Below are positions 1 to 32,000 of a DNA stretch of 32,000 nucleotides, one piece after another (positions within the stretch are counted from its first letter, which is position 1; every line of letters starts with the position of its first letter). The translations under genes and the position numbers were made by a program. The stretch spans positions 33,698 through 65,697 of the forward strand of contig NZ_MCIB01000002.1 in assembly GCF_003609645.1 (NCBI RefSeq), read 5' to 3'. This stretch comes from Thermohalobacter berrensis. GTDB lineage: Bacteria > Bacillota > Clostridia > Tissierellales > Thermohalobacteraceae. Below the pieces are notes generated by a model. That model had not been told where the DNA came from, did not search any database, and saw only the letters and a list, made by a program, of their open reading frames with translations.

Positions 1-843
1 CTATTAGATAGTATTTCAAGAAATAAAATAGTCTTAAAAGGTCCTATTACTACTCCTGTTGGAAAGGGATTTAGAAGTATAAATGTTAGACTTAGACAGA
101 AATATAAAACTTATGCCAATGTAAGACCAGTAAAATCTATCCCAGGTCTTAAGACTCCTTTTAAGAATGTAGACTTAGTTGTAATAAGGGAAAATACAGA
201 AGGATTGTATGCTGGAATTGAGCATAAATTAACAGATGGAGTAACTGAAGCAATAAAAGTAATAACTGAAAAGGCTTCAACTAAAATAGTAGAATTTGCC
301 TTTAAATATGCCCAGAAAAATGGAAGGAAAAAAGTAACTGCTGTCCATAAAGCAAATATAATGAAGATATCTGATGGATTATTTTTAGAATGTGCTAGAA
401 AAATTGCTCAAAAGTATCCTGATATTGACTATGAAGAAAAAATTGTTGATAATATGTCAATGCAACTAGTTATGTATCCAGAAAAATATGATGTTTTAGT
501 AATGCCAAATCTTTATGGAGATATTTTATCGGATTTATCGGCAGGATTAGTAGGAGGATTAGGATTAGTCCCAGGAGCAAATATAGGAGATGATATAGGT
601 ATATTTGAAGCAGTTCATGGAAGTGCTCCAGATATAGCAGGAAAAAATATTTCAAATCCTACAGCTTGTATATTATCAGCCTCAATGATGCTTGACTATA
701 TAGGTGAAAAAGAATGGGCTACTAAAGTAAGAAAAGCTGTTTGGAAGGTCATAAAGAAAGGCGAGGCTATAACTAAAGATTTAGGAGGAAATGCCACTAC
801 AGAAGAAATGACAGAGGCTATATGTAAAGCTCTTGGGGAATAA
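1..843 (+). CDS. Isocitrate/isopropylmalate dehydrogenase family protein, most like NAD-dependent isocitrate dehydrogenase (5' end outside window)
   Basis: Frame 1 is open from nt 1 (LLDSISRNKIVLKGPITTPVGKGFRSINVRLRQ...). Family-typical stretches: VVIRENTEGLYAG, NLYGDILSDL, HGSAPDIAGKNISNP. Confidence 0.8.
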   Translation, partial: LLDSISRNKIVLKGPITTPVGKGFRSINVRLRQKYKTYANVRPVKSIPGLKTPFKNVDLVVIRENTEGLYAGIEHKLTDGVTEAIKVITEKASTKIVEFAFKYAQKNGRKKVTAVHKANIMKISDGLFLECARKIAQKYPDIDYEEKIVDNMSMQLVMYPEKYDVLVMPNLYGDILSDLSAGLVGGLGLVPGANIGDDIGIFEAVHGSAPDIAGKNISNPTACILSASMMLDYIGEKEWATKVRKAVWKVIKKGEAITKDLGGNATTEEMTEAICKALGE

Positions 844-849
844 AATAGA

Positions 850-878
850 TTGACTTTGGTGATTGTATGTATTAAAAT
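850..878 (+). promoter_or_regulatory. Sigma-A-like promoter candidate for the GntR-family gene
   Basis: TTGACT (850-855), 17-nt spacer, TAAAAT (873-878), about 45 nt upstream of the ATG at 924. Confidence 0.4.
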
Positions 879-923
879 TACTATGATGATAATTAATATA
901 TTTTAATTTGGAGAGGAGACTTT

Positions 924-1589
924 ATGGGCAGTTTATTTACTGGAAATAAGGATACAATTTCATTATCTACAAAGATATTCAATTTTTTAAGGGATAGTAT
1001 CTTAGATGGAAAGTATAAACAAGGGGATAAATTAGTAGAAATAAAACTTGCAAAGGAACTAGGAGTTAGTAGGACTCCTGTAAGAGAAGGTTTAAAACAA
1101 TTAGAACTTGAAGGCCTTGTGGAAAATATTCCCAATAAGGGAGTTATAGTAAAGGGAATTTCAGAACAGGATATAAGTGATATATTGACTATTAGACTTG
1201 CTATTGAAGGAATAGCAGCCCAATGGGCAGTTGAAAGAATGACAAACGAAGATTTTAAGGAACTTAAAGAAATATATGAGCTTATGGAATTTTATACTTA
1301 CTATAAAAAAGATGTTGAAAAGATTTTAGAATTAAATACTGAGTTTCATGAGTTAATTTATAAAGCTTCAAAAAGTAGATACCTAGAATATATTTTAAAA
1401 GGATTTCAAAGGTATATGAAAGGTGTAAGGAAAAAATCATTAAATACTGAAGGAAGACTAGAAGAGGCTTTAAATGAACATAAAGAAATCTTAAAAGCCT
1501 TTGAAGAAAGAAATCCAAAAAAAGCTAAAGAGGTTTTGGAAAAGCATATTACTAAATTAAAAGAAAATGCTCTTAATGAAAATAAATAA
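924..1589 (+). CDS. GntR/FadR-family transcriptional regulator (wHTH plus FCD-type C-terminal domain)
   Basis: HTH signature ELGVSRTPVREGLKQLELEGLV, helical C-terminal domain, SD GGAGAGGAG 5 nt before the ATG. Confidence 0.85.
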   Translation: MGSLFTGNKDTISLSTKIFNFLRDSILDGKYKQGDKLVEIKLAKELGVSRTPVREGLKQLELEGLVENIPNKGVIVKGISEQDISDILTIRLAIEGIAAQWAVERMTNEDFKELKEIYELMEFYTYYKKDVEKILELNTEFHELIYKASKSRYLEYILKGFQRYMKGVRKKSLNTEGRLEEALNEHKEILKAFEERNPKKAKEVLEKHITKLKENALNENK

Positions 1590-1629
1590 GTGGGATATCC
1601 TAATTATAGGATAATCCACTTATTTTTTT
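1588..1629 (+). terminator. Rho-independent terminator after the GntR gene
   Basis: Imperfect hairpin AAGTGGGATATCCT / AGGATAATCCACTT followed by a T-run. Confidence 0.6.
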
Positions 1630-1749
1630 ATAACATATAGAAAATTATAATCAAATAAAAATTGTAGATAAAATATAATTTTCGTTATGTATTTCAAAAA
1701 AAGTCAACCTTGAGAATCTTCTATTTTTAATAGGAGACTTTTTTATTAA
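1624..1749 (+). repeat. Dispersed ~125-nt structured intergenic repeat, copy A (upstream of the MscS gene)
   Basis: Aligns almost without gaps to 25222-25346 (+) and 28216-28342 (-). It has a long imperfect hairpin and then an AT-rich hairpin followed by a T-tract. Confidence 0.85.
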
Positions 1750-1829
1750 GAACTTTGAAGGTTTTATAAGAATATTGTAGAATTTTATAAAGAACCCTAT
1801 ATTTATATATTTTAAAGAGGTGAAAATAA

Positions 1830-2933
1830 ATGGAAGAAATAATAAATAGACTTCCTGAATTAAGTTTAGCCTATTTAGGTATTTCTATAAGACGAATAGG
1901 AATAGCAATTGGTATATTTTTTGTTTTTTTACTTTTAAGAAAAGTTGTAGTTAGATATATTTTTAAATTAGCAGCTAAGTTTACTTCAAAAACCAAATCT
2001 GAAGTAGATGATAATGTTTTAAAGGCCTTTGAGAATCCTACTAGAACCTTTATTGCAATATTTGGCTTGTATTTATCCCTTAGATATTTAAATTTAGGTA
2101 TTATATTTAATAATTTTCTAAGTAAGTTTTTTAGGTCATCAATAATTGTTTTAGTTGCATGGGGATTATATAATTTAGAGGGTACATACTCAATTATTTT
2201 TGAAAGAATGGGAGAAAAGTTTAATTTAAAAACGAATAAGATTATTAAACCCTTTTTATCAAAAATTTTAAGGTTTCTTACTATAGCATTAGCTATAGGA
2301 ATAGTTGCTCAGGAATTTGATTATGATGTAAGTGGTTTTATAGCTGGATTAGGTATTGGTGGATTAGCTATTGCAATGGCAGCAAAGGATAGTGTAGCTA
2401 ATATTTTTGGAGGAATTGTTATTATTATGGATAAGCCATTTGATATAGGCGATTGGATTTCATGTTCCAAAATTGAAGGTGTAGTAGAAGATATAAACTT
2501 TAGAAGTACAAGGATAAGGACATTTTCTAAAGCATTAATAACAGTACCTAATTCACATTTGGCCAATGAGCCTATAACTAATCATTCAAGAAGAGGAATA
2601 AGAAGAGTTGATTTTAAACTTGGAGTAACCTATAGTACTACTAGGGAAAAACTGCAAAAATGTGTAGAAAAAATAGAAAAAATGCTAATTGAACATCCAG
2701 ATGTGGATAAAGAAAAAATATTAGTTAAATTTGATGAATTTAATGATAGTAGTTTAGATATTTTGGTATATTATTTTACCAAAACAGCAGACTGGGAGGA
2801 ATATTTAAGTATAAAGCAAGATATAAACTTTAAAATAATGGATATTTTAGAAGATGAAAAAGTATCTGTAGCTTTTCCAAGTAGAAGTATATATTTTGAA
2901 AATACATTAAAATCACAAGATAAGGATGAGTGA
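1830..2933 (+). CDS. Mechanosensitive ion channel, MscS family
   Basis: N-terminal TM helices, then the conserved MscS core AAKDSVANIFGGIVIIMDKPFDIGDWI...GVVEDINFRSTRIRT. SD AAAGAGGTGA. Confidence 0.85.
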   Translation: MEEIINRLPELSLAYLGISIRRIGIAIGIFFVFLLLRKVVVRYIFKLAAKFTSKTKSEVDDNVLKAFENPTRTFIAIFGLYLSLRYLNLGIIFNNFLSKFFRSSIIVLVAWGLYNLEGTYSIIFERMGEKFNLKTNKIIKPFLSKILRFLTIALAIGIVAQEFDYDVSGFIAGLGIGGLAIAMAAKDSVANIFGGIVIIMDKPFDIGDWISCSKIEGVVEDINFRSTRIRTFSKALITVPNSHLANEPITNHSRRGIRRVDFKLGVTYSTTREKLQKCVEKIEKMLIEHPDVDKEKILVKFDEFNDSSLDILVYYFTKTADWEEYLSIKQDINFKIMDILEDEKVSVAFPSRSIYFENTLKSQDKDE

Positions 2934-3492
2934 TAAAATGAAAAGAGGTAAGAGATTTCTATTTATTGTATTTTTATTAGCTGTAGGAATTACACTTTTT
3001 ACAACAGGAATAATAAAAGTTGCAAATTCAATGGTAGCTAAAAGGGAATATACAGAAGAGGAAATAAGAGAAAAAGCACGTGAATTGGGTATGATTGATC
3101 CAAATGAATTTATAACTATTGATGAAGAAGATAATAATGATCATAATGAAAAATCCAATGATAAAGAAGTAGAAAATGAAAATAAAGATGAAGAAGAAAA
3201 TAAAGAGGAAAATGAAATTGAAAATAAGGAAATCAAAAATCAAACGGAACAAAATAAAGATATAAAAGATAAGGAAAATGAATTAATAGAAATAAAAATT
3301 AAAAAAGGTGAAAAAAGTGAGATAATAATAAATAAACTGTATGAAAGAGGTCTTATAACAAATAAAGAAGAATTTATTGCATTAGTAAGAAAAAGAGGAG
3401 ATGGGAGAAACTTTATATATGGTACCTATAAGATAAAAAAGGGAACAGATTATGAAACAATATTAGACATCTTAACTGGAAAAGACAATTAA
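2926..3492 (+). CDS. Membrane-anchored protein with an acidic low-complexity linker and a small C-terminal domain resembling the MltG/YceG N-terminal (LysM-like) module
   Basis: One N-terminal TM (FLFIVFLLAVGITLFTTGII) and an E/N/K-rich linker. The C-terminus reads IKIKKGEKSEIIINKLYERGLITNKEEF...GTYKIKKGTDYETILDILTG. It overlaps the mscS stop by 8 nt; an alternative ATG lies at 2938. Confidence 0.45.
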   Translation: MSDKMKRGKRFLFIVFLLAVGITLFTTGIIKVANSMVAKREYTEEEIREKARELGMIDPNEFITIDEEDNNDHNEKSNDKEVENENKDEEENKEENEIENKEIKNQTEQNKDIKDKENELIEIKIKKGEKSEIIINKLYERGLITNKEEFIALVRKRGDGRNFIYGTYKIKKGTDYETILDILTGKDN

Positions 3493-3682
3493 CAATTTAC
3501 AGTTGACAATTAGAAGTACAATTGAGAATGGAAAGTTGAATTTGTTAGTAGTTAGTGAAACGGGGGGACAGACCTATCATTGAACGAAGTGAAACTAAGA
3601 CCTGTCCCCGTGTTTAACGGGAGTAAAGAACGTAATAAATTTAAAATTCAAAATGTAAAATTAAAAATGAGTTAGCAAAATA

Positions 3683-3741
3683 CAGTTGTTGCTTTTGGTT
3701 TCGCTAAGAACCAAGAGCTAGCAACTAATAACTGCTTTTTT
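3683..3741. terminator. Bidirectional rho-independent terminator between convergent genes
   Basis: Nested hairpin CAGTTGTTGCT-TTGGTT...AACCAA-AGCAAC..AACTG, with CTTTTTT on the plus strand and a T-rich tail on the minus strand. Confidence 0.5.
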
Positions 3742-3779
3742 AACCGTTGTTTTTGGATTCGTAATGCCTCAACTTTTAT

Positions 3780-4424
3780 TTATAAAAAATGTACATAAAA
3801 TGAGTCTTTTGTAAGTATATCAAACCTATATCCTCTTTTTAATAATTCTTCAATAATAGTAGGTAATGCTTCAACTGTAGTAGTTTTGGGCCAACTATCA
3901 TGAAATAAAACTATATTGCCACCATCTTTTACATCTTGTAATACTGAATTAATTATAATCTCTTTATCTTGAGTAACTTTAGTTGCATCCCTTGATGATA
4001 CATTCCAGTCAAAATATTGGTAACCATCTAATAAGACCTTTGTAGTTAACCTTTCTGTTAATTTGATACCACCATACTTTTTTCCTATACTAGTATTAGA
4101 ACCACCTGGAAATCTAATAATTTTTGGTTTTACACCTGCAACGGAAAAAAGAAAATTTTCTAGTTTTTTTAAGTCCTTTAGGAAAGCTTCCTCTGAAGAA
4201 TATATTACTTTATAGTTATGACTAAAGGTATGATTTCCTATTGCATGTCCTTCATTTACAATTCTTTTATAAACTTTTTTGCCAAATTCTGTTGTATTAC
4301 CACATACAAAAAAAGTTGCCTTTACTTTATATTTCTTAAGTATATCTAAGATTTTAATAGTGTTTTTGCTAGGGCCATCATCAAAGGTTAAATATATAGT
4401 TTTTTTATCAGGGAAATTATTCAT
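3780..4424 (-). CDS. Polysaccharide deacetylase (CE4/NodB family, PdaB-like peptidoglycan deacetylase)
   Basis: NodB motifs TFDDGP, HTFSH and RFPGGS. Confidence 0.85.
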   Translation of the reverse strand: MNNFPDKKTIYLTFDDGPSKNTIKILDILKKYKVKATFFVCGNTTEFGKKVYKRIVNEGHAIGNHTFSHNYKVIYSSEEAFLKDLKKLENFLFSVAGVKPKIIRFPGGSNTSIGKKYGGIKLTERLTTKVLLDGYQYFDWNVSSRDATKVTQDKEIIINSVLQDVKDGGNIVLFHDSWPKTTTVEALPTIIEELLKRGYRFDILTKDSFYVHFL

Positions 4425-4756
4425 TCGTTCTTTTTTTCGAAAAAAACCTTATTCAACCTTTCTGTTTTTTCTAATATTCTTTTATTTTCGTCTTTAATAG
4501 ACTGAATTTCTAATACTATATCTTTATTAAATTTAGCCAGATTTTCAGTTAAAGTCTTTAACTCTTTAATATCATTATTGATTTCATTTGTATTAATTTT
4601 TTCATTATGAAGTTTAATAGCTTCACTGGTTATTTCCATTAGTTTTTTGTTTTGTTCAATTAGATATGAAGCTTGAAAACTATAAAAAATTACTGTTATG
4701 AAAATAAATACTATTAAAAAAATGTTAGTATCTATAACATTTTTTCCATTGTTCAA
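4421..4756 (-). CDS. Hypothetical membrane-anchored coiled-coil protein, translationally coupled to the deacetylase
   Basis: N-terminal TM (IFLIVFIFITVIFYSF), then heptad-like charged sequence. Its stop overlaps the deacetylase start (ATGA). Confidence 0.5.
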   Translation of the reverse strand: MNNGKNVIDTNIFLIVFIFITVIFYSFQASYLIEQNKKLMEITSEAIKLHNEKINTNEINNDIKELKTLTENLAKFNKDIVLEIQSIKDENKRILEKTERLNKVFFEKKNE

Positions 4757-4856
4757 AAAGCTTCCCCCTTTACTATCTAGGCTTATCCTATATATTACTT
4801 ATTTTATTACTATTAAAATATTAGGGGATGTATACCAAAAAGAATAAATTTTAATA

Positions 4857-4886
4857 AAGAAAACCGGTCATATGACCGGTTTTCTT
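4857..4886 (-). terminator. Rho-independent terminator after the AI-2E transporter gene
   Basis: Perfect palindrome AAACCGGTCATATGACCGGTTT flanked by A- and T-runs. Confidence 0.6.
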
Positions 4887-5974
4887 TATATTTTAATGTT
4901 TTTATTTTTTAATTTATTATCTATATATCTTTCAAGGGTTAGTTTTATTATTGCTCCTATAGGTGCAGCTAAAAGCATACCTAAAATTCCAAATAATTTA
5001 CCACCTACAATTATTGCAGTAATTACCCAAAATGGGCTTAATCCTAATTTGGTTCCAAGGATTTTAGGTCCTAGATATAAGCCATCAAATTGTTGTAGAC
5101 CAAGGATAAATATAAACATCCATAGAGCCTTTATGGGATTATAAAAAAGTGTAATTAGGACTGCTGGAATCATTCCTATAAACGGACCGAAATATGGGAT
5201 CATATTTGTTACACCAACAATTGTACTTATAAGCAGTGGATAAGGAACTCTTATAATAAGGGTACCAATAAGACATATTATTCCAATTATTAGAGAATCT
5301 ATCATTTTTCCAATTAAATATTCAGAAAAGACAATATTAAATTCTTTTCCAAATCTTATTATTCTAGTTGCCCTTTTATTGCTAAAAAGAGCATAAGCAA
5401 GTTTTTTTATTTGATAAATAAATTTTTCTTTATCTTTAAGTACATAAACTGAAATGACTATACCTAAAATTAAGCTTACAATACCTGATGTAATGTTAAT
5501 TGCTTGTATTATAGTTTGATTAAGTAATGGGTTTAAAGTATTAGTAATTTCTTCAATTTTAATGCTATTTATTGTTTCCTCTAAATATATTGCTATATTA
5601 TATTTACCTAAAAACTCTAATCTTTCTATTTGATAAGCTAACCATTTTTGGGTTGTAACCACATAATTTGGTATATCACTTAAGATATTACCAGCACTTT
5701 CTACTATTCTTGGAGTTATTATTGCAATAATTAAAACTAATAATCCAAGTAAAAAGGTATATACAGTAAGAATACTCCAAAATCTTTTAAAATTAAACTG
5801 TTTTTCTAAATAAACCATTACGGGATTTAAAAGATATGAAACTAAAACAGCCCAAAAAAAGGGACTTAATACACTGATGAGTACGTCTACTATATTTGGA
5901 TGGTTAATTATTTTAAATAATATAAAGGAAATAAAGATTATCGGAATTAGGTGAAAATAGTTTTTGTTATCGAT
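4886..5974 (-). CDS. AI-2E family transporter (PerM/YtvI-like permease), probably with a non-canonical start
   Basis: Multi-TM protein. The frame stays open 55 codons upstream of the ATG at 5818 and encodes family-like sequence (...SPFFWAVLVSYLLNPVM). That extension has no ATG, GTG or TTG. SD GGGGG (5984-5988) lies 9 nt before an in-frame ATC at 5974. Confidence 0.7.
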   Translation of the reverse strand: MDNKNYFHLIPIIFISFILFKIINHPNIVDVLISVLSPFFWAVLVSYLLNPVMVYLEKQFNFKRFWSILTVYTFLLGLLVLIIAIITPRIVESAGNILSDIPNYVVTTQKWLAYQIERLEFLGKYNIAIYLEETINSIKIEEITNTLNPLLNQTIIQAINITSGIVSLILGIVISVYVLKDKEKFIYQIKKLAYALFSNKRATRIIRFGKEFNIVFSEYLIGKMIDSLIIGIICLIGTLIIRVPYPLLISTIVGVTNMIPYFGPFIGMIPAVLITLFYNPIKALWMFIFILGLQQFDGLYLGPKILGTKLGLSPFWVITAIIVGGKLFGILGMLLAAPIGAIIKLTLERYIDNKLKNKNIKI

Positions 5975-6214
5975 TTTATTCAGCCCCCTTTACGATGATT
6001 CAACAAAAATACAATAAACTTGACATATTAATTATATCATTTTTTATACAAAAATGTTCAAATATTAAAAAATTATCCCTTATATTATAAGCTTTTCAGC
6101 TTTTATTTTATTTAAACAGTTAATTACAAATTTTTGAAATTAATTTTTTTGCTTAGTACAAGTTTTATTTAAATTATTAGTTCCATATAATTTATTAGAT
6201 GAGGAGTGGTAAAA

Positions 6215-6973
6215 TTGAGAAGATTTACCTTAATACTTTTTAGTTTTATCTGTATACTTATAGTTATTATAGTTGGAAACAAGATAACACTATATTTAAA
6301 AAATCAAAAAGTTGAAAGAAAGGGAATAAAGTTTGTTACTTCTCAGTATGAAAAATGGGAAGAGGAAAAACTAAAGGAAAATAAAGATTATAACTTGGGT
6401 ATATTAATTGATATTGATAGAAAATATCTTTACCTTATTGATATGAAAAAAAACAAACTAATAAAAAGATATGTAGTTGCTACAGGAAGGCCCAGTAGTC
6501 CTTCACCTATAGGAAGTTACAAGATAATTGAGAAGGCTAAATGGGGTGGAGGATTTGGTTCAAGGTGGATGAGGATTAACGTACCATGGGGTAAATATGG
6601 CATACATGGTACTAATAAACCAGGTTCTATAGGATATAATGCTTCCCATGGATGTATTAGAATGAGAAATAAAGACGTTGAAGAGTTATATAGCTTAGTA
6701 AAATATAATACTCCCGTAGTTCTAATAAAAGGATCCTATGGTCCCTTTGGCCATGGATTTAGAACTTTAAGACCAGGTGATAGAGGAGCAGATGTTAGAG
6801 AGGTACAAAGGGTCCTTAAAGAAAAAGAATATTATTATGGGGCTTTAGATGGGATATATGGTAATGGTATGAAGGCTGCTTTAATAAGATTTTTAAAGGA
6901 GAATAATATGCCTATTACTGATAGAATAGGATATACTGTATATAAAAAGCTAGGAATTATATTAATGGATTAA
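6215..6973 (+). CDS. L,D-transpeptidase (YkuD domain) with C-terminal peptidoglycan-binding domain
   Basis: Catalytic motif HGT...SHGCIRM and a PG_binding_1-like C-terminus (GDRGADVREVQRVLKE...YYYGALDGIYG). The ORF opens at GTG 6206, but SD GAGGAG fits the TTG at 6215. Confidence 0.85.
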   Translation: MRRFTLILFSFICILIVIIVGNKITLYLKNQKVERKGIKFVTSQYEKWEEEKLKENKDYNLGILIDIDRKYLYLIDMKKNKLIKRYVVATGRPSSPSPIGSYKIIEKAKWGGGFGSRWMRINVPWGKYGIHGTNKPGSIGYNASHGCIRMRNKDVEELYSLVKYNTPVVLIKGSYGPFGHGFRTLRPGDRGADVREVQRVLKEKEYYYGALDGIYGNGMKAALIRFLKENNMPITDRIGYTVYKKLGIILMD

Positions 6974-7055
6974 TATATCATGTTTATTTGTTAACAAATT
7001 TACTTTATAATTAGAATATCAATACATTAAAAACAACAGATTAAGGGGGATAAGG
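6902..7055 (+). repeat. Left 154-bp direct repeat (attL-like junction)
   Basis: By eye identical over its whole length to 21677-21830. It covers the last 72 nt of the L,D-transpeptidase CDS plus 82 nt of downstream sequence. Confidence 0.9.
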
Positions 7056-7184
7056 AATAGACAAAATAAAAAGAATACAATGTTTAAATAATTTTGCCCT
7101 AATGCACGTTAAAAATATAAACAAAACTAAAAAATAGTAAATATTAGTTAGGTAAAATTAAATAGGAAAACTGCTAATTATTAC

Positions 7185-7212
7185 TTGACAGTAACAAAAT
7201 GGCTTGTATACT
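7185..7212 (+). promoter_or_regulatory. Sigma-A-like promoter candidate for the hsd operon
   Basis: TTGACA (7185-7190), 16-nt spacer, TATACT (7207-7212). A second candidate is the extended -10 TGATATAAT at 7233-7241. Confidence 0.45.
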
Positions 7213-7298
7213 GGAATATAATTACAAAGGTATGATATAATTTTTATAGTCAACAAAACTATTAAAGCAAGTTATTTTAATATCGGAGGGTGAATTAT

Positions 7299-8816
7299 AT
7301 GTCTAAATTAACACTACAAAAACTAGAATCAACTTTATGGAAGGCAGCAGACATACTTAGAGGAGAATTAAGTGCTGCCGAATATAAAGATTATATATTT
7401 GGTTTATTATTTTTAAAGAGGATGAATGATCAATTTGAAGTTGAAAGACAAAAGAAAAAAGAAGAATTTTTATCACAGGGTATGGCTGAAGAAGAAGTAA
7501 ATATAATTCTTGAAGAATCTTCTATATATGAGAGTTTCTTTGTTCCAAAAAGGGCAAGATGGGAAAATTTAAGAAATTTAAATCTAAATATTGGGCCTGA
7601 ATTGGACAAGGCGTTTAAAGCAATAGAAGATGAACCTAAAAATTCTGAACTTATAGGTGTACTTACGACTGCAAATTACAACGATAAGGAAAGGGTGCCA
7701 GATAAAAAGTTATCTCAACTTTTATTGTTGTTTGATAGTATAAATCTTTCAAATGATAATCTTGAAAATAAAGATGTACTTGGTAATGCATATGAATATC
7801 TAATAAAAAAATTTGCTGATGAAGGTGGTAAAAAAGGTGGAGAATTCTACACTCCAGAGGAAGTAGTTAAAGTTCTTGTAAATATCCTAAAACCACAAGA
7901 AGGAGACAGAATATATGACCCAACTGTAGGAAGTGGGGGTATGCTAATACACTCAACTCATTACATAGAAAAACATGGTGGTAACCCTAAAAATGTTTCA
8001 CTGTTCGGTCAAGAAATAAATCTTTCTACGTGGGCTATTTGTAAAATGAATATGCTTTTCCATGATGCAAGGGGAGCAGATATACAAAAGGGCGATACTA
8101 TAAGATATCCTATGCATGTAGAAGGTGGAGTATTAAAAACCTTTGATATAGTTCTTGCAAATCCACCATTTTCGTTGAAAAACTGGGGTAAAGAAGAAGC
8201 ACAGGCAGATCCATATAATAGATTCCCATATGGAGTACCACCAAAAAGTTATGGTGATATGGCATTTGTATGCCACATGATAGCAAGTTTAAACGATAAA
8301 GGAAAAATGGGTACAGTAGTTCCACATGGAGTATTATTTAGAGGTGGAGCAGAAGGAAAGATAAGAAAAGGAATATTAAAGGATGATTTAATTGAAGCAG
8401 TAATAGGACTTCCTGCAAATATATTCTATGGTACAGGAATTCCAGCAGCATTACTTATAGTAAATAAAAATAAACCAGCAGAGAGAAAAGAAAAAATACT
8501 ATTTATAGATGCAAGTAAAGGCTTCATAAAGGACGGAAACAAAAATAAACTTAGAGAAGAAGATATAGAAAAGATAACTAAGACTTTTGATGAGTTCAAA
8601 GATGTGGATAAATATGCTAGAGTAGTAAGTTTAGATGAAATAAAAGAAAATGATTATAACTTAAATATAAGTAGATATGTAGATACAACTGAACCAGAAC
8701 CAGAAATAGATATACCAGAAGTTATTAAGGAAATAAAAGAATTAAAAGAAAAGTCTAAGAAAACAGAAGATAGATTAAATGAGTATTTAAAGGAATTAGG
8801 ATTTGATGAAATTTAA
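7299..8816 (+). CDS. hsdM: Type I restriction-modification system, N6-adenine DNA methyltransferase subunit
   Basis: AdoMet motif [10 protein letters not shown], catalytic NPPF ([11 protein letters not shown]), HsdM N-terminal helical domain. SD GGAGGG 8 nt before ATG 7299 (the ORF opens at GTG 7290). Confidence 0.95.
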
Positions 8817-8924
8817 AATAAGTATGTAAATAAGTTTTAAGAAACAGATGATGAATTAGAAATTTGTATTAGGTTAAATGATTGGTATTAAAAAACAAAA
8901 ATAATAAGGGGAATACAAGGTAAC

Positions 8925-9185
8925 ATGGATAATGTTCTTACAAATGAATTATTTTATAAATCTCTGTTAAAAGTTTTTGTTGAGATATTTAAAATGGCAT
9001 GGCAATTGGATGTTTTTAAGTCAGCAATTATAGGTATTCCTGTGTCTATAGTTACATATAGAATTGTTGGTTTCGTTTTTTCATGGGGTAGATATAATGG
9101 CATTTGGTTTGGAAGAGTAGGAGGAAAATTAATATATTATTGTATAAACTCGATTCTAATATGGTTAATTATGAAAGTGGTATAA
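8925..9185 (+). CDS. Hypothetical small membrane protein (86 aa) between hsdM and hsdS
   Basis: Two or three hydrophobic helices (SAIIGIPVSIVTYRIVGFVF; LIYYCINSILIWLIM). It is co-directional and ends 6 nt before the hsdS ORF opens. I recognise no family. Confidence 0.45.
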   Translation: MDNVLTNELFYKSLLKVFVEIFKMAWQLDVFKSAIIGIPVSIVTYRIVGFVFSWGRYNGIWFGRVGGKLIYYCINSILIWLIMKVV

Positions 9186-9200
9186 AGAGAGGTGAAGCAG

Positions 9201-10475
9201 TTGGGAACAATTAACAATGAACAATTAATAAATAATAATCAAAATAAATATAAAAAGACAGAAATAGGAGAGATACCGAAGGAGTGGGAGGTTAAGGAAA
9301 TAGGTGAAATAGGTTCAACTTATAATGGGTTATCTGGAAAAAACAAAGATGATTTTGGTAGAGGAAAGCCATTTATACCATATAAAAATATATTTGATAA
9401 TTCAAAAATAGATATTAATTATTTAGATTATGTTGTTATTAAAGACGATGAAAATCAGAATAAAGTTAAGTACGGTGATATATTTTTTACAACGTCATCT
9501 GAAACACCAGAGGAAGTAGGTATGAGTTCTGTTATTTTAGATGAAATAGATGAATTATATTTGAATAGTTTTTGTTTTGGATTTAGATTAAATGATTTTA
9601 GTATATTGTTACCTGAATTTGCAAGATACTTATTTAGAGGAGGCAAAATAAGAAAAATAGTCTCAAGATTGGCACAAGGCTCTACAAGATTCAATTTATC
9701 AAAAACTCAGTTTATGAAGATAAGTATCCCTATTCCCCCACTTAAAGAACAACAAAAAATAGCATCTATTCTTTCAACAGTGGATGAACAAATTGAACAA
9801 ACAGATGTATTAATCGAAAAAACTAAGGAACTTAAAAAAGGACTTATGCAAAAACTTCTGACTAAAGGTATTGGGCATACAGAATTTAAGAAGACGGAAA
9901 TAGGAGAGATACCGAAGGAGTGGGAGGTAATACCCCTATTTGATACAGGAGAATATATAAACGGAAAAGCATTTAAACCTTCTGAATGGAGAGATGAAGG
10001 TATTCCTATAATAAGAATTCAAAATTTAAATGATAAAAATGCAACATATAACTACTATAATCTAGAAGTAGATAAAAAATATCATGTAAATAAAGGTGAT
10101 TTATTATTCGCATGGTCAGGTTCTATAGGATTGCATATATGGAAAGAAGAGAAAGCATATCTAAATCAACATATTTATAAAGTTATTCCAAGCGAAAATG
10201 TAGATAAAAAATATTTATATTATCAATTATCTAGACAAATTGAAATTTTGCTTGAATTATCACATGGATCAACAATGAAACATATAACAAGAAAAAATTT
10301 AAAATTGGTAAAAATACCATTACCCTCACCTAAAGAACAACAAAAAATAGCCACTATTCTTTCAGAAGTAGATAACCAAATAGAGGAGTATGAAATAAAA
10401 AAAGAAAAACTTCAAAACCTTAAAAAAGGACTTATGCAACAATTATTAACAGGTAAAAAAAGGGTGAAAGTATAG
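9201..10475 (+). CDS. hsdS: Type I restriction-modification system, specificity subunit
   Basis: Two TRDs, each opened by TEIGEIPKEWEV and closed by conserved helices (PPLKEQQKIASILSTVDEQIEQ...KKGLMQKLLT and PSPKEQQKIATILSEVDNQIEE...KKGLMQQLLT). The ORF opens at GTG 9192; the TTG at 9201 has better SD spacing. Confidence 0.95.
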   Translation: MGTINNEQLINNNQNKYKKTEIGEIPKEWEVKEIGEIGSTYNGLSGKNKDDFGRGKPFIPYKNIFDNSKIDINYLDYVVIKDDENQNKVKYGDIFFTTSSETPEEVGMSSVILDEIDELYLNSFCFGFRLNDFSILLPEFARYLFRGGKIRKIVSRLAQGSTRFNLSKTQFMKISIPIPPLKEQQKIASILSTVDEQIEQTDVLIEKTKELKKGLMQKLLTKGIGHTEFKKTEIGEIPKEWEVIPLFDTGEYINGKAFKPSEWRDEGIPIIRIQNLNDKNATYNYYNLEVDKKYHVNKGDLLFAWSGSIGLHIWKEEKAYLNQHIYKVIPSENVDKKYLYYQLSRQIEILLELSHGSTMKHITRKNLKLVKIPLPSPKEQQKIATILSEVDNQIEEYEIKKEKLQNLKKGLMQQLLTGKKRVKV

Positions 10476-11305
10476 TGAGATATGCTTTGGCTTTTCGAGA
10501 TGCTAATTTCACAGAAACTCTAAAGTATATTGATGAAATTTCCAATAGATTTGTAAATGAAATAAAGAAGGTTAGTTACGTTTCAGGAGATGAAGAAATT
10601 CAGGAATTATTATCTGAACAAAGTTTAAATCAATTTTTAGCCATTACTTATTCATTAAATATCCCGATAAATGAGGCTAAGTTAAAGGATCCTAATTTTG
10701 AAGACCTTGGTGAATTGTTTGGATTTAATGATACATTAGAAAATAAAGCAAGACTTATGCAAATGTGGATTTCGTTGGGGTCTGCTCTTGAATCATTATT
10801 ACAAATATTTCTGGGAATCTATTTAAGGGATTATGAAAATTCAGGATGGGGAAAATGGGAGAATTTTAAACTCCAAGAAACTAAAGAGAATCTATTAAGA
10901 ACATTAAATGAGTTAAGAGAGAAAGAAATTATAAGTCAGAAACAAAAGAACACATTTAAGAAAGATATTAAGAACTATTTAAAAGATAAACAACAGACTA
11001 AACATTTAGCAGAGTTAATTTTAGGAAGTTTGATTAATTTTTATTATTCAAATAACTTGTGGCCAGATGATGATGCAGATAGGATAAAAGCAAAAATGGA
11101 TTTTATTAGAGAAAATAGAAACTGTGTACATTCATTTAAGGAGAGATATGTAGGAACTTGGGAAGAATTACTTGATTCTTTAAAGTTTTTTACCCAGATT
11201 ATGTTAGAACTTTTATCACGATTACCTGATGTAGATGAAATTCTCCAATATGAGATAGAACTAAAGTCTGAAATTGAGAGTTATTATAATGATTACTGGT
11301 ATTAA
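10475..11305 (+). CDS. Hypothetical all-helical protein (276 aa) between hsdS and hsdR; weak HEPN-like R-x6-H motif
   Basis: The GTG start shares one nt with the hsdS TAG stop (TAGTG), and AGGGTG lies about 8 nt upstream. Motif FIRENRNCVHSF sits near the C-terminus. I recognise no family. Confidence 0.55.
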   Translation: MRYALAFRDANFTETLKYIDEISNRFVNEIKKVSYVSGDEEIQELLSEQSLNQFLAITYSLNIPINEAKLKDPNFEDLGELFGFNDTLENKARLMQMWISLGSALESLLQIFLGIYLRDYENSGWGKWENFKLQETKENLLRTLNELREKEIISQKQKNTFKKDIKNYLKDKQQTKHLAELILGSLINFYYSNNLWPDDDADRIKAKMDFIRENRNCVHSFKERYVGTWEELLDSLKFFTQIMLELLSRLPDVDEILQYEIELKSEIESYYNDYWY

Positions 11306-11355
11306 AGATAGTTAAATAGTTTAAACTAGTGATATCAAAAGTAGGGGGGGGTAAC

Positions 11356-14300
11356 ATGTCTTATCTAGGGAATGAGGAAACCCTTGTTGAAATACCAGCA
11401 ATTGAATACCTACGGGATAAATTAGATTATCAATTTGTCCATGGACAGTTTTTAACCCCTGAATATGGTGAAAGAGATTCAATGACAGAGGTTATATTAA
11501 AGAAAAGGCTAGAAAAGGCACTCAAAAGACTTAATCCATGGATGAATGATACTAATATAAACAAGGCTATAAGATATCTTACTAGACCAGAAAATTTAGG
11601 GGTTAATTTGTATGACATAAATGAGAAAATATATGACGCTATTGTAAATTTATCTTACTCATTAGAACAAGACTTAGATGGTAGTGGTAAAAAGAAATAT
11701 TACACAATTAAGTTTATTGACTGGCATAATATAGATAATAATGAATTTTTAGTTACTAGACAATTTAAAGTACATGGACCAAATGAAAATATAATACCTG
11801 ATATAGTTATATTTATTAACGGGATACCTGTAGTAGTTTTAGAGTGTAAATCACCATTTCTTGAAAAGAGTAAAAACGAAAATATGGGAAAATATGAAGC
11901 CTTTAATCAACTCCAAAGATACATGAATGCAAGAGGTGGAAATATAGTAGAAGGTGCAGAAAGACTCTTTTATACAAACTTTATTACAGGTATATTAAAT
12001 AAATATCATGGTTACATAGGTACTATAAGTTCTACATATCAATTTTATCAGGAATGGAAAGACCCTTATCCTTTTAAAATAAAGGATATAGATGGAGTAG
12101 AGGATAATGGACAAAATATATTTTTACATGGCGTACTTGAAAAAGAGAATCTTGTAGATATAATGCAAAATTTTATATTATTTGAAAGTGGAGTTAAAAA
12201 GGTTTGTAGATATCAGCAATTTAGAGCAGTAAATAAGGCTTTAAAAAGACTTATTAAAGGTAAGGATTCAATAAGTCGTGGGGGAGTTATATGGCATACC
12301 CAAGGTTCGGGCAAATCGTTAACAATGGTATTTTTAGCAAGAAAAATAAGAAAAATTAAGGAACTTATGGATGCTACTATAGTTGTGGTAACTGATAGAA
12401 TAGACTTAGATAAACAAATTTACAACACTTTTGTAAGAACATTATCTAATATTACTACACCAGTTAGGGCAGATAGTGTGGCTTCATTAAAGGAATTACT
12501 ATCCCTTGCACAACCACAAATTATAATGACTACAATTCATAAGTTCCAAGGAGAAAAGGAAGATAAGGAAGTATTAAAGGATTCAAAACAAAAGAAAGGA
12601 TTGTATTTTGAAAAAGAGTTTCCGGTTTTAACTACAAAGTCAAATGTTATAGTACTTGCTGATGAAGCCCATAGAAGTCAATACAAGACAATGGCAAAAA
12701 ATATGAGGAATGCACTGCCAAATGCTGCTTTTATAGGATTTACAGGAACACCTATAGATAAAAAGGATAAATCCACAGTCAGAACATTTGGTAAATATAT
12801 AGATAAATATGGCATAAAACAAGCAGTAGAAGATGGAGCAACAGTAAAAATAGTATATGAAGGTAGAAAACCAGAACTTCAAATTAAAGGAGACACATTA
12901 GAGGAATTATTTGACGAAGCCTTCGGAGATAGAAGTGATGAAGAGAAGGAAGCAATAAAGCAAAAGTATGCTAACAAAAGGACAATAGTTGAGGCAGACG
13001 AAAGAATAGAAGATATAGCCAAGGATATTCTTACCCATTATAAAGAGCAGATTTATCCTAACGGATTTAAGGCACAGGTAGTGTGCGTATCAAGGGATGC
13101 GTGTGTAAAATACTATAACGCATTAAATAAATATATGGGAAAAATTATAGGAGAAAAATTAGAAGTAAAAATTATATTTTCAGGTAGTCCTAATGATGAG
13201 CCATATTTAAAAGAACACCACACTACAAAAGCAGAACAGGATGAAATAATAAAAAGATTTAAGCAACCAATAGATAAGGATAAACTCTGTTTTATTATTG
13301 TAAAGGATATGCTTCTTACGGGATTTGATGCACCAATTGAGCAAGTAATGTATTTAGATAGACCACTGAAAGAACATAATTTACTACAAGCAATTGCAAG
13401 GGTAAATAGAACATATGGAGATAGTAAGAAGTGTGGTTATGTAGTAGATTATTATGGTATATCTAATCATCTAGAAGAAGCATTAGCAATATTTGATAAA
13501 GAAGAACTAGGACAGCCAATGGAATCCTTAGATTCAATATATAATCAGATGCTTTCTTATAGAGAAGCAGTCATGAATATGTTTAGAGGTGTAGACAAAG
13601 ATGATTTAGACAGCCTAGTTAGAAAAATAGAGCCTGAAGATAAAAGGGCAGAATTTGAACTTGCGTACAAAAGATTTGCAAGTACAATGGAACAATTATT
13701 ACCTTCACGGGTTCCAACTAATATGATAAATGATCTGAGATGGCTTACATATATAAGAGCAGCTGCAAAGGCCAGATTTGAACCACAAAACAAATTAGAT
13801 ATAGCAGGGTGTGGAGGAAAGGTTAAAAAAATAATATCAGAACATCTAAAATCTAAAGGTGTAGAGCAATGGATTGAGCCTATTACATTGTTTGATTCAA
13901 ATTTTAATATAAAAATAAACAAATTAGAATCAGATGAAGCAGTAGCATCAAGCATGGAACATGCTATAAAACATGTAATAAATGTTAGAATGGATGAAAA
14001 CCCTGTTCATTATACTTCGTTGCTAGAAAAACTCAAAAAGATATTAGATGAAACCAAGAATAACTGGATAGAGAGAAAAAATAAGTTAAAAGAATTTATA
14101 GAAAATGACATCCAAAAAGGAGAAATAGAGGAAGCAGAGGCATTAGGACTTACAAAGGAAGAATATGCTTTCTTTCAAACAGTTAAAAAACATCTTAAAG
14201 ATGATAGTGATAATACAAATATAGTAAAAGAAGAAGGAGAAGATTATATATCAAATGAGATAATAGAATTATCGAAAAGTATTGCTAAGGATGTAAGCGA

Positions 14301-14484
14301 AATAGTAAAAGAAAATTATGTTATAGATTGGACAACAAATCCATCAAAGACCTCTGATATAGAAAGGGAAATTTATTTAACCCTTACAAAAAAATATTTT
14401 AAAAAGTTAAAGTTAGAGATAAGAAAACAGTTAGTACAGCCACTTCTTAATTTGGCCAAAAAACATTATGCAGTATTAGATTAA
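11356..14484 (+). CDS. hsdR: Type I restriction enzyme, restriction/translocase subunit
   Basis: N-terminal PD-(D/E)xK (IPDIVIFINGIPVVVLECK). SF2 motifs HTQGSGKSLTMV, VLADEAHRSQ, FTGTP and QAIARVNR. Long helical C-terminus. The G-rich SD precedes ATG 11356 (the ORF opens at 11329). Confidence 0.95.
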   Translation: MSYLGNEETLVEIPAIEYLRDKLDYQFVHGQFLTPEYGERDSMTEVILKKRLEKALKRLNPWMNDTNINKAIRYLTRPENLGVNLYDINEKIYDAIVNLSYSLEQDLDGSGKKKYYTIKFIDWHNIDNNEFLVTRQFKVHGPNENIIPDIVIFINGIPVVVLECKSPFLEKSKNENMGKYEAFNQLQRYMNARGGNIVEGAERLFYTNFITGILNKYHGYIGTISSTYQFYQEWKDPYPFKIKDIDGVEDNGQNIFLHGVLEKENLVDIMQNFILFESGVKKVCRYQQFRAVNKALKRLIKGKDSISRGGVIWHTQGSGKSLTMVFLARKIRKIKELMDATIVVVTDRIDLDKQIYNTFVRTLSNITTPVRADSVASLKELLSLAQPQIIMTTIHKFQGEKEDKEVLKDSKQKKGLYFEKEFPVLTTKSNVIVLADEAHRSQYKTMAKNMRNALPNAAFIGFTGTPIDKKDKSTVRTFGKYIDKYGIKQAVEDGATVKIVYEGRKPELQIKGDTLEELFDEAFGDRSDEEKEAIKQKYANKRTIVEADERIEDIAKDILTHYKEQIYPNGFKAQVVCVSRDACVKYYNALNKYMGKIIGEKLEVKIIFSGSPNDEPYLKEHHTTKAEQDEIIKRFKQPIDKDKLCFIIVKDMLLTGFDAPIEQVMYLDRPLKEHNLLQAIARVNRTYGDSKKCGYVVDYYGISNHLEEALAIFDKEELGQPMESLDSIYNQMLSYREAVMNMFRGVDKDDLDSLVRKIEPEDKRAEFELAYKRFASTMEQLLPSRVPTNMINDLRWLTYIRAAAKARFEPQNKLDIAGCGGKVKKIISEHLKSKGVEQWIEPITLFDSNFNIKINKLESDEAVASSMEHAIKHVINVRMDENPVHYTSLLEKLKKILDETKNNWIERKNKLKEFIENDIQKGEIEEAEALGLTKEEYAFFQTVKKHLKDDSDNTNIVKEEGEDYISNEIIELSKSIAKDVSEIVKENYVIDWTTNPSKTSDIEREIYLTLTKKYFKKLKLEIRKQLVQPLLNLAKKHYAVLD

Positions 14485-14496
14485 GGATGATACGAG

Positions 14497-15210
14497 ATGA
14501 AACTATCATTTAACTTTGGAACAAGAAATATAGAATTTGATGTAGAATATAGAAACAGAAAGACTATAGAAATAAGCATGGAGCCACCGGATACAATAAA
14601 CGTAGTGGCTCCTATTAATACTCCAGAGGATGTAATAATTAAAAAAGTAAAAAGCAGAGGCTCTTGGATAGTTCAAAAACTATTTGAATTTAAGAATATG
14701 GAATATAGAAAAATCAAAAGAGAATTTGTTAATGGAGAATCATTTATGTACTTGGGACGAAATTATTCTCTTCAGATAATAGATGATTTAAATATAAAAA
14801 GACCTGAAGTTAAACTATATCAAGGCAAATTTTATATAAAATCAAATACTAGACAAGAAGATATACTACAGGCTGCAATGGAAAATTGGTATAGGAAAAA
14901 GGCGTTAGAAAAGATAACTGAAAGGGTAAAGTATTATCAGCACTATTTTAAAGAAAAACCTTTAGATATAAAGGTAAAAGAGCAGCAGAAAAGATGGGCA
15001 AGTTGTACATCAAAGAATGAATTATTATTTAATTGGAGATGTGTAATGGCTCCATCTCATGTACTCGACTATATAGTAGTTCATGAAATGTGTCATATGG
15101 TTTATAAAAACCATTCAAAGGAATTTTGGGATTTAGTAGCATCAATAATGCCTGATTATCAAACTAGAAAAGAATGGCTTAGAGATTATGGGGTAAGGAT
15201 GGATTTGTAA
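14497..15210 (+). CDS. DUF45/YgjP-like (COG1451, annotated M48-like) zinc metallopeptidase
   Basis: HExxH in VVHEMCHMVYKNHSKEFW, the family-typical context. It starts 12 nt after hsdR, with SD AAGGATGA. Confidence 0.8.
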   Translation: MKLSFNFGTRNIEFDVEYRNRKTIEISMEPPDTINVVAPINTPEDVIIKKVKSRGSWIVQKLFEFKNMEYRKIKREFVNGESFMYLGRNYSLQIIDDLNIKRPEVKLYQGKFYIKSNTRQEDILQAAMENWYRKKALEKITERVKYYQHYFKEKPLDIKVKEQQKRWASCTSKNELLFNWRCVMAPSHVLDYIVVHEMCHMVYKNHSKEFWDLVASIMPDYQTRKEWLRDYGVRMDL

Positions 15211-15228
15211 AAACTAAAGGGGGATAAT

Positions 15229-16695
15229 ATGGAAGATAACTCAAGAGTTCCAAGAGTGTTTATATCTTATAGTTGGTCATCGCAAGACCATGAAAACTGG
15301 GTGTTGGAATTGGCTGAAAGACTAGTAAACGATGGGATAGATGTTATACTTGATAAATGGAATTTAAAAGAAGGACAAGATAAATATGTATTTATGGAGA
15401 AATCTATAAAAAGAGAAGATGTAGATAAAATCTTAGTAATTTGTGACAAAGTATATCAAGAAAAAGCAGATGAAAGAAAAGGTGGAGTAGGGACGGAATC
15501 TCAAATAATATCAAAAGAAGTGTATGAAGATACTGGTCAAGAAAAATTTATACCTATTATAAAAGAATTTGATGAAAATGGACAACCCTTTCTGCCTACT
15601 TTTTTCAGTACAAGAATTTACTTAGATTTTTCAGATCACTATAAATATGAGGAGAGTTATGAAAAATTAGTAAGAAGTTTATATGGGAAGCCCATGTATA
15701 AAAAACCCAAACTGGGTTCTCCTCCACCATATATTTTAGAAGATGAAGTTGATAACTCTAAAACTAAATACTATGTAAAACAGATTGAAAATGCAATATT
15801 GAATAATAAGAAATTCACAAAGGGGTTAATTGTTGATTTTTTAGATAAAATCATTGAATCTCTCGATGAATATAGAATCTATATTGATAATACATCAAAT
15901 ATTAATGAATTTGATGAACTAGTAATAGATAATATAAATAAATTAATACCGTTAAGAAACGATTTTATCAAAGTAGTAGATATAATTTTTAAATATAAAG
16001 AACATATTGATCTCAATAAGTTTCATAGGTTTTGGGAAGAAATAATAAAATATCAATATAAAACACCAGATATGAGTTCGTATTATCAATTCCAATTTGA
16101 TAATTTTAAGTTTTTTATATATGAATTATTTCTGTATTTTATAACTATATTATTAAAATTAGAAAAGTATGAAGAAGCATCTTTTTTCATTAATGCTACA
16201 TATTTTTATAAAATTAACAATTATGGAGAATTAGTTAACGGCAATATATCAGAATTCAATAATTATGTAGAATCACTTGAACAAATAAGGCAAAATAGAT
16301 TAAAGTTAAATAGAATATCTATAACAGCAGATTTAATAAAAGAAAGGGCTAATATTCACAATATAAAATTCAGAGATATTGTTGAAACAGACTATTTATT
16401 ATTTTTTATAACGATAAATAATAGTAAAGATAGTATAAGGCAAGATATATGGGTTCCTAGATGTAGTGTTTATAATAGTTATCATAGAAAACCTTTAATA
16501 TTTGAGAAGATGATTTCTGCTAGACACTTTGAAAAAGTTAAAATACTATTTAAAGTTAATACACCTGAAGAATTTAAAAATATGATATTAAAAACTACGG
16601 ATTTAGGTATAGATAAAGACTATTATAAATCATTTTATCGTATTATTTCTATAAATAAAGTAGTTGATATAGAAAAATTAGCAACTTTAGATTAA
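15229..16695 (+). CDS. TIR/SEFIR-like domain protein with an uncharacterised ~320-aa C-terminal domain
   Basis: N-terminus PRVFISYSWSSQDHENWVLELAERLVNDGIDVILDKWNL..G.....M...I...DKILVICDKVY...GGVGTESQII matches the SEFIR/TIR beta-alpha pattern. The remainder is helical, with one hydrophobic stretch (FFIYELFLYFITILL). SD AAGGGGGA. Confidence 0.65.
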   Translation: MEDNSRVPRVFISYSWSSQDHENWVLELAERLVNDGIDVILDKWNLKEGQDKYVFMEKSIKREDVDKILVICDKVYQEKADERKGGVGTESQIISKEVYEDTGQEKFIPIIKEFDENGQPFLPTFFSTRIYLDFSDHYKYEESYEKLVRSLYGKPMYKKPKLGSPPPYILEDEVDNSKTKYYVKQIENAILNNKKFTKGLIVDFLDKIIESLDEYRIYIDNTSNINEFDELVIDNINKLIPLRNDFIKVVDIIFKYKEHIDLNKFHRFWEEIIKYQYKTPDMSSYYQFQFDNFKFFIYELFLYFITILLKLEKYEEASFFINATYFYKINNYGELVNGNISEFNNYVESLEQIRQNRLKLNRISITADLIKERANIHNIKFRDIVETDYLLFFITINNSKDSIRQDIWVPRCSVYNSYHRKPLIFEKMISARHFEKVKILFKVNTPEEFKNMILKTTDLGIDKDYYKSFYRIISINKVVDIEKLATLD

Positions 16696-16725
16696 TCATA
16701 AATATAATAAAACAATATAAACAAA

Positions 16726-17448
16726 TTAGAAAGGGAATATCTTTAGCACGGATATTCCCTTCGGTATTTTTCTATTTTTCAAATATTCTTGTATAGCATT
16801 TCTGCAATCTGGGTTTATTGGAACTTTTCTATACTTGCCATGCTTACCGTAAATTAATAAATAAGAACCTCTTTCACGAAGTACTATATTATCAATTTTC
16901 AAAGAAATTACTTCACTAACTCTAAGATCATGTCTTAATAGTTTAATTATCAAAATATGATGCTTATAACCACTCCTGTAAATTTCCCTTTTTAGTTTCC
17001 GAAATGTCTTTTCATCTATCCATTTAGGTTGTGAAGGATTTTCAATTTTAATTTTTTAAAGATTCTTTGATACATCTTTTTTTATATAATTATAAGAATA
17101 AAGAAAAGAAAAGTAGTTTTTTAGGCTCATAATCTTTAAATTTACTGTATTTGCTTTTGCATTTTTAATATTGATTAGATAGGACCTAAAATCGCGGAGG
17201 TCTATTGTTGTAATTATTTGGGGTTGAAAGGAATCTGTATTAGATTTATTAAACCACTTTATAAAATTAACAATATTGTCTATATAAGTATTTATAGTTA
17301 ATTCTGTTTTATCTAGATTTTCTAGATATCCTTTAAACTCATTTAAATAATAACAATCCTTATTGATATATAAATCCCTTTTTTCATCTTTAACATACCT
17401 CCAAAATATTTTTTTAGAAGTATATAAATTTTTGATATTCAGTTTCAA
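16726..17448 (-). pseudogene. Tyrosine recombinase (XerC/D-like phage integrase) pseudogene: in-frame TAA plus loss of the C-terminal catalytic half
   Basis: ORFs 17056..17448 (SAM-like N-terminal domain) and 16726..16953 (LLRHDLRVSEV...GKHGKYRKVPIN) share one frame. Only the TAA at 17056-17058 separates them. The H-x-x-R and catalytic Tyr regions are missing. Confidence 0.8.
16731..16771 (+). terminator. Rho-independent terminator ending the hsd/TIR operon
   Basis: Hairpin AAGGGAATATC / GATATTCCCTT followed by CGGTATTTTT. It lies inside the last codons of the antisense integrase fragment. Confidence 0.65.
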
Positions 17449-17522
17449 GAAAAATTTAGTTTTTTGTATATAAAAATTAATAAAATTATGGCCTAAAAAG
17501 TTTTGTTTCCAATTTTTTAGCC

Positions 17523-17564
17523 TTATTTGTTAATGCATAAATTTTACAATTAGAATATTACTGC
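17523..17564. repeat. Degenerate att-like remnant next to the integrase
   Basis: Ungapped 32/42 match to 6984-7025 of the 154-bp repeat, including two exact 11-mers (TTATTTGTTAA and AATTAGAATAT) on the same diagonal. Confidence 0.55.
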
Positions 17565-17713
17565 TTTTGAAAAAGAGTAATTTTTGGTTGAAACATAAAA
17601 TTGAAAAAAGAATTCTAGTTATGTTTAAAAGTTATATGGAAAATCAAGGAAAAGTATTTTATAATAAAAGTGTAAAAGTTTGTATTATATATTTCAATAA
17701 CAGAGGGTATCGA

Positions 17714-19776
17714 ATGTTCGTTTCGAAATTATACATAAAAAACTTTAGAAGTATTAAGAAATTAAAAATTTCATTTAGATCAGGTAAAAACGTATTGGTT
17801 GTAAAGAATAATGCAGGAAAAAGTAATATAGTTAAAGCATTAAATTTGGTTTTAGGTGAAAAAAATCCTGTATATTCAAGGCAAATAAATGAAAAAGATT
17901 TTTTTTCATGTTCAAAAGATGGACAAGTAGTAAGTGAGAAGGCATTTTTTGTTGCAGCAAAATTACAAGGAAAAGATATAAATAAAACAATATTTCAAAA
18001 TGTTAATGGATTATGGTTGGCAACTTTTAAAAATTCAAATCCGTTAGAATCTTTTTTTGAAGGTAATAACTCAAAGAGTTACGAAATTCTCATGGGAAAT
18101 TTTCAGAATATTAAGAACAGAGAGTATTATAAGGATAAGAATCAGTTGTTTAATATGTTTAATAATGCAGATGAACTATACATTTATTTTTGTGCAGTTA
18201 AAGATGATGAGCAAAAGCGTAATATGGATTATTATCAAAAAAATATTCAATAACTTACAGTATATTATTAAAACATGATAACAACTATTATAGATGTTCA
18301 AAATTTCCAAATGACTTAAGGAATTCTTTAATAACAAGTGCAATTCTACCGGCTTTTAGAGATGCAAATAATCAATTGAGAATTAGTGATTGGAGGTTGT
18401 ATGGGAAACTAATTAAACATATATGGGAAAATTCGGATTTTAACAAGAAAGCAGTTATAGAGAAAAAACTTGATGAAATTAAACAAATAACTGATGACAT
18501 TTTTGATGATGCTATTATGGATATTCAACAAAAGATTAGAGAAGCAATATACTTTAGTAATATTTCATTCCAATTATTAGAAAATACTAAAGATGATATA
18601 TATAAAGGGATAGAAGTTTTTATTGACGATGGAATTTTAGGATTATTAAAGGATAAAGGAACTGGTATACAAAGTGCTTTTATAATATCATTATTTTCAT
18701 ATTATTGTAGTAAGTTTCATAAAAATTCGTCACTACTTGTAGTAGAAGAACCAGAAATTTATCTACATCCTCAAGCAAGAAGAGTATTATCGTATAAGTT
18801 TGATGAGTTTGTTAACCTTAATCATATTAACGGCAACCAAGTTATAATAACGACTCATTCAAGTGAATTCATTAGAAATACTAACTTAGAAAATATTATT
18901 CTTGTAAAAAAAGTTAACGGAAGAACTACAACTAAGAGTATTACATTGCATTCTGAAAAAATAAGGATTTAATAAAATTCAAAATATAATATCTACAAAA
19001 AATGCAGAAATATTTTTTGCTGAAAAAGTTATTTTAGTAGAAGGTGGAGAAGAATATATTGTACCATTAATTGTAGATGAATATTTTGGAAAGTCTGGTT
19101 ATTTAGATAATAATAATATTACAGTAGCAAAAGTTGGAGGTAAATATTTTTTTAAACCTTATTTGCAATTAATATCTGCCTTAGGAATTGAATATTATGT
19201 TATTGCTGATTTTGATATGCTTTATGAAGGATTAGAACATTTAAGAGAATTTATTAATTGTGTTACTTATTTAGACATTAATGAAATAAAAAGTGAATTA
19301 TTTAAAATTGTTACACCTGATAATCAATGGAAAGAAAGCAAAAAAATAAAGAAACAATTAAAAAAGTATAATGCAAAAGAATTTTGCAATCTAGTAGAAA
19401 AGATATGTGATACTAAAGAGTATGATGAACAATTATGTGAGATATGGTCAGATATTAAACCTAGATTTAAGAAGAAAATAGATTATGAAACTTTAAAGCA
19501 ACGTAAAAACTTACAAAAAAAATATATAATTTTATTGACAAATTAAAAGAAGATAATATTTATATTATGAAAAAAGGAGAATTAGAGGATTATATAACGT
19601 CTTATGGCTGGCAAGTAATAAAAGAATTTGGATTTTCAGATCAAAAAGAGTTGAGAATAATGAAGTTAGCAGAAATGATAAGTAGAGGGGATATTAAATT
19701 AGAAGATGTTATGGACGTACAAGAGTATTTAGAAGTGATTAAGAAAATAAAAGTTTTATTAAATAATAATATTTAA
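17714..19776 (+). pseudogene. OLD-family ATP-dependent endonuclease (ABC-type ATPase plus Toprim), disrupted by three frameshifts
   Basis: N-terminus YIKNFRSI...NNAGKSNIVKALNLVLG, signature GTGIQS, Walker B LLVVEEPEIYLHP, H-loop ITTHS, Toprim ILVEGGEE and VIADFD. The reading frame changes at the A7 run 18237-18243, within GGATTT 18965-18970, and at the A8 run 19515-19522. Confidence 0.8.
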
Positions 19777-19878
19777 ATATAAGTAAGAGATTATATATAT
19801 TGTCTTATAAATACTTAAATTCATAATAAACTTAAGCAGAAATATAATTAAATACATATATTACAAGGGGGAGTTTTT

Positions 19879-20832
19879 ATGATTTATAACTTTAGGATTG
19901 ACAGAAGTTGTAGAGAAGATATTATTAACAGAATTAAAACTGAAAAAACATTATCCCAAGGCTGGGGAGGTGGAGATTATAATCTAAGTTTGGAAGATGA
20001 AGATTTTGTCAATAGGTGTTATGAACACTATAAGTTGAATAGTACTAGAATACCTACTAACTTAACTAGAATTAGAGAATTTAAAGATAATGATATTATT
20101 GTAGTACCTCATTTGCCAGAAGATAGAAAAGTAACTTTCTTAATAGTTGATGAAGATTATCCTAACTGCTATGAATATGTTAAAAATGATAAAACCCATC
20201 AAAATCACAGAATTAAAATAAAAGAAGTATATGGATTAGAGGGAAATGTTGAGATATATAATGAGAAATTAGTAAATTGGTATGGTAAATTACAGTGGAT
20301 GAGACTACCTATACTGCCAATAGATAAGTTTAGTAAAGATATTAATGAGATTATAGATAATTTAAGAAAAAATCCAAGTTTAAAATTTAAAATGACAGAG
20401 TTAGATGAATATCTATTAAACAAAAAAGATGAGTTAGTTAATAAATTAAAAGAGGACTTACGAAAGATAAATGCAAGTAATAGTGCTTTATCTTTTGAAA
20501 AAATTTGTGAAAAAATAATAAAAGATAATGGGTATGAGATTAAAAGAAGAAACGTATATGACAAAACAGGTGGAGACATAGACCTAGAGTGTATAAGAAA
20601 TAGAAATGATATTTCACCTTTTGAGAGTGGAGAAGTCAAATTGTTTGTTCAGATTAAGAAACATAAAGGTGAAACTGATGAATATGCGGTAAAACAAGTT
20701 TCTAAATTTATGGATAAAAATCCAGAGGCTGATGGATGTGTTATGACACTAGCAGATAAATTTTCTGATAATGCAATTAAAGAGGCAAATGAAAAAAAAT
20801 ATTTCATTATTAAATGGAAAAGAAGTATGTGA
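19879..20832 (+). CDS. Mrr-like PD-(D/E)xK restriction endonuclease with an unknown N-terminal domain; C-terminus altered by an A8-tract frameshift
   Basis: C-terminal half FEKICEKIIKDNGYEI...GGDIDLEC...LFVQIKKHKG resembles the Mrr catalytic core. One fewer A in 20792-20799 would read ...EKNISLLNGKEVCELLLRSMIQIDG and stop at 20869. Confidence 0.65.
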   Translation: MIYNFRIDRSCREDIINRIKTEKTLSQGWGGGDYNLSLEDEDFVNRCYEHYKLNSTRIPTNLTRIREFKDNDIIVVPHLPEDRKVTFLIVDEDYPNCYEYVKNDKTHQNHRIKIKEVYGLEGNVEIYNEKLVNWYGKLQWMRLPILPIDKFSKDINEIIDNLRKNPSLKFKMTELDEYLLNKKDELVNKLKEDLRKINASNSALSFEKICEKIIKDNGYEIKRRNVYDKTGGDIDLECIRNRNDISPFESGEVKLFVQIKKHKGETDEYAVKQVSKFMDKNPEADGCVMTLADKFSDNAIKEANEKKYFIIKWKRSM

Positions 20833-21050
20833 GTTGCTACTAAGAAGTATGATTCAAATAGACGGCTAAATGAAACAACAGAAGTTAGTGGATTATTATA
20901 GATATTTAGTTCACTATCTTAATTTAATATTAAAAGTTCTTAAGATTTAACTAAAAGTAGTATTAATGAAAATACTGTTGTGGCAAGGTTATAATAAAAG
21001 AAAAAATAAACTTAATAGCATATAATATAAAAATACAAATATTTAATCTT

Positions 21051-21081
21051 AAAAATGGGCAGTAAAAAACTGCCCATTTTG
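21051..21081. terminator. Bidirectional rho-independent terminator
   Basis: Hairpin ATGGGCAGT / ACTGCCCAT flanked by an A-run and a T-run. Confidence 0.65.
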
Positions 21082-21147
21082 CATATTATATAGAATATGG
21101 AGGTAATGTTTATTTATTATTTTTTTAATACTTGATTTAACTAATAA

Positions 21148-21426
21148 TTATTCTAAAGTAGTCTTATAGCCCATATACGATAAAAGAACATGGAACAATA
21201 TACTTGCTAAGACATTTCTCAAAAAGTAATGTTGTGCATAAATACTATTACTTATTATATAGATGTAAATACATGTAGGTACTAACCAAAAAGAAAAATA
21301 AATTCTTTTAATCATTTTCTTTATTCTTTTAGTCATATGTGTTTCCACAAAAAACATTAAAAGATTGTATGCAACAGTGTAAACAAAGAGACAAAAAAAG
21401 ATAATTCTAAAATAATTACCTATCAT
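21148..21426 (-). CDS. Hypothetical small membrane protein (92 aa), last cargo gene of the island
   Basis: About three hydrophobic helices, a strong SD AAGGAGG 10 nt upstream of the ATG, and a terminator downstream at 21051-21081. Confidence 0.5.
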   Translation of the reverse strand: MIGNYFRIIFFCLFVYTVAYNLLMFFVETHMTKRIKKMIKRIYFSFWLVPTCIYIYIISNSIYAQHYFLRNVLASILFHVLLSYMGYKTTLE

Positions 21427-21676
21427 ATAATTAATTCCTCCTTATTTTTTATCCGTTATATAGAACTTTTTATTTAAATTTCAAGTTAAATTTTTAGTTT
21501 TTTAAGTAAAAAAACTTGAACTTAGAAATGCTTTTTTATTAAGATGCATCAAAATTATATCTAAAGGCTATTAGCAAAGTTAAGCAGGAATTAAATTGAA
21601 ATTGAATGACGAACAGTTTAAAATTAAACTATTAAATAACATTAAACAAGTATATAAAAATGCTAAATTAAGGGAT

Positions 21677-21830
21677 AATAATATGCCTATTACTGATAGA
21701 ATAGGATATACTGTATATAAAAAGCTAGGAATTATATTAATGGATTAATATATCATGTTTATTTGTTAACAAATTTACTTTATAATTAGAATATCAATAC
21801 ATTAAAAACAACAGATTAAGGGGGATAAGG
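21677..21830 (+). repeat. Right 154-bp direct repeat (attR-like junction), carrying the functional metH leader
   Basis: Identical to 6902-7055 and ends exactly at the metH GTG (21831). Confidence 0.9.
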
Positions 21831-24209
21831 GTGAGTACTAAAGATGCTTTATATAATGGATTAGTGTTTGATGGTGCTATGGGAACTATGTTAATAGAGG
21901 AAGGTTTAAAAGCAGAAGATTGTCCAGAAAAACTAAATATAGAAAAGCCAGAAATTATTAAAGATATCCATAGGTTATACATAGAAGCTGGGGCAGATGT
22001 TATTACAACTAACACATTTGGAGGTAATAGAATAAAATTAGCTGAATACGGATTAGAAAAAGTACTAAAAGAAATTAATAAAAACGCAGTTAAAATTGCA
22101 AAAGAAGCTGCTAAAGAGAAAAATTGTTTGATTGCAGCATCAATTGGACCAACAGGAAAGTTTGTTGAACCCATGGGAGAGCTTTCTTTTGATCATGCCT
22201 ATGAAATATTTAAGGAACAAATTAAAGTCTTGGCAAAGGAAGGACCTGATTTTATAATTTTTGAAACCTTTAGTGATCTAGGGGAGCTTAGAGCTGGTGT
22301 TATTGCAGCTAAAGATGTATGTGATATACCTATTATATGCAGTCTCACTTTTGAAGGAGAAAGGACATTAACTGGAGTAACTCCTGCTAGTGCAGCAGTA
22401 GTTTTAGAAAGTCTAGGTGTAGAAGCCATTGGAGCTAATTGTTCAGGTGGGCCAAAAGAGCTTTTTCCAGCTGTTAAAGAATTGGCTAAAACTACTGAGT
22501 TACCTATAATTTTTCAACCAAATGCTGGATTGCCTTCTCTAAAAAATAAAAAGGTAATCTACTCACTTAATTCAGATGAATTTATTACTTATATAGAACC
22601 ATATTTAAATTTAGGGGTAAATGTTTTTGGAGCATGTTGTGGTAGCACTCCTGATTTTATTAAAAAACTTAAGGATAGATTAAAGGATTATAGTCCTAAA
22701 AAGAGAGTGGTAAAAGAAGAAGGACTACTTTCAAGTAGAGGAAAGGTCGTAAGGATAAAAAAAGATTTACCACCGAAAATTATTGGTGAAAGGATAAATC
22801 CAAGTGGAAAAAAGAAATTAGCTGAAAGTCTCAAAACAGGTAATTATGGTATCATTCAGAGGGAAGCAGAACTCCAGATAAAATCGGGAGCACATCTATT
22901 AGATGTAAATGTAGGAATACATAGTATAGATGAATCATCTGCTATGGTTAATGTAATAAATTTACTTCAGAAAAATTTTGATATTCCACTTGTAATAGAT
23001 TCTATTAACCCAGAAGTAATTGAAAAAGCATTAAAAACTTATCATGGAAAAGCACTAGTAAACTCCGTAAATGGTGAAGAAAAATCAATAAAACGAATAC
23101 TACCTTTAGTTAAGCGTTATGGTGCGGGTGTAATAGGTTTAACTTTAGATGAAAATGGAATCCCTAAAAAAGCTGAGGAACGATTACTTATTGCACAAAA
23201 AATTGTTAATAAATGTTTAGAATATGGAATTTCAAAGGATGACATATATATTGATTGTCTTGTTTTAACTGTGGGAACTGATAATACATCACCTATGGAA
23301 ACTTTAAAAGCTTTGAGAATGATAAAAGAAAAATTAGAAGTTAAGACTATTTTAGGAATAAGTAATGTATCACATGGAATGCCTAAAAGATATAAGTTAA
23401 ATTCAGCCTTTTTAGCAATGGCAATATCTAATGGTTTAGATTTAGCTTTTATAAATCCTTTAGAAAAGAATATCATAGATACTTTTAAGGCAGCATCATT
23501 ACTATCAGGTAGAGATAATAACTATAAATATTTAAAATTAAATAACAAAGAAAATGAAGAATATGTAGAAATAGAAAGAAATTTTAAACCTTCGTTTAAA
23601 AGTGTAAAAAATTTACTCATAAAAGGGTCTTATGATGCAATAGAGCATGCTAAAACATTATTACAAGAAGGGACTGAGCCTTTAAGTATAATAAATGAAG
23701 GATTAATACCTGGACTAAATATAGTAGGTGATAAATTTGAAAAAGGGGAGTACTATTTACCTCAGCTTATGCTTTCATCAGAAATTGCACAGGATATATT
23801 TAATATTTTAGAAGATGAGTTGCGAAAAACAAAAAAACAGAGTAAAAAGGGTACAATTGTATTAGGAACAGTAAAGGGAGATATCCATGATATAGGTAAG
23901 GATATGGTAGGTGTAATTCTTAAAACATATGGATATAAAGTAGTAGATTTAGGAAAAAATATTTTAAAGGAAAAGTTTCTTGAGGCTGCAGTAAATGAAA
24001 AAGCAGATTTTATTGGGTTAAGTTCTCTAATGACTACAACTATGATGGAAATACCTAAAACAATAAAATATTTAAAGGAAAGATTACCTAAAATTAAGGT
24101 GATAGTTGGAGGTGCAGTAGTTACTGAGGATTTTGCTAAAAAGTCAGGTGCTGATGGCTATAGTCAAGATGCATTAGGGGTAATTAGAGTTTTAGAAAAA
24201 TTAAAATAA
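21831..24209 (+). CDS. metH: Cobalamin-dependent methionine synthase, short form without the AdoMet reactivation domain
   Basis: Hcy-binding Cys motifs (GANCSGGP, GACCGSTP), a pterin-binding module, and B12-binding motifs GDIHDIGK and SSLMTTT. Confidence 0.9.
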   Translation: MSTKDALYNGLVFDGAMGTMLIEEGLKAEDCPEKLNIEKPEIIKDIHRLYIEAGADVITTNTFGGNRIKLAEYGLEKVLKEINKNAVKIAKEAAKEKNCLIAASIGPTGKFVEPMGELSFDHAYEIFKEQIKVLAKEGPDFIIFETFSDLGELRAGVIAAKDVCDIPIICSLTFEGERTLTGVTPASAAVVLESLGVEAIGANCSGGPKELFPAVKELAKTTELPIIFQPNAGLPSLKNKKVIYSLNSDEFITYIEPYLNLGVNVFGACCGSTPDFIKKLKDRLKDYSPKKRVVKEEGLLSSRGKVVRIKKDLPPKIIGERINPSGKKKLAESLKTGNYGIIQREAELQIKSGAHLLDVNVGIHSIDESSAMVNVINLLQKNFDIPLVIDSINPEVIEKALKTYHGKALVNSVNGEEKSIKRILPLVKRYGAGVIGLTLDENGIPKKAEERLLIAQKIVNKCLEYGISKDDIYIDCLVLTVGTDNTSPMETLKALRMIKEKLEVKTILGISNVSHGMPKRYKLNSAFLAMAISNGLDLAFINPLEKNIIDTFKAASLLSGRDNNYKYLKLNNKENEEYVEIERNFKPSFKSVKNLLIKGSYDAIEHAKTLLQEGTEPLSIINEGLIPGLNIVGDKFEKGEYYLPQLMLSSEIAQDIFNILEDELRKTKKQSKKGTIVLGTVKGDIHDIGKDMVGVILKTYGYKVVDLGKNILKEKFLEAAVNEKADFIGLSSLMTTTMMEIPKTIKYLKERLPKIKVIVGGAVVTEDFAKKSGADGYSQDALGVIRVLEKLK

Positions 24210-24233
24210 ATTGAATAATGTAAATAATAAATC

Positions 24234-24262
24234 TTGACATAATAGTAACAAAGTGATATTTA
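24234..24262 (+). promoter_or_regulatory. Sigma-A-like promoter candidate for the antiterminator gene
   Basis: TTGACA (24234-24239), 17-nt spacer, TATTTA (24257-24262). Confidence 0.45.
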
Positions 24263-24300
24263 TAAAAAGGTAAGATAATGTCGAATAGTGAGGGATAATT

Positions 24301-25137
24301 ATGGAAAACTACAAGCTTAAAAAGATTTTGAGTAACAATGTTGTTTTGGCTGAAAAAGATAGTGACGATTATATACTAGTAGGAAAAGGAATTGGATTCG
24401 GTAAAAAGAAGGGTGAATTTTTAGATAATAATAAATCGATTGAAAAGGCCTTTGTTCCTTTAGAAAAAGCAAAAAGTAATTCATACAATAAAATTTTAAA
24501 TGATATAGATAAAGAAATTGTTGCAGTTAGTGAAGAAATTATTGCTATGGCTTCTAAAAGATTAGAAGAAGAGCTTAATCCACATATTCATATTGCTTTA
24601 GCTGACCATATAAATTTTGCATTAAAGAGGCTTGAGGAAGGACTTGAGATAGTAAATCCTTTTTTAGATGAGACTAGACATTTATATGAGGAAGAATTTA
24701 GTATATCTAAAGACGCAGCAAAGCTGATAAATGAGAGATTAGGAGTAAAAGTACCAGAAGGTGAAATAGGGTTTATTACATTGCATATACATTCAGCAAG
24801 GAAAAATAGAGATGTTAGTAGTACACTTAGGTATACTAAACTGATAAAAGAATTAGTTAATACTGTGGAAAAAGAGTTAAATATAAAAATTCCACCTGAT
24901 TCATTAGAGTATTCAAGATTAGTTTCGCATTTTAAATTTGCTATTGAAAGAATAACTACAAATCAACGAATTGAAAATGTTTTACTTGACAAGTTGAAGA
25001 CAGATTTTTATAATTATTATAGTGTAGCTAATAAAATTGGAGAAATAATTAGATATACTTTAGATACAGATGTTCCTGATGATGAGATTGGATATATAAC
25101 TTTACATTTATATAGACTTAAAAAGATATATAAATAA
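24301..25137 (+). CDS. BglG/LicT/SacY-family PRD-containing transcription antiterminator
   Basis: CAT RNA-binding domain (KILSNNVVLAEK...LVGKGIGFGKKKGE) and two PRDs with conserved His residues (ITLHIHSA, ITLHLYRL). Confidence 0.9.
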   Translation: MENYKLKKILSNNVVLAEKDSDDYILVGKGIGFGKKKGEFLDNNKSIEKAFVPLEKAKSNSYNKILNDIDKEIVAVSEEIIAMASKRLEEELNPHIHIALADHINFALKRLEEGLEIVNPFLDETRHLYEEEFSISKDAAKLINERLGVKVPEGEIGFITLHIHSARKNRDVSSTLRYTKLIKELVNTVEKELNIKIPPDSLEYSRLVSHFKFAIERITTNQRIENVLLDKLKTDFYNYYSVANKIGEIIRYTLDTDVPDDEIGYITLHLYRLKKIYK

Positions 25138-25153
25138 TTTCATTATATTAAAT

Positions 25154-25182
25154 GGCGTGTTACTGATTCGATCAGGCATGAG
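25154..25182 (+). promoter_or_regulatory. RAT (ribonucleic antiterminator) element
   Basis: GGCGTGTTACTGATTCGATCAGGCATGAG fits the RAT pattern GG.TGTTACTG...CAGGCA. It overlaps the 5' arm of the following terminator. Confidence 0.8.
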
Positions 25183-25227
25183 CTATTTTAGGGGTTTTTA
25201 TACCCTAAAATAGCTCATGCCTTTTTT
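25176..25227 (+). terminator. RAT-controlled rho-independent terminator
   Basis: Stem of about 18 bp, GCATGAGCTATTTTAGGG / CCCTAAAATAGCTCATGC, followed by TTTTTT. Confidence 0.85.
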
Positions 25228-25346
25228 ATAACACATAGGAAATTATAAACTAACAAAATTTGTGGATAAAATATAATTTCCGTCATGTGTTTCAAAAAAG
25301 TCAACCTTGAGAATCTTTTATTTTTAATAAAAGACTTTTTTATTAA
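25222..25346 (+). repeat. Dispersed ~125-nt structured intergenic repeat, copy B (upstream of PTS EIIA)
   Basis: Aligns to copies A and C and starts in the T-tract of the RAT terminator. Confidence 0.85.
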
Positions 25347-25405
25347 TATAAACCATCAGAAAGGAATTTAATGACATAAACAAAAAATTATAGGAAGGTG
25401 ATAAA

Positions 25406-25894
25406 ATGCTTAATTTCTTAAAAAGAAAAAAATCTAAAACTGTAGAGCTTAAGGCTCCAATTACAGGAAAAGTAGTTGAGTTAAGTGAAGTACCTGATGA
25501 AGTATTTTCACAAAAACTAGCAGGAGATGGAGTAGCAATAAAGCCAGAAAATAATGTAGTTCATGCACCTGTAGATGGAGAAATTACTCAAATTTTTCCA
25601 ACTAAACATGCAGTAGGAATTACAAGCAAACAGGGAGTAGAGATTCTTATTCACATAGGAATAGATACAGTAAATATGCAAGGTGAAGGCTTTACTGCAT
25701 TTGTAGAAAAAGGAGATAAAGTTAAAGCTGGAGATAAGTTAATTGAATTTGATACTGCAAAGATAGAAGAAAAAGCTAAATCAACAATCACACCTGTAAT
25801 AGTTACTAATGGAGATGTATTAGAATCAATGGAAAAATCTTTAGGTGATGTAACAGAAAAAGAAGATGCAGTATTGACATTAAAATTAAAATAA
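25406..25894 (+). CDS. PTS glucose-family EIIA component
   Basis: EIIA-Glc signatures GDGVAIKP, HAVGI and GVEILIHIGIDTV (phosphorylatable His). Confidence 0.9.
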   Translation: MLNFLKRKKSKTVELKAPITGKVVELSEVPDEVFSQKLAGDGVAIKPENNVVHAPVDGEITQIFPTKHAVGITSKQGVEILIHIGIDTVNMQGEGFTAFVEKGDKVKAGDKLIEFDTAKIEEKAKSTITPVIVTNGDVLESMEKSLGDVTEKEDAVLTLKLK

Positions 25895-25910
25895 TATAAA
25901 GTAAAGTTGA

Positions 25911-25938
25911 AATAAGGCCTATTTCGGGCCTTATTTTT
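25911..25938 (+). terminator. Rho-independent terminator after EIIA
   Basis: AATAAGGCC / GGCCTTATT, a 9-bp stem, followed by a T-run. Confidence 0.65.
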
Positions 25939-26011
25939 CTTGTATAAAAGGAAAATCCTAAAATATATAAACCTAATAAAAGATATAGATATATGTAGGA
26001 TGGTGGGGAAA

Positions 26012-26392
26012 ATGATCAAAAAAATAATATTGCTAGGAACAGGTGGATTTATTGGAAGTAATTTAAGGTATTGGATAAGTGTATGGGTTTCAGAATTTGT
26101 AGGTATGTATTTTCCATATGGAACTTTGGCTGTTAATGTTCTTGGATGTTTTATATTAGGGTTTATTATGATATATGGAACAGAGGTTATTGAGCTTAAT
26201 CCTCAAATAAAGTTATTTATTGGTACAGGAATGCTTGGAGCACTTACAACCTTTTCTACTTTTTCGTTTGAAACTATTAGTTTAATAAGAGAATCCAGTT
26301 ATTCATTAGCAATATTAAATATCCTATTAAATATTATAATAGGACTTGCTGGAGTATGGTTAGGTTTTATTGTTGCAAAGGCTTTGGCTTAA
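26012..26392 (+). CDS. crcB: Fluoride ion channel CrcB/FluC
   Basis: GGFIGSNLRYW and GALTTFSTFSFE motifs. The 126-aa length fits the family if the ATG at 26012 is used (the ORF opens at 25940). Confidence 0.85.
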   Translation: MIKKIILLGTGGFIGSNLRYWISVWVSEFVGMYFPYGTLAVNVLGCFILGFIMIYGTEVIELNPQIKLFIGTGMLGALTTFSTFSFETISLIRESSYSLAILNILLNIIIGLAGVWLGFIVAKALA

Positions 26393-26406
26393 GTTTTAGA
26401 GCTTTC

Positions 26407-26437
26407 ATTGAGGGATTATAATCCCTCAATTTTTTTT
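26407..26437 (+). terminator. Rho-independent terminator after crcB
   Basis: ATTGAGGGA / TCCCTCAAT followed by T7-8. Confidence 0.7.
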
Positions 26438-26550
26438 ATATAAGTTTAATTATATATTTAATTTATAAAAAATTTTAAAAAAGTAGATATTTTTTAACAA
26501 AGTTGGGTACTTATATATAATGAATCCAGAAATTATAAGGAGGTATTAAT

Positions 26551-27069
26551 ATGCTGTCAGAGAAACTATTAGAGGAATTAAATGAACAAATTAAGTATGA
26601 ACTATACTCATCCCATTATTATTTAGCAATGGCTGCTTATTGTGCTGCTCAAGATCTAGAAGGATTTGCTCATTTCTTTAAGGTTCAAGCAGAGGAAGAG
26701 AAATTTCATGCGATGAAGCTTTTTGATTTTGTTAATGATATGGATGGTCGAGTTGTTATTAAATCTTTAGATGAACCTAAAAATGATTTTGAATCTATTG
26801 AAGATGTATTTCACTCTGCATTGTCACATGAAAAGTTTGTAACTAAAAGAATTTACAAATTAATGGATATAGCTACAGAAGAAAGGGAACATGCTACAAT
26901 TAGTCTTTTAAAGTGGTATGTTGATGAACAGATAGAAGAAGAAAATAGTATGAAGGATATACTGACAAAGGTTAGAAGATTGGGAAAAGATAGTCATGGT
27001 TTATATATGCTTGATAAAGAATTAGGTCAGAGAACTTTTACACCTCCAGCAGATGGAGAAAATCAATAA
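26551..27069 (+). CDS. Non-heme ferritin
   Basis: Ferritin di-iron ligand pattern (E..Y..., QAEEEKFHAMKLFDF, ...EE.EH..) and a typical length of 172 aa. Confidence 0.85.
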   Translation: MLSEKLLEELNEQIKYELYSSHYYLAMAAYCAAQDLEGFAHFFKVQAEEEKFHAMKLFDFVNDMDGRVVIKSLDEPKNDFESIEDVFHSALSHEKFVTKRIYKLMDIATEEREHATISLLKWYVDEQIEEENSMKDILTKVRRLGKDSHGLYMLDKELGQRTFTPPADGENQ

Positions 27070-27071
27070 AT

Positions 27072-27113
27072 AAAAAACAAAGGTAGACTAAATTTAGTCT
27101 ACCTTTGTTTTTT
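27072..27113. terminator. Bidirectional terminator between the ferritin and SASP genes
   Basis: 14-bp stem ACAAAGGTAGACTA / TAGTCTACCTTTGT flanked by A6 and T6. Confidence 0.75.
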
Positions 27114-27129
27114 ATTTAGATTTTTTTTA

Positions 27130-27363
27130 TTATCTTTGTGTTCCGCCAGTAGTTCCACTCATGTTTCTTTGAGCTTGCTCAACTAATCTCTTAGTCATGT
27201 AACCTCCAACATAACCATTTTGTCTTGCTGTAAGGTTACCTTTATCCATTCCTTCATAATTTGATAATCCAAGCTCATTAGCTATTTCAGTTTTCATTTG
27301 ATTAAGAGCTTGACGAGCCTCAGGAACTACTATTCTATTTCTTCCTGTTCTGTTATTAGCCAA
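27130..27363 (-). CDS. Alpha/beta-type small acid-soluble spore protein
   Basis: KTEIANELGL and NGYVGGYMTKRLVEQAQ motifs. TTG start with SD GGAGGAG. Confidence 0.85.
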   Translation of the reverse strand: MANNRTGRNRIVVPEARQALNQMKTEIANELGLSNYEGMDKGNLTARQNGYVGGYMTKRLVEQAQRNMSGTTGGTQR

Positions 27364-27524
27364 TCTAAACTCCTCCTTCTTTTTAATGTTTTATTATTCT
27401 GTTGTAGTAATATTATGTGTAGCATTCATGATAATAAACGATGTAATTTTATGTATTAGTGGTTAGATGTATAAAAACATGAATAAATACTAATAAAATA
27501 TAAATTATGGTTAAAAAGAAAAAA

Positions 27525-28076
27525 CTAGAATAAAATCATTTTTATTCCAAACAAAATCAGTATTATTCCACCTATAAAATCAGCATAATAACTGATAAAT
27601 TTAATATTTCTTACATGTTTAGAAATTATGAAGGATATACCTGTTAGGAAAGAGGTTATTGAACCTACAATAGCTGAATTTATAAACAAAGAATATATGG
27701 TTTTAAAGCCATTAAAAGATGAAAAGCCTATTACTAAAGCATCTATACTAACACAAATACCTAAAACTATAGAGAGACACCAATGAAAGTTTATTATGCC
27801 CTGTTTGTTAGAGTAACCATCTTTAAGCATTAATATTCCAACAAATAGAATAATTGTTCCACCTACAACTGATGGAAGCGTAAAAATATATCTATTGAAC
27901 AAATTTCCACTATATCCACCTATAAAGGCAAACAAAAACTGAAAAAATCCGAAGGACAATGTAAAAAGAAAAGCCCTTCTCTTATTAATTCTTCTATCTA
28001 AACCTAGAGATATAGCTACTCCAAATGCATCTAGTGCTAAAGCAAGAGAAATTATTATTACCTCTAATAATGACAA
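27525..28076 (-). CDS. mntP: Manganese efflux pump MntP (DUF204 family)
   Basis: Two DUF204 repeats (LALALDAFGVAISLG and VSIDALVIGFS), six TM helices, 183 aa. Confidence 0.8.
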   Translation of the reverse strand: MSLLEVIIISLALALDAFGVAISLGLDRRINKRRAFLFTLSFGFFQFLFAFIGGYSGNLFNRYIFTLPSVVGGTIILFVGILMLKDGYSNKQGIINFHWCLSIVLGICVSIDALVIGFSSFNGFKTIYSLFINSAIVGSITSFLTGISFIISKHVRNIKFISYYADFIGGIILILFGIKMILF

Positions 28077-28215
28077 AAAAATCCCTCCTAAAGGAAAGTA
28101 ACCTTGAACCTTTTCTAAAATTAAAGACTTTTTATAAAAATATATTATATTTACATCAAAAATATGGTAATTATATTTGGTTTTATAAGAATAATATAAA
28201 ATTTTAACAATATTT

Positions 28216-28342
28216 ATATATAAAAAAGTCTTCTATTAAAAATAAAAGATTCTCAAGGTTGATTTTTTTTGAAACACATGATGGAAATTATATTTTATCC
28301 ACAATTTTTATTTGATTATAATTTCATATGTGTTATAAAAAA
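28216..28342 (-). repeat. Dispersed ~125-nt structured intergenic repeat, copy C (upstream of mntP, minus orientation)
   Basis: The reverse complement aligns to copies A and B. It fills much of the divergent mntP / DtxR-family intergenic region. Confidence 0.85.
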
Positions 28343-28359
28343 GTAAAAAGGATGGTAGT

Positions 28360-28794
28360 ATGTTATCTCCTAGTTTAGAAGATTATCTTGAAGAAGTATA
28401 TAGGCTTTCACTTAACAATAAAGAGATAAGAATAAAGGATATAGCTGACTGTCTTCAAGTTTCAATGCCATCTGTAGTAAAAGGACTTAAAAGACTTCAT
28501 AATCAGGGATATATAGTATATAGACCATACCAGAGGATAGAAGTTTTAGATAAAGGCAAAAAGAAAGGGAAATTTTTAATTGAGAGGAATAAAATATTGA
28601 GGGAATTTGTAAAAATTATTGGTTCTGATTGTGATATAAAACAAGAGGCAGAGGCTATGGAACACTATTTTAGTGTATCGACTATAAAGGCAATAGAAAA
28701 GTTGGTAAAATTTTTAAAGGAGAGAGATGACGTATTAAATGATTTTAAAAGTTTTAAGATACAAAGTATAATAGATGATAATATTTCAACATAA
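28360..28794 (+). CDS. DtxR/MntR-family metal-dependent transcriptional regulator
   Basis: N-terminus LSPSLEDYLEEVYRL, HTH IKDIADCLQVSMPSVVKGLKRL, and a dimerisation helix region. Confidence 0.85.
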   Translation: MLSPSLEDYLEEVYRLSLNNKEIRIKDIADCLQVSMPSVVKGLKRLHNQGYIVYRPYQRIEVLDKGKKKGKFLIERNKILREFVKIIGSDCDIKQEAEAMEHYFSVSTIKAIEKLVKFLKERDDVLNDFKSFKIQSIIDDNIST

Positions 28795-28795
28795 A

Positions 28796-28834
28796 AAGGG
28801 CAAAGGTGTAATCGAATAAACCTTGCCCTTATTT
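28796..28834. terminator. Terminator between the convergent DtxR-family and feoB genes
   Basis: Imperfect hairpin AGGGCAAAGG / CCTTGCCCT followed by TATTT. Confidence 0.5.
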
Positions 28835-28837
28835 AAA

Positions 28838-30235
28838 TCATACTAAACCTAGAAGATTAGTAGTAATATTTATTATAAAAGTAACTAAAACTGCAGTGGC
28901 TGTAGTTATTAAAAATGTGAAAAACGGCCATTTAAGACTATTTGTTTCTTTTCTAATAGTCAATAGTGTAGTTCCACAGGGAAAATGCAATAATGAGAAA
29001 AGCATAAAATTTAAACCTGTTACCCAAGTCCAACCATTATTAATTAATAAATTTTTTAAAGCAGTTAAGCTATCAAGTTCTAACATGGCCCCTTGAGACA
29101 TATAGCTCATTATTAAAATTGGAAGAACTATTTCATTAGCAGGTAATCCCAATATAAAGGCCATTAATATAAAACCGTCTAGCCCTAATAACTTTCCAAG
29201 TGGGTCTAAAAAACTTGCTGCATGATTTAATATACTTACATCACCTATTGTTATGTTTGCTACTAGCCAAGTAATTGCTCCAGCAGGAGCAGCAACCATA
29301 ACTGCACGCCCTAAAACAAATAAAGTTCTATCAATTAGTGACCTTATTAATATCCTTCCAACCTGTGGTTTCCTATAAGGTGGAAGTTCCAGCGTAAAGG
29401 ATGAGGGAACTCCCTTTAAGAAAGTTTTAGATAAAAACTTTGAAACTAAAAGTGTTACAAGAATTCCTATTAAAATCATACTAACAACTGATAATGAGGC
29501 GAATACAGAGCTAAAATGACTAGCTGCTAAGGAACCCATAAATATCATTGAGATAGCAATAAGGGTTGGAAATCTACCATTACAAGGTACATAATTGTTA
29601 GTAATTATTGCAATTAACCGCTCCCTAGGTGAATCAATTATTCTACAGGCTACTATACCTGCTGCATTACATCCAAAACCCATACTCATAGTTAGAGCCT
29701 GTTTTCCATGGGCTCCAGCTTTCCTAAAAAGGTTATCTAAATTAAAGGCTACTCGAGGTAAATATCCTAAATCCTCCATAAGTGTAAATAGTGGAAAGAA
29801 TATTGCCATTGGTGGCAGCATTACTGATACAACCCATGCCAAAGTTCTATACATGCCTAATACAAGCAAACCGTGGAGCCACTTAGGGGCGTTTAGAGAT
29901 ATAAAGAATTCTGTAAGTTCACCTTCTATACCAAATAAAATTGAAGCTAAGACTTCTGATGGGTAGTTAGCACCCTGTATAGTTATCCAAAATACTACCC
30001 CTAAGAGAATAAGCATAATAGGATAACCTGTAATTTTTGATGTTAAAATTTTATCTACTTTTTTATCCCAGTCTACTTTTTTTTCATCATTAACTGTTAC
30101 AACGTCCTTTGCAATTTTTTCTGCCTTTTGATATATTGAAGTTACTATATTATCACCAAATGATGGATTGTTATTTATTTTATCATTGACGAGTTTTTCT
30201 ATTTTATTATAAGATTTTTGAGGTGTATTATTCAT
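28838..30235 (-). CDS. feoB: Ferrous iron transporter FeoB, membrane (nucleoside-recognition/gate) part
   Basis: Polytopic sequence typical of the FeoB C-terminal portion. ATG 30235 has SD GGAGGG 7 nt upstream and overlaps the G-domain ORF stop (ATGAATAA). Confidence 0.85.
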   Translation of the reverse strand: MNNTPQKSYNKIEKLVNDKINNNPSFGDNIVTSIYQKAEKIAKDVVTVNDEKKVDWDKKVDKILTSKITGYPIMLILLGVVFWITIQGANYPSEVLASILFGIEGELTEFFISLNAPKWLHGLLVLGMYRTLAWVVSVMLPPMAIFFPLFTLMEDLGYLPRVAFNLDNLFRKAGAHGKQALTMSMGFGCNAAGIVACRIIDSPRERLIAIITNNYVPCNGRFPTLIAISMIFMGSLAASHFSSVFASLSVVSMILIGILVTLLVSKFLSKTFLKGVPSSFTLELPPYRKPQVGRILIRSLIDRTLFVLGRAVMVAAPAGAITWLVANITIGDVSILNHAASFLDPLGKLLGLDGFILMAFILGLPANEIVLPILIMSYMSQGAMLELDSLTALKNLLINNGWTWVTGLNFMLFSLLHFPCGTTLLTIRKETNSLKWPFFTFLITTATAVLVTFIINITTNLLGLV

Positions 30236-31004
30236 ATAGTTTCCCTCCAATTCCCTTAGAACTTTTTATAGTTATAATGTCTTTAATTGAATTGATTATT
30301 GCTTTATCACCATCTATAAGTCTAAGGGCTAGCCATCTAGTATTAAACTGACTTCCCAAAATCTTTACCAGTTCTTTTTCGATTTCTTTTACTGTAGATT
30401 CAATTTGTTCATTATATTTTAATTTAAAGGGATTAGTTTTTATTTCCCCATTAGTCATTTTATATATAGTTTCAAGAAGTCTACCTATACCTTTTTCTTC
30501 TCTAGCTATTGTAGGAATTACTGGAACGCCTAACTTTTCCTCTAATTTTTTTACATCTATTTCTAGCCCCTTTCTTTTAGCTTCATCCATAAGGTTTAAG
30601 CATACTATAACTTTATCTGTTATTTCCATTACTTGAAGGACTAGATTTAGATTTCTTTCTAAGCAAGTTGAATCAGTAATTACTATAGTTATTTCAGGAT
30701 TTCCAAAACAAATAAAATCCCTTGCTACCTCTTCATCTGTAGAATTAGCTAATAAGGAATAGGTTCCAGGTAAATCAACTATTAAAAACTCCTTACCTTT
30801 ATACTTGAATGTTCCCTTAGCATTAGTTACAGTTTTTCCAGGCCAGTTACCTGTATGCTGGTTTAAGCCAGTAAGGGCATTAAATAAAGTACTTTTACCA
30901 GTATTGGGGTTTCCAGCTAAGGCTATAACTGTTTTATTGTCCGTTTCAATATCAAATTTTTGCTTTAATAAAGATAATCCAGTAGATTGATTAGTAAGAC
31001 CCAT
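30228..31004 (-). CDS. feoB: Ferrous iron transporter FeoB, N-terminal GTPase (G-domain plus helical domain) as a separate ORF
   Basis: G1 GNPNTGKST, G3 DLPG, G4 NLMD. Confidence 0.9.
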   Translation of the reverse strand: MGLTNQSTGLSLLKQKFDIETDNKTVIALAGNPNTGKSTLFNALTGLNQHTGNWPGKTVTNAKGTFKYKGKEFLIVDLPGTYSLLANSTDEEVARDFICFGNPEITIVITDSTCLERNLNLVLQVMEITDKVIVCLNLMDEAKRKGLEIDVKKLEEKLGVPVIPTIAREEKGIGRLLETIYKMTNGEIKTNPFKLKYNEQIESTVKEIEKELVKILGSQFNTRWLALRLIDGDKAIINSIKDIITIKSSKGIGGKLYE

Positions 31005-31006
31005 AT

Positions 31007-31297
31007 TTAGCTCTCCCCTTTATCTATAATTTCAACAACAACATTTCTAGTTTCTTCTTTCCTAAGAGCTATTACTGAACCTCTAATATTGTAAGCAATT
31101 GGATTGCCTAATGGGCTTATTAACTCAGTTTTAACTATTGAGTTGGGAATAAGGCCTAAGTCTAGCAACCTTCTTCTTTTTTGACCACTATTTAATAATT
31201 TTCTTACTCTTCCTTTTTTACCTACTGGAAGATTATGAAGTAATACTTCTTTTTTTTCATTTTCAACAAAAGGAATTGACTTGCTAACAAGTTCCAT
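31007..31297 (-). CDS. feoA: FeoA family protein
   Basis: SH3-like FeoA pattern (RRRLLDLGLIPNS...GNPIAYNIRGSVIALRKEE), 2 nt upstream of the feoB G-domain ORF. Confidence 0.85.
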   Translation of the reverse strand: MELVSKSIPFVENEKKEVLLHNLPVGKKGRVRKLLNSGQKRRRLLDLGLIPNSIVKTELISPLGNPIAYNIRGSVIALRKEETRNVVVEIIDKGES

Positions 31298-31331
31298 ACT
31301 ACTCCCTCCTTGTATTTATATAAAGGCGATT

Positions 31332-31348
31332 ATTAGCTTTGGCTAACA
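31332..31348. promoter_or_regulatory. Candidate metalloregulator operator, site 1 (upstream of feoA)
   Basis: ATTAGCTTTGGCTAACA contains the palindrome TTAGC-N4-GCTAA and matches the second site in 13 of 17 positions. Confidence 0.35.
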
Positions 31349-31370
31349 ATTGTACAAATAAAAAATTTAA

Positions 31371-31387
31371 ATTAGACTAAGCTAACA
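31371..31387. promoter_or_regulatory. Candidate metalloregulator operator, site 2 (upstream of feoA)
   Basis: ATTAGACTAAGCTAACA, with a loose resemblance to DtxR/IdeR-type TTAGG..CTAA boxes. Confidence 0.3.
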
Positions 31388-31461
31388 CTTACTAAAACCT
31401 TATTTTCTACTGTCATTATATGGTCAAGTACTAAATTATGTTACTTGTATTCTTTAAAAAT

Positions 31462-31508
31462 AAAAAAGTGTCAAACCATCATCTTAAAATGGTTTGACAC
31501 TTTCTTTT
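31462..31508. terminator. Bidirectional terminator downstream of the second SASP gene
   Basis: 13-bp stem AGTGTCAAACCAT / ATGGTTTGACACT flanked by A- and T-runs. Confidence 0.7.
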
Positions 31509-31517
31509 GCAATCCAA

Positions 31518-31691
31518 TTAATATTTATTTGCTAAGTCTTTCTGAGCCATTTCTATTGCTTTTTTTACAATATTCCCGCAGTTTCTAGATGATACTGAAC
31601 CCCAGCCTTCATTTTTTACGGTATCATATACACCTAAATCTTTAGCAATTTCGTATTTAAGCTCATCAGACATAAATTGTTTTCTTGCCAT
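31518..31691 (-). CDS. Alpha/beta-type small acid-soluble spore protein (57 aa, absent from the ORF track)
   Basis: Manual translation: MARKQFMSDELKYEIAKDLGVYDTVKNEGWGSVSSRNCGNIVKKAIEMAQKDLANKY. It has the KYEIA motif and SD GGGGAG 9 nt upstream. Confidence 0.8.
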   Translation of the reverse strand: MARKQFMSDELKYEIAKDLGVYDTVKNEGWGSVSSRNCGNIVKKAIEMAQKDLANKY

Positions 31692-31721
31692 AAATTTTTT
31701 CTCCCCTTATTTTAATAAGGA

Positions 31722-31748
31722 AAATAGAGTGTATAAAACACTCTATTT
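31722..31748 (-). terminator. Terminator downstream of the third SASP gene
   Basis: Hairpin AATAGAGTGT / ACACTCTATT with a T-rich tail on the minus strand. Confidence 0.5.
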
Positions 31749-31840
31749 ATAGTTTCTTAATTTATAGCATAAAATATACTTTTATATTTTGTATTAATAT
31801 TTATTTATTTCTAAAATTCATAAAAATTGAAGTTATAATT

Positions 31841-32000
31841 TTATTGATTATTATTCATTAGGTCTCTTTCAGCTTGTTCTATCATTCTTTTTACCATGTA
31901 TCCACCAACATATCCTGCATATTTACCGCCATTTTCCAAAGCCTTTCGTGTAACAGGATCTATATCGGGATTATCTCCTATATTTTCTAAACCTAGTTCA
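31841..32000 (-). CDS. Alpha/beta-type small acid-soluble spore protein (N-terminus outside window)
   Basis: Manual translation: ...ELGLENIGDNPDIDPVTRKALENGGKYAGYVGGYMVKRMIEQAERDLMNNNQ, then stop at 31841-31843. Confidence 0.75.
   Translation of the reverse strand, partial: ELGLENIGDNPDIDPVTRKALENGGKYAGYVGGYMVKRMIEQAERDLMNNNQ

Follow-up and report, generated by a model that had tools for sequence, protein, structure and literature searches.

The stretch of Thermohalobacter berrensis DNA analysed here – 32,000 nucleotides, hereafter the window – carries a gene for an L,D-transpeptidase (ldt) and, downstream on the same strand, one for a homocysteine S-methyltransferase (metH), separated by a block of mostly defence-type genes that is bounded by two identical copies of a 154-bp sequence. 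In the order in which they lie, the features are:

6206..6973, + strand: ldt, L,D-transpeptidase with YkuD and PG_binding_1 domains (Pfam), intact, 100% identical to a T. berrensis protein; the left repeat takes in its final 72 nt
6902..7055, + strand: left repeat copy, comprising the ldt tail and stop codon plus the next 82 nt, in which an SD-like AAGGGGG is followed by no start codon
7056..7289, + strand: non-coding DNA at the insert's left edge, with a strong hsdM promoter-like sequence (TTGACA-16-TATACT, 7185-7212)
7290..8816, + strand: hsdM, Type I methyltransferase (Pfam/PADLOC; NCBI start 7299), 87% aa identity to C. faecium locus L084
8925..9185, + strand: 86-aa ORF of no assignable function, conserved inside the R-M operon (57% aa identity in L084 and 55% in L092, same position), without a Pfam match
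9192..10475, + strand: hsdS, specificity subunit with two target-recognition domains (Pfam/PADLOC)
10475..11305, + strand: 276-aa ORF of no assignable function between hsdS and hsdR, with no significant Pfam or PADLOC family
11329..14484, + strand: hsdR, Type I restriction subunit (Pfam/PADLOC; NCBI start 11356), 84% aa identity to L084
14497..15210, + strand: ygjP, YgjP-like (M48/SprT-type) metallopeptidase, the usual final gene of the R-M operon (Pfam, synteny)
15229..16695, + strand: bSEFIR/TIR-domain defence protein (Pfam SEFIR/TIR_2; PADLOC bSEFIR, 5e-109)
16726..17448, - strand: pseudogene of an Xer-like tyrosine recombinase (int), frameshifted by loss of 1 nt downstream of the native ATG, interrupted by an internal stop and truncated at about residue 205 of 297
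17449..17643, no strand: non-coding int-upstream block, 68-86% nt identity across genera, holding AAAAATTGGAAACAAAACTTTTT at 17495-17517
17714..19776, + strand: AAA_15 / OLD-GajA-AriA-like ATPase gene, split into three or more frames (17567/17714-18253, 18376-18972, 19163-19546, 19567-19776)
19879..20832, + strand: Mrr_cat-domain restriction endonuclease-like protein, 317 aa, intact (Pfam)
21148..21426, - strand: 92-aa membrane ORF, a hotspot backbone gene, 64-67% aa identity to Caloranaerobacter and 41% to L086
21427..21676, + strand: upstream region and first 27 codons (21596-21676) of a DUF1444 (YtpQ family) gene, by homology to relatives
21677..21830, + strand: right repeat copy, fused in frame to the DUF1444 fragment and supplying the metH RBS
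21831..24209, + strand: metH, homocysteine S-methyltransferase with pterin-binding and B12-binding domains, intact (Pfam)

In a direct string comparison, 6902-7055 and 21677-21830 are identical at all 154 positions – an agreement that cannot have arisen by chance – and these are the sole two copies within the window. The exact identity extends to neither side; seven of the nine nucleotides to the left also match, and a repeat search returns 6893-7055 against 21668-21830 (163 nt, 99%). Within each copy, the final 72 nt of ldt are followed by 82 nt that reach to the metH GTG, stopping one base before this codon at 21831, which is also the metH start in the NCBI annotation. The perfect repeats, their content (on which ORF and NCBI coordinates agree) and the 14,621-bp (14.6-kb) segment that they enclose between ldt and metH are all as a preliminary description of the sequence had reported them. 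Its further claim, that a gene end had been reconstituted, also holds: because of the duplication, both neighbours are kept intact, ldt being full-length, with a C-terminus colinear with those of eight orthologues down to the final residue, and metH retaining its RBS and the 82 nt that precede its start. Only in the left copy is the ldt tail functional, while AAGGGGG stands 7 nt before the metH GTG in the right copy and precedes no gene in the left one. Adjacency of ldt and metH was found in no relative; gene order around ldt is conserved in none of the relatives examined, and the next ldt relative, 69% identical, has a different neighbourhood.

Within the insert, hsdM, hsdS and hsdR form a single operon, all three genes being intact and recognised with Pfam/PADLOC E-values of 1e-54 to 1e-174. 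The description of the cargo as entirely defence-type is mostly right, as it covers the Type I R-M system, the bSEFIR/TIR protein, the OLD/GajA/AriA-like ATPase and the Mrr-like nuclease, but it is overstated, the exceptions being the recombinase pseudogene, the DUF1444 fragment and three ORFs to which no function can be assigned (86, 276 and 92 aa). Comparing insert and flanks, a check that had been proposed along with it, revealed no difference: codon usage and tetranucleotide profile are indistinguishable. A DNA transposon, recognisable by its transposase gene, by inverted repeats at its termini and by a short target-site duplication of fixed length, was also considered and rejected: domain searches detected no transposase in the insert, the inverted-repeat listing contains no pair at 7056/21676, and a duplication of 154 bp is far longer than those known from transposases.

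The only recombinase gene of the insert, int, lies in its middle, with 9.6 kb to one end and 4.2 kb to the other. Homology to intact relatives stops at residue 205 of 297, the C-terminal third being gone, and the HxxR motif, the His and the catalytic Tyr are therefore absent; with these lesions, the T. berrensis recombinase is inactive. Intact orthologues of int, with 63-85% aa identity, were found at seven loci, all of them the same DUF1444-adjacent chromosomal locus, and neither ldt nor metH occurs at any of the seven. Among 2.9 million viral contigs there was neither a close relative of int nor a copy of the repeat (searched as an exact match to a 37-nt repeat segment), and the plasmid relatives of int are at most 35% identical.

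The locus to which the int orthologues belong is a chromosomal defence hotspot, carried by Caloranaerobacter, Clostridium faecium and uncultured Tissierellia (metagenomic). Its order is DUF1444, the 92-aa membrane ORF, a variable defence slot, the Xer-like int with a conserved upstream block of ~190 bp, and a second variable slot, so that int sits at the centre with a variable slot on each side; the far side is often occupied by a ygjP-hsdR-hsdS-hsdM Type I R-M operon. Among relatives, the systems found at the same position include pAgo, Zorya, Type I R-M, OLD-family, HD/PDDEXK and AAA_23. The whole T. berrensis insert is colinear with such int-centred loci (L084/L085 from C. faecium; L086/L087; L081-L083 from Caloranaerobacter), and the likeness runs through it from one side to the other: hsdM is 87%, hsdR 84% and ygjP 70-75% identical at the aa level, int with ~195 nt upstream 68-86% at the nt level, and the 92-aa ORF with the intergenic region and the DUF1444 5' end ~75% at the nt level. 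The insert's left end (7056..7289) has no homologue in any locus retrieved. The bSEFIR/TIR gene fills the slot between ygjP and int, taking the place of the int 3' end, and is missing at this position in L084; of the Mrr_cat gene, a 186-nt remnant of the 5' end is present in L081.

In relatives, the 92-aa ORF always adjoins DUF1444. Between genera, both are 39-50% identical, and they diverge like host genes; the 92-aa ORF of the window is 64-67% identical to its Caloranaerobacter counterparts, comparable to ldt at 67-71%. The right end of the insert is a truncated gene of host type – DUF1444 codons 1-27 – together with its native upstream region, the homology to relatives reaching ~21670 and ending at the repeat edge. 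Across this edge runs an ORF (21596-21748) that encodes a 50-aa chimera, in which DUF1444 residues 1-27 are in frame with the ldt tail. At 21668-21676, the DUF1444 side matches the ldt sequence just left of the repeat at the seven of nine positions noted above (TTAAGGGAT versus TTAAAGGAG; a binomial estimate for this base composition gives p ~0.005). The right junction (21676|21677) recurs in an independent metagenome contig (L169, ENA ERZ27245802 k141_12510), which is identical to window positions 21111-21710 at 599 of 600 nt, 34 nt of the repeat included. The left junction (7055|7056) was found in no other assembly.

We see about an even chance that the insert is a block of this defence hotspot, joined into the ldt–metH junction by illegitimate recombination with a long target duplication, and not a mobile element that integrated itself. 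This reading is preferred because int is central and dead, because its orthologues are not found at ldt or metH, and because the whole insert is syntenic with the hotspot. The piece moved would extend from 234 nt upstream of hsdM through DUF1444 codon 27, and its joining may have involved microhomology-type recombination, through either staggered-break repair or replication template switching, with duplication of the 154 bp of target lying between the two joints; as to how the joining came about, 'illegitimate recombination' is more a description than a demonstrated pathway. No enzyme encoded in the block would have made the insertion, since its recombinase gene is a pseudogene, and the perfect repeats would serve today only as substrates for RecA-type deletion or amplification. 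As the SD with a start codon occurs only in the right copy and the ldt tail functions only in the left, the simplest ancestor is a contiguous ldt–82 nt–metH, and the event was probably an insertion into that arrangement; this direction is read from the structure alone, because no empty-site allele was found, the sole other T. berrensis-like sequence recovered (L169) carrying the same right junction. The source of the block may have been the T. berrensis genome itself or a related donor; a search for the native source site – the remaining DUF1444 in T. berrensis or the donor genome – did not find it. Under long target duplication, it is a coincidence that the metH start codon marks the exact end of the repeat.

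The preliminary description had instead taken the structure as the mark of site-specific integration at the 3' end of a gene, a view that the evidence above does not support. In its classical form, an attP would share 154 bp with the ldt 3' end and the metH upstream region, the repeats would be attL and attR, each holding the crossover core, and the integrase would later have decayed or acted in trans. A defence island at a gene 3' end, flanked by direct repeats, with the gene end reconstituted and a tyrosine recombinase gene inside, does fit this picture. The repeat also contains a 14-bp palindrome, ATTTGTTAACAAAT, and its second-best match in the window, which ranks among the top ~1% of 265-nt windows, covers 52 nt of the int-upstream block (17522-17574). 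Identity blocks of such length do occur, since ~165 bp from the 3' end of icd is present in the attP of phage 21 and of e14. An integrative island, however, has an intact integrase gene of its own, which normally adjoins one att site. Here the sole tyrosine recombinase gene is distant from both ends and has lost its catalytic half, its orthologues are tied to the DUF1444-adjacent hotspot and not to this target gene or att sequence, and the supposed attP arm, far from being element-specific DNA, is a truncated host-type gene abutting the identity block. Moreover, the conserved motif of the int-upstream block is missing at both insert ends, the match of this block to the repeat is not significant over the whole window (42 of 200 shuffles score equally high), and the searches of viral contigs and plasmids described above returned no attP-like copy or close int relative. 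We therefore consider such an island unlikely.

Three further accounts deserve weighing against a hotspot block inserted with long target duplication. A circle carrying the block and one 154-bp ldt–metH segment, possibly derived from a sibling cell that already had the insertion, could have entered by a RecA-mediated single crossover of the Campbell type. A crossover within a shared segment yields exactly such perfect repeats, with ends that are the segment ends; 154 bp should suffice for RecA-type recombination, and two copies without a single mismatch are consistent with a recent event driven by homology. Yet the presence of the DUF1444 fragment and ldt–metH on one circle is left unexplained, an earlier illegitimate event is still required, and a search for a plasmid or phage relative of the block found none, which makes this route, too, improbable. 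The hotspot might instead lie natively after ldt, the present structure having arisen without insertion, either by a deletion that joined DUF1444 codon 27 to metH with a templated 154-bp patch from 14.6 kb upstream, or by a large tandem duplication followed by deletion. Since the 92-aa ORF and the DUF1444 fragment have diverged from Caloranaerobacter to the same extent as ldt, and the block resembles its flanks in composition, it may indeed be native to the T. berrensis genome, and the lack of conserved gene order around ldt in relatives fits as well. At least two rare events would nonetheless be needed, and the patch would by chance have to provide a well-spaced SD before the metH GTG, whereas the SD-like sequence of the left copy precedes no gene; the duplication–deletion route also leads one to expect a second hotspot copy, and the continuous, short contig (95.8 kb) argues against it. 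Such a multi-step origin seems a rather poor prospect. Finally, the duplication or one of the junctions could be the work of the assembler, with ldt and metH truly contiguous and the block located at another site or on its own molecule: the assembly has draft status, the contig measures 95,808 bp, the left junction has no counterpart in another assembly, and a 154-bp repeat is near short-read length. Against this stand the 599/600 agreement across the right junction and into the repeat in the independent metagenome assembly and the lack, at either junction, of long k-mers common to its two sides that could have produced a false join, and we hold an artefact to be very improbable.

Among known systems, the insert shares with chromosomal defence islands flanked by core genes that relatives carry differing defence systems between the same conserved genes; in contrast to typical islands, this hotspot is built around a conserved Xer-like int and its upstream block, with a variable slot on each side, and the T. 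berrensis block, unlike islands in place, is separated from its usual neighbour DUF1444. It resembles phage 21 and e14 at icd in its direct repeats of ~150 bp that comprise a gene 3' end, in the reconstitution of this gene and in an internal tyrosine recombinase gene. It differs from islands of that type in that the recombinase is internal and inactive, with orthologues not linked to this target, that one insert end is a truncated chromosomal gene, and that the search for a related element bearing this att sequence found none.

The closest parallel may be a class of insertions already known from R-M systems, those with long target duplication (Nobusato et al. 2000, Gene 259:99; Furuta, Abe & Kobayashi 2010, NAR 38:2428, PMC2853133). 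Its operational criteria are R and M genes within an insert of <20 kb and a flanking direct repeat of >30 bp with high identity; it is defined as being without other mobility genes, and it includes Type I–IV systems with repeats of 46-423 bp, those in H. influenzae overlapping a gene's 3' end (PMC2853133). In T. berrensis, intact hsdM, hsdS and hsdR – a Type I system, as among the published cases – lie in an insert of 14,621 bp between target repeats identical at 154/154 positions, a length within the published range; the repeats overlap a gene 3' end as in H. influenzae, and no active transposase or integrase stands at the insert ends. In the published criteria, the repeat also occurs as a single copy at the undisturbed site of a related genome; for T. 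berrensis, no such genome was found for comparison. It departs from the class, too, in being a multi-system defence block and not an R-M unit alone, in holding an integrase pseudogene, inactive and away from the ends, and in having as one of its ends a fragment of a housekeeping gene, which implies that arbitrary chromosomal DNA was moved.

A single long direct repeat runs through the window, placed by a repeat search at 6893–7055 and 21668–21830 (163 nt, 99% identity) and resolved by string comparison into a perfect core: 6902–7055 and 21677–21830 agree at 154 of 154 nt, with no exact extension on either side and no further copies in the window. The left copy comprises the final 72 nt, stop codon included, of the L,D-transpeptidase gene (ldt), whose product is colinear at its C-terminus, to the final residue, with eight orthologues; the right copy stops one base short of the GTG of the methionine synthase gene (metH), a start that the NCBI annotation shares. 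That identical 154-bp repeats hold the ldt tail and the DNA upstream of metH, as the preliminary description had it, is borne out in full.

Features of the insert and its borders, from left to right
6206–6973: ldt, a YkuD L,D-transpeptidase with a PG_binding_1 domain
6902–7055: left repeat copy
left end of the insert: 234 non-coding nt with a near-consensus promoter
7290–15210: restriction–modification (R-M) operon, with hsdM, an 86-aa ORF, hsdS, a 276-aa ORF, hsdR and a gene for a YgjP-like metallopeptidase
after the YgjP-like gene: bSEFIR/TIR protein (PADLOC, 5e-109)
16726–17448, minus strand: Xer-like tyrosine recombinase pseudogene (int), between the bSEFIR and AAA_15 genes
AAA_15 ATPase gene of the OLD/GajA/AriA kind, broken over at least three frames
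intact gene for an Mrr_cat nuclease-like protein
minus strand: 92-aa membrane ORF
21596–21748: 50-aa ORF, extending into the right repeat
21677–21830: right repeat copy
21831–24209: metH, a MetH-type methionine synthase

We infer that ldt, 82 nt and metH were formerly contiguous, since the SD sequence AAGGGGG is properly spaced only ahead of metH – its left twin precedes no gene – and the ldt tail is required only at the left copy. In the search for an uninserted site, exact look-ups returned no record, whether for ldt (as 255 or 252 aa) or for the chimeric ORF of 50 aa. Within 10 kb of ldt relatives at 80 genome loci there was neither metH nor any other window protein queried (the main island proteins, the AI-2E transporter whose gene precedes ldt and the PRD antiterminator whose gene follows metH), and the nearest relative, at 69% identity, lies in a different neighbourhood.

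On its right side the insert finishes in a truncated chromosomal gene rather than in a mobile-element terminus. Aligned with Caloranaerobacter, the window tracks DUF1444 through its promoter region, its start codon and ~25 initial codons as far as ~21670, and this similarity gives way to the ldt tail at 21677; ORF 21596–21748 accordingly reads MKLNDEQFKIKLLNNIKQVYKNAKLRD fused to NNMPITDRIGYTVYKKLGIILMD, the Caloranaerobacter N-terminus being LKLDKEQFKLKLLNDIKKVYENAELNEE, and neither the rest of DUF1444 nor its usual neighbours occur in the window. In the 9 nt to the left of the two repeat copies, the DUF1444 side of the joint (TTAAGGGAT) matches the ldt bases that directly precede the left copy (TTAAAGGAG) at 7/9 positions (p ~0.005 by a binomial estimate for this base composition). 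DUF1444 is a housekeeping gene; its family, YtpQ, has lately been assigned the role of oxygen-independent coproporphyrinogen oxidase in Bacillaceae (PMC10965808). Together with the 92-aa ORF it diverges along with its hosts (39–50% between genera), and the 92-aa ORF of the window is 64–67% identical to that of Caloranaerobacter, the same level as ldt (67–71%). The joint is also found elsewhere: a 600-bp ENA metagenome contig (ERZ27245802 k141_12510) is identical to window 21111–21710 at 599 of 600 positions, crosses the junction and includes 34 nt of the repeat, and at least the right junction is thus present in a second, independently assembled data set.

Where such DNA normally resides is indicated by seven fetched loci with int orthologues, which come from C. 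ferrireducens (L081), a Caloranaerobacter-like Logan contig (L082), Caloranaerobacter sp. DY30410 (L083), Clostridium faecium and a matching metagenome contig (L084, L085) and an ENA/Logan taxon (L086, L087). They share one order – a 94-aa ORF, DUF1444 on the opposite strand, the 92-aa ORF, variable genes, int and a second variable set – and in L084–L086 the second set is followed by ygjP-hsdR-(X)-hsdS-86aa-hsdM. In this conserved chromosomal hotspot beside DUF1444/ytpQ, the defence systems flanking int differ by genome and comprise pAgo, Zorya, OLD, HD/PDDEXK, AAA_23, bSEFIR and Type I R-M.

Variable genes between the 92-aa ORF and int, and after int, in relatives
L081: an intact OLD-TOPRIM protein and a TPR protein; after int, a 600-aa ORF and a 791-aa AAA_23 protein
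L083: HSDR_N_2 protein (408 aa) and a 103-aa ORF, on a contig without the 92-aa ORF; after int, Piwi/pAgo with KAP NTPase remnants
L084/L085: DUF7669 and others; after int, ygjP-hsdR-X-hsdS-86aa-hsdM directly
L086/L087: HD, PDDEXK and a resolvase; after int, Zorya ZorA–D and then ygjP-hsdR, L087 showing a 216-aa ORF and ZorD up to the contig end

The window insert is colinear with this hotspot throughout: amino acid identity is 87% for hsdM, 84% for hsdR and 70–75% for ygjP; the 5′ two-thirds of int with ~195 nt upstream are 68–86% identical in nucleotides to the relatives' loci; and 21113–21671 is ~75% identical to the Caloranaerobacter 92-aa ORF, intergenic region and first ~75 nt of DUF1444. 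Neither ldt nor metH occurs in any of the seven loci. The block may have come either from the DUF1444 locus of T. berrensis itself or from a donor at the same distance; a word-indexed search for the former, run at a cut-off of 1e-20 at which known 39%-identical homologues were missed, returned Caloranaerobacter proteins only. A foreign composition of the insert was considered and rejected, as insert and flanks are alike in GC3, in relative codon usage and in tetranucleotide correlation. A plasmid or phage origin was likewise rejected, Megablast with the whole insert giving no match. The cargo, previously called entirely defence-type, is so in most of its coding capacity; the exceptions are the 86-, 276- and 92-aa ORFs, which gave no matches.

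The R-M operon has a history of its own. Its proteins are 84–92% identical to those of L084 (4372–13103) and of another copy (L170) in distant hosts, compared with at most 41–65% for the hotspot backbone, and the module therefore moves horizontally. In one distant host (Logan SRR27750984) the gene upstream is unrelated and, judged from its translation, encodes an SGNH-like hydrolase, and the ORF between hsdS and hsdR varies by copy (276 aa in the window, 585 aa in L084). A metagenome scan with hsdM found many hsdMSR-ygjP operons, none with int or DUF1444 downstream. The presence of the same operon in the int-adjacent slot of distant hosts, at 84–87% protein identity and thus far above the backbone, points to what may be repeated slot-specific capture.

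As read from its coding sequence, the recombinase of the window is dead, and it is not at an end of the insert, being separated from the left and right repeats by 9.6 and 4.2 kb. Its minus-strand frame has an internal stop after ...SKNL and ends after ...KIFPF, and alignment of the start region shows one base lost in the A-run after the native ATG. Intact homologues of 297 aa are 85, 79, 76, 65% and less identical; homology to the C. ferrireducens protein ends at residue 205 (window 16768), so that the catalytic HxxR, His and Tyr residues are absent. The 3′ end of int has given way to the bSEFIR gene, so the recombinase cannot have acted since that gene arrived. In Caloranaerobacter sp. DY30410, too, int is broken, into 257 and 42 aa (L083 2668–3566), which brings the decaying copies to at least two of the eight hotspot-type loci, window included.

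A ~190-bp non-coding block 5′ of int is kept across genera (window 17449–17643; L081 9750–10000; L082 8002–8256; L083 2414–2667; L084 3057–3304; L086 9756–10000), with conserved stretches such as CAACATAACTACAATTC and GCTAAAAAATTGGAAACAAAACTTTTT; the conserved motifs of the hotspot also include AAACAAAACTTTT. A related ~50-nt motif, ~70% identical, recurs beyond DUF1444, ahead of the 94-aa ORF (L081 1329–1376; L082 4425–4478; L085 near 5414) and could, as a candidate, be a shared operator or recombinase-binding site. Within the block, 17522–17574 resembles repeat positions 82–132 (6983–7033), in the intergenic part of the repeat, sharing TTATTTGTTAA and setting ACAATTAGAATAT opposite ATAATTAGAATAT; it ranks second among local matches to the repeat in the window (score 38, top ~1% of windows) and by eye looks better than that of the relatives' orthologous blocks. 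In a whole-window shuffle test it was not significant, the best score being reached in 42 of 200 shuffles. The idea of a degenerate third att copy between two tandem elements was dropped on this ground and because the region is conserved in the int module of all relatives; the likeness is an unexplained lead that we do not count as evidence.

It is conceivable, though doubtful, that int and its upstream block mark an undescribed two-slot, recombinase-centred platform for defence-gene exchange in Tissierellia. A hotspot of this kind, with variable defence cargo to either side of an Xer-like recombinase gene and its conserved upstream block, appears undescribed, and a literature search for DUF1444 found no account of one; uncovered here by comparison, it may merit separate study. 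Were the platform real, the insert in T. berrensis would show that entire blocks of it, together with remnants of their DUF1444 flank, can be moved to new chromosomal sites by insertion with long target duplication, and C. ferrireducens would hold a second trace of block transfer. That genome carries a second, decayed copy of DUF1444 and its upstream region between DUF1444 and the 92-aa ORF (L081 1970–2691 against 3214–3706, the extra copy also being given as 3043–3706; 75–97% nucleotide identity to the intact one), which may have been left by a previous block acquisition or have arisen by tandem duplication at the edge of the hotspot; the C. faecium locus has no second copy of the region beyond hsdM. 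A Tn7-like tnsABCD/tniQ module lies a few genes past DUF1444 in the C. faecium-like contig (L085 1–4735) and a second tyrosine integrase occupies the same position in L086, and the far side of DUF1444 is thus likewise insertion-prone.

We favour an origin in which a block of the hotspot would have been joined between ldt and metH by microhomology-type illegitimate recombination, either in the repair of a staggered break or by template switching, with the 154 bp that separate the joints copied in the process. Of the preliminary reading, the insertion with reconstituted gene ends is retained, whereas site-specific integration into a gene 3′ end is not: the insert has no element-specific end and no competent integrase near one, and neither a relative at the same target among the seven int loci nor an attP-like copy among viral contigs was found. 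Classical att-site integration, with later decay or action in trans, is on these four counts unlikely. A tRNA-type att site is ruled out, Rfam and tRNA scans of the window having given nothing, and a dif-like site in the repeat (~15/28 positions against the B. subtilis dif consensus, by eye) was judged unconvincing.

Campbell integration, in which a circle recombined with the chromosome at the 154-bp homology, would still require an earlier illegitimate event, and we give it the same low standing as the att-site reading. A multi-step rearrangement, with the hotspot native beside ldt, is a little less probable again, as it demands more events and a fortuitous SD. That the duplication is an assembly artefact is very improbable, the right junction having been independently observed. 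The perfect repeats predict loss or amplification of the entire defence block by homologous recombination, and today they permit only such homology-driven changes.

Several other features of the window were noted. A ~125-nt element, 87–94% identical in three copies, lies directly upstream of, and in the same orientation as, genes for an MscS channel (1620–1749, plus strand), PTS EIIA and then CrcB (25221–25348, plus) and an MntP Mn exporter (28215–28346, minus). RNAalifold folds it into a long hairpin and a second hairpin followed by a T-run; it has no Rfam match even at E ≤ 1. Its first and third copies form a 127-nt inverted pair around 26.5 kb, including the entire insert, and could mediate an inversion. 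FeoB is split between two minus-strand ORFs (28838–31004; one of 258 aa that holds the G-domain, the other of 470 aa that holds Gate/FeoB_C, overlapping at 30228–30250), either by a frameshift or as a naturally split gene. A perfect 26+26-nt palindrome 3′ of the ferritin gene (27067–27118) and a 20-nt perfect hairpin 3′ of the PRD antiterminator gene (25174–25222), with only spurious miRNA-type matches in Rfam, are probably terminators.

The wider lesson is one of caution: long direct repeats at a gene end need not mean att-site integration, and here they flank what looks like a block cut from a chromosomal hotspot, with the integrase inside a bystander. Kobayashi and colleagues described insertions with long target duplication in which Type I–IV R-M complexes, without mobility genes, are flanked by 46–423 bp of duplicated target of near-perfect identity, double-strand breakage having been suggested as a mechanism (PMC2853133). 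To this poorly understood class T. berrensis would add a Firmicutes, multi-system, Type I example, and its breakpoint within a housekeeping gene, together with the 7/9 microhomology, narrows the mechanism towards a joining of arbitrary DNA, illegitimate or by template switching, and away from an activity that recognises element ends. The insert works unlike integrase-mediated islands, whose end, integrase and target features were not found here. It agrees with the testable operational features of the long-target-duplication class, its closest known kind, within which it would be unusual for its multi-system cargo, its dead recombinase passenger and its breakpoint inside a housekeeping gene.

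What the first reader, a model, noticed from the sequence alone, without database searches (positions are those of the whole stretch)
7185..16771. Type I R-M operon expanded to seven genes, with four non-canonical passengers
The gene order is hsdM, orf86, hsdS, orf276, hsdR, DUF45 peptidase, TIR/SEFIR protein. All are co-directional, with gaps of 108, 6-15, -1 (TAGTG overlap), 23-50, 12 and 18 nt. I see one promoter-like site upstream. The only convincing hairpin plus T-tract follows the last gene. A Type I system needs only R, M and S, so more than half of this unit is unexplained. The packing suggests a layered unit: restriction plus one or two back-up, abortive-infection-type effectors guarded by the R-M complex. 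The EcoprrI/PrrC arrangement is the precedent. I do not recognise this particular combination as a described system.
Basis: partly seen in the sequence, partly recalled or inferred. Interest (0 to 1): 0.8.

Follow-up and report, generated by a model that had tools for sequence, protein, structure and literature searches.

The report
Restriction operon carrying extra defence genes
This is a bacterial Type I restriction-modification operon that has picked up extra, probably antiviral, genes in slots where such cargo is already known to collect; the layout is ordinary, but two of the extra genes belong to uncharacterised families worth testing.

Summary
The seven co-directional genes, their spacings, the upstream promoter-like site and the single strong terminator are all present as described. 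The unit is not one novel seven-gene system.

- **Core.** hsdM-orf86-hsdS-orf276-hsdR-ygjP is a six-gene cassette that recurs in Mobilitalea, Alkalithermobacter and a metagenome contig.
- **DUF45/YgjP peptidase.** It is not a passenger. It is the usual partner placed immediately after hsdR: 8 of 10 sampled plasmid homologues, and about 10% of complete E. coli genomes.
- **SEFIR gene.** It is the known single-gene NAD+-depleting system bSEFIR. Here it is a recent insertion that replaced the cassette's terminator and the 3' end of a neighbouring integrase gene. None of 6 sampled homologues lies next to hsd genes.
- **orf276.** It sits in the hsdS-hsdR slot, a documented site for embedded defence genes (PrrC, DarTG2, TgvAB). 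It belongs to an unannotated all-alpha family under strong purifying selection. Eight of 14 sampled contexts lie inside or beside Type I operons. Its HEPN-like RNxxH motif is not canonical.
- **orf86.** It is a conserved small protein with two hydrophobic segments and no known function.

The closest described analogue is the seven-ORF RRDM island of enteropathogenic E. coli. Verdict: a new variant of a known kind, of moderate interest.

The parts
6984..7033 (.). Left copy of a 50-nt imperfect direct repeat flanking the island (candidate attL)
   Evidence: It matches 17523-17572 at 37 of 50 positions. In the shuffle test the right-hand region ended at 17566, so the best 50-mer scored was 35 of 50; none of 200 shuffles of the two intergenic regions exceeded 33. 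It lies just after the YkuD stop codon at 6973.
7185..7212 (+). Sigma-70-like promoter candidate, TTGACA-16-TATACT
   Evidence: 11/12 match. No + strand ORF of 20 aa or more lies between 6974 and 7298, so there is no RptR-like regulator gene. Function is inferred only.
7299..8816 (+). hsdM, Type I methyltransferase subunit
   Evidence: PF02384 1.5e-113, HsdM_N 5.9e-28, TIGR00497 above cut-off. NPPF motif at residue 288. dN/dS 0.048 against Mobilitalea.
8925..9185 (+). orf86, a conserved small protein with two hydrophobic segments; function unknown
   Evidence: No family in Pfam, PADLOC or NCBIfam. An 86-aa homologue sits at the same hsdM-hsdS position in L001, L006 and L024, 52-56% identical with no indels. 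Hydrophobic segments at about residues 33-53 and 65-86. dN/dS 0.20.
9192..10475 (+). hsdS, specificity subunit with two target-recognition domains
   Evidence: PF01420 5e-54 in two stretches. Internal direct repeats D1 and D2 mark the conserved regions. The recognition domains have diverged from relatives (42% aa identity, dN/dS 0.50).
10475..11305 (+). orf276, embedded cargo gene of an unannotated all-alpha family; candidate nuclease-type abortive-infection effector
   Evidence: The 1-nt overlap with the hsdS stop codon is kept in L001 and L006. 243 representatives at E<=1e-3. Invariant W98, G102, E106, L186, R215, N216, H219 in 46 sequences. AF2 pLDDT 91.3. No significant PDB or BFVD neighbour. 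dN/dS 0.050.
11329..14484 (+). hsdR, restriction/translocase subunit
   Evidence: TIGR00348 2e-160, plus HSDR_N, SWI2_SNF2, T1R_D3-like and T1RH-like_C. PD...ECK at residue 172, GSGKS at 326, DEAH at 445. Nearest solved structure is EcoR124I HsdR, 1.5e-34.
14497..15210 (+). YgjP-like (DUF45; annotated 'M48' or 'SprT family') zinc metallopeptidase, the regular hsdR partner
   Evidence: PF01863 1.2e-60. HExxHx5H (H196, E197, H200, H206) is invariant in 13 homologues of 21-70% identity. Eight of 10 sampled plasmid homologues lie immediately after hsdR. 562 of 5426 E. coli genomes carry one; all 19 full-length rows of a 20-row spread sample overlapped the hsdR end.
15211..16766 (+). Inserted segment (RBS, SEFIR gene and its own terminator), absent from the two closest cassettes
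   Evidence: blastn homology to L001 and L006 stops at 15210 and resumes at 16767/16777. GC is 0.23 here against 0.29-0.32 in the cassette.
15229..16695 (+). bSEFIR, a single-gene NAD+-depleting anti-phage protein
   Evidence: PADLOC bSEFIR PDLC03957 5.3e-109. Pfam SEFIR 1.4e-21, stronger than TIR_2 3e-18. PDB 5Y8E SEFIR domain 9e-44. PHROG 11745 2e-141.
16731..16761 (+). Intrinsic-terminator-like hairpin with T-tract
   Evidence: 12-bp stem, 4 GC pairs, tail CGGTATTTTT. It belongs to the inserted segment. In relatives a different hairpin follows ygjP directly.
16768..17448 (-). Tyrosine integrase pseudogene
   Evidence: tblastn against the 297-aa Mobilitalea integrase gives 63% identity over residues 3-205 only. 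There is an in-frame stop at 17056-17058, and the C-terminal catalytic part is missing.
17523..17572 (.). Right copy of the flanking 50-nt repeat (candidate attR)

Best explanation
The locus is a composite, horizontally acquired defence island built on a Type I restriction-modification operon of the lineage whose hsdR is followed by a YgjP-like zinc peptidase.

The inherited unit is six genes: hsdM, orf86, hsdS, orf276, hsdR and ygjP.
- HsdM, HsdS and HsdR methylate host DNA and cut unmethylated DNA. This follows from intact motifs and established family knowledge.
- YgjP is a conserved accessory of HsdR. I infer, with low confidence, that it acts as a Wss1/SprT-type protease on HsdR or on stalled restriction complexes, a form of restriction control.
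- orf276 occupies the hsdS-hsdR cargo slot. It is most likely an autonomous single-protein, infection-activated effector, possibly a HEPN-like nuclease that uses the conserved E106, R215, N216, H219 and R224. This is inferred.
- orf86 is a small, probably membrane-inserted protein of unknown role that travels with this cassette.

The seventh gene, bSEFIR, is a known stand-alone NAD+-depleting abortive-infection protein. It was inserted later, directly after ygjP. The insertion replaced the original terminator and the 3' end of the island's integrase gene. As a result bSEFIR is now probably read from the operon promoter, and the island can probably no longer excise.

The modules share transcription and give layered protection, but they most likely act independently rather than as one machine.
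For: Shown:
- Gene identities and intact motifs.
- The same six-gene cassette in Mobilitalea sibirica, Alkalithermobacter paradoxus and metagenome contig L024. Variants without orf86 occur in L002 and L018.
- The SEFIR segment 15211-16766 is absent from both close relatives. There, ygjP is followed by its own hairpin and a complete convergent integrase gene.
- SEFIR homologues are on 147 plasmids and 5 phages, and none of 6 sampled contexts has hsd genes.
- YgjP homologues lie directly after hsdR in 8 of 10 sampled plasmids from five phyla. In 5 of those 8, different cargo genes sit upstream of hsdR.
- 562 of 5426 E. coli genomes carry the hsdR-M48 pair. One example has cargo in both the S-R slot and the post-M48 slot.
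- orf276 relatives are embedded at hsdS-hsdR in 6 contexts and beside another Type I operon in 2. They also occur alone in a Gabija/Tn7 island, an Mrr/PIN/DruA island, a prophage end and next to a vWA-PP2C-kinase cluster.
- dN/dS of orf276 is 0.05.

From the literature:
- bSEFIR defends as a single gene and depletes NAD+ (10.1101/2022.05.11.491447; 10.1101/2024.02.11.579819).
- The hsdS-hsdR site is a hotspot for embedded defence systems, and the EPEC RRDM island has the same layout (PMC12255303; PMC11411939; 10.1101/2024.01.29.577857).
Against: - No transcript data. Co-transcription rests on short gaps and the absence of internal terminators, and promoter-like sites occur at chance density.
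- The biochemical roles of orf276, orf86 and YgjP are not established by any search. orf276 has no significant structural neighbour and fails the canonical HEPN Rx4-6H spacing.
- Independence of the modules is argued from distribution, not from experiment. orf86 was seen only in cassettes that also carry orf276 (4 of 4), which could point to a functional link.
Confidence: 0.65

Rival explanations
1. Integrated, guarded system. orf276, perhaps with orf86, is a latent suicide effector held inactive by the HsdMSR complex. It is released when a phage anti-restriction protein disables the complex, as EcoprrI masks PrrC. The YgjP peptidase could be part of the trigger.
For: - orf276 sits exactly where prrC sits, between hsdS and hsdR. 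Its start overlaps the hsdS stop, and this overlap is conserved in relatives.
- 6 of 14 sampled family contexts are embedded at this slot, always with ygjP after hsdR.
- orf86 was found only in such cassettes.
- orf276 is constrained as strongly as hsdM and hsdR.
Against: - Family members occur without any hsd genes nearby: L003, L020, L021, L033, L034. The protein can therefore exist without the proposed guard.
- orf276 has no P-loop or ABC ATPase domain and is all-alpha, unlike PrrC.
- Other embedded cargo tested so far (TgvAB, DarTG2) acts on its own (PMC11411939; PMC12255303).
- No evidence of interaction is available.
Confidence: 0.15
2. orf86 and orf276 are accessory or regulatory components of this Type I enzyme itself, not separate defence effectors. 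Possible roles are control of restriction after acquisition, restriction alleviation, localisation at the membrane, or assembly.
For: - Their position inside the operon is conserved in several genomes.
- YgjP shows that this HsdR lineage does carry a conserved non-canonical partner.
- No toxin or nuclease family match was found for either protein.
Against: - Most cassettes of the same HsdR-YgjP lineage lack both genes and carry unrelated cargo, or nothing, in the same slot.
- orf276 relatives are found in defence islands and prophage ends without hsd genes.
- L002 and L018 have orf276 without orf86.
Confidence: 0.12
3. The passengers are functionless hitch-hikers or decaying remnants that sit in a recombination-prone operon.
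For: - The neighbourhood does contain decayed genes: the integrase pseudogene and a split AAA_15/AAA_21 ATPase.
- The 108-nt hsdM-orf86 gap is longer than in relatives.
Against: - All four passengers are full-length with conserved motifs.
- orf276 has dN/dS 0.05 and orf86 0.20.
- The YgjP HExxHx5H motif is invariant.
- SEFIR matches the bSEFIR model end to end.
Confidence: 0.05

Closest known systems
RRDM defence island of enteropathogenic E. coli E2348/69 (RptR-HsdM-HsdS-DarT-DarG-HsdR-M48 peptidase; PMC12255303)
   Same: - Seven co-directional ORFs behind one promoter.
- A Type I R-M operon with cargo inserted between hsdS and hsdR.
- An M48/YgjP-type zinc peptidase gene immediately after hsdR.
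- Acquired horizontally.
   Different: - The cargo here is orf276, an unknown family, not DarTG2.
- There is an extra small gene (orf86) between hsdM and hsdS.
- There is no RptR-like regulator gene upstream.
- A bSEFIR gene is appended after the peptidase.
- I did not compare the EPEC peptidase sequence directly. Equivalence rests on the interchangeable PGAP names 'M48 family', 'DUF45' and 'SprT family' in the listed matches, three of them on near-identical Klebsiella plasmid loci, and on E. coli hsdR-M48 pairs.
EcoprrI / PrrC anticodon nuclease
   Same: A non-R-M gene between hsdS and hsdR of a Type I operon. It is the model for a latent suicide effector coupled to restriction.
   Different: orf276 has no ABC-ATPase or P-loop domain and no match to any nuclease family, and it is all-alpha. 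Relatives occur without hsd genes, whereas PrrC is reported as almost exclusive to Type I systems (10.1101/2024.01.29.577857).
Embedded defence genes in Type I, BREX, DISARM and Hma systems ('guilt by embedding', PADLOC PDC/HEC candidates; 10.1101/2024.01.29.577857), and TgvAB in the V. cholerae VPI-2 Type I operon (PMC11411939)
   Same: The same phenomenon and the same slot. The published survey notes that more than half of embedded genes have no assigned function.
   Different: orf276 and orf86 match none of the PADLOC v2.0.0 models, PDC entries included. They are not among the listed candidates in that release.
bSEFIR single-gene defence system (Bacillus sp. NIO-1130; 10.1101/2022.05.11.491447)
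   Same: Full-length match to the PADLOC bSEFIR model, an N-terminal SEFIR domain homologous to PDB 5Y8E, and the single-gene mobile distribution.
   Different: Here it is fused into an R-M transcription unit by an insertion. Activity was not tested, and the residue equivalent to D40 was not mapped.
HEPN ribonucleases (for example the Csm6 HEPN domain, DUF3644/HEC-08)
   Same: - An all-alpha protein with a conserved Arg-Asn...His motif and a conserved Glu.
- The top two non-generic Foldseek hits are Csm6 proteins, at E 0.05 and TM 0.27-0.30.
- Two of 100 family members give weak Pfam hits to HEPN_MAE_28990 and DUF3644.
   Different: - The motif is RNxxH (Rx3H), not Rx4-6H.
- No significant sequence, profile or structure match.
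Wss1/SprT-type minimal zincin proteases (for YgjP)
   Same: An HExxHx5H motif, a weak Pfam WLM hit of 7.5e-5, and the current PGAP name 'SprT family zinc-dependent metalloprotease'.
   Different: It is a distinct Pfam family (PF01863). No solved homologue is detectable by sequence, and no substrate is known. The link to HsdR is positional only.

Membership tests
Type I restriction-modification system | HsdM with an N6-adenine methyltransferase domain and NPPF motif | tested here: met
   PF02384 1.5e-113; TIGR00497 291.7 bits against a cut-off of 242.75; NPPF at residue 288
Type I restriction-modification system | HsdS with two target-recognition domains separated by conserved repeats | tested here: met
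   PF01420 in two stretches; internal repeats D1 and D2
Type I restriction-modification system | HsdR with a PD-(D/E)xK nuclease and a DEAD/H translocase | tested here: met
   TIGR00348 535 bits against a cut-off of 284.55; D...ECK at 172, GSGKS at 326, DEAH at 445
Type I restriction-modification system | Sequence-specific methylation and restriction activity | not testable with these tools
   Needs methylome sequencing and restriction assays
hsdR-linked YgjP-like (PF01863, 'M48/SprT family') peptidase | Pfam YgjP-like domain above the gathering score, with an intact zinc-binding motif | tested here: met
   205.5 bits against a cut-off of 26; HExxHx5H invariant in 13 homologues
hsdR-linked YgjP-like (PF01863, 'M48/SprT family') peptidase | Gene lies immediately downstream of hsdR on the same strand | tested here: met
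   12-nt gap here. The same arrangement is seen in L001, L002, L006, L018 and L024, in 8 of 10 sampled plasmids, and in the E. coli rows sampled
bSEFIR single-gene defence | N-terminal SEFIR domain that scores better than TIR | tested here: met
   SEFIR 1.4e-21 against TIR_2 3e-18, both over residues 9-148; PDB 5Y8E 9e-44
bSEFIR single-gene defence | Full-length similarity to the family model | tested here: met
   PADLOC PDLC03957 5.3e-109 over residues 3-486; PHROG 11745 2e-141
bSEFIR single-gene defence | Occurs as a lone gene without a fixed partner | tested here: met
   Six sampled homologue contexts share no conserved neighbour and have no hsd genes
bSEFIR single-gene defence | NAD+ depletion and phage protection | not testable with these tools
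   Known for the type protein only (10.1101/2024.02.11.579819)
PrrC-type R-M-masked anticodon nuclease (for orf276) | Gene embedded between hsdS and hsdR | tested here: met
   Position 10475-11305, overlapping the hsdS stop
PrrC-type R-M-masked anticodon nuclease (for orf276) | N-terminal ABC-type NTPase domain with a Walker A motif | tested here: not met
   No ATPase family hit, no GxxxxGK[ST] in the translated sequence, and the model is all-helical with no strands
PrrC-type R-M-masked anticodon nuclease (for orf276) | Physical masking by the Type I complex | not testable with these tools
   Needs pull-down and genetic tests
HEPN superfamily (for orf276) | Conserved Rx4-6H catalytic motif | tested here: not met
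   The invariant residues are R215, N216 and H219, which is Rx3H. R212, which would give Rx6H, is not conserved across the family
HEPN superfamily (for orf276) | Sequence or profile similarity to a HEPN family | tested here: inconclusive
   One of 100 members hits PF18737 at 1.4e-3 and one hits DUF3644 at 7.7e-3. hhalign against two single HEPN-containing proteins gave nothing
HEPN superfamily (for orf276) | HEPN-like helical fold | tested here: inconclusive
   With the pLDDT 91 model the best Foldseek hits are Csm6 chains (5yjc, 6tug), but at E 0.05-0.2 and TM 0.26-0.30
RRDM-type island (RptR-RMS-cargo-M48) | Order hsdM-hsdS-cargo-hsdR-M48 peptidase on one strand | tested here: met
RRDM-type island (RptR-RMS-cargo-M48) | RptR-like small repressor as the first gene | tested here: not met
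   No + strand ORF of 20 aa or more in 6974-7298
RRDM-type island (RptR-RMS-cargo-M48) | DarTG2 as the cargo | tested here: not met
   orf276 has no DarT or DarG match in Pfam or PADLOC
Phase-variable Type I system (hsdS inverton with a recombinase) | Extra hsdS copies with inverted repeats, and an active recombinase | tested here: not met
   There is one hsdS only. The repeats within hsdS are direct. The neighbouring integrase is a truncated pseudogene

The most novel reading that the evidence does not exclude
The conserved six-gene cassette is a single integrated system. In this reading orf276 is the founding member of a new nuclease-type effector family, with a HEPN-like Rx3H active site on a fold that has no solved neighbour. 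The Type I complex keeps it latent, as EcoprrI keeps PrrC latent. orf86 acts as its membrane partner, and the YgjP protease releases or resets the complex when a phage blocks restriction. That would also give the hsdR-linked YgjP/M48 peptidases a function. These peptidases are present in about 10% of E. coli genomes and, as far as I could find, have none assigned.
Probability: 0.15. Interest if true: 0.7.

Novelty: new variant of a known kind. Interest (0 to 1): 0.4.

Why it matters
The architecture itself is already known, so it adds little. It does nominate two concrete candidates for phage-defence testing:
- orf276, a family of at least 243 sequence clusters with a confidently predicted fold that has no solved neighbour, under strong constraint, and repeatedly found inside or beside Type I operons.
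- orf86, a small protein with two hydrophobic segments, probably membrane-inserted.

Neither is in current defence-finder models.

The locus also gives a clean natural example of how a stand-alone immune gene (bSEFIR) is captured into a restriction operon. One replacement event removed a terminator and disabled the island's integrase. That may be one way layered, co-regulated defence islands are built and fixed in place.

Finally, the data underline that the peptidase paired with HsdR is widespread and, as far as I could find, functionally unstudied.

Tried and rejected
Searches that gave nothing useful:
- The search for related loci with the broad orf276 alignments A2, A3 and A4 failed because no stretch was conserved enough. 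With A1 it returned only two genomes.
- The first AF2 model, from 4 sequences, was mediocre (pLDDT 70.8), and its Foldseek hits were generic helical bundles and GPCRs.
- The second model (pLDDT 91.3) still gave no significant PDB or BFVD neighbour.
- A profile search of orf276 against PDB sequences gave nothing below E 0.1.
- tblastn of orf276 against the plasmid and phage collections gave no match.
- A Pfam scan of 100 family members found no shared family.
- hhalign of the family against an Abi-family protein and a DUF4145 domain found nothing.
- A metagenome scan for orf86 found no relatives.
- YgjP has no PDB homologue by sequence.
- Literature searches for DUF45, COG1451 or YgjP together with restriction found no functional study.
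- The Rfam scan of the window found no RNA family, and there are no tRNA genes.

Readings rejected:
- A phase-variable hsdS shufflon: there is a single hsdS and the recombinase is dead.
- orf276 as a PrrC homologue: it has no ATPase domain.
- SEFIR as an ancestral part of the operon: it is absent from the closest cassettes.

Full report
**Observation.**
The best promoter-like match of the region, TTGACA-16-TATACT, is at 7185-7212. The only strong hairpin with a T-tract is at 16731-16761, after the last gene. One caveat applies. Promoter-like matches are no more frequent than in shuffled sequence (82 against 77), and an equally good one lies inside hsdR at 12137. The sequence therefore allows a single transcription unit but does not prove it. 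The window matches Thermohalobacter berrensis (orf276 is 100% identical to an NCBI protein of that species) and is about 28% G+C.

**What each gene is.**
- hsdM, hsdS and hsdR are a complete Type I system with intact motifs: NPPF in HsdM, and D...ECK, GSGKS and DEAH in HsdR. The nearest solved HsdR is EcoR124I.
- The sixth gene is a YgjP-like (PF01863, formerly DUF45) zinc peptidase, 1.2e-60. Its HExxHx5H motif is invariant across 13 homologues of 21-70% identity.
- The seventh gene matches the PADLOC bSEFIR model end to end (5.3e-109). Its N-terminal domain matches the solved Bacillus SEFIR domain 5Y8E (9e-44).
- orf86 and orf276 match no Pfam, NCBIfam, PADLOC or useful PHROG family.

**The unit is six genes plus one late arrival.**
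- The same order, hsdM-orf86-hsdS-orf276-hsdR-ygjP, is found in Mobilitalea sibirica (L001), Alkalithermobacter paradoxus (L006) and a metagenome contig (L024). L002 and L018 have the cassette without orf86, and L002 has one more gene before hsdR.
- blastn of the window against L001 and L006 is continuous from 7231 to 15210 apart from the diverged hsdM-orf86 junction and hsdS recognition regions, stops at the ygjP stop codon, and resumes at 16767/16777.
- In both relatives ygjP is followed by a strong hairpin (AAGAACTCTAC...GTAGAGTTCTT) and then by a complete convergent tyrosine integrase gene.
- In the window that hairpin and the last 92 codons of the integrase are replaced by 1.56 kb. The replacement carries a ribosome-binding site, the SEFIR gene and a different hairpin.
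- What remains of the integrase has an in-frame stop and ends at residue 205 of 297.
- The inserted segment is also lower in G+C, 0.23 against 0.29-0.32.
- A 50-nt imperfect direct repeat (37 of 50) brackets the whole block at 6984-7033 and 17523-17572. In the shuffle test the best 50-mer between the two intergenic regions scored 35 of 50, and no shuffle exceeded 33. It may be the remnant of attachment sites.
- The wider island runs from about 7.0 to 21 kb, between a YkuD transpeptidase gene and metH. It also holds a split AAA_15/AAA_21 ATPase and an Mrr-type endonuclease gene.

**The DUF45/YgjP peptidase is the regular partner of hsdR.**
- tblastn found homologues on 545 plasmids. The matches listed carry the names 'SprT family zinc-dependent metalloprotease', 'M48 family metallopeptidase' or 'DUF45 domain-containing protein', three of them on near-identical Klebsiella plasmid loci.
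- Of ten sampled contexts from Pseudomonadota, Rhodothermota, Cyanobacteriota and Bacillota, eight have the gene abutting or overlapping the 3' end of hsdR. One of these is a remnant where only an hsdR fragment and the peptidase survive.
- In five of the eight, different genes sit immediately upstream of hsdR: NucS-like plus Abi, TIGR04141, an ATP-binding protein, YecA plus a cold-shock-domain protein, and two DUF262 proteins.
- In E. coli, 562 of 5426 complete genomes carry such a gene. The 19 full-length rows of a 20-row spread sample overlap the hsdR end, and the one remaining row is a partial, IS1-disrupted copy.
- One E. coli example is the minimal hsdM-hsdS-hsdR-M48. Another has cargo in both the S-R slot and after M48.
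- I found no paper assigning a function to this peptidase. That it acts on HsdR or on stalled complexes is my inference from its position and its Wss1/SprT-type motif.

**orf276.**
- A profile search found 243 representative clusters at E<=1e-3. Named sources are Bacillota such as Clostridium, Bacillus, Priestia, Paenibacillus and Peptococcaceae.
- Invariant residues across 46 sequences are W98, G102, E106, L186, R215, N216 and H219. R224 is nearly invariant.
- With that alignment AlphaFold gives a confident all-helical model, pLDDT 91.3 and pTM 0.85. It has no significant neighbour in PDB or BFVD. The best non-generic hits are Csm6 HEPN ribonucleases at E 0.05 and TM below 0.3.
- Two of 100 members give weak hits to HEPN families. 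DUF3644 is treated as HEPN in 10.1101/2024.01.29.577857.
- The motif is RNxxH, one residue shorter than the defining Rx4-6H. HEPN membership is therefore not established.
- Of 14 sampled contexts:
  - six are embedded between hsdS and hsdR with ygjP after hsdR;
  - two lie beside a different Type I operon inside a recombinase-flanked element;
  - the rest are a Gabija/Tn7 cargo region, an Mrr/PIN/DruA island (L017), which also holds an hsdR gene about 7 kb upstream, a prophage end, a vWA-PP2C-kinase cluster, an HNH-adjacent islet and a plasmid-like region.
- dN/dS against Mobilitalea is 0.050, equal to hsdM (0.048) and hsdR (0.041). dS is saturated, so the ratios are approximate.
- This is the profile of a mobile, self-sufficient defence-type gene with a preference for Type I operons.

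**orf86.**
The 86-aa protein is conserved without indels in four cassettes. It has a strongly conserved core (FKSAIIGIPVSI...WGRNNGIWFG...GGK..YY.IN) and two hydrophobic segments. dN/dS is 0.20. I found it only in cassettes that also carry orf276, and a metagenome scan found no others. Its role is unexplained.

**SEFIR.**
bSEFIR from Bacillus sp. NIO-1130 protects as a single gene (10.1101/2022.05.11.491447). It depletes NAD+ through its N-terminal domain (10.1101/2024.02.11.579819). Homologues of the window protein are on 147 plasmids and in 5 phage records. Six sampled contexts are prophage or plasmid accessory regions with no hsd genes. Together with the insertion evidence, this makes its presence here a recent capture, not a designed layer.

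**Comparison with what is known.**
- The closest described system is the EPEC RRDM island: seven ORFs, one promoter, a Type I operon with DarTG2 between hsdS and hsdR, and an M48 peptidase after hsdR. Its authors call the S-R site a probable recombination hotspot for defence systems and did not study the peptidase (PMC12255303).
- TgvAB in V. cholerae and RloF in C. jejuni occupy the same slot (PMC11411939).
- Payne and colleagues catalogued 17,432 genes embedded in BREX, DISARM and Type I systems. They note that PrrC is almost exclusive to Type I (10.1101/2024.01.29.577857).
- The present locus differs in its cargo families, in the extra hsdM-hsdS gene, in lacking an RptR-type regulator, and in the appended SEFIR.

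**Mechanism and verdict.**
- Most likely (0.65): a composite island whose modules share a promoter but act independently.
  - Restriction of unmethylated DNA by HsdMSR.
  - A peptidase that services or controls HsdR (inferred, low confidence).
  - An infection-activated effector, orf276 (inferred, nuclease-like).
  - NAD+ depletion by bSEFIR as a last resort.
- The guarded, PrrC-like reading is possible for orf276 and orf86 (0.15) but has no direct support.
- The finding is real and tidy but ordinary in architecture: a new variant of a known kind, with interest about 0.4. That interest rests on the uncharacterised orf276 and orf86 families and on the clear record of how SEFIR was captured.

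Noticed in passing
window 6984-7033 and 17523-17572: A 50-nt imperfect direct repeat (37 of 50 identical) brackets the hsd cassette, SEFIR and the integrase remnant. In the shuffle test the best 50-mer between the two intergenic regions scored 35 of 50 and none of 200 shuffles exceeded 33. These may be attL and attR of a roughly 10.5-kb integrated island.
   Followed up: partly
window 16768-17448 (- strand): A tyrosine integrase pseudogene. It has an in-frame stop at 17056-17058 and has lost the C-terminal 92 codons to the SEFIR insertion. The island is probably fixed in place.
   Followed up: yes
window 17567-18253 and 18376-18972: Two adjacent ORFs carry the N- and C-terminal halves of an AAA_15/AAA_21 (OLD/Gabija-like or AbiEii-like) ATPase. 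This is probably a disrupted defence gene.
   Followed up: no
window 19163-19546 and 19879-20832: An unannotated 127-aa ORF is followed by an Mrr_cat/DUF6414 restriction-endonuclease-like gene. This extends the defence island to about 21 kb, just before metH.
   Followed up: no
window 9192-10475 (hsdS): hsdS is only 42% identical to the Mobilitalea copy (dN/dS 0.50), while its neighbours are 79-87% identical. DNA homology survives only in the conserved spacer and C-terminal regions, as expected if recognition domains were swapped.
   Followed up: partly
window 8817-8924: The hsdM-orf86 gap is 108 nt here but only 20-30 nt in L001 and L024. DNA homology to relatives breaks between 8815 and 9009. 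No hairpin or strong promoter-like site was seen in it.
   Followed up: partly
window 10475-10487: The NCBI protein for orf276 is 272 aa, starting 4 codons later. The GTG start that overlaps the hsdS stop gives the MR(Y/I) N-terminus conserved in all close homologues, so the public start is probably mis-called.
   Followed up: partly
window 12137-12164: An 11/12 sigma-70-like match (TTGAAA-16-TATAAT) lies inside hsdR on the + strand. It is as good as the one upstream of hsdM and could be an internal promoter or chance.
   Followed up: no
L017 7253-10051: In Peptococcaceae CEB3 the orf276 homologue sits in a tight three-gene array (247 aa, 259 aa, then a 425-aa DUF8370/DUF8371 protein) next to Mrr, PIN and DruA genes. 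This may be a multi-gene variant of the family's system.
   Followed up: no
L031 10808-13246 (E. coli FDAARGOS_497): A hypothetical gene and a DUF262 (GmrSD-like) gene follow the M48 peptidase on the same strand. This shows that the position after the peptidase is also used for cargo, as with SEFIR here.
   Followed up: partly
window 1-32000: No Rfam family reaches its gathering score anywhere in the window. That includes the regions upstream of crcB (25940) and metH (21831), where from general knowledge fluoride and cobalamin riboswitches are often found.
   Followed up: no

Follow-up and report, generated by a model that had tools for sequence, protein, structure and literature searches.

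The window, a stretch of 32,000 nucleotides from Thermohalobacter berrensis, carries a Type I restriction-modification (R-M) operon in which a gene that we call X (10475..11305, forward strand) stands between hsdS and hsdR. X encodes an all-helical protein of 276 aa whose family has no entry in the four profile libraries searched. We found that it is a real gene under strong purifying selection, with a dN/dS of about 0.05, and that it is a portable module. As to function, we put the chances as about even that X is a self-contained HEPN-like RNase effector that occupies the slot of PrrC and dispenses with PrrC's ATPase domain.

The hsd operon and gene X

The best sigma-70-like promoter match (TTGACA-16-TATACT, 11/12; 7185..7212, forward strand) is the candidate operon promoter 5' of hsdM; it is a match to the consensus only, of a kind no commoner in this region than in shuffled sequence. 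The genes that follow are all on the forward strand: hsdM, for the Type I methyltransferase subunit (7290..8816; N6_Mtase 1.5e-113, HsdM_N 6e-28); orf86, for a small, strongly hydrophobic protein with no family match (8925..9185); hsdS, for the specificity subunit (9192..10475, read from the sequence; Methylase_S 5e-54, in two stretches); X, in the same orientation as its hsd neighbors; and hsdR, for the restriction/translocase subunit (11329..14484; SWI2_SNF2 1.5e-83, HSDR_N 5.4e-36, T1RH-like_C). The order hsdM-hsdS-X-hsdR bears out the preliminary description, which had placed X in the PrrC position. Copies of orf86, 52-56% identical, are found at the equivalent place in loci L001/L005, L006 and L009. 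The hsdR ORF begins with GTG at 11329, and the ATG at 11356, with a G-rich Shine-Dalgarno (SD) sequence before it, is the likelier start. Directly 3' of hsdR, as in 6/6 syntenic loci, is a gene for a YgjP-like metallopeptidase (14497..15210, forward strand; 1.2e-60). A bSEFIR/TIR-type defence gene (15229..16695, forward strand; SEFIR 1.4e-21, TIR_2 3e-18, PADLOC bSEFIR 5.3e-109) is the last on that strand ahead of an intrinsic-terminator-like hairpin with a 12 bp stem and a T-run (16731..16771, forward strand). The terminator scan found no comparably strong site between hsdM and 16731, the only other one scanned being a weak 5-bp stem inside hsdR, and no terminator-like site between hsdS and hsdR. 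An Rfam search of the window returned no RNA family.

The X ORF runs for 276 codons from GTG (10475-10477) to its end at 11305. As had been noticed earlier, this GTG overlaps the hsdS TAG (10473-10475) by one nucleotide, the common G at 10475. An SD-like AAGGGTGA (10460..10467, forward strand) can be read within the 3' end of hsdS, 7 nt 5' of the GTG. The NCBI annotation has a TTG start and 272 aa (P0001); we favor the GTG because the close homologues all open with MRY, MRI or MRV at the aligned position. The existence of homologues at 41-80% identity, together with a low dN/dS (0.048 for the Mobilitalea versus the Alkalithermobacter copy, and 0.05-0.07 for those copies versus that of the window), indicates that X is no chance ORF. 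Among the syntenic loci the start/stop overlap with hsdS is retained in 4/6 (TAGTG or TAATG in three, ATGA in one), with a gap of 22 nt in L007 and 46 nt in L009, so the overlap is common, not obligatory. Stoichiometric synthesis of X with HsdS had been deduced from this arrangement; the overlap itself stands, and the stoichiometry is at most suggested, two of the syntenic loci having no overlap.

Distribution of the X family

The X family comprises 243 clusters at 50% identity, with 353 metagenomic relatives. It occurs in Bacillota, Planctomycetota, Pseudomonadota and many metagenomes, and its members are annotated only as 'hypothetical protein'. Searches with the family gave no match at or above curated cutoffs in Pfam and NCBIfam and no meaningful match in PADLOC and PHROGs, while X and the profile HMMs A3 and A7 found nothing relevant among the PDB sequences. 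A plasmid search with X itself returned no match; short X relatives, annotated as hypothetical, are present on four plasmids. Because no relatives turned up when 50,697 phage records and 2.9 million viral contigs (IMG/VR) were searched, we consider the gene to be host-side, and on the same ground a phage origin or an anti-defence role of X was rejected. The distribution is patchy and mobile, with members on plasmids, in integrase-flanked islands and as Tn7-like cargo.

Close relatives occupy 10 loci, every one of which has a defence-related context. The arrangement hsdM-hsdS-X-hsdR-ygjP is seen in six of these (the order hsdM-hsdS-X-hsdR being that of the window and five other distinct loci). 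Two more have X after a methylase gene and beside a DUF6079 gene, one has it beside genes with Gabija-like GajA/GajB domain content, and one has it in an island with ABC-3C-type, KAP NTPase and helicase genes. Relative to the window copies, the identities of X and HsdM are 79/87, 79/86, 54/77, 45/74 and 43/74%, respectively.

Distant relatives are mostly solo genes. One distant member (~22% identical) lies directly after hsdS, in an operon that differs in gene order and HsdR type. In one lineage 22 nt separate X from rtcB, which precedes it in an RtcR-RtcB-X...RtcA operon; the Rtc system repairs 2',3'-cyclic-phosphate RNA ends. In another lineage rtcA is five genes from the X relative, and rtcA was nearby in only 1/78 metagenomic loci analysed. 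One solo copy lies between pnp and rpsO. The expected linkage of homologues to Type I loci thus holds in part: it is seen in 6/10 close loci and in one distant lineage, and other relatives are elsewhere. Because relatives also follow methylase genes or rtcB, sit on plasmids or stand alone, we conclude that X is a portable module, not an obligate R-M subunit. Within two genes of X, no recurring family of conserved partner or antitoxin was found in the 78 metagenomic loci and the other fetched loci. A Type II toxin-antitoxin pair was rejected as an identity, no conserved adjacent partner gene having been found in these loci.

The conserved site and the HEPN comparison

Residues 210-221 of X, FIRENRNCVHSF, contain both R212-x6-H219 and R215-N-x-x-H219, the two spellings given in the preliminary description, and the motif that it had picked out proved to be the conserved core of the family. 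Among 106 diverse members E106 is invariant (106/106), and R215, N216 and H219 are each kept in 104/106, although overall family identity is about 20%. The codon of E106 is at 10790..10792 (forward strand); the R215-N216-C-V-H219 codons, which make up the family RNxxH motif as seen in alignments and model, are at 11117..11131 (forward strand). E106 lies in model helix 88-115, within LGSxxExxLQ, giving Ex3Q in X. In alignment A3 the +4 position is Q in 60 members, K in 33 and R in 4, and the short subfamily conserves Ex3K to 90% or more. The spacer between R and H is 3 residues (Rx3H) in 104/106, without length variation, whereas R212 varies among R, Q and K across the family. The caution over HEPN voiced earlier was therefore well placed: the conserved motif is RNxxH with a spacer of 3, and R-x6-H leans on the variable R212.

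An AlphaFold2 model of X from 106 sequences is all-helical (pLDDT 94.5, pTM 0.91), in agreement with the earlier view of the protein. It superseded a mediocre first model from 4 sequences (pLDDT 70.8), whose Foldseek matches were generic helical bundles. The model has helices at 48-71 and 88-115 and, after an insert, at 198-218 and 229-248. In its secondary structure the stretch R215-N216-C-V closes helix 198-218, the loop begins with H219, and then comes helix 229-248. The insert, a variable helical segment of residues 117-192, parts E106 from RN..H, and short members are without it. Short relatives align to the profile in two separate parts with residues 125-170 left out, the pattern that a variable helix-2/3 insert would produce. 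The possibility that the insert mimics the HsdS coiled coil was rejected: BLASTP found no similarity to the window HsdS, and a PADLOC Specificity_I match (6.7e-5, residues 109-179, in the K/E-rich insert) recurs in 2/106 members only. X is also small and free of a P-loop, as had been said, with 276 aa and no Walker A motif ([AG]xxxxGK[ST]).

The HEPN superfamily is defined by an Rx4-6H motif (PMC3710099), in which N, D or H usually comes next to the R. X, with a spacer of 3, falls outside this range; the polar N after R is present. The acidic residue of HEPN helix 2, typically in Ex3[KR], has a counterpart in E106 of helix 88-115, and comparison of the model's secondary structure with the published description (PMC3710099) places RN..H likewise where a later helix ends and its loop begins. 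The modeled helix order and the variable 117-192 insert are compatible with the HEPN four-helix up-down bundle, in which the second and third helices often have an insert between them. Judged from the model, then, the motif positions, Ex3[K/Q] and the helix-2/3 insert appear to agree with the description of HEPN RNases.

Searches for a structural match to HEPN or to any nuclease went against that expectation. Foldseek with the pLDDT-94.5 model found none that was significant in PDB or BFVD. Among HEPN proteins Csm6 (6tug_H; E=0.42, TM 0.27) came closest, and the best matches overall were generic helical bundles, for which the TM-scores were about 0.3.

At the sequence level, native X-family members reach no HEPN Pfam model, giving sub-threshold matches only. 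The whole-family, short-subfamily and long-subfamily consensus sequences had no HEPN match in Pfam, and native P0203, P0236 and P0174 had no Pfam match at E<=1. The sub-threshold matches were to NTase_sub_bind (4), HEPN_MAE_28990 (2) and HEPN_RiboL-PSP (1) among 150 short members, and to HEPN_MAE_28990 (1) and DUF3644 (1) among 107 other members. The HEPN clan is the only recurring theme among these weak matches, in which it is enriched. In UniRef, three of the short members bear the name 'MAE-28990/MAE-18760-like HEPN' or 'Apea-like HEPN'. In a spacer-restoration test on altered sequences, run without a negative control, the addition of one residue before H219 made HEPN-clan Pfam models the top matches in 5/8 modified sequences (HEPN_MAE_28990, 2e-4 and 6.6e-4; DUF4145, 3e-4; RiboL-PSP, 6e-3; Apea, 0.018), all of them under the Pfam gathering scores, the best at 22.0 versus a cutoff of 26.8 bits. 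P0100+A, P0163+A and an insertion after N216 gave no or negligible HEPN-clan match.

Known systems, competing readings and significance

In the E. coli prr locus (EcoprrI, Type Ic) the gene for PrrC is located between hsdS and hsdR, the slot that X shares. PrrC is embedded in the Type I operon and masked by EcoprrI (PMC3710099). It has a C-terminal HEPN-type RNase site with an essential R and H, to which the putative site of X can be likened, and it is a latent second-line defence, unmasked when a phage attacks the R-M enzyme, a likeness that we propose for X. However, PrrC has a regulatory N-terminal ABC/Rad50-like NTPase domain, whereas X has neither a P-loop nor an AAA/ABC Pfam match. No sequence similarity between the two was detected, and PADLOC at E<=1 gave one spurious match to X and no recurrent family among 106 members. 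X also differs in its Rx3H spacer and in having family members that are solo genes.

DUF4145 (PF13643) is a HEPN domain that some HsdR subunits carry as an N-terminal fusion. As a HEPN module tied to Type I systems it is a second point of comparison, and the location of X directly 5' of hsdR recalls a split fusion. Its motif is R-x2-G-N-x3-H versus R-x2-R-N-x2-H in X. DUF4145 matches X with one added residue at 3e-4, but in hhalign the probability of a match to a bona fide DUF4145 HEPN profile was <1%. As this is not significant, X as a split-off HsdR DUF4145 domain was rejected, and the likeness is one of analogy only. The L107 operon contains an X-family gene together with an HsdR that has a faint DUF4145 label and N-terminal homologues labelled PF13643.

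Solo HEPN genes of the Abi type are found in R-M operons: Abi2/AbiD/AbiF, AbiJ without N-terminal domains, AbiU2 and ApeA (Anantharaman et al. 2013, PMC3710099). Their products, like X, are small, mostly helical, single-domain proteins with RN...H, whose genes are inserted in R-M operons or defence islands and come without an antitoxin of their own (PMC3710099), and they offer the best functional analogy for X. X differs from them in that neither it nor its relatives significantly match their Pfam or PADLOC models, and in having a spacer one residue shorter, an extra helical-hairpin insert and additional N-terminal and C-terminal helices. By sequence, the nearest models are HEPN_MAE_28990 (PF18737), HEPN_RiboL-PSP (PF18735) and HEPN_Apea (PF18739), whose restored-spacer matches span 70-90 residues and are below the gathering cutoffs.

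The reading that we favor, at about even odds, is that X is a latent, metal-independent HEPN-like endoribonuclease that serves as a self-contained abortive-infection or second-line effector within the Type I operon. E106, R215, N216 and H219 would form the active site, which is probably shared between the two subunits of a homodimer, like that of other HEPN enzymes, and cleavage would leave 2',3'-cyclic phosphate ends, to which the one indirect hint is the lineage encoded between rtcB and rtcA. The protein would be silent until infection or perturbation of the R-M complex, and once activated it would cut tRNA, mRNA or rRNA, bringing translation to a stop. Because solo relatives have no conserved partner, silencing would have to be largely intrinsic; a toxic RNase with no conserved antitoxin or partner would need self-inhibition. 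The N-terminal helices (1-87) and the insert (117-192) are candidate silencing elements, and contact with HsdM/HsdS may add an optional extra layer. We think it rather unlikely that X is, more specifically, a minimal PrrC analogue, with no ATPase domain and an Rx3H HEPN site, that is coupled to HsdS, kept silent on HsdM2S (and likewise on PglX-like methylases at the two DUF6079 loci) and released when phage anti-restriction proteins attack the complex.

Some of the evidence could also be accommodated if X were an enzyme or effector with another all-helical fold, one not yet described, that had only an E...RN..H-like motif in common with HEPN and acted in defence by other chemistry (on DNA, on nucleotides or by signal binding). 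The spacer is outside the HEPN-defining range, neither structure nor profile comparisons matched a HEPN protein significantly, the top Foldseek matches are generic helical bundles with TM-scores near 0.3, and a defence-island context suits any type of effector. We nevertheless regard this as doubtful, since E106 and RN..H each stand in the model where the HEPN active-site description puts them, the weak Pfam matches recur only for the HEPN clan, which takes first place with one more spacer residue, and the rtcB neighborhood points to RNA ends.

It is also conceivable, though improbable, that X is a non-catalytic accessory or regulatory Type I subunit, made with HsdS and no toxin, that tunes assembly, restriction alleviation or specificity. 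Four invariant polar or charged residues at ~20% identity are typical of an active site, most relatives are solo and far from hsd genes (pnp-rpsO, plasmids, rtcB, Gabija-like neighbors), and X has no similarity to HsdS. On the other side, the X start overlaps the hsdS stop in 4/6 loci with an SD within hsdS, X has co-diverged with the operon (as judged from the X versus HsdM identities), a distant relative is likewise directly after hsdS, no antitoxin is present, and the motif is non-canonically spaced, something also seen in degenerate HEPN domains. The rtc loci raise the further idea of a non-toxic helper in RNA processing or RNA repair that trims or recognises damaged RNA ends, its defence location being secondary: one lineage has its gene between rtcB and rtcA in an operon controlled by RtcR, in a second lineage rtcA is five genes distant, and one solo copy is between pnp and rpsO. 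We find this very improbable, as the rtc link is confined to 2 lineages, with rtcA near 1/78 metagenomic loci, 10/10 close relatives are among restriction or other defence genes, and a patchy, mobile distribution is that of conflict genes and not of housekeeping genes.

HEPN-type RNases within restriction operons are a predicted, recurring theme. To our knowledge, only the PrrC/RloC-type enzymes, which have a large ATPase sensor, are understood among those lodged in R-M systems. With X we delineate a widespread family that Pfam, NCBIfam, PADLOC and PHROGs all lack. If X is not an RNase, it would be a helical effector of a kind not yet described, which has a fixed E/R/N/H site and recurs just after DNA-methylation modules. 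If it is, the HEPN active site would tolerate a 3-residue spacer, and current motif and model searches would miss the X family; X would also provide a very small, single-gene system for the silencing of an R-M-embedded suicide nuclease that has neither an NTPase domain nor an antitoxin. Should X prove to be guarded by the methylase complex, the 'methylase-guarded RNase' would be a module both general and portable, and the catalytic motif of HEPN would take on a wider definition.

The Type I operon and the gene between hsdS and hsdR

The + strand of the window carries a Type I restriction-modification (R-M) operon consisting of hsdM (7290-8816; N6_Mtase, 1.5e-113), a small ORF of 86 codons (orf86, 8925-9185), hsdS (9192-10475; Methylase_S, 5e-54), the ORF under study (X, 10475-11305) directly after hsdS, and hsdR (11329-14484; SWI2_SNF2, 1.5e-83, with HSDR_N and T1RH-like_C). 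The ORF and domain map thus bears out the placement of X between hsdS and hsdR. Directly 3' of hsdR, on the same strand, lies a gene for a YgjP-like (WLM/M48-type) metallopeptidase (14497-15210), followed after 18 nt by a bSEFIR/TIR defence gene (15229-16695, +; PADLOC bSEFIR, 5e-109). The best promoter-like site of the region is upstream of hsdM (7185-7212, +), and the sole strong terminator-like hairpin is 3' of bSEFIR (16731-16771, +). The remainder of the island (17056-20832) looks decayed: it holds a 130-aa integrase remnant (17056-17448, - strand) with only the N-terminal SAM-like domain of phage integrase, an AAA_15/AAA_21 (OLD/GajA-like) ATPase gene split into two parts (17567-18253 and 18376-18972, matching profile positions 1-155 and 218-374), and then an Mrr_cat nuclease (19879-20832). 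Beyond it, starting with metH at 21831, housekeeping genes take over again.

As the preliminary description had proposed, the start of X shares a nucleotide with the hsdS stop: the TAG occupies 10473-10475 and the GTG 10475-10477, with AAGGGTGA 7 nt upstream of the GTG. The NCBI version of X (P0001) has 272 aa and begins at a TTG four codons downstream, at 10487. Because all close homologues have an MRY, MRI or MRV N-terminus at the GTG position, and given the position of the SD sequence, the better start is the GTG that overlaps the stop codon of hsdS. X is a real gene, with a dN/dS of 0.048 between two homologues that are unsaturated at synonymous sites and of 0.05-0.07 against the window copy.

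Loci of close and distant relatives

Close relatives (at least 41% identity) came from contigs encoding X homologues and from scanning 185,579 species genomes, and the ORFs of their loci were compared with the window proteins. The order hsdM-(orf86)-hsdS-X-hsdR-ygjP is present in six distinct loci: the window, Mobilitalea sibirica, Alkalithermobacter paradoxus and three others (L002, L007 and L009). Since their HsdM proteins are 74-87% identical, these loci represent one Type I lineage; identity of X within it (79, 79, 54, 45 and 43%) falls in step with that of HsdM, and four of the six retain the start/stop overlap. The metallopeptidase gene directly follows hsdR in all six (58-70% identity) and looks like a fixed fifth component of the lineage. 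In Mobilitalea (L001) an integrase, not bSEFIR, lies 3' of ygjP, so bSEFIR seems to have joined the same transcription unit later. In L002, an extra 338-aa gene (8897-9913) with no Pfam match lies between X and hsdR, which indicates that the hsdS-hsdR gap takes further cargo. The strongly hydrophobic orf86 product had no family match in Pfam, NCBIfam, PADLOC or PHROGs and is probably a small membrane protein, an unusual occupant of a Type I operon; copies 52-56% identical occupy the same place in L001/L005, L006 and L009, and none is present there in L002 and L007.

These six loci share the hsdS-hsdR position; other relatives lie beside other genes or alone. In L011, X begins 14 nt after a gene for an 837-aa N6_N4 methylase (1853-4366), itself preceded by a DUF6079 protein. 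In L008 (7253-7996) the methylase directly before X is reduced to its final 223 codons, 76% identical to L011; X has been kept there while its neighbour decayed. In L003/L004, X adjoins two genes whose domain content resembles GajA/GajB (Gabija-type), one for an OLD-like TOPRIM/AAA ATPase and one for a UvrD-type helicase, both inside Tn7-like cargo. The island of L010 contains genes for an SF1 helicase-DUF2726, ABC-3C components and a KAP NTPase.

The distant, short relatives occupy varied places. One (P0163, ~22% identical to X, seen on 20 contigs) begins 2 nt past the end of hsdS in an operon ordered hsdR-hsdM-hsdS-X, which differs in type from that of the window; its HsdR has an EcoEI_R_C domain and a faint DUF4145 label, and N-terminal homologues of this HsdR are labelled PF13643. 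One large island (L107, 3779-20593), with an integrase and a sigma-54 activator at its flanks, runs from HsdR (with a faint DUF4145 label and N-terminal homologues labelled PF13643) through hsdM, hsdS and an X-family gene to three unknown genes (351, 202 and 193 aa, the first two also in L023) and then to genes for an AAA_15/AAA_21 ATPase, an unknown protein of 308 aa and an SNF2 helicase. P0236 stands alone between pnp and rpsO, P0174 is located in a region resembling a prophage, and the copies on four plasmids, conjugative or mobilizable, are annotated as hypothetical protein. Short members also occur next to or near a DUF1643 gene on a Pontivivens chromosome (L012, 8010-8558) and a Massilia plasmid (L104, 5663-6040); nearness in two unrelated replicons may be coincidence. 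Neighbours in 78 metagenomic loci were diverse, with no recurring partner, and searches of 50,697 phage records and of IMG/VR turned up no relative. The family has repeatedly settled, on the host side and in defence loci, directly after a DNA-methylation or specificity gene.

Family signature and comparison with HEPN

X matched no Pfam or NCBIfam model at its curated cutoff or better, and searches of PHROGs, PADLOC and PDB sequences brought up nothing meaningful. Among 5.8 billion proteins, a word-indexed search recovered just three further clusters (50-79% identity); in an exhaustive profile search, 243 of 1.84 billion cluster representatives matched at E<=1e-3, 67 of them at E<=1e-10. A long subfamily (~245-300 aa) includes X; a short one (~190-215 aa) matches query residues ~76-125 and 170-255 and therefore lacks residues ~125-170. 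Scanning metagenomes with short-subfamily patterns added 353 relatives. In an alignment of 106 members (mean identity to X ~20-30%), E106 is invariant, with conservation of at least 90% at each of G102, L113, R215, N216 and H219. The signature reads W-x2-L-G-[SA]-x2-E-x2-L-[QK]-x-F-L-x-[VI]-Y-x2-D-Y and, later, [IV]-x3-R-N-x-[IV]-H-x-[FY]-x2-R-x-I-G ... R-L-P. Of the two C-terminal motifs suggested earlier, RN-xx-H is family-wide, always with three residues between R and H, but R-x6-H is not, as R212 varies among R, Q and K. The family lies outside all four profile libraries searched and breaks the canonical HEPN spacer rule.

An AlphaFold2 model built with this alignment (pLDDT 94.5, pTM 0.91) is helical throughout, as predicted, and a motif check agreed that X has no P-loop. 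Helices 12-37, 48-71 and 88-115, the last containing E106, are followed by middle helices 117-123, 133-149, 155-171 and 183-192; helix 198-218 closes with R215-N216-C-V, H219 is the first loop residue, and helices 229-248 and 254-274 complete the model. [quoted passage not shown] 2013, PMC3710099). X fits in four respects: a long helix contains E106 within Ex3Q (in a sample of the short subfamily, at least 90% have Ex3K), the variable helical insert 117-192 is missing from short members, R-N ends the next core helix, and H219 opens the loop. The spacer, at three residues rather than 4-6, is a misfit. The earlier caution about the HEPN call was justified; judged from sequence, the link is weak but consistent.

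Sub-threshold Pfam matches pointed the same way. NTase_sub_bind (4 members) was the most recurrent family among 150 short members, with HEPN_MAE_28990 in 2 and HEPN_RiboL-PSP in 1; 107 other members gave HEPN_MAE_28990 and DUF3644 once each, and DUF3644 is described as overlapping with EC042_2821, a HEPN family (Anantharaman et al. 2013, PMC3710099). Noise is an unlikely source of this recurrence, because HEPN-clan families make up a tiny fraction of 24,736 Pfam models. UniRef calls three short members 'MAE-28990/MAE-18760-like HEPN' or 'Apea-like HEPN'; scanning these directly against Pfam gave nothing.

When one alanine was inserted before the histidine, giving Rx4H spacing, the short-subfamily consensus matched HEPN_MAE_28990 over two stretches (2.1e-4; 22.0 bits, cutoff 26.8), HEPN_RiboL-PSP (6e-3, its residues 94-187 aligning with positions 100-188 of the 191 in the profile) and, at 0.18, HEPN_Apea. 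The same insertion led the whole-family consensus to HEPN_Apea (0.018), X to DUF4145 (3e-4, 21.2 bits against a cutoff of 23.1), and P0174 and P0236 to HEPN_MAE_28990 (6.6e-4 and 0.17); P0100 and P0163 gave no match. An extra residue after N216 instead yielded only RiboL-PSP (0.68), and the unmodified versions matched no HEPN model. These matches, to altered sequences, below curated cutoffs and without a negative control, are suggestive only. A profile-profile comparison of the family by hhalign with 32 DUF4145 domains (homologues of the L107 HsdR N-terminus, many labelled PF13643) was negative, with a probability below 1% and short local alignments pairing LGxxxE with LGGFAEQ and IRxxRN with LRIHGN. 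Profiles against PDB sequences returned nothing. The structural search did not support the proposal of a HEPN fold: Foldseek against 350,542 PDB chains and BFVD gave nothing at E<=0.001, the top matches being generic helical bundles (TM ~0.3) and the best HEPN protein Csm6 (6tug_H, E=0.42).

A candidate RNase effector and its alternatives

We consider it probable that the core of X is HEPN-like, and a self-contained HEPN-like RNase effector would best explain X. The E, R, N and H residues, invariant at ~20% identity, argue for catalysis, and their placement, together with the rtcB neighbour of P0100 described below, argues for RNA as the target. Such a protein would cleave RNA, would dimerise and would be kept latent; it would respond to a trigger and may contact HsdM or HsdS. 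That X is an active RNase working in this way we put at an even chance. HEPN genes lodged in R-M operons are a known kind, largely predicted, RNase effectors of this superfamily having been predicted there (Anantharaman et al. 2013, PMC3710099). X fills the slot that the anticodon nuclease PrrC has in its operon but lacks the NTPase domain of PrrC, and the proposed catalytic motif would be shortened.

The short spacer and the Foldseek result would suit a different fold and chemistry, which we regard as unlikely given the four points of agreement with HEPN. The place of X within one Type I lineage would suit a non-catalytic R-M accessory subunit, but X is not an obligate R-M subunit, as the family also lives elsewhere, and the invariant residues argue for catalysis; we hold this role to be quite improbable. 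A role as RNA-repair helper, which we judge very improbable, draws on P0100 (13 contigs, one Phycisphaerales lineage), a short member (L017/L018/L019, 5001-5603) 22 nt after rtcB in an RtcR-controlled operon (RtcR-RtcB-X...RtcA) whose other genes include rtcA and those for a HEAT-repeat protein and a small N6-adenine methylase. This arrangement is possibly a nuclease-and-repair pairing. As a HEPN-like RNase effector, the X family would matter for the recognition of HEPN enzymes and for how R-M-embedded suicide nucleases are restrained.

Follow-up and report, generated by a model that had tools for sequence, protein, structure and literature searches.

An intact bSEFIR gene, in a cassette of its own, behind the last gene of a mobile type I restriction operon in Thermohalobacter berrensis

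Analysis of a 32,000-nucleotide stretch of the genome of Thermohalobacter berrensis (the window, by which we mean this whole stretch) showed that the last gene on the strand of its hsd operon encodes an intact member of the bSEFIR family; family membership, domain architecture and conserved residues are all established. The gene arrived at the end of a mobile type I restriction-modification (R-M) operon as a separate cassette, and it is here a single-gene element without an obligate neighbour. We consider it highly probable that this cassette carries a canonical bSEFIR, i.e. a self-contained one-protein anti-phage system that functions independently of restriction. Most likely, judging from the analysis as a whole, the product would be a phage-triggered abortive-infection protein that depletes NAD+ with no need of the R-M system. 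The encoded protein is 100% identical to the NCBI entry 'SEFIR domain-containing protein [Thermohalobacter berrensis]'; the host is a thermophilic, halophilic anaerobe of the Tissierellia. Coordinates of all features are collected in Table 1.

Table 1. Features of the bSEFIR locus and of the adjoining operon, in window coordinates
Feature	Position	Strand	Description or basis
Type I R-M operon (context, outside the system)	7290..15210	+	ORFs, profile matches, synteny with the Mobilitalea sibirica locus (L084)
hsdM	7290-8816	+	
orf86	8925-9185	+	
hsdS	9192-10475	+	
orf276	10475-11305	+	
hsdR	11329-14484	+	
YgjP-like/DUF45 metallopeptidase gene	14497-15210	+	
SEFIR cassette	15211..16776	.	Segment missing from the syntenic M. 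sibirica locus L084 (blastn)
Shine-Dalgarno-like AAAGGGGG	15216..15223	+	5 nt 5' of the ATG, within the 18-nt gap (direct read)
bSEFIR gene	15229..16695	+	488 aa + stop, ATG start (ORF list)
SEFIR/TIR-fold domain, predicted NADase effector	15253..15672	+	Residues 9-148; Pfam, PDB 5y8e/5y8f (sequence and fold)
D42 codon	15352..15354	+	Aligns with D40 of the verified bSEFIR (pairwise alignment)
E90 codon (GVGTE), putative catalytic glutamate	15496..15498	+	Pairs with E88 in the alignment to the verified bSEFIR
Pro-rich flexible linker	15706..15762	+	About residues 160-178; pLDDT <50 at residues 164-175
Family-specific C-terminal domain	15763..16692	+	About residues 179-488; AF2, conservation
Intrinsic-terminator-like hairpin	16731..16771	+	12-bp stem then T-run; 36 nt past the SEFIR stop
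Truncated tyrosine-recombinase pseudogene	16768..17448	-	Pfam Phage_int_SAM_4 and Phage_integrase fragment; tblastn

The PADLOC profile for bSEFIR (PDLC03957) matched the protein over nearly its full length, residues 3-486 (E 5.3e-109, 363.7 bits). The verified bSEFIR of Bacillus sp. NIO-1130 aligned with it through both domains at 39% identity (E 1e-96); the alignment paired residues 8-421 with residues 6-399 of the reference, whose last 69 residues (400-468) lie outside the comparison. In the preprint of Millman et al. family members were selected by an N-terminal SEFIR match stronger than the TIR match; the same order was found here, with Pfam SEFIR (E 1.4e-21, 77.8 bits) above TIR_2 (E 3e-18, 66.9 bits), both at residues 9-148. 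We collected 4346 homologues, the best 120 of which were nearly all about 460-500 aa long with at least 90% query coverage; a relative was encoded at 555 genome loci. The architecture, the C-terminal part of ~310 residues included, is already known: it is that of the canonical single-gene bSEFIR, neither a new fusion nor a new kind of system.

What such proteins do has been described for relatives. The preprint of Millman et al. reported that bSEFIR protects B. subtilis from phi29 and that the D40A substitution abolishes defence. According to published work, SEFIR is a single-protein system depleting NAD+ by means of the SEFIR domain at its N-terminus; a SEFIR protein of Streptococcus thermophilus is also protective, with narrow phage specificity; and the phage NARP1 pathway overcomes SEFIR defence. 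For the protein considered here, NAD+ depletion, protection from phage and the effect of D40A all come from the literature on a homologue of 39% identity. No paper on the full-length structure or on the trigger of bSEFIR was found in the literature searched.

A sequence-only reading of this DNA had assigned the first ~140 residues to the SEFIR/TIR fold from a series of short motifs, all of which we found in place: VFISYSW (residues 10-16), DVILDKW (38-44), VICDK (70-74) and GTES (88-91). Profile (Pfam) and structure (Foldseek) searches both agree with this assignment, far beyond chance. The prokaryotic SEFIR domain 5y8e in the PDB was matched by sequence (E 9e-44) as well as by the predicted fold (Foldseek E 1.7e-10, target-normalised TM 0.85). 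Foldseek matches of the full-length model were confined to the N-terminal SEFIR/TIR part and included SEFIR, SPARTA TIR, MyD88 and AbTir, pointing to a TIR/flavodoxin-like fold for the predicted structure.

The same reading had taken GTES for the segment able to supply a catalytic glutamate, and this segment does hold the conserved residue: E90 was invariant in the 32 homologues of alignment A1 and 95% conserved among 82 diverse representatives. D42 was invariant in the 32 homologues too (87% conserved among the representatives). Because E90 is conserved and has a spacing which we take to be compatible with that of E642 in SARM1, it is the putative catalytic glutamate. The loop that bears it (residues 85-90) had pLDDT <50 in the model.

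The C-terminus was refolded alone because the full-length model had given N-terminal matches only in Foldseek; pTM was 0.64 for the full-length model versus 0.92 for the C-terminus alone, and the AF2 pLDDT of the latter was 91.2. The domain is predicted to be mostly helical with one beta-hairpin. Searches with this fold yielded nothing significant in the PDB (best E 0.11) or in BFVD (best E 0.24), and a profile of alignment A1 run against PDB sequences retrieved SEFIR crystal structures only, nothing for the C-terminal domain. There was no Pfam or NCBIfam family match to residues from about 176 to 488; NCBIfam gave no match to the protein at all, and Pfam, searched with the C-terminus alone at E up to 10, returned noise only (best DUF6730 at 0.053). 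PF27287 is annotated on a few homologues. The C-terminal ~310 residues, earlier called unassigned, do therefore lie outside the assigned families in the Pfam and NCBIfam searches while having a confidently predicted structure; they are the bSEFIR family's own domain. Conserved polar and other residues of the domain, as seen in alignment A1 together with the 82 diverse representatives, were D229, R243, D291, E299, R354, R357, R373, D388, W408 and P410. The domain is presumed to be a sensor or regulatory module; the earlier proposal of a putative sensor-effector protein stands.

A search for the C-terminal domain gave 1135 hits. The same domain is fused elsewhere to a Ser/Thr kinase (P0127), whose gene is sited in another defence island, and to a ParA-like P-loop NTPase (P0219); D229, R243, D291, E299, R354, R357, D388 and W408 are kept in these fusions. 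This reuse is one small new point of the present analysis. One could speculate from it that the domain is a portable sensor module and not a private appendage of SEFIR, an idea we put forward tentatively and regard as rather unlikely. If it were true, the polar conservation would fit an invariant small-molecule or nucleic-acid cue of infection better than a variable phage protein, a biochemical approach could identify what triggers bSEFIR, and the protein of the thermophile T. berrensis would make a good structural target.

Turning to the surroundings of the gene, we saw that its coordinates agree with the earlier placement: it is the last gene on the hsd strand, its ATG following the stop codon of the YgjP-like gene (TAA, 15208-15210) after a gap of 18 nt. 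Profile matches likewise confirmed the genes upstream as hsdM, hsdS, hsdR and a YgjP-like/DUF45 metallopeptidase gene. The products of orf86, orf276 and the YgjP-like gene had no NCBIfam match. A weak PADLOC match to Specificity_I raised the possibility that orf276 is a remnant of half an HsdS; this was rejected because BLASTP found no similarity to the HsdS of the window. No terminator-like site was seen in the interval between the YgjP-like gene and the SEFIR gene; the hairpin beyond the SEFIR stop is the sole strong one from hsdM onward to that point. These signals make it probable that transcription from the hsd promoter continues into the SEFIR gene.

The syntenic locus of Mobilitalea sibirica (L084) reveals the history of the junction. 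By blastn, window positions 7231-15210 match 6923-14715 of that locus and positions 16777-17626 match 15155-15999; the operon there (~77% nucleotide identity) runs hsdM-orf86-hsdS-orf278-hsdR-YgjP with no SEFIR gene, and YgjP is followed directly by an intact integrase gene. In T. berrensis the SEFIR cassette stands in place of the 3' end of the integrase gene: measured against the M. sibirica integrase (297 aa), the pseudogene spans residues 3-205, and the C-terminal 92 residues were lost at the cassette junction. The cassette also differs in GC content (24.7% versus 29.7% in the hsd operon). From the differing GC content and the truncated integrase, it follows that the cassette is a secondary insertion. 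The insertion inactivated the integrase, and the island was therefore probably fixed in place. The locus offers a dated example of defence-island growth, in which a one-gene cassette entered where a mobile type I R-M module meets its integrase. Further downstream, the gene of an OLD/AAA_15-type ATPase is fragmented, with two ORFs at the least and perhaps as many as four.

The cassette landed between the YgjP-like gene of the horizontally mobile type I R-M module and the integrase gene of that module, destroying the 3' end of the latter. For the protein we propose the following course of events. In an uninfected cell the protein would be inactive, its SEFIR domain tied by the flexible Pro-rich linker to the helical C-terminal domain. 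Upon infection the C-terminal domain would detect a cue and the protein would self-associate, bringing SEFIR domains into contact via the surface that contains D42; TIR NADases are activated by oligomerisation, and activation of this kind is assumed here. A glycohydrolase site for NAD+, with E90 in its middle, would then form, NAD+ would be cleaved into ADP-ribose and nicotinamide, and the infection would be aborted.

A competing explanation has the SEFIR protein serve type I R-M as a functional accessory: it would be a guard, or second layer, and kill the cell by NAD+ depletion, whether by working with the YgjP-like peptidase or by sensing phage anti-restriction proteins or failure of R-M. 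Its appeal lies in the layout: the same strand, the 18-nt spacing with an own ribosome-binding site, and a strong terminator-like site after the SEFIR gene with none between. Two further loci of the family look alike, one with bSEFIR 50 nt after hsdR (L068) and one with bSEFIR just upstream of hsdM (L034), on the same strand in both. Yet type I R-M genes occurred within 10 kb of bSEFIR in only 3 of 80 family loci, the level expected from clustering in defence islands, and a DUF45 gene in one. These figures come from tblastn of the hsd and DUF45 proteins of the window against the 80 loci; all-against-all clustering of 1140 neighbour ORFs from the same loci revealed no conserved partner gene, the commonest neighbour family being present in five. 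Since the M. sibirica operon is complete without SEFIR, the GC contrast and the truncated integrase mark a secondary insertion, and the verified bSEFIR works as a lone gene, we find such an accessory role very unlikely; the functional tie to the DUF45 gene or the hsd operon implied by the sequence-only reading is unsupported, in view of the missing conserved neighbour and the syntenic operon that lacks SEFIR. Even smaller is the probability that we give to a SEFIR domain acting as in Thoeris, where it would generate an ADP-ribose-derived messenger for a separate effector with no NAD+ depletion of its own. Bacterial Thoeris TIR domains do produce signals, and the SEFIR domain likewise has the TIR fold and a conserved Glu; however, members of the family have no conserved adjoining partner in the 80 loci, no SIR2, SLOG or Macro effector was found in the window and none recurs in those loci, and the literature describes bulk NAD+ depletion with rescue by NAD+ reconstitution from ADPR and nicotinamide.

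Equally improbable to us is a SEFIR domain serving solely as a protein-protein adaptor, as in IL-17R and Act1, with effector activity residing in an enzyme site of the C-terminal domain. The adaptor role was an early hypothesis for the B. cereus SEFIR structure, quoted in the preprint of Millman et al.; the predicted fold resembles SEFIR assemblies of IL-17RA/RB/ACT1 (9ot1, Foldseek E 7.6e-4), and many conserved charged residues of the C-terminus (D229, R243, D291, E299, R354 and D388) persist in proteins that have a kinase or a P-loop NTPase as their N-terminal part. However, E90 is strongly conserved at the position where the catalytic Glu of TIR domains is expected, published work assigns NAD+ depletion to the SEFIR domain itself, and swaps of the N-terminus to effector-type domains such as the kinase fit a sensory C-terminus better. 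The truncated integrase next to the gene and the broken OLD/AAA_15-type ATPase would also suit a silent or decaying passenger of an eroding defence island. This we judge the least probable account: the ORF is of full length, can be aligned with homologues from one end to the other, lacks none of the residues that are invariant in the two domains, and has a good ribosome-binding site and a terminator.

Our preferred reading, an independent single-gene bSEFIR, has practical consequences. In annotations we recommend the label bSEFIR, NAD+-depleting abortive-infection defence, for the gene, which should be treated neither as a novel TIR fusion nor as an R-M subunit. The search for what bSEFIR senses is narrowed by the confident orphan fold of the C-terminal domain, its conserved polar core and its reuse with kinase and P-loop domains. 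The orthologue from a thermophile may suit work on the full-length structure, which was missing from the copy of the PDB that we searched.

Compared with known systems, the protein is closest to bSEFIR of Bacillus sp. NIO-1130, with the same two-domain architecture (488 versus 468 aa) and with the equivalents of D40 and E88 kept. It shares with bSEFIR in general the stand-alone gene and the defence-island setting; it differs in that the T. berrensis orthologue is absent from the 2022 list of 460 genomes and closes a type I R-M transcription unit on the 3' side, a setting unusual among the 80 family loci. Its N-terminal 150 residues share ~51% identity with the crystallised SEFIR domain of B. 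cereus, 5y8e/5y8f (Yang et al. 2018), with a Foldseek target-normalised TM of 0.85-0.88, but there the SEFIR domain alone was solved, and we found no solved structure matching the C-terminal domain.

The flavodoxin-like TIR fold (8qlp, 7uxu, 7djt) and a conserved Glu are common to this protein and to SPARTA TIR-APAZ, AbTir, SARM1-type TIRs and type I Thoeris; in contrast to these NADase effectors, it has another presumed sensor module, has no Argonaute, APAZ, STING or ThsA partner and belongs by sequence to the SEFIR subfamily, not to TIR. Thoeris, in which the TIR protein ThsB is paired with ThsA, differs further in its ThsA-type effector (SIR2/SLOG or Macro), not found in the window. Eukaryotic SEFIR domains (IL-17 receptors, Act1) share the Pfam family of the present domain and resemble it in fold (9ot1, 3vbc), whereas they serve as adaptors in signalling, are not known to act as NADases and stand in another protein context. 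An integral component of type I R-M would be expected in orthologous hsd operons; the SEFIR gene is absent from that of M. sibirica. DSR1 and DSR2 likewise combine, within a single polypeptide, an N-terminal NAD+-depleting domain and a large sensor at the C-terminus; their effector is SIR2, however, and their sensors are much larger, with no relation in sequence or fold to the bSEFIR C-terminus.

We assign the SEFIR gene, on sequence and architecture, to bSEFIR as a new member of this already described defence family. The PADLOC bSEFIR model covers residues 3-486 of its product, i.e. the full length (E 5.3e-109), and BLASTP aligned residues 8-421, with 39% identity (E 1e-96), to the first 399 of 468 aa of the verified protein that Bacillus sp. 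NIO-1130 encodes (length as in Table S2 of Millman et al. 2022). That work described bSEFIR as a single-gene system; the NIO-1130 protein guards B. subtilis from phi29, and the D40A mutation abolishes protection (Millman et al. 2022). Thermohalobacter berrensis (Bacillota, Tissierellia) is absent from the 460-genome list of that study (Millman et al. 2022), hence the gene is a newly added member; the public database already labels its product, an identical NCBI entry being named ‘SEFIR domain-containing protein [Thermohalobacter berrensis]’. The family is large: a search up to E 1e-5 gave 4346 homologues, the best 120 of them nearly all ∼460-500 aa long with at least 90% query coverage, and a collection limited to a single genome for each species has 555 loci, from many phyla, that encode relatives.

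The open reading frame, the 18-nt gap between the YgjP-like TAA (15208-15210) and the SEFIR ATG, and the motifs VFISYSW (10-16), DVILDKW (38-44), VICDK (70-74) and GTES (88-91) were all found, on reading the sequence directly, as the sequence-only reading had described them. Its proposal of a SEFIR/TIR N-terminal domain was borne out as well: residues 9-148 match Pfam SEFIR (E 1.4e-21, 77.8 bits) and also TIR_2 (E 3e-18, 66.9 bits), profile searches which it had suggested. PDB 5y8e/5y8f, crystal structures of a SEFIR domain from a prokaryote, are ∼51% identical to the N-terminus (E 9e-44) and are matched by its AlphaFold model (Foldseek E 1.7e-10, target-normalised TM 0.85-0.88); IL-17R/Act1 SEFIR, SPARTA TIR, MyD88 and AbTir rank after them. 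In the BLASTP alignment D42 corresponds to D40 of the verified protein, and E90 (GVGTE) to its E88 (GGVGDE). Both residues are invariant in a 32-sequence alignment; across 82 diverse cluster representatives D42 is conserved in 87% and E90 in 95%.

The remaining ∼310 residues, which the same reading could not assign, indeed match no family in Pfam or NCBIfam. As the BLASTP match to verified bSEFIR reaches well inside this region, we consider it, judging by the alignment, the canonical second domain of the family rather than a new fusion. In the full-length AlphaFold model (pLDDT 84.6, pTM 0.64) residues 164-175 form a Pro-rich linker that is disordered; residues 176-488 modelled separately gave the confident fold that had been sought by structure prediction (pLDDT 91.2, pTM 0.92), a helical bundle with one beta-hairpin. 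Foldseek found nothing significant for this model in PDB (best E 0.11, TM ≤0.34) or BFVD (best E 0.24), and the family profile matched only SEFIR domain structures among all PDB sequences, no full-length bSEFIR among them. As far as PDB and BFVD go, the predicted fold is an orphan.

A search of 1.84 billion cluster representatives with the C-terminus only gave 1135 relatives; N-terminal architectures were sorted for 143 of the best 150. A SEFIR N-terminus was present in 91 of the 143, 48 were short proteins with the C-terminal domain alone (many probably fragments), and four had a different N-terminus: a Ser/Thr protein kinase in P0127 (Pkinase E 1.7e-36), an AAA_31/ParA-like P-loop domain in P0219 (its sole source a 2.7-kb contig), no Pfam assignment in P0198 and just a sub-threshold Nuc_deoxyrib_tr match in P0158 (E 0.0088; 16.6 bits versus a cut-off of 28.8). 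P0127, present on five contigs, sits in a defence island, flanked on one side by an OLD-like TOPRIM ATPase and on the other by a 1317-aa STAND-like ATPase with AbiEii; it is possibly an undescribed kinase-effector defence protein sharing the presumed bSEFIR sensor domain. All N-terminal architectures keep a polar set (D229, R243, D291, E299, R354, R357, R373, D388, W408 and P410). That the N-terminal effector is swapped while the C-terminal core stays argues that the C-terminus is probably the sensing or regulatory module. Some of the remaining value of the gene lies in the evidence that this orphan domain is reusable and has a conserved polar core, and some in having a thermophile orthologue on hand for structural work.

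Positions of the features (window coordinates unless a locus is named)
Feature	Position	Strand	Remarks
Near-consensus promoter-like site	7185-7212		ahead of hsdM
hsdM	7290-8816	+	
86-aa ORF	8925-9185	+	between hsdM and hsdS; no family match
hsdS	9192-10475	+	
276-aa ORF	10475-11305	+	between hsdS and hsdR; start overlaps hsdS stop codon
hsdR	11329-14484	+	
YgjP-like/DUF45 metallopeptidase	14497-15210	+	
Ribosome-binding site AAAGGGGG	15216-15223	+	precedes SEFIR ATG
SEFIR ORF	15229-16695	+	488 aa; ATG is earliest start codon past preceding in-frame stop
12-bp hairpin and T-run	16731-16771	+	3′ of SEFIR stop codon
AAA_15 ATPase (OLD/GajA/AriA-type), N-terminal and C-terminal ORFs	17567-18253, 18376-18972	+	
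Two short ORFs	19163-19546, 19567-19776	+	after AAA_15 pieces; no family match
317-aa protein	19879-20832	+	C-terminal Mrr_cat restriction-endonuclease domain (E 1.5e-11); weak DUF6414 match
P0127 gene	L081 6001-7848		615 aa; N-terminal Ser/Thr kinase, bSEFIR-type C-terminal domain

Gene order agrees with the placing of SEFIR as the final gene on the hsd strand. With a promoter-like site before hsdM, a hairpin after SEFIR and, from hsdM to the SEFIR stop, just one weak five-base-pair stem (within hsdR), read-through from the hsd operon into the SEFIR gene is likely.

The same module (hsdM, an 86-aa ORF, hsdS, a 278-aa ORF, hsdR, YgjP-like) is present in Mobilitalea sibirica, which we take to belong to Lachnospiraceae; there an intact 297-aa tyrosine integrase follows directly on the opposite strand, and the locus has no SEFIR gene. 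Module and integrase are common to both species (window 7231-17626 versus L084 6923-15999, ∼68-80% nt identity), with the hsdS target-recognition regions mostly unaligned; this points to a type I R-M island that moves by horizontal transfer and whose specificity has diverged. Window 7231-15210 aligns in four blocks (77-80% nt identity), the fourth stopping precisely at the YgjP stop codon, and homology restarts at 16777-17626 (68%). Between these stretches lie 1566 bp (15211-16776) that contain nothing but the SEFIR gene with its terminator, at 24.7% GC versus 29.7% for the hsd operon. This cassette takes the place of the integrase's final 92 codons; the window keeps residues 3-205 of that protein, split over two ORFs. 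Since M. sibirica has the integrase whole, whereas here it is cut at the junction, the cassette would on the simplest reading have entered a mobile hsd-integrase element as a secondary insertion; its well-resolved history is another part of the gene's remaining value.

The 276-aa ORF belongs to no family in Pfam, NCBIfam or PADLOC, has just four homologue clusters among 5.8 billion proteins, and is 79% identical in the M. sibirica operon. A 50%-identical homologue occurs alone in metagenomic locus L085, adjoining a Gabija-like OLD-TOPRIM ATPase and UvrD helicase inside a Tn7-like element. This candidate uncharacterised defence or anti-defence gene arguably surpasses the SEFIR gene in novelty. 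The 86-aa ORF has the same size and position in M. sibirica, part of it aligning at 72% nt identity.

The defence island spans 7290-20832, with housekeeping genes on either side. The AAA_15 ATPase gene resembles a defence gene of the Gabija, PARIS or OLD kind that has become a pseudogene; the two short ORFs after it may be further pieces. The 317-aa protein at the island edge, with no PADLOC match, may be a defence nuclease, type IV-like or of another kind. Elsewhere in the window feoB appears split into two overlapping ORFs (28838-30250 and 30228-31004, minus strand), one with FeoB_N and the cytosolic domain, the other with Gate and FeoB_C, which suggests a frameshift, an error in sequencing or a gene that is split naturally.

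From its genomic context the gene had been read as a sensor-effector, with an implied tie to the DUF45 gene or restriction operon. The sensor-effector part stands, as does the interpretation of the protein as a whole, but the tie is not supported: in a survey of 80 family loci (flanks up to 10 kb) type I R-M was near the bSEFIR gene in only three (L034, L051 and L068) and a DUF45 gene in only one, and the M. sibirica operon lacks SEFIR. Comparative evidence shows no functional tie, and a role as R-M accessory or guard is unlikely, synteny and neighbour statistics speaking against it. A Thoeris-like signal maker would be expected to have a conserved effector partner; none was seen, no neighbour family occurring in more than five of the 80 loci (1140 neighbouring ORFs clustered). 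In Dyadobacter sp. LHD-138 (L068 6997-11425) the bSEFIR gene lies 50 nt past hsdR on the same strand; in a Thermoanaerobacteraceae MAG (L034 10001-21173) it lies just upstream of hsdM, same strand, and that hsd operon likewise ends in a DUF45 gene. Defence cassettes may thus land repeatedly at the ends of hsd operons.

Decay of the gene is contradicted by its intact ORF with full conservation. That the SEFIR domain is an adaptor only, with an enzymatic C-terminus, could draw on the conserved polar core there; the conserved Glu and the literature contradict it, however, and we give it a small probability.

As a self-contained NAD+-consuming effector, the protein would most likely work in this way: the C-terminal domain would sense an infection cue and the protein would then self-associate, with SEFIR-SEFIR contacts via the D42-containing surface; an active site would assemble around E90 as putative catalytic residue, and consumption of NAD+ would abort the infection. 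Published bSEFIR is a single-protein system whose N-terminal SEFIR domain depletes NAD+ to ADPR and nicotinamide; phages overcome it by NARP1, a pathway that reconstitutes NAD+, and a Streptococcus thermophilus bSEFIR gives protection of narrow phage specificity. The T. berrensis protein itself shows family membership and the conserved residues; depletion of NAD+ and the Asp phenotype are those of a 39%-identical homologue. In the T. berrensis protein the distance from beta-A to E90, 80 residues, presumably resembles the spacing of E642 in SARM1 (∼78).
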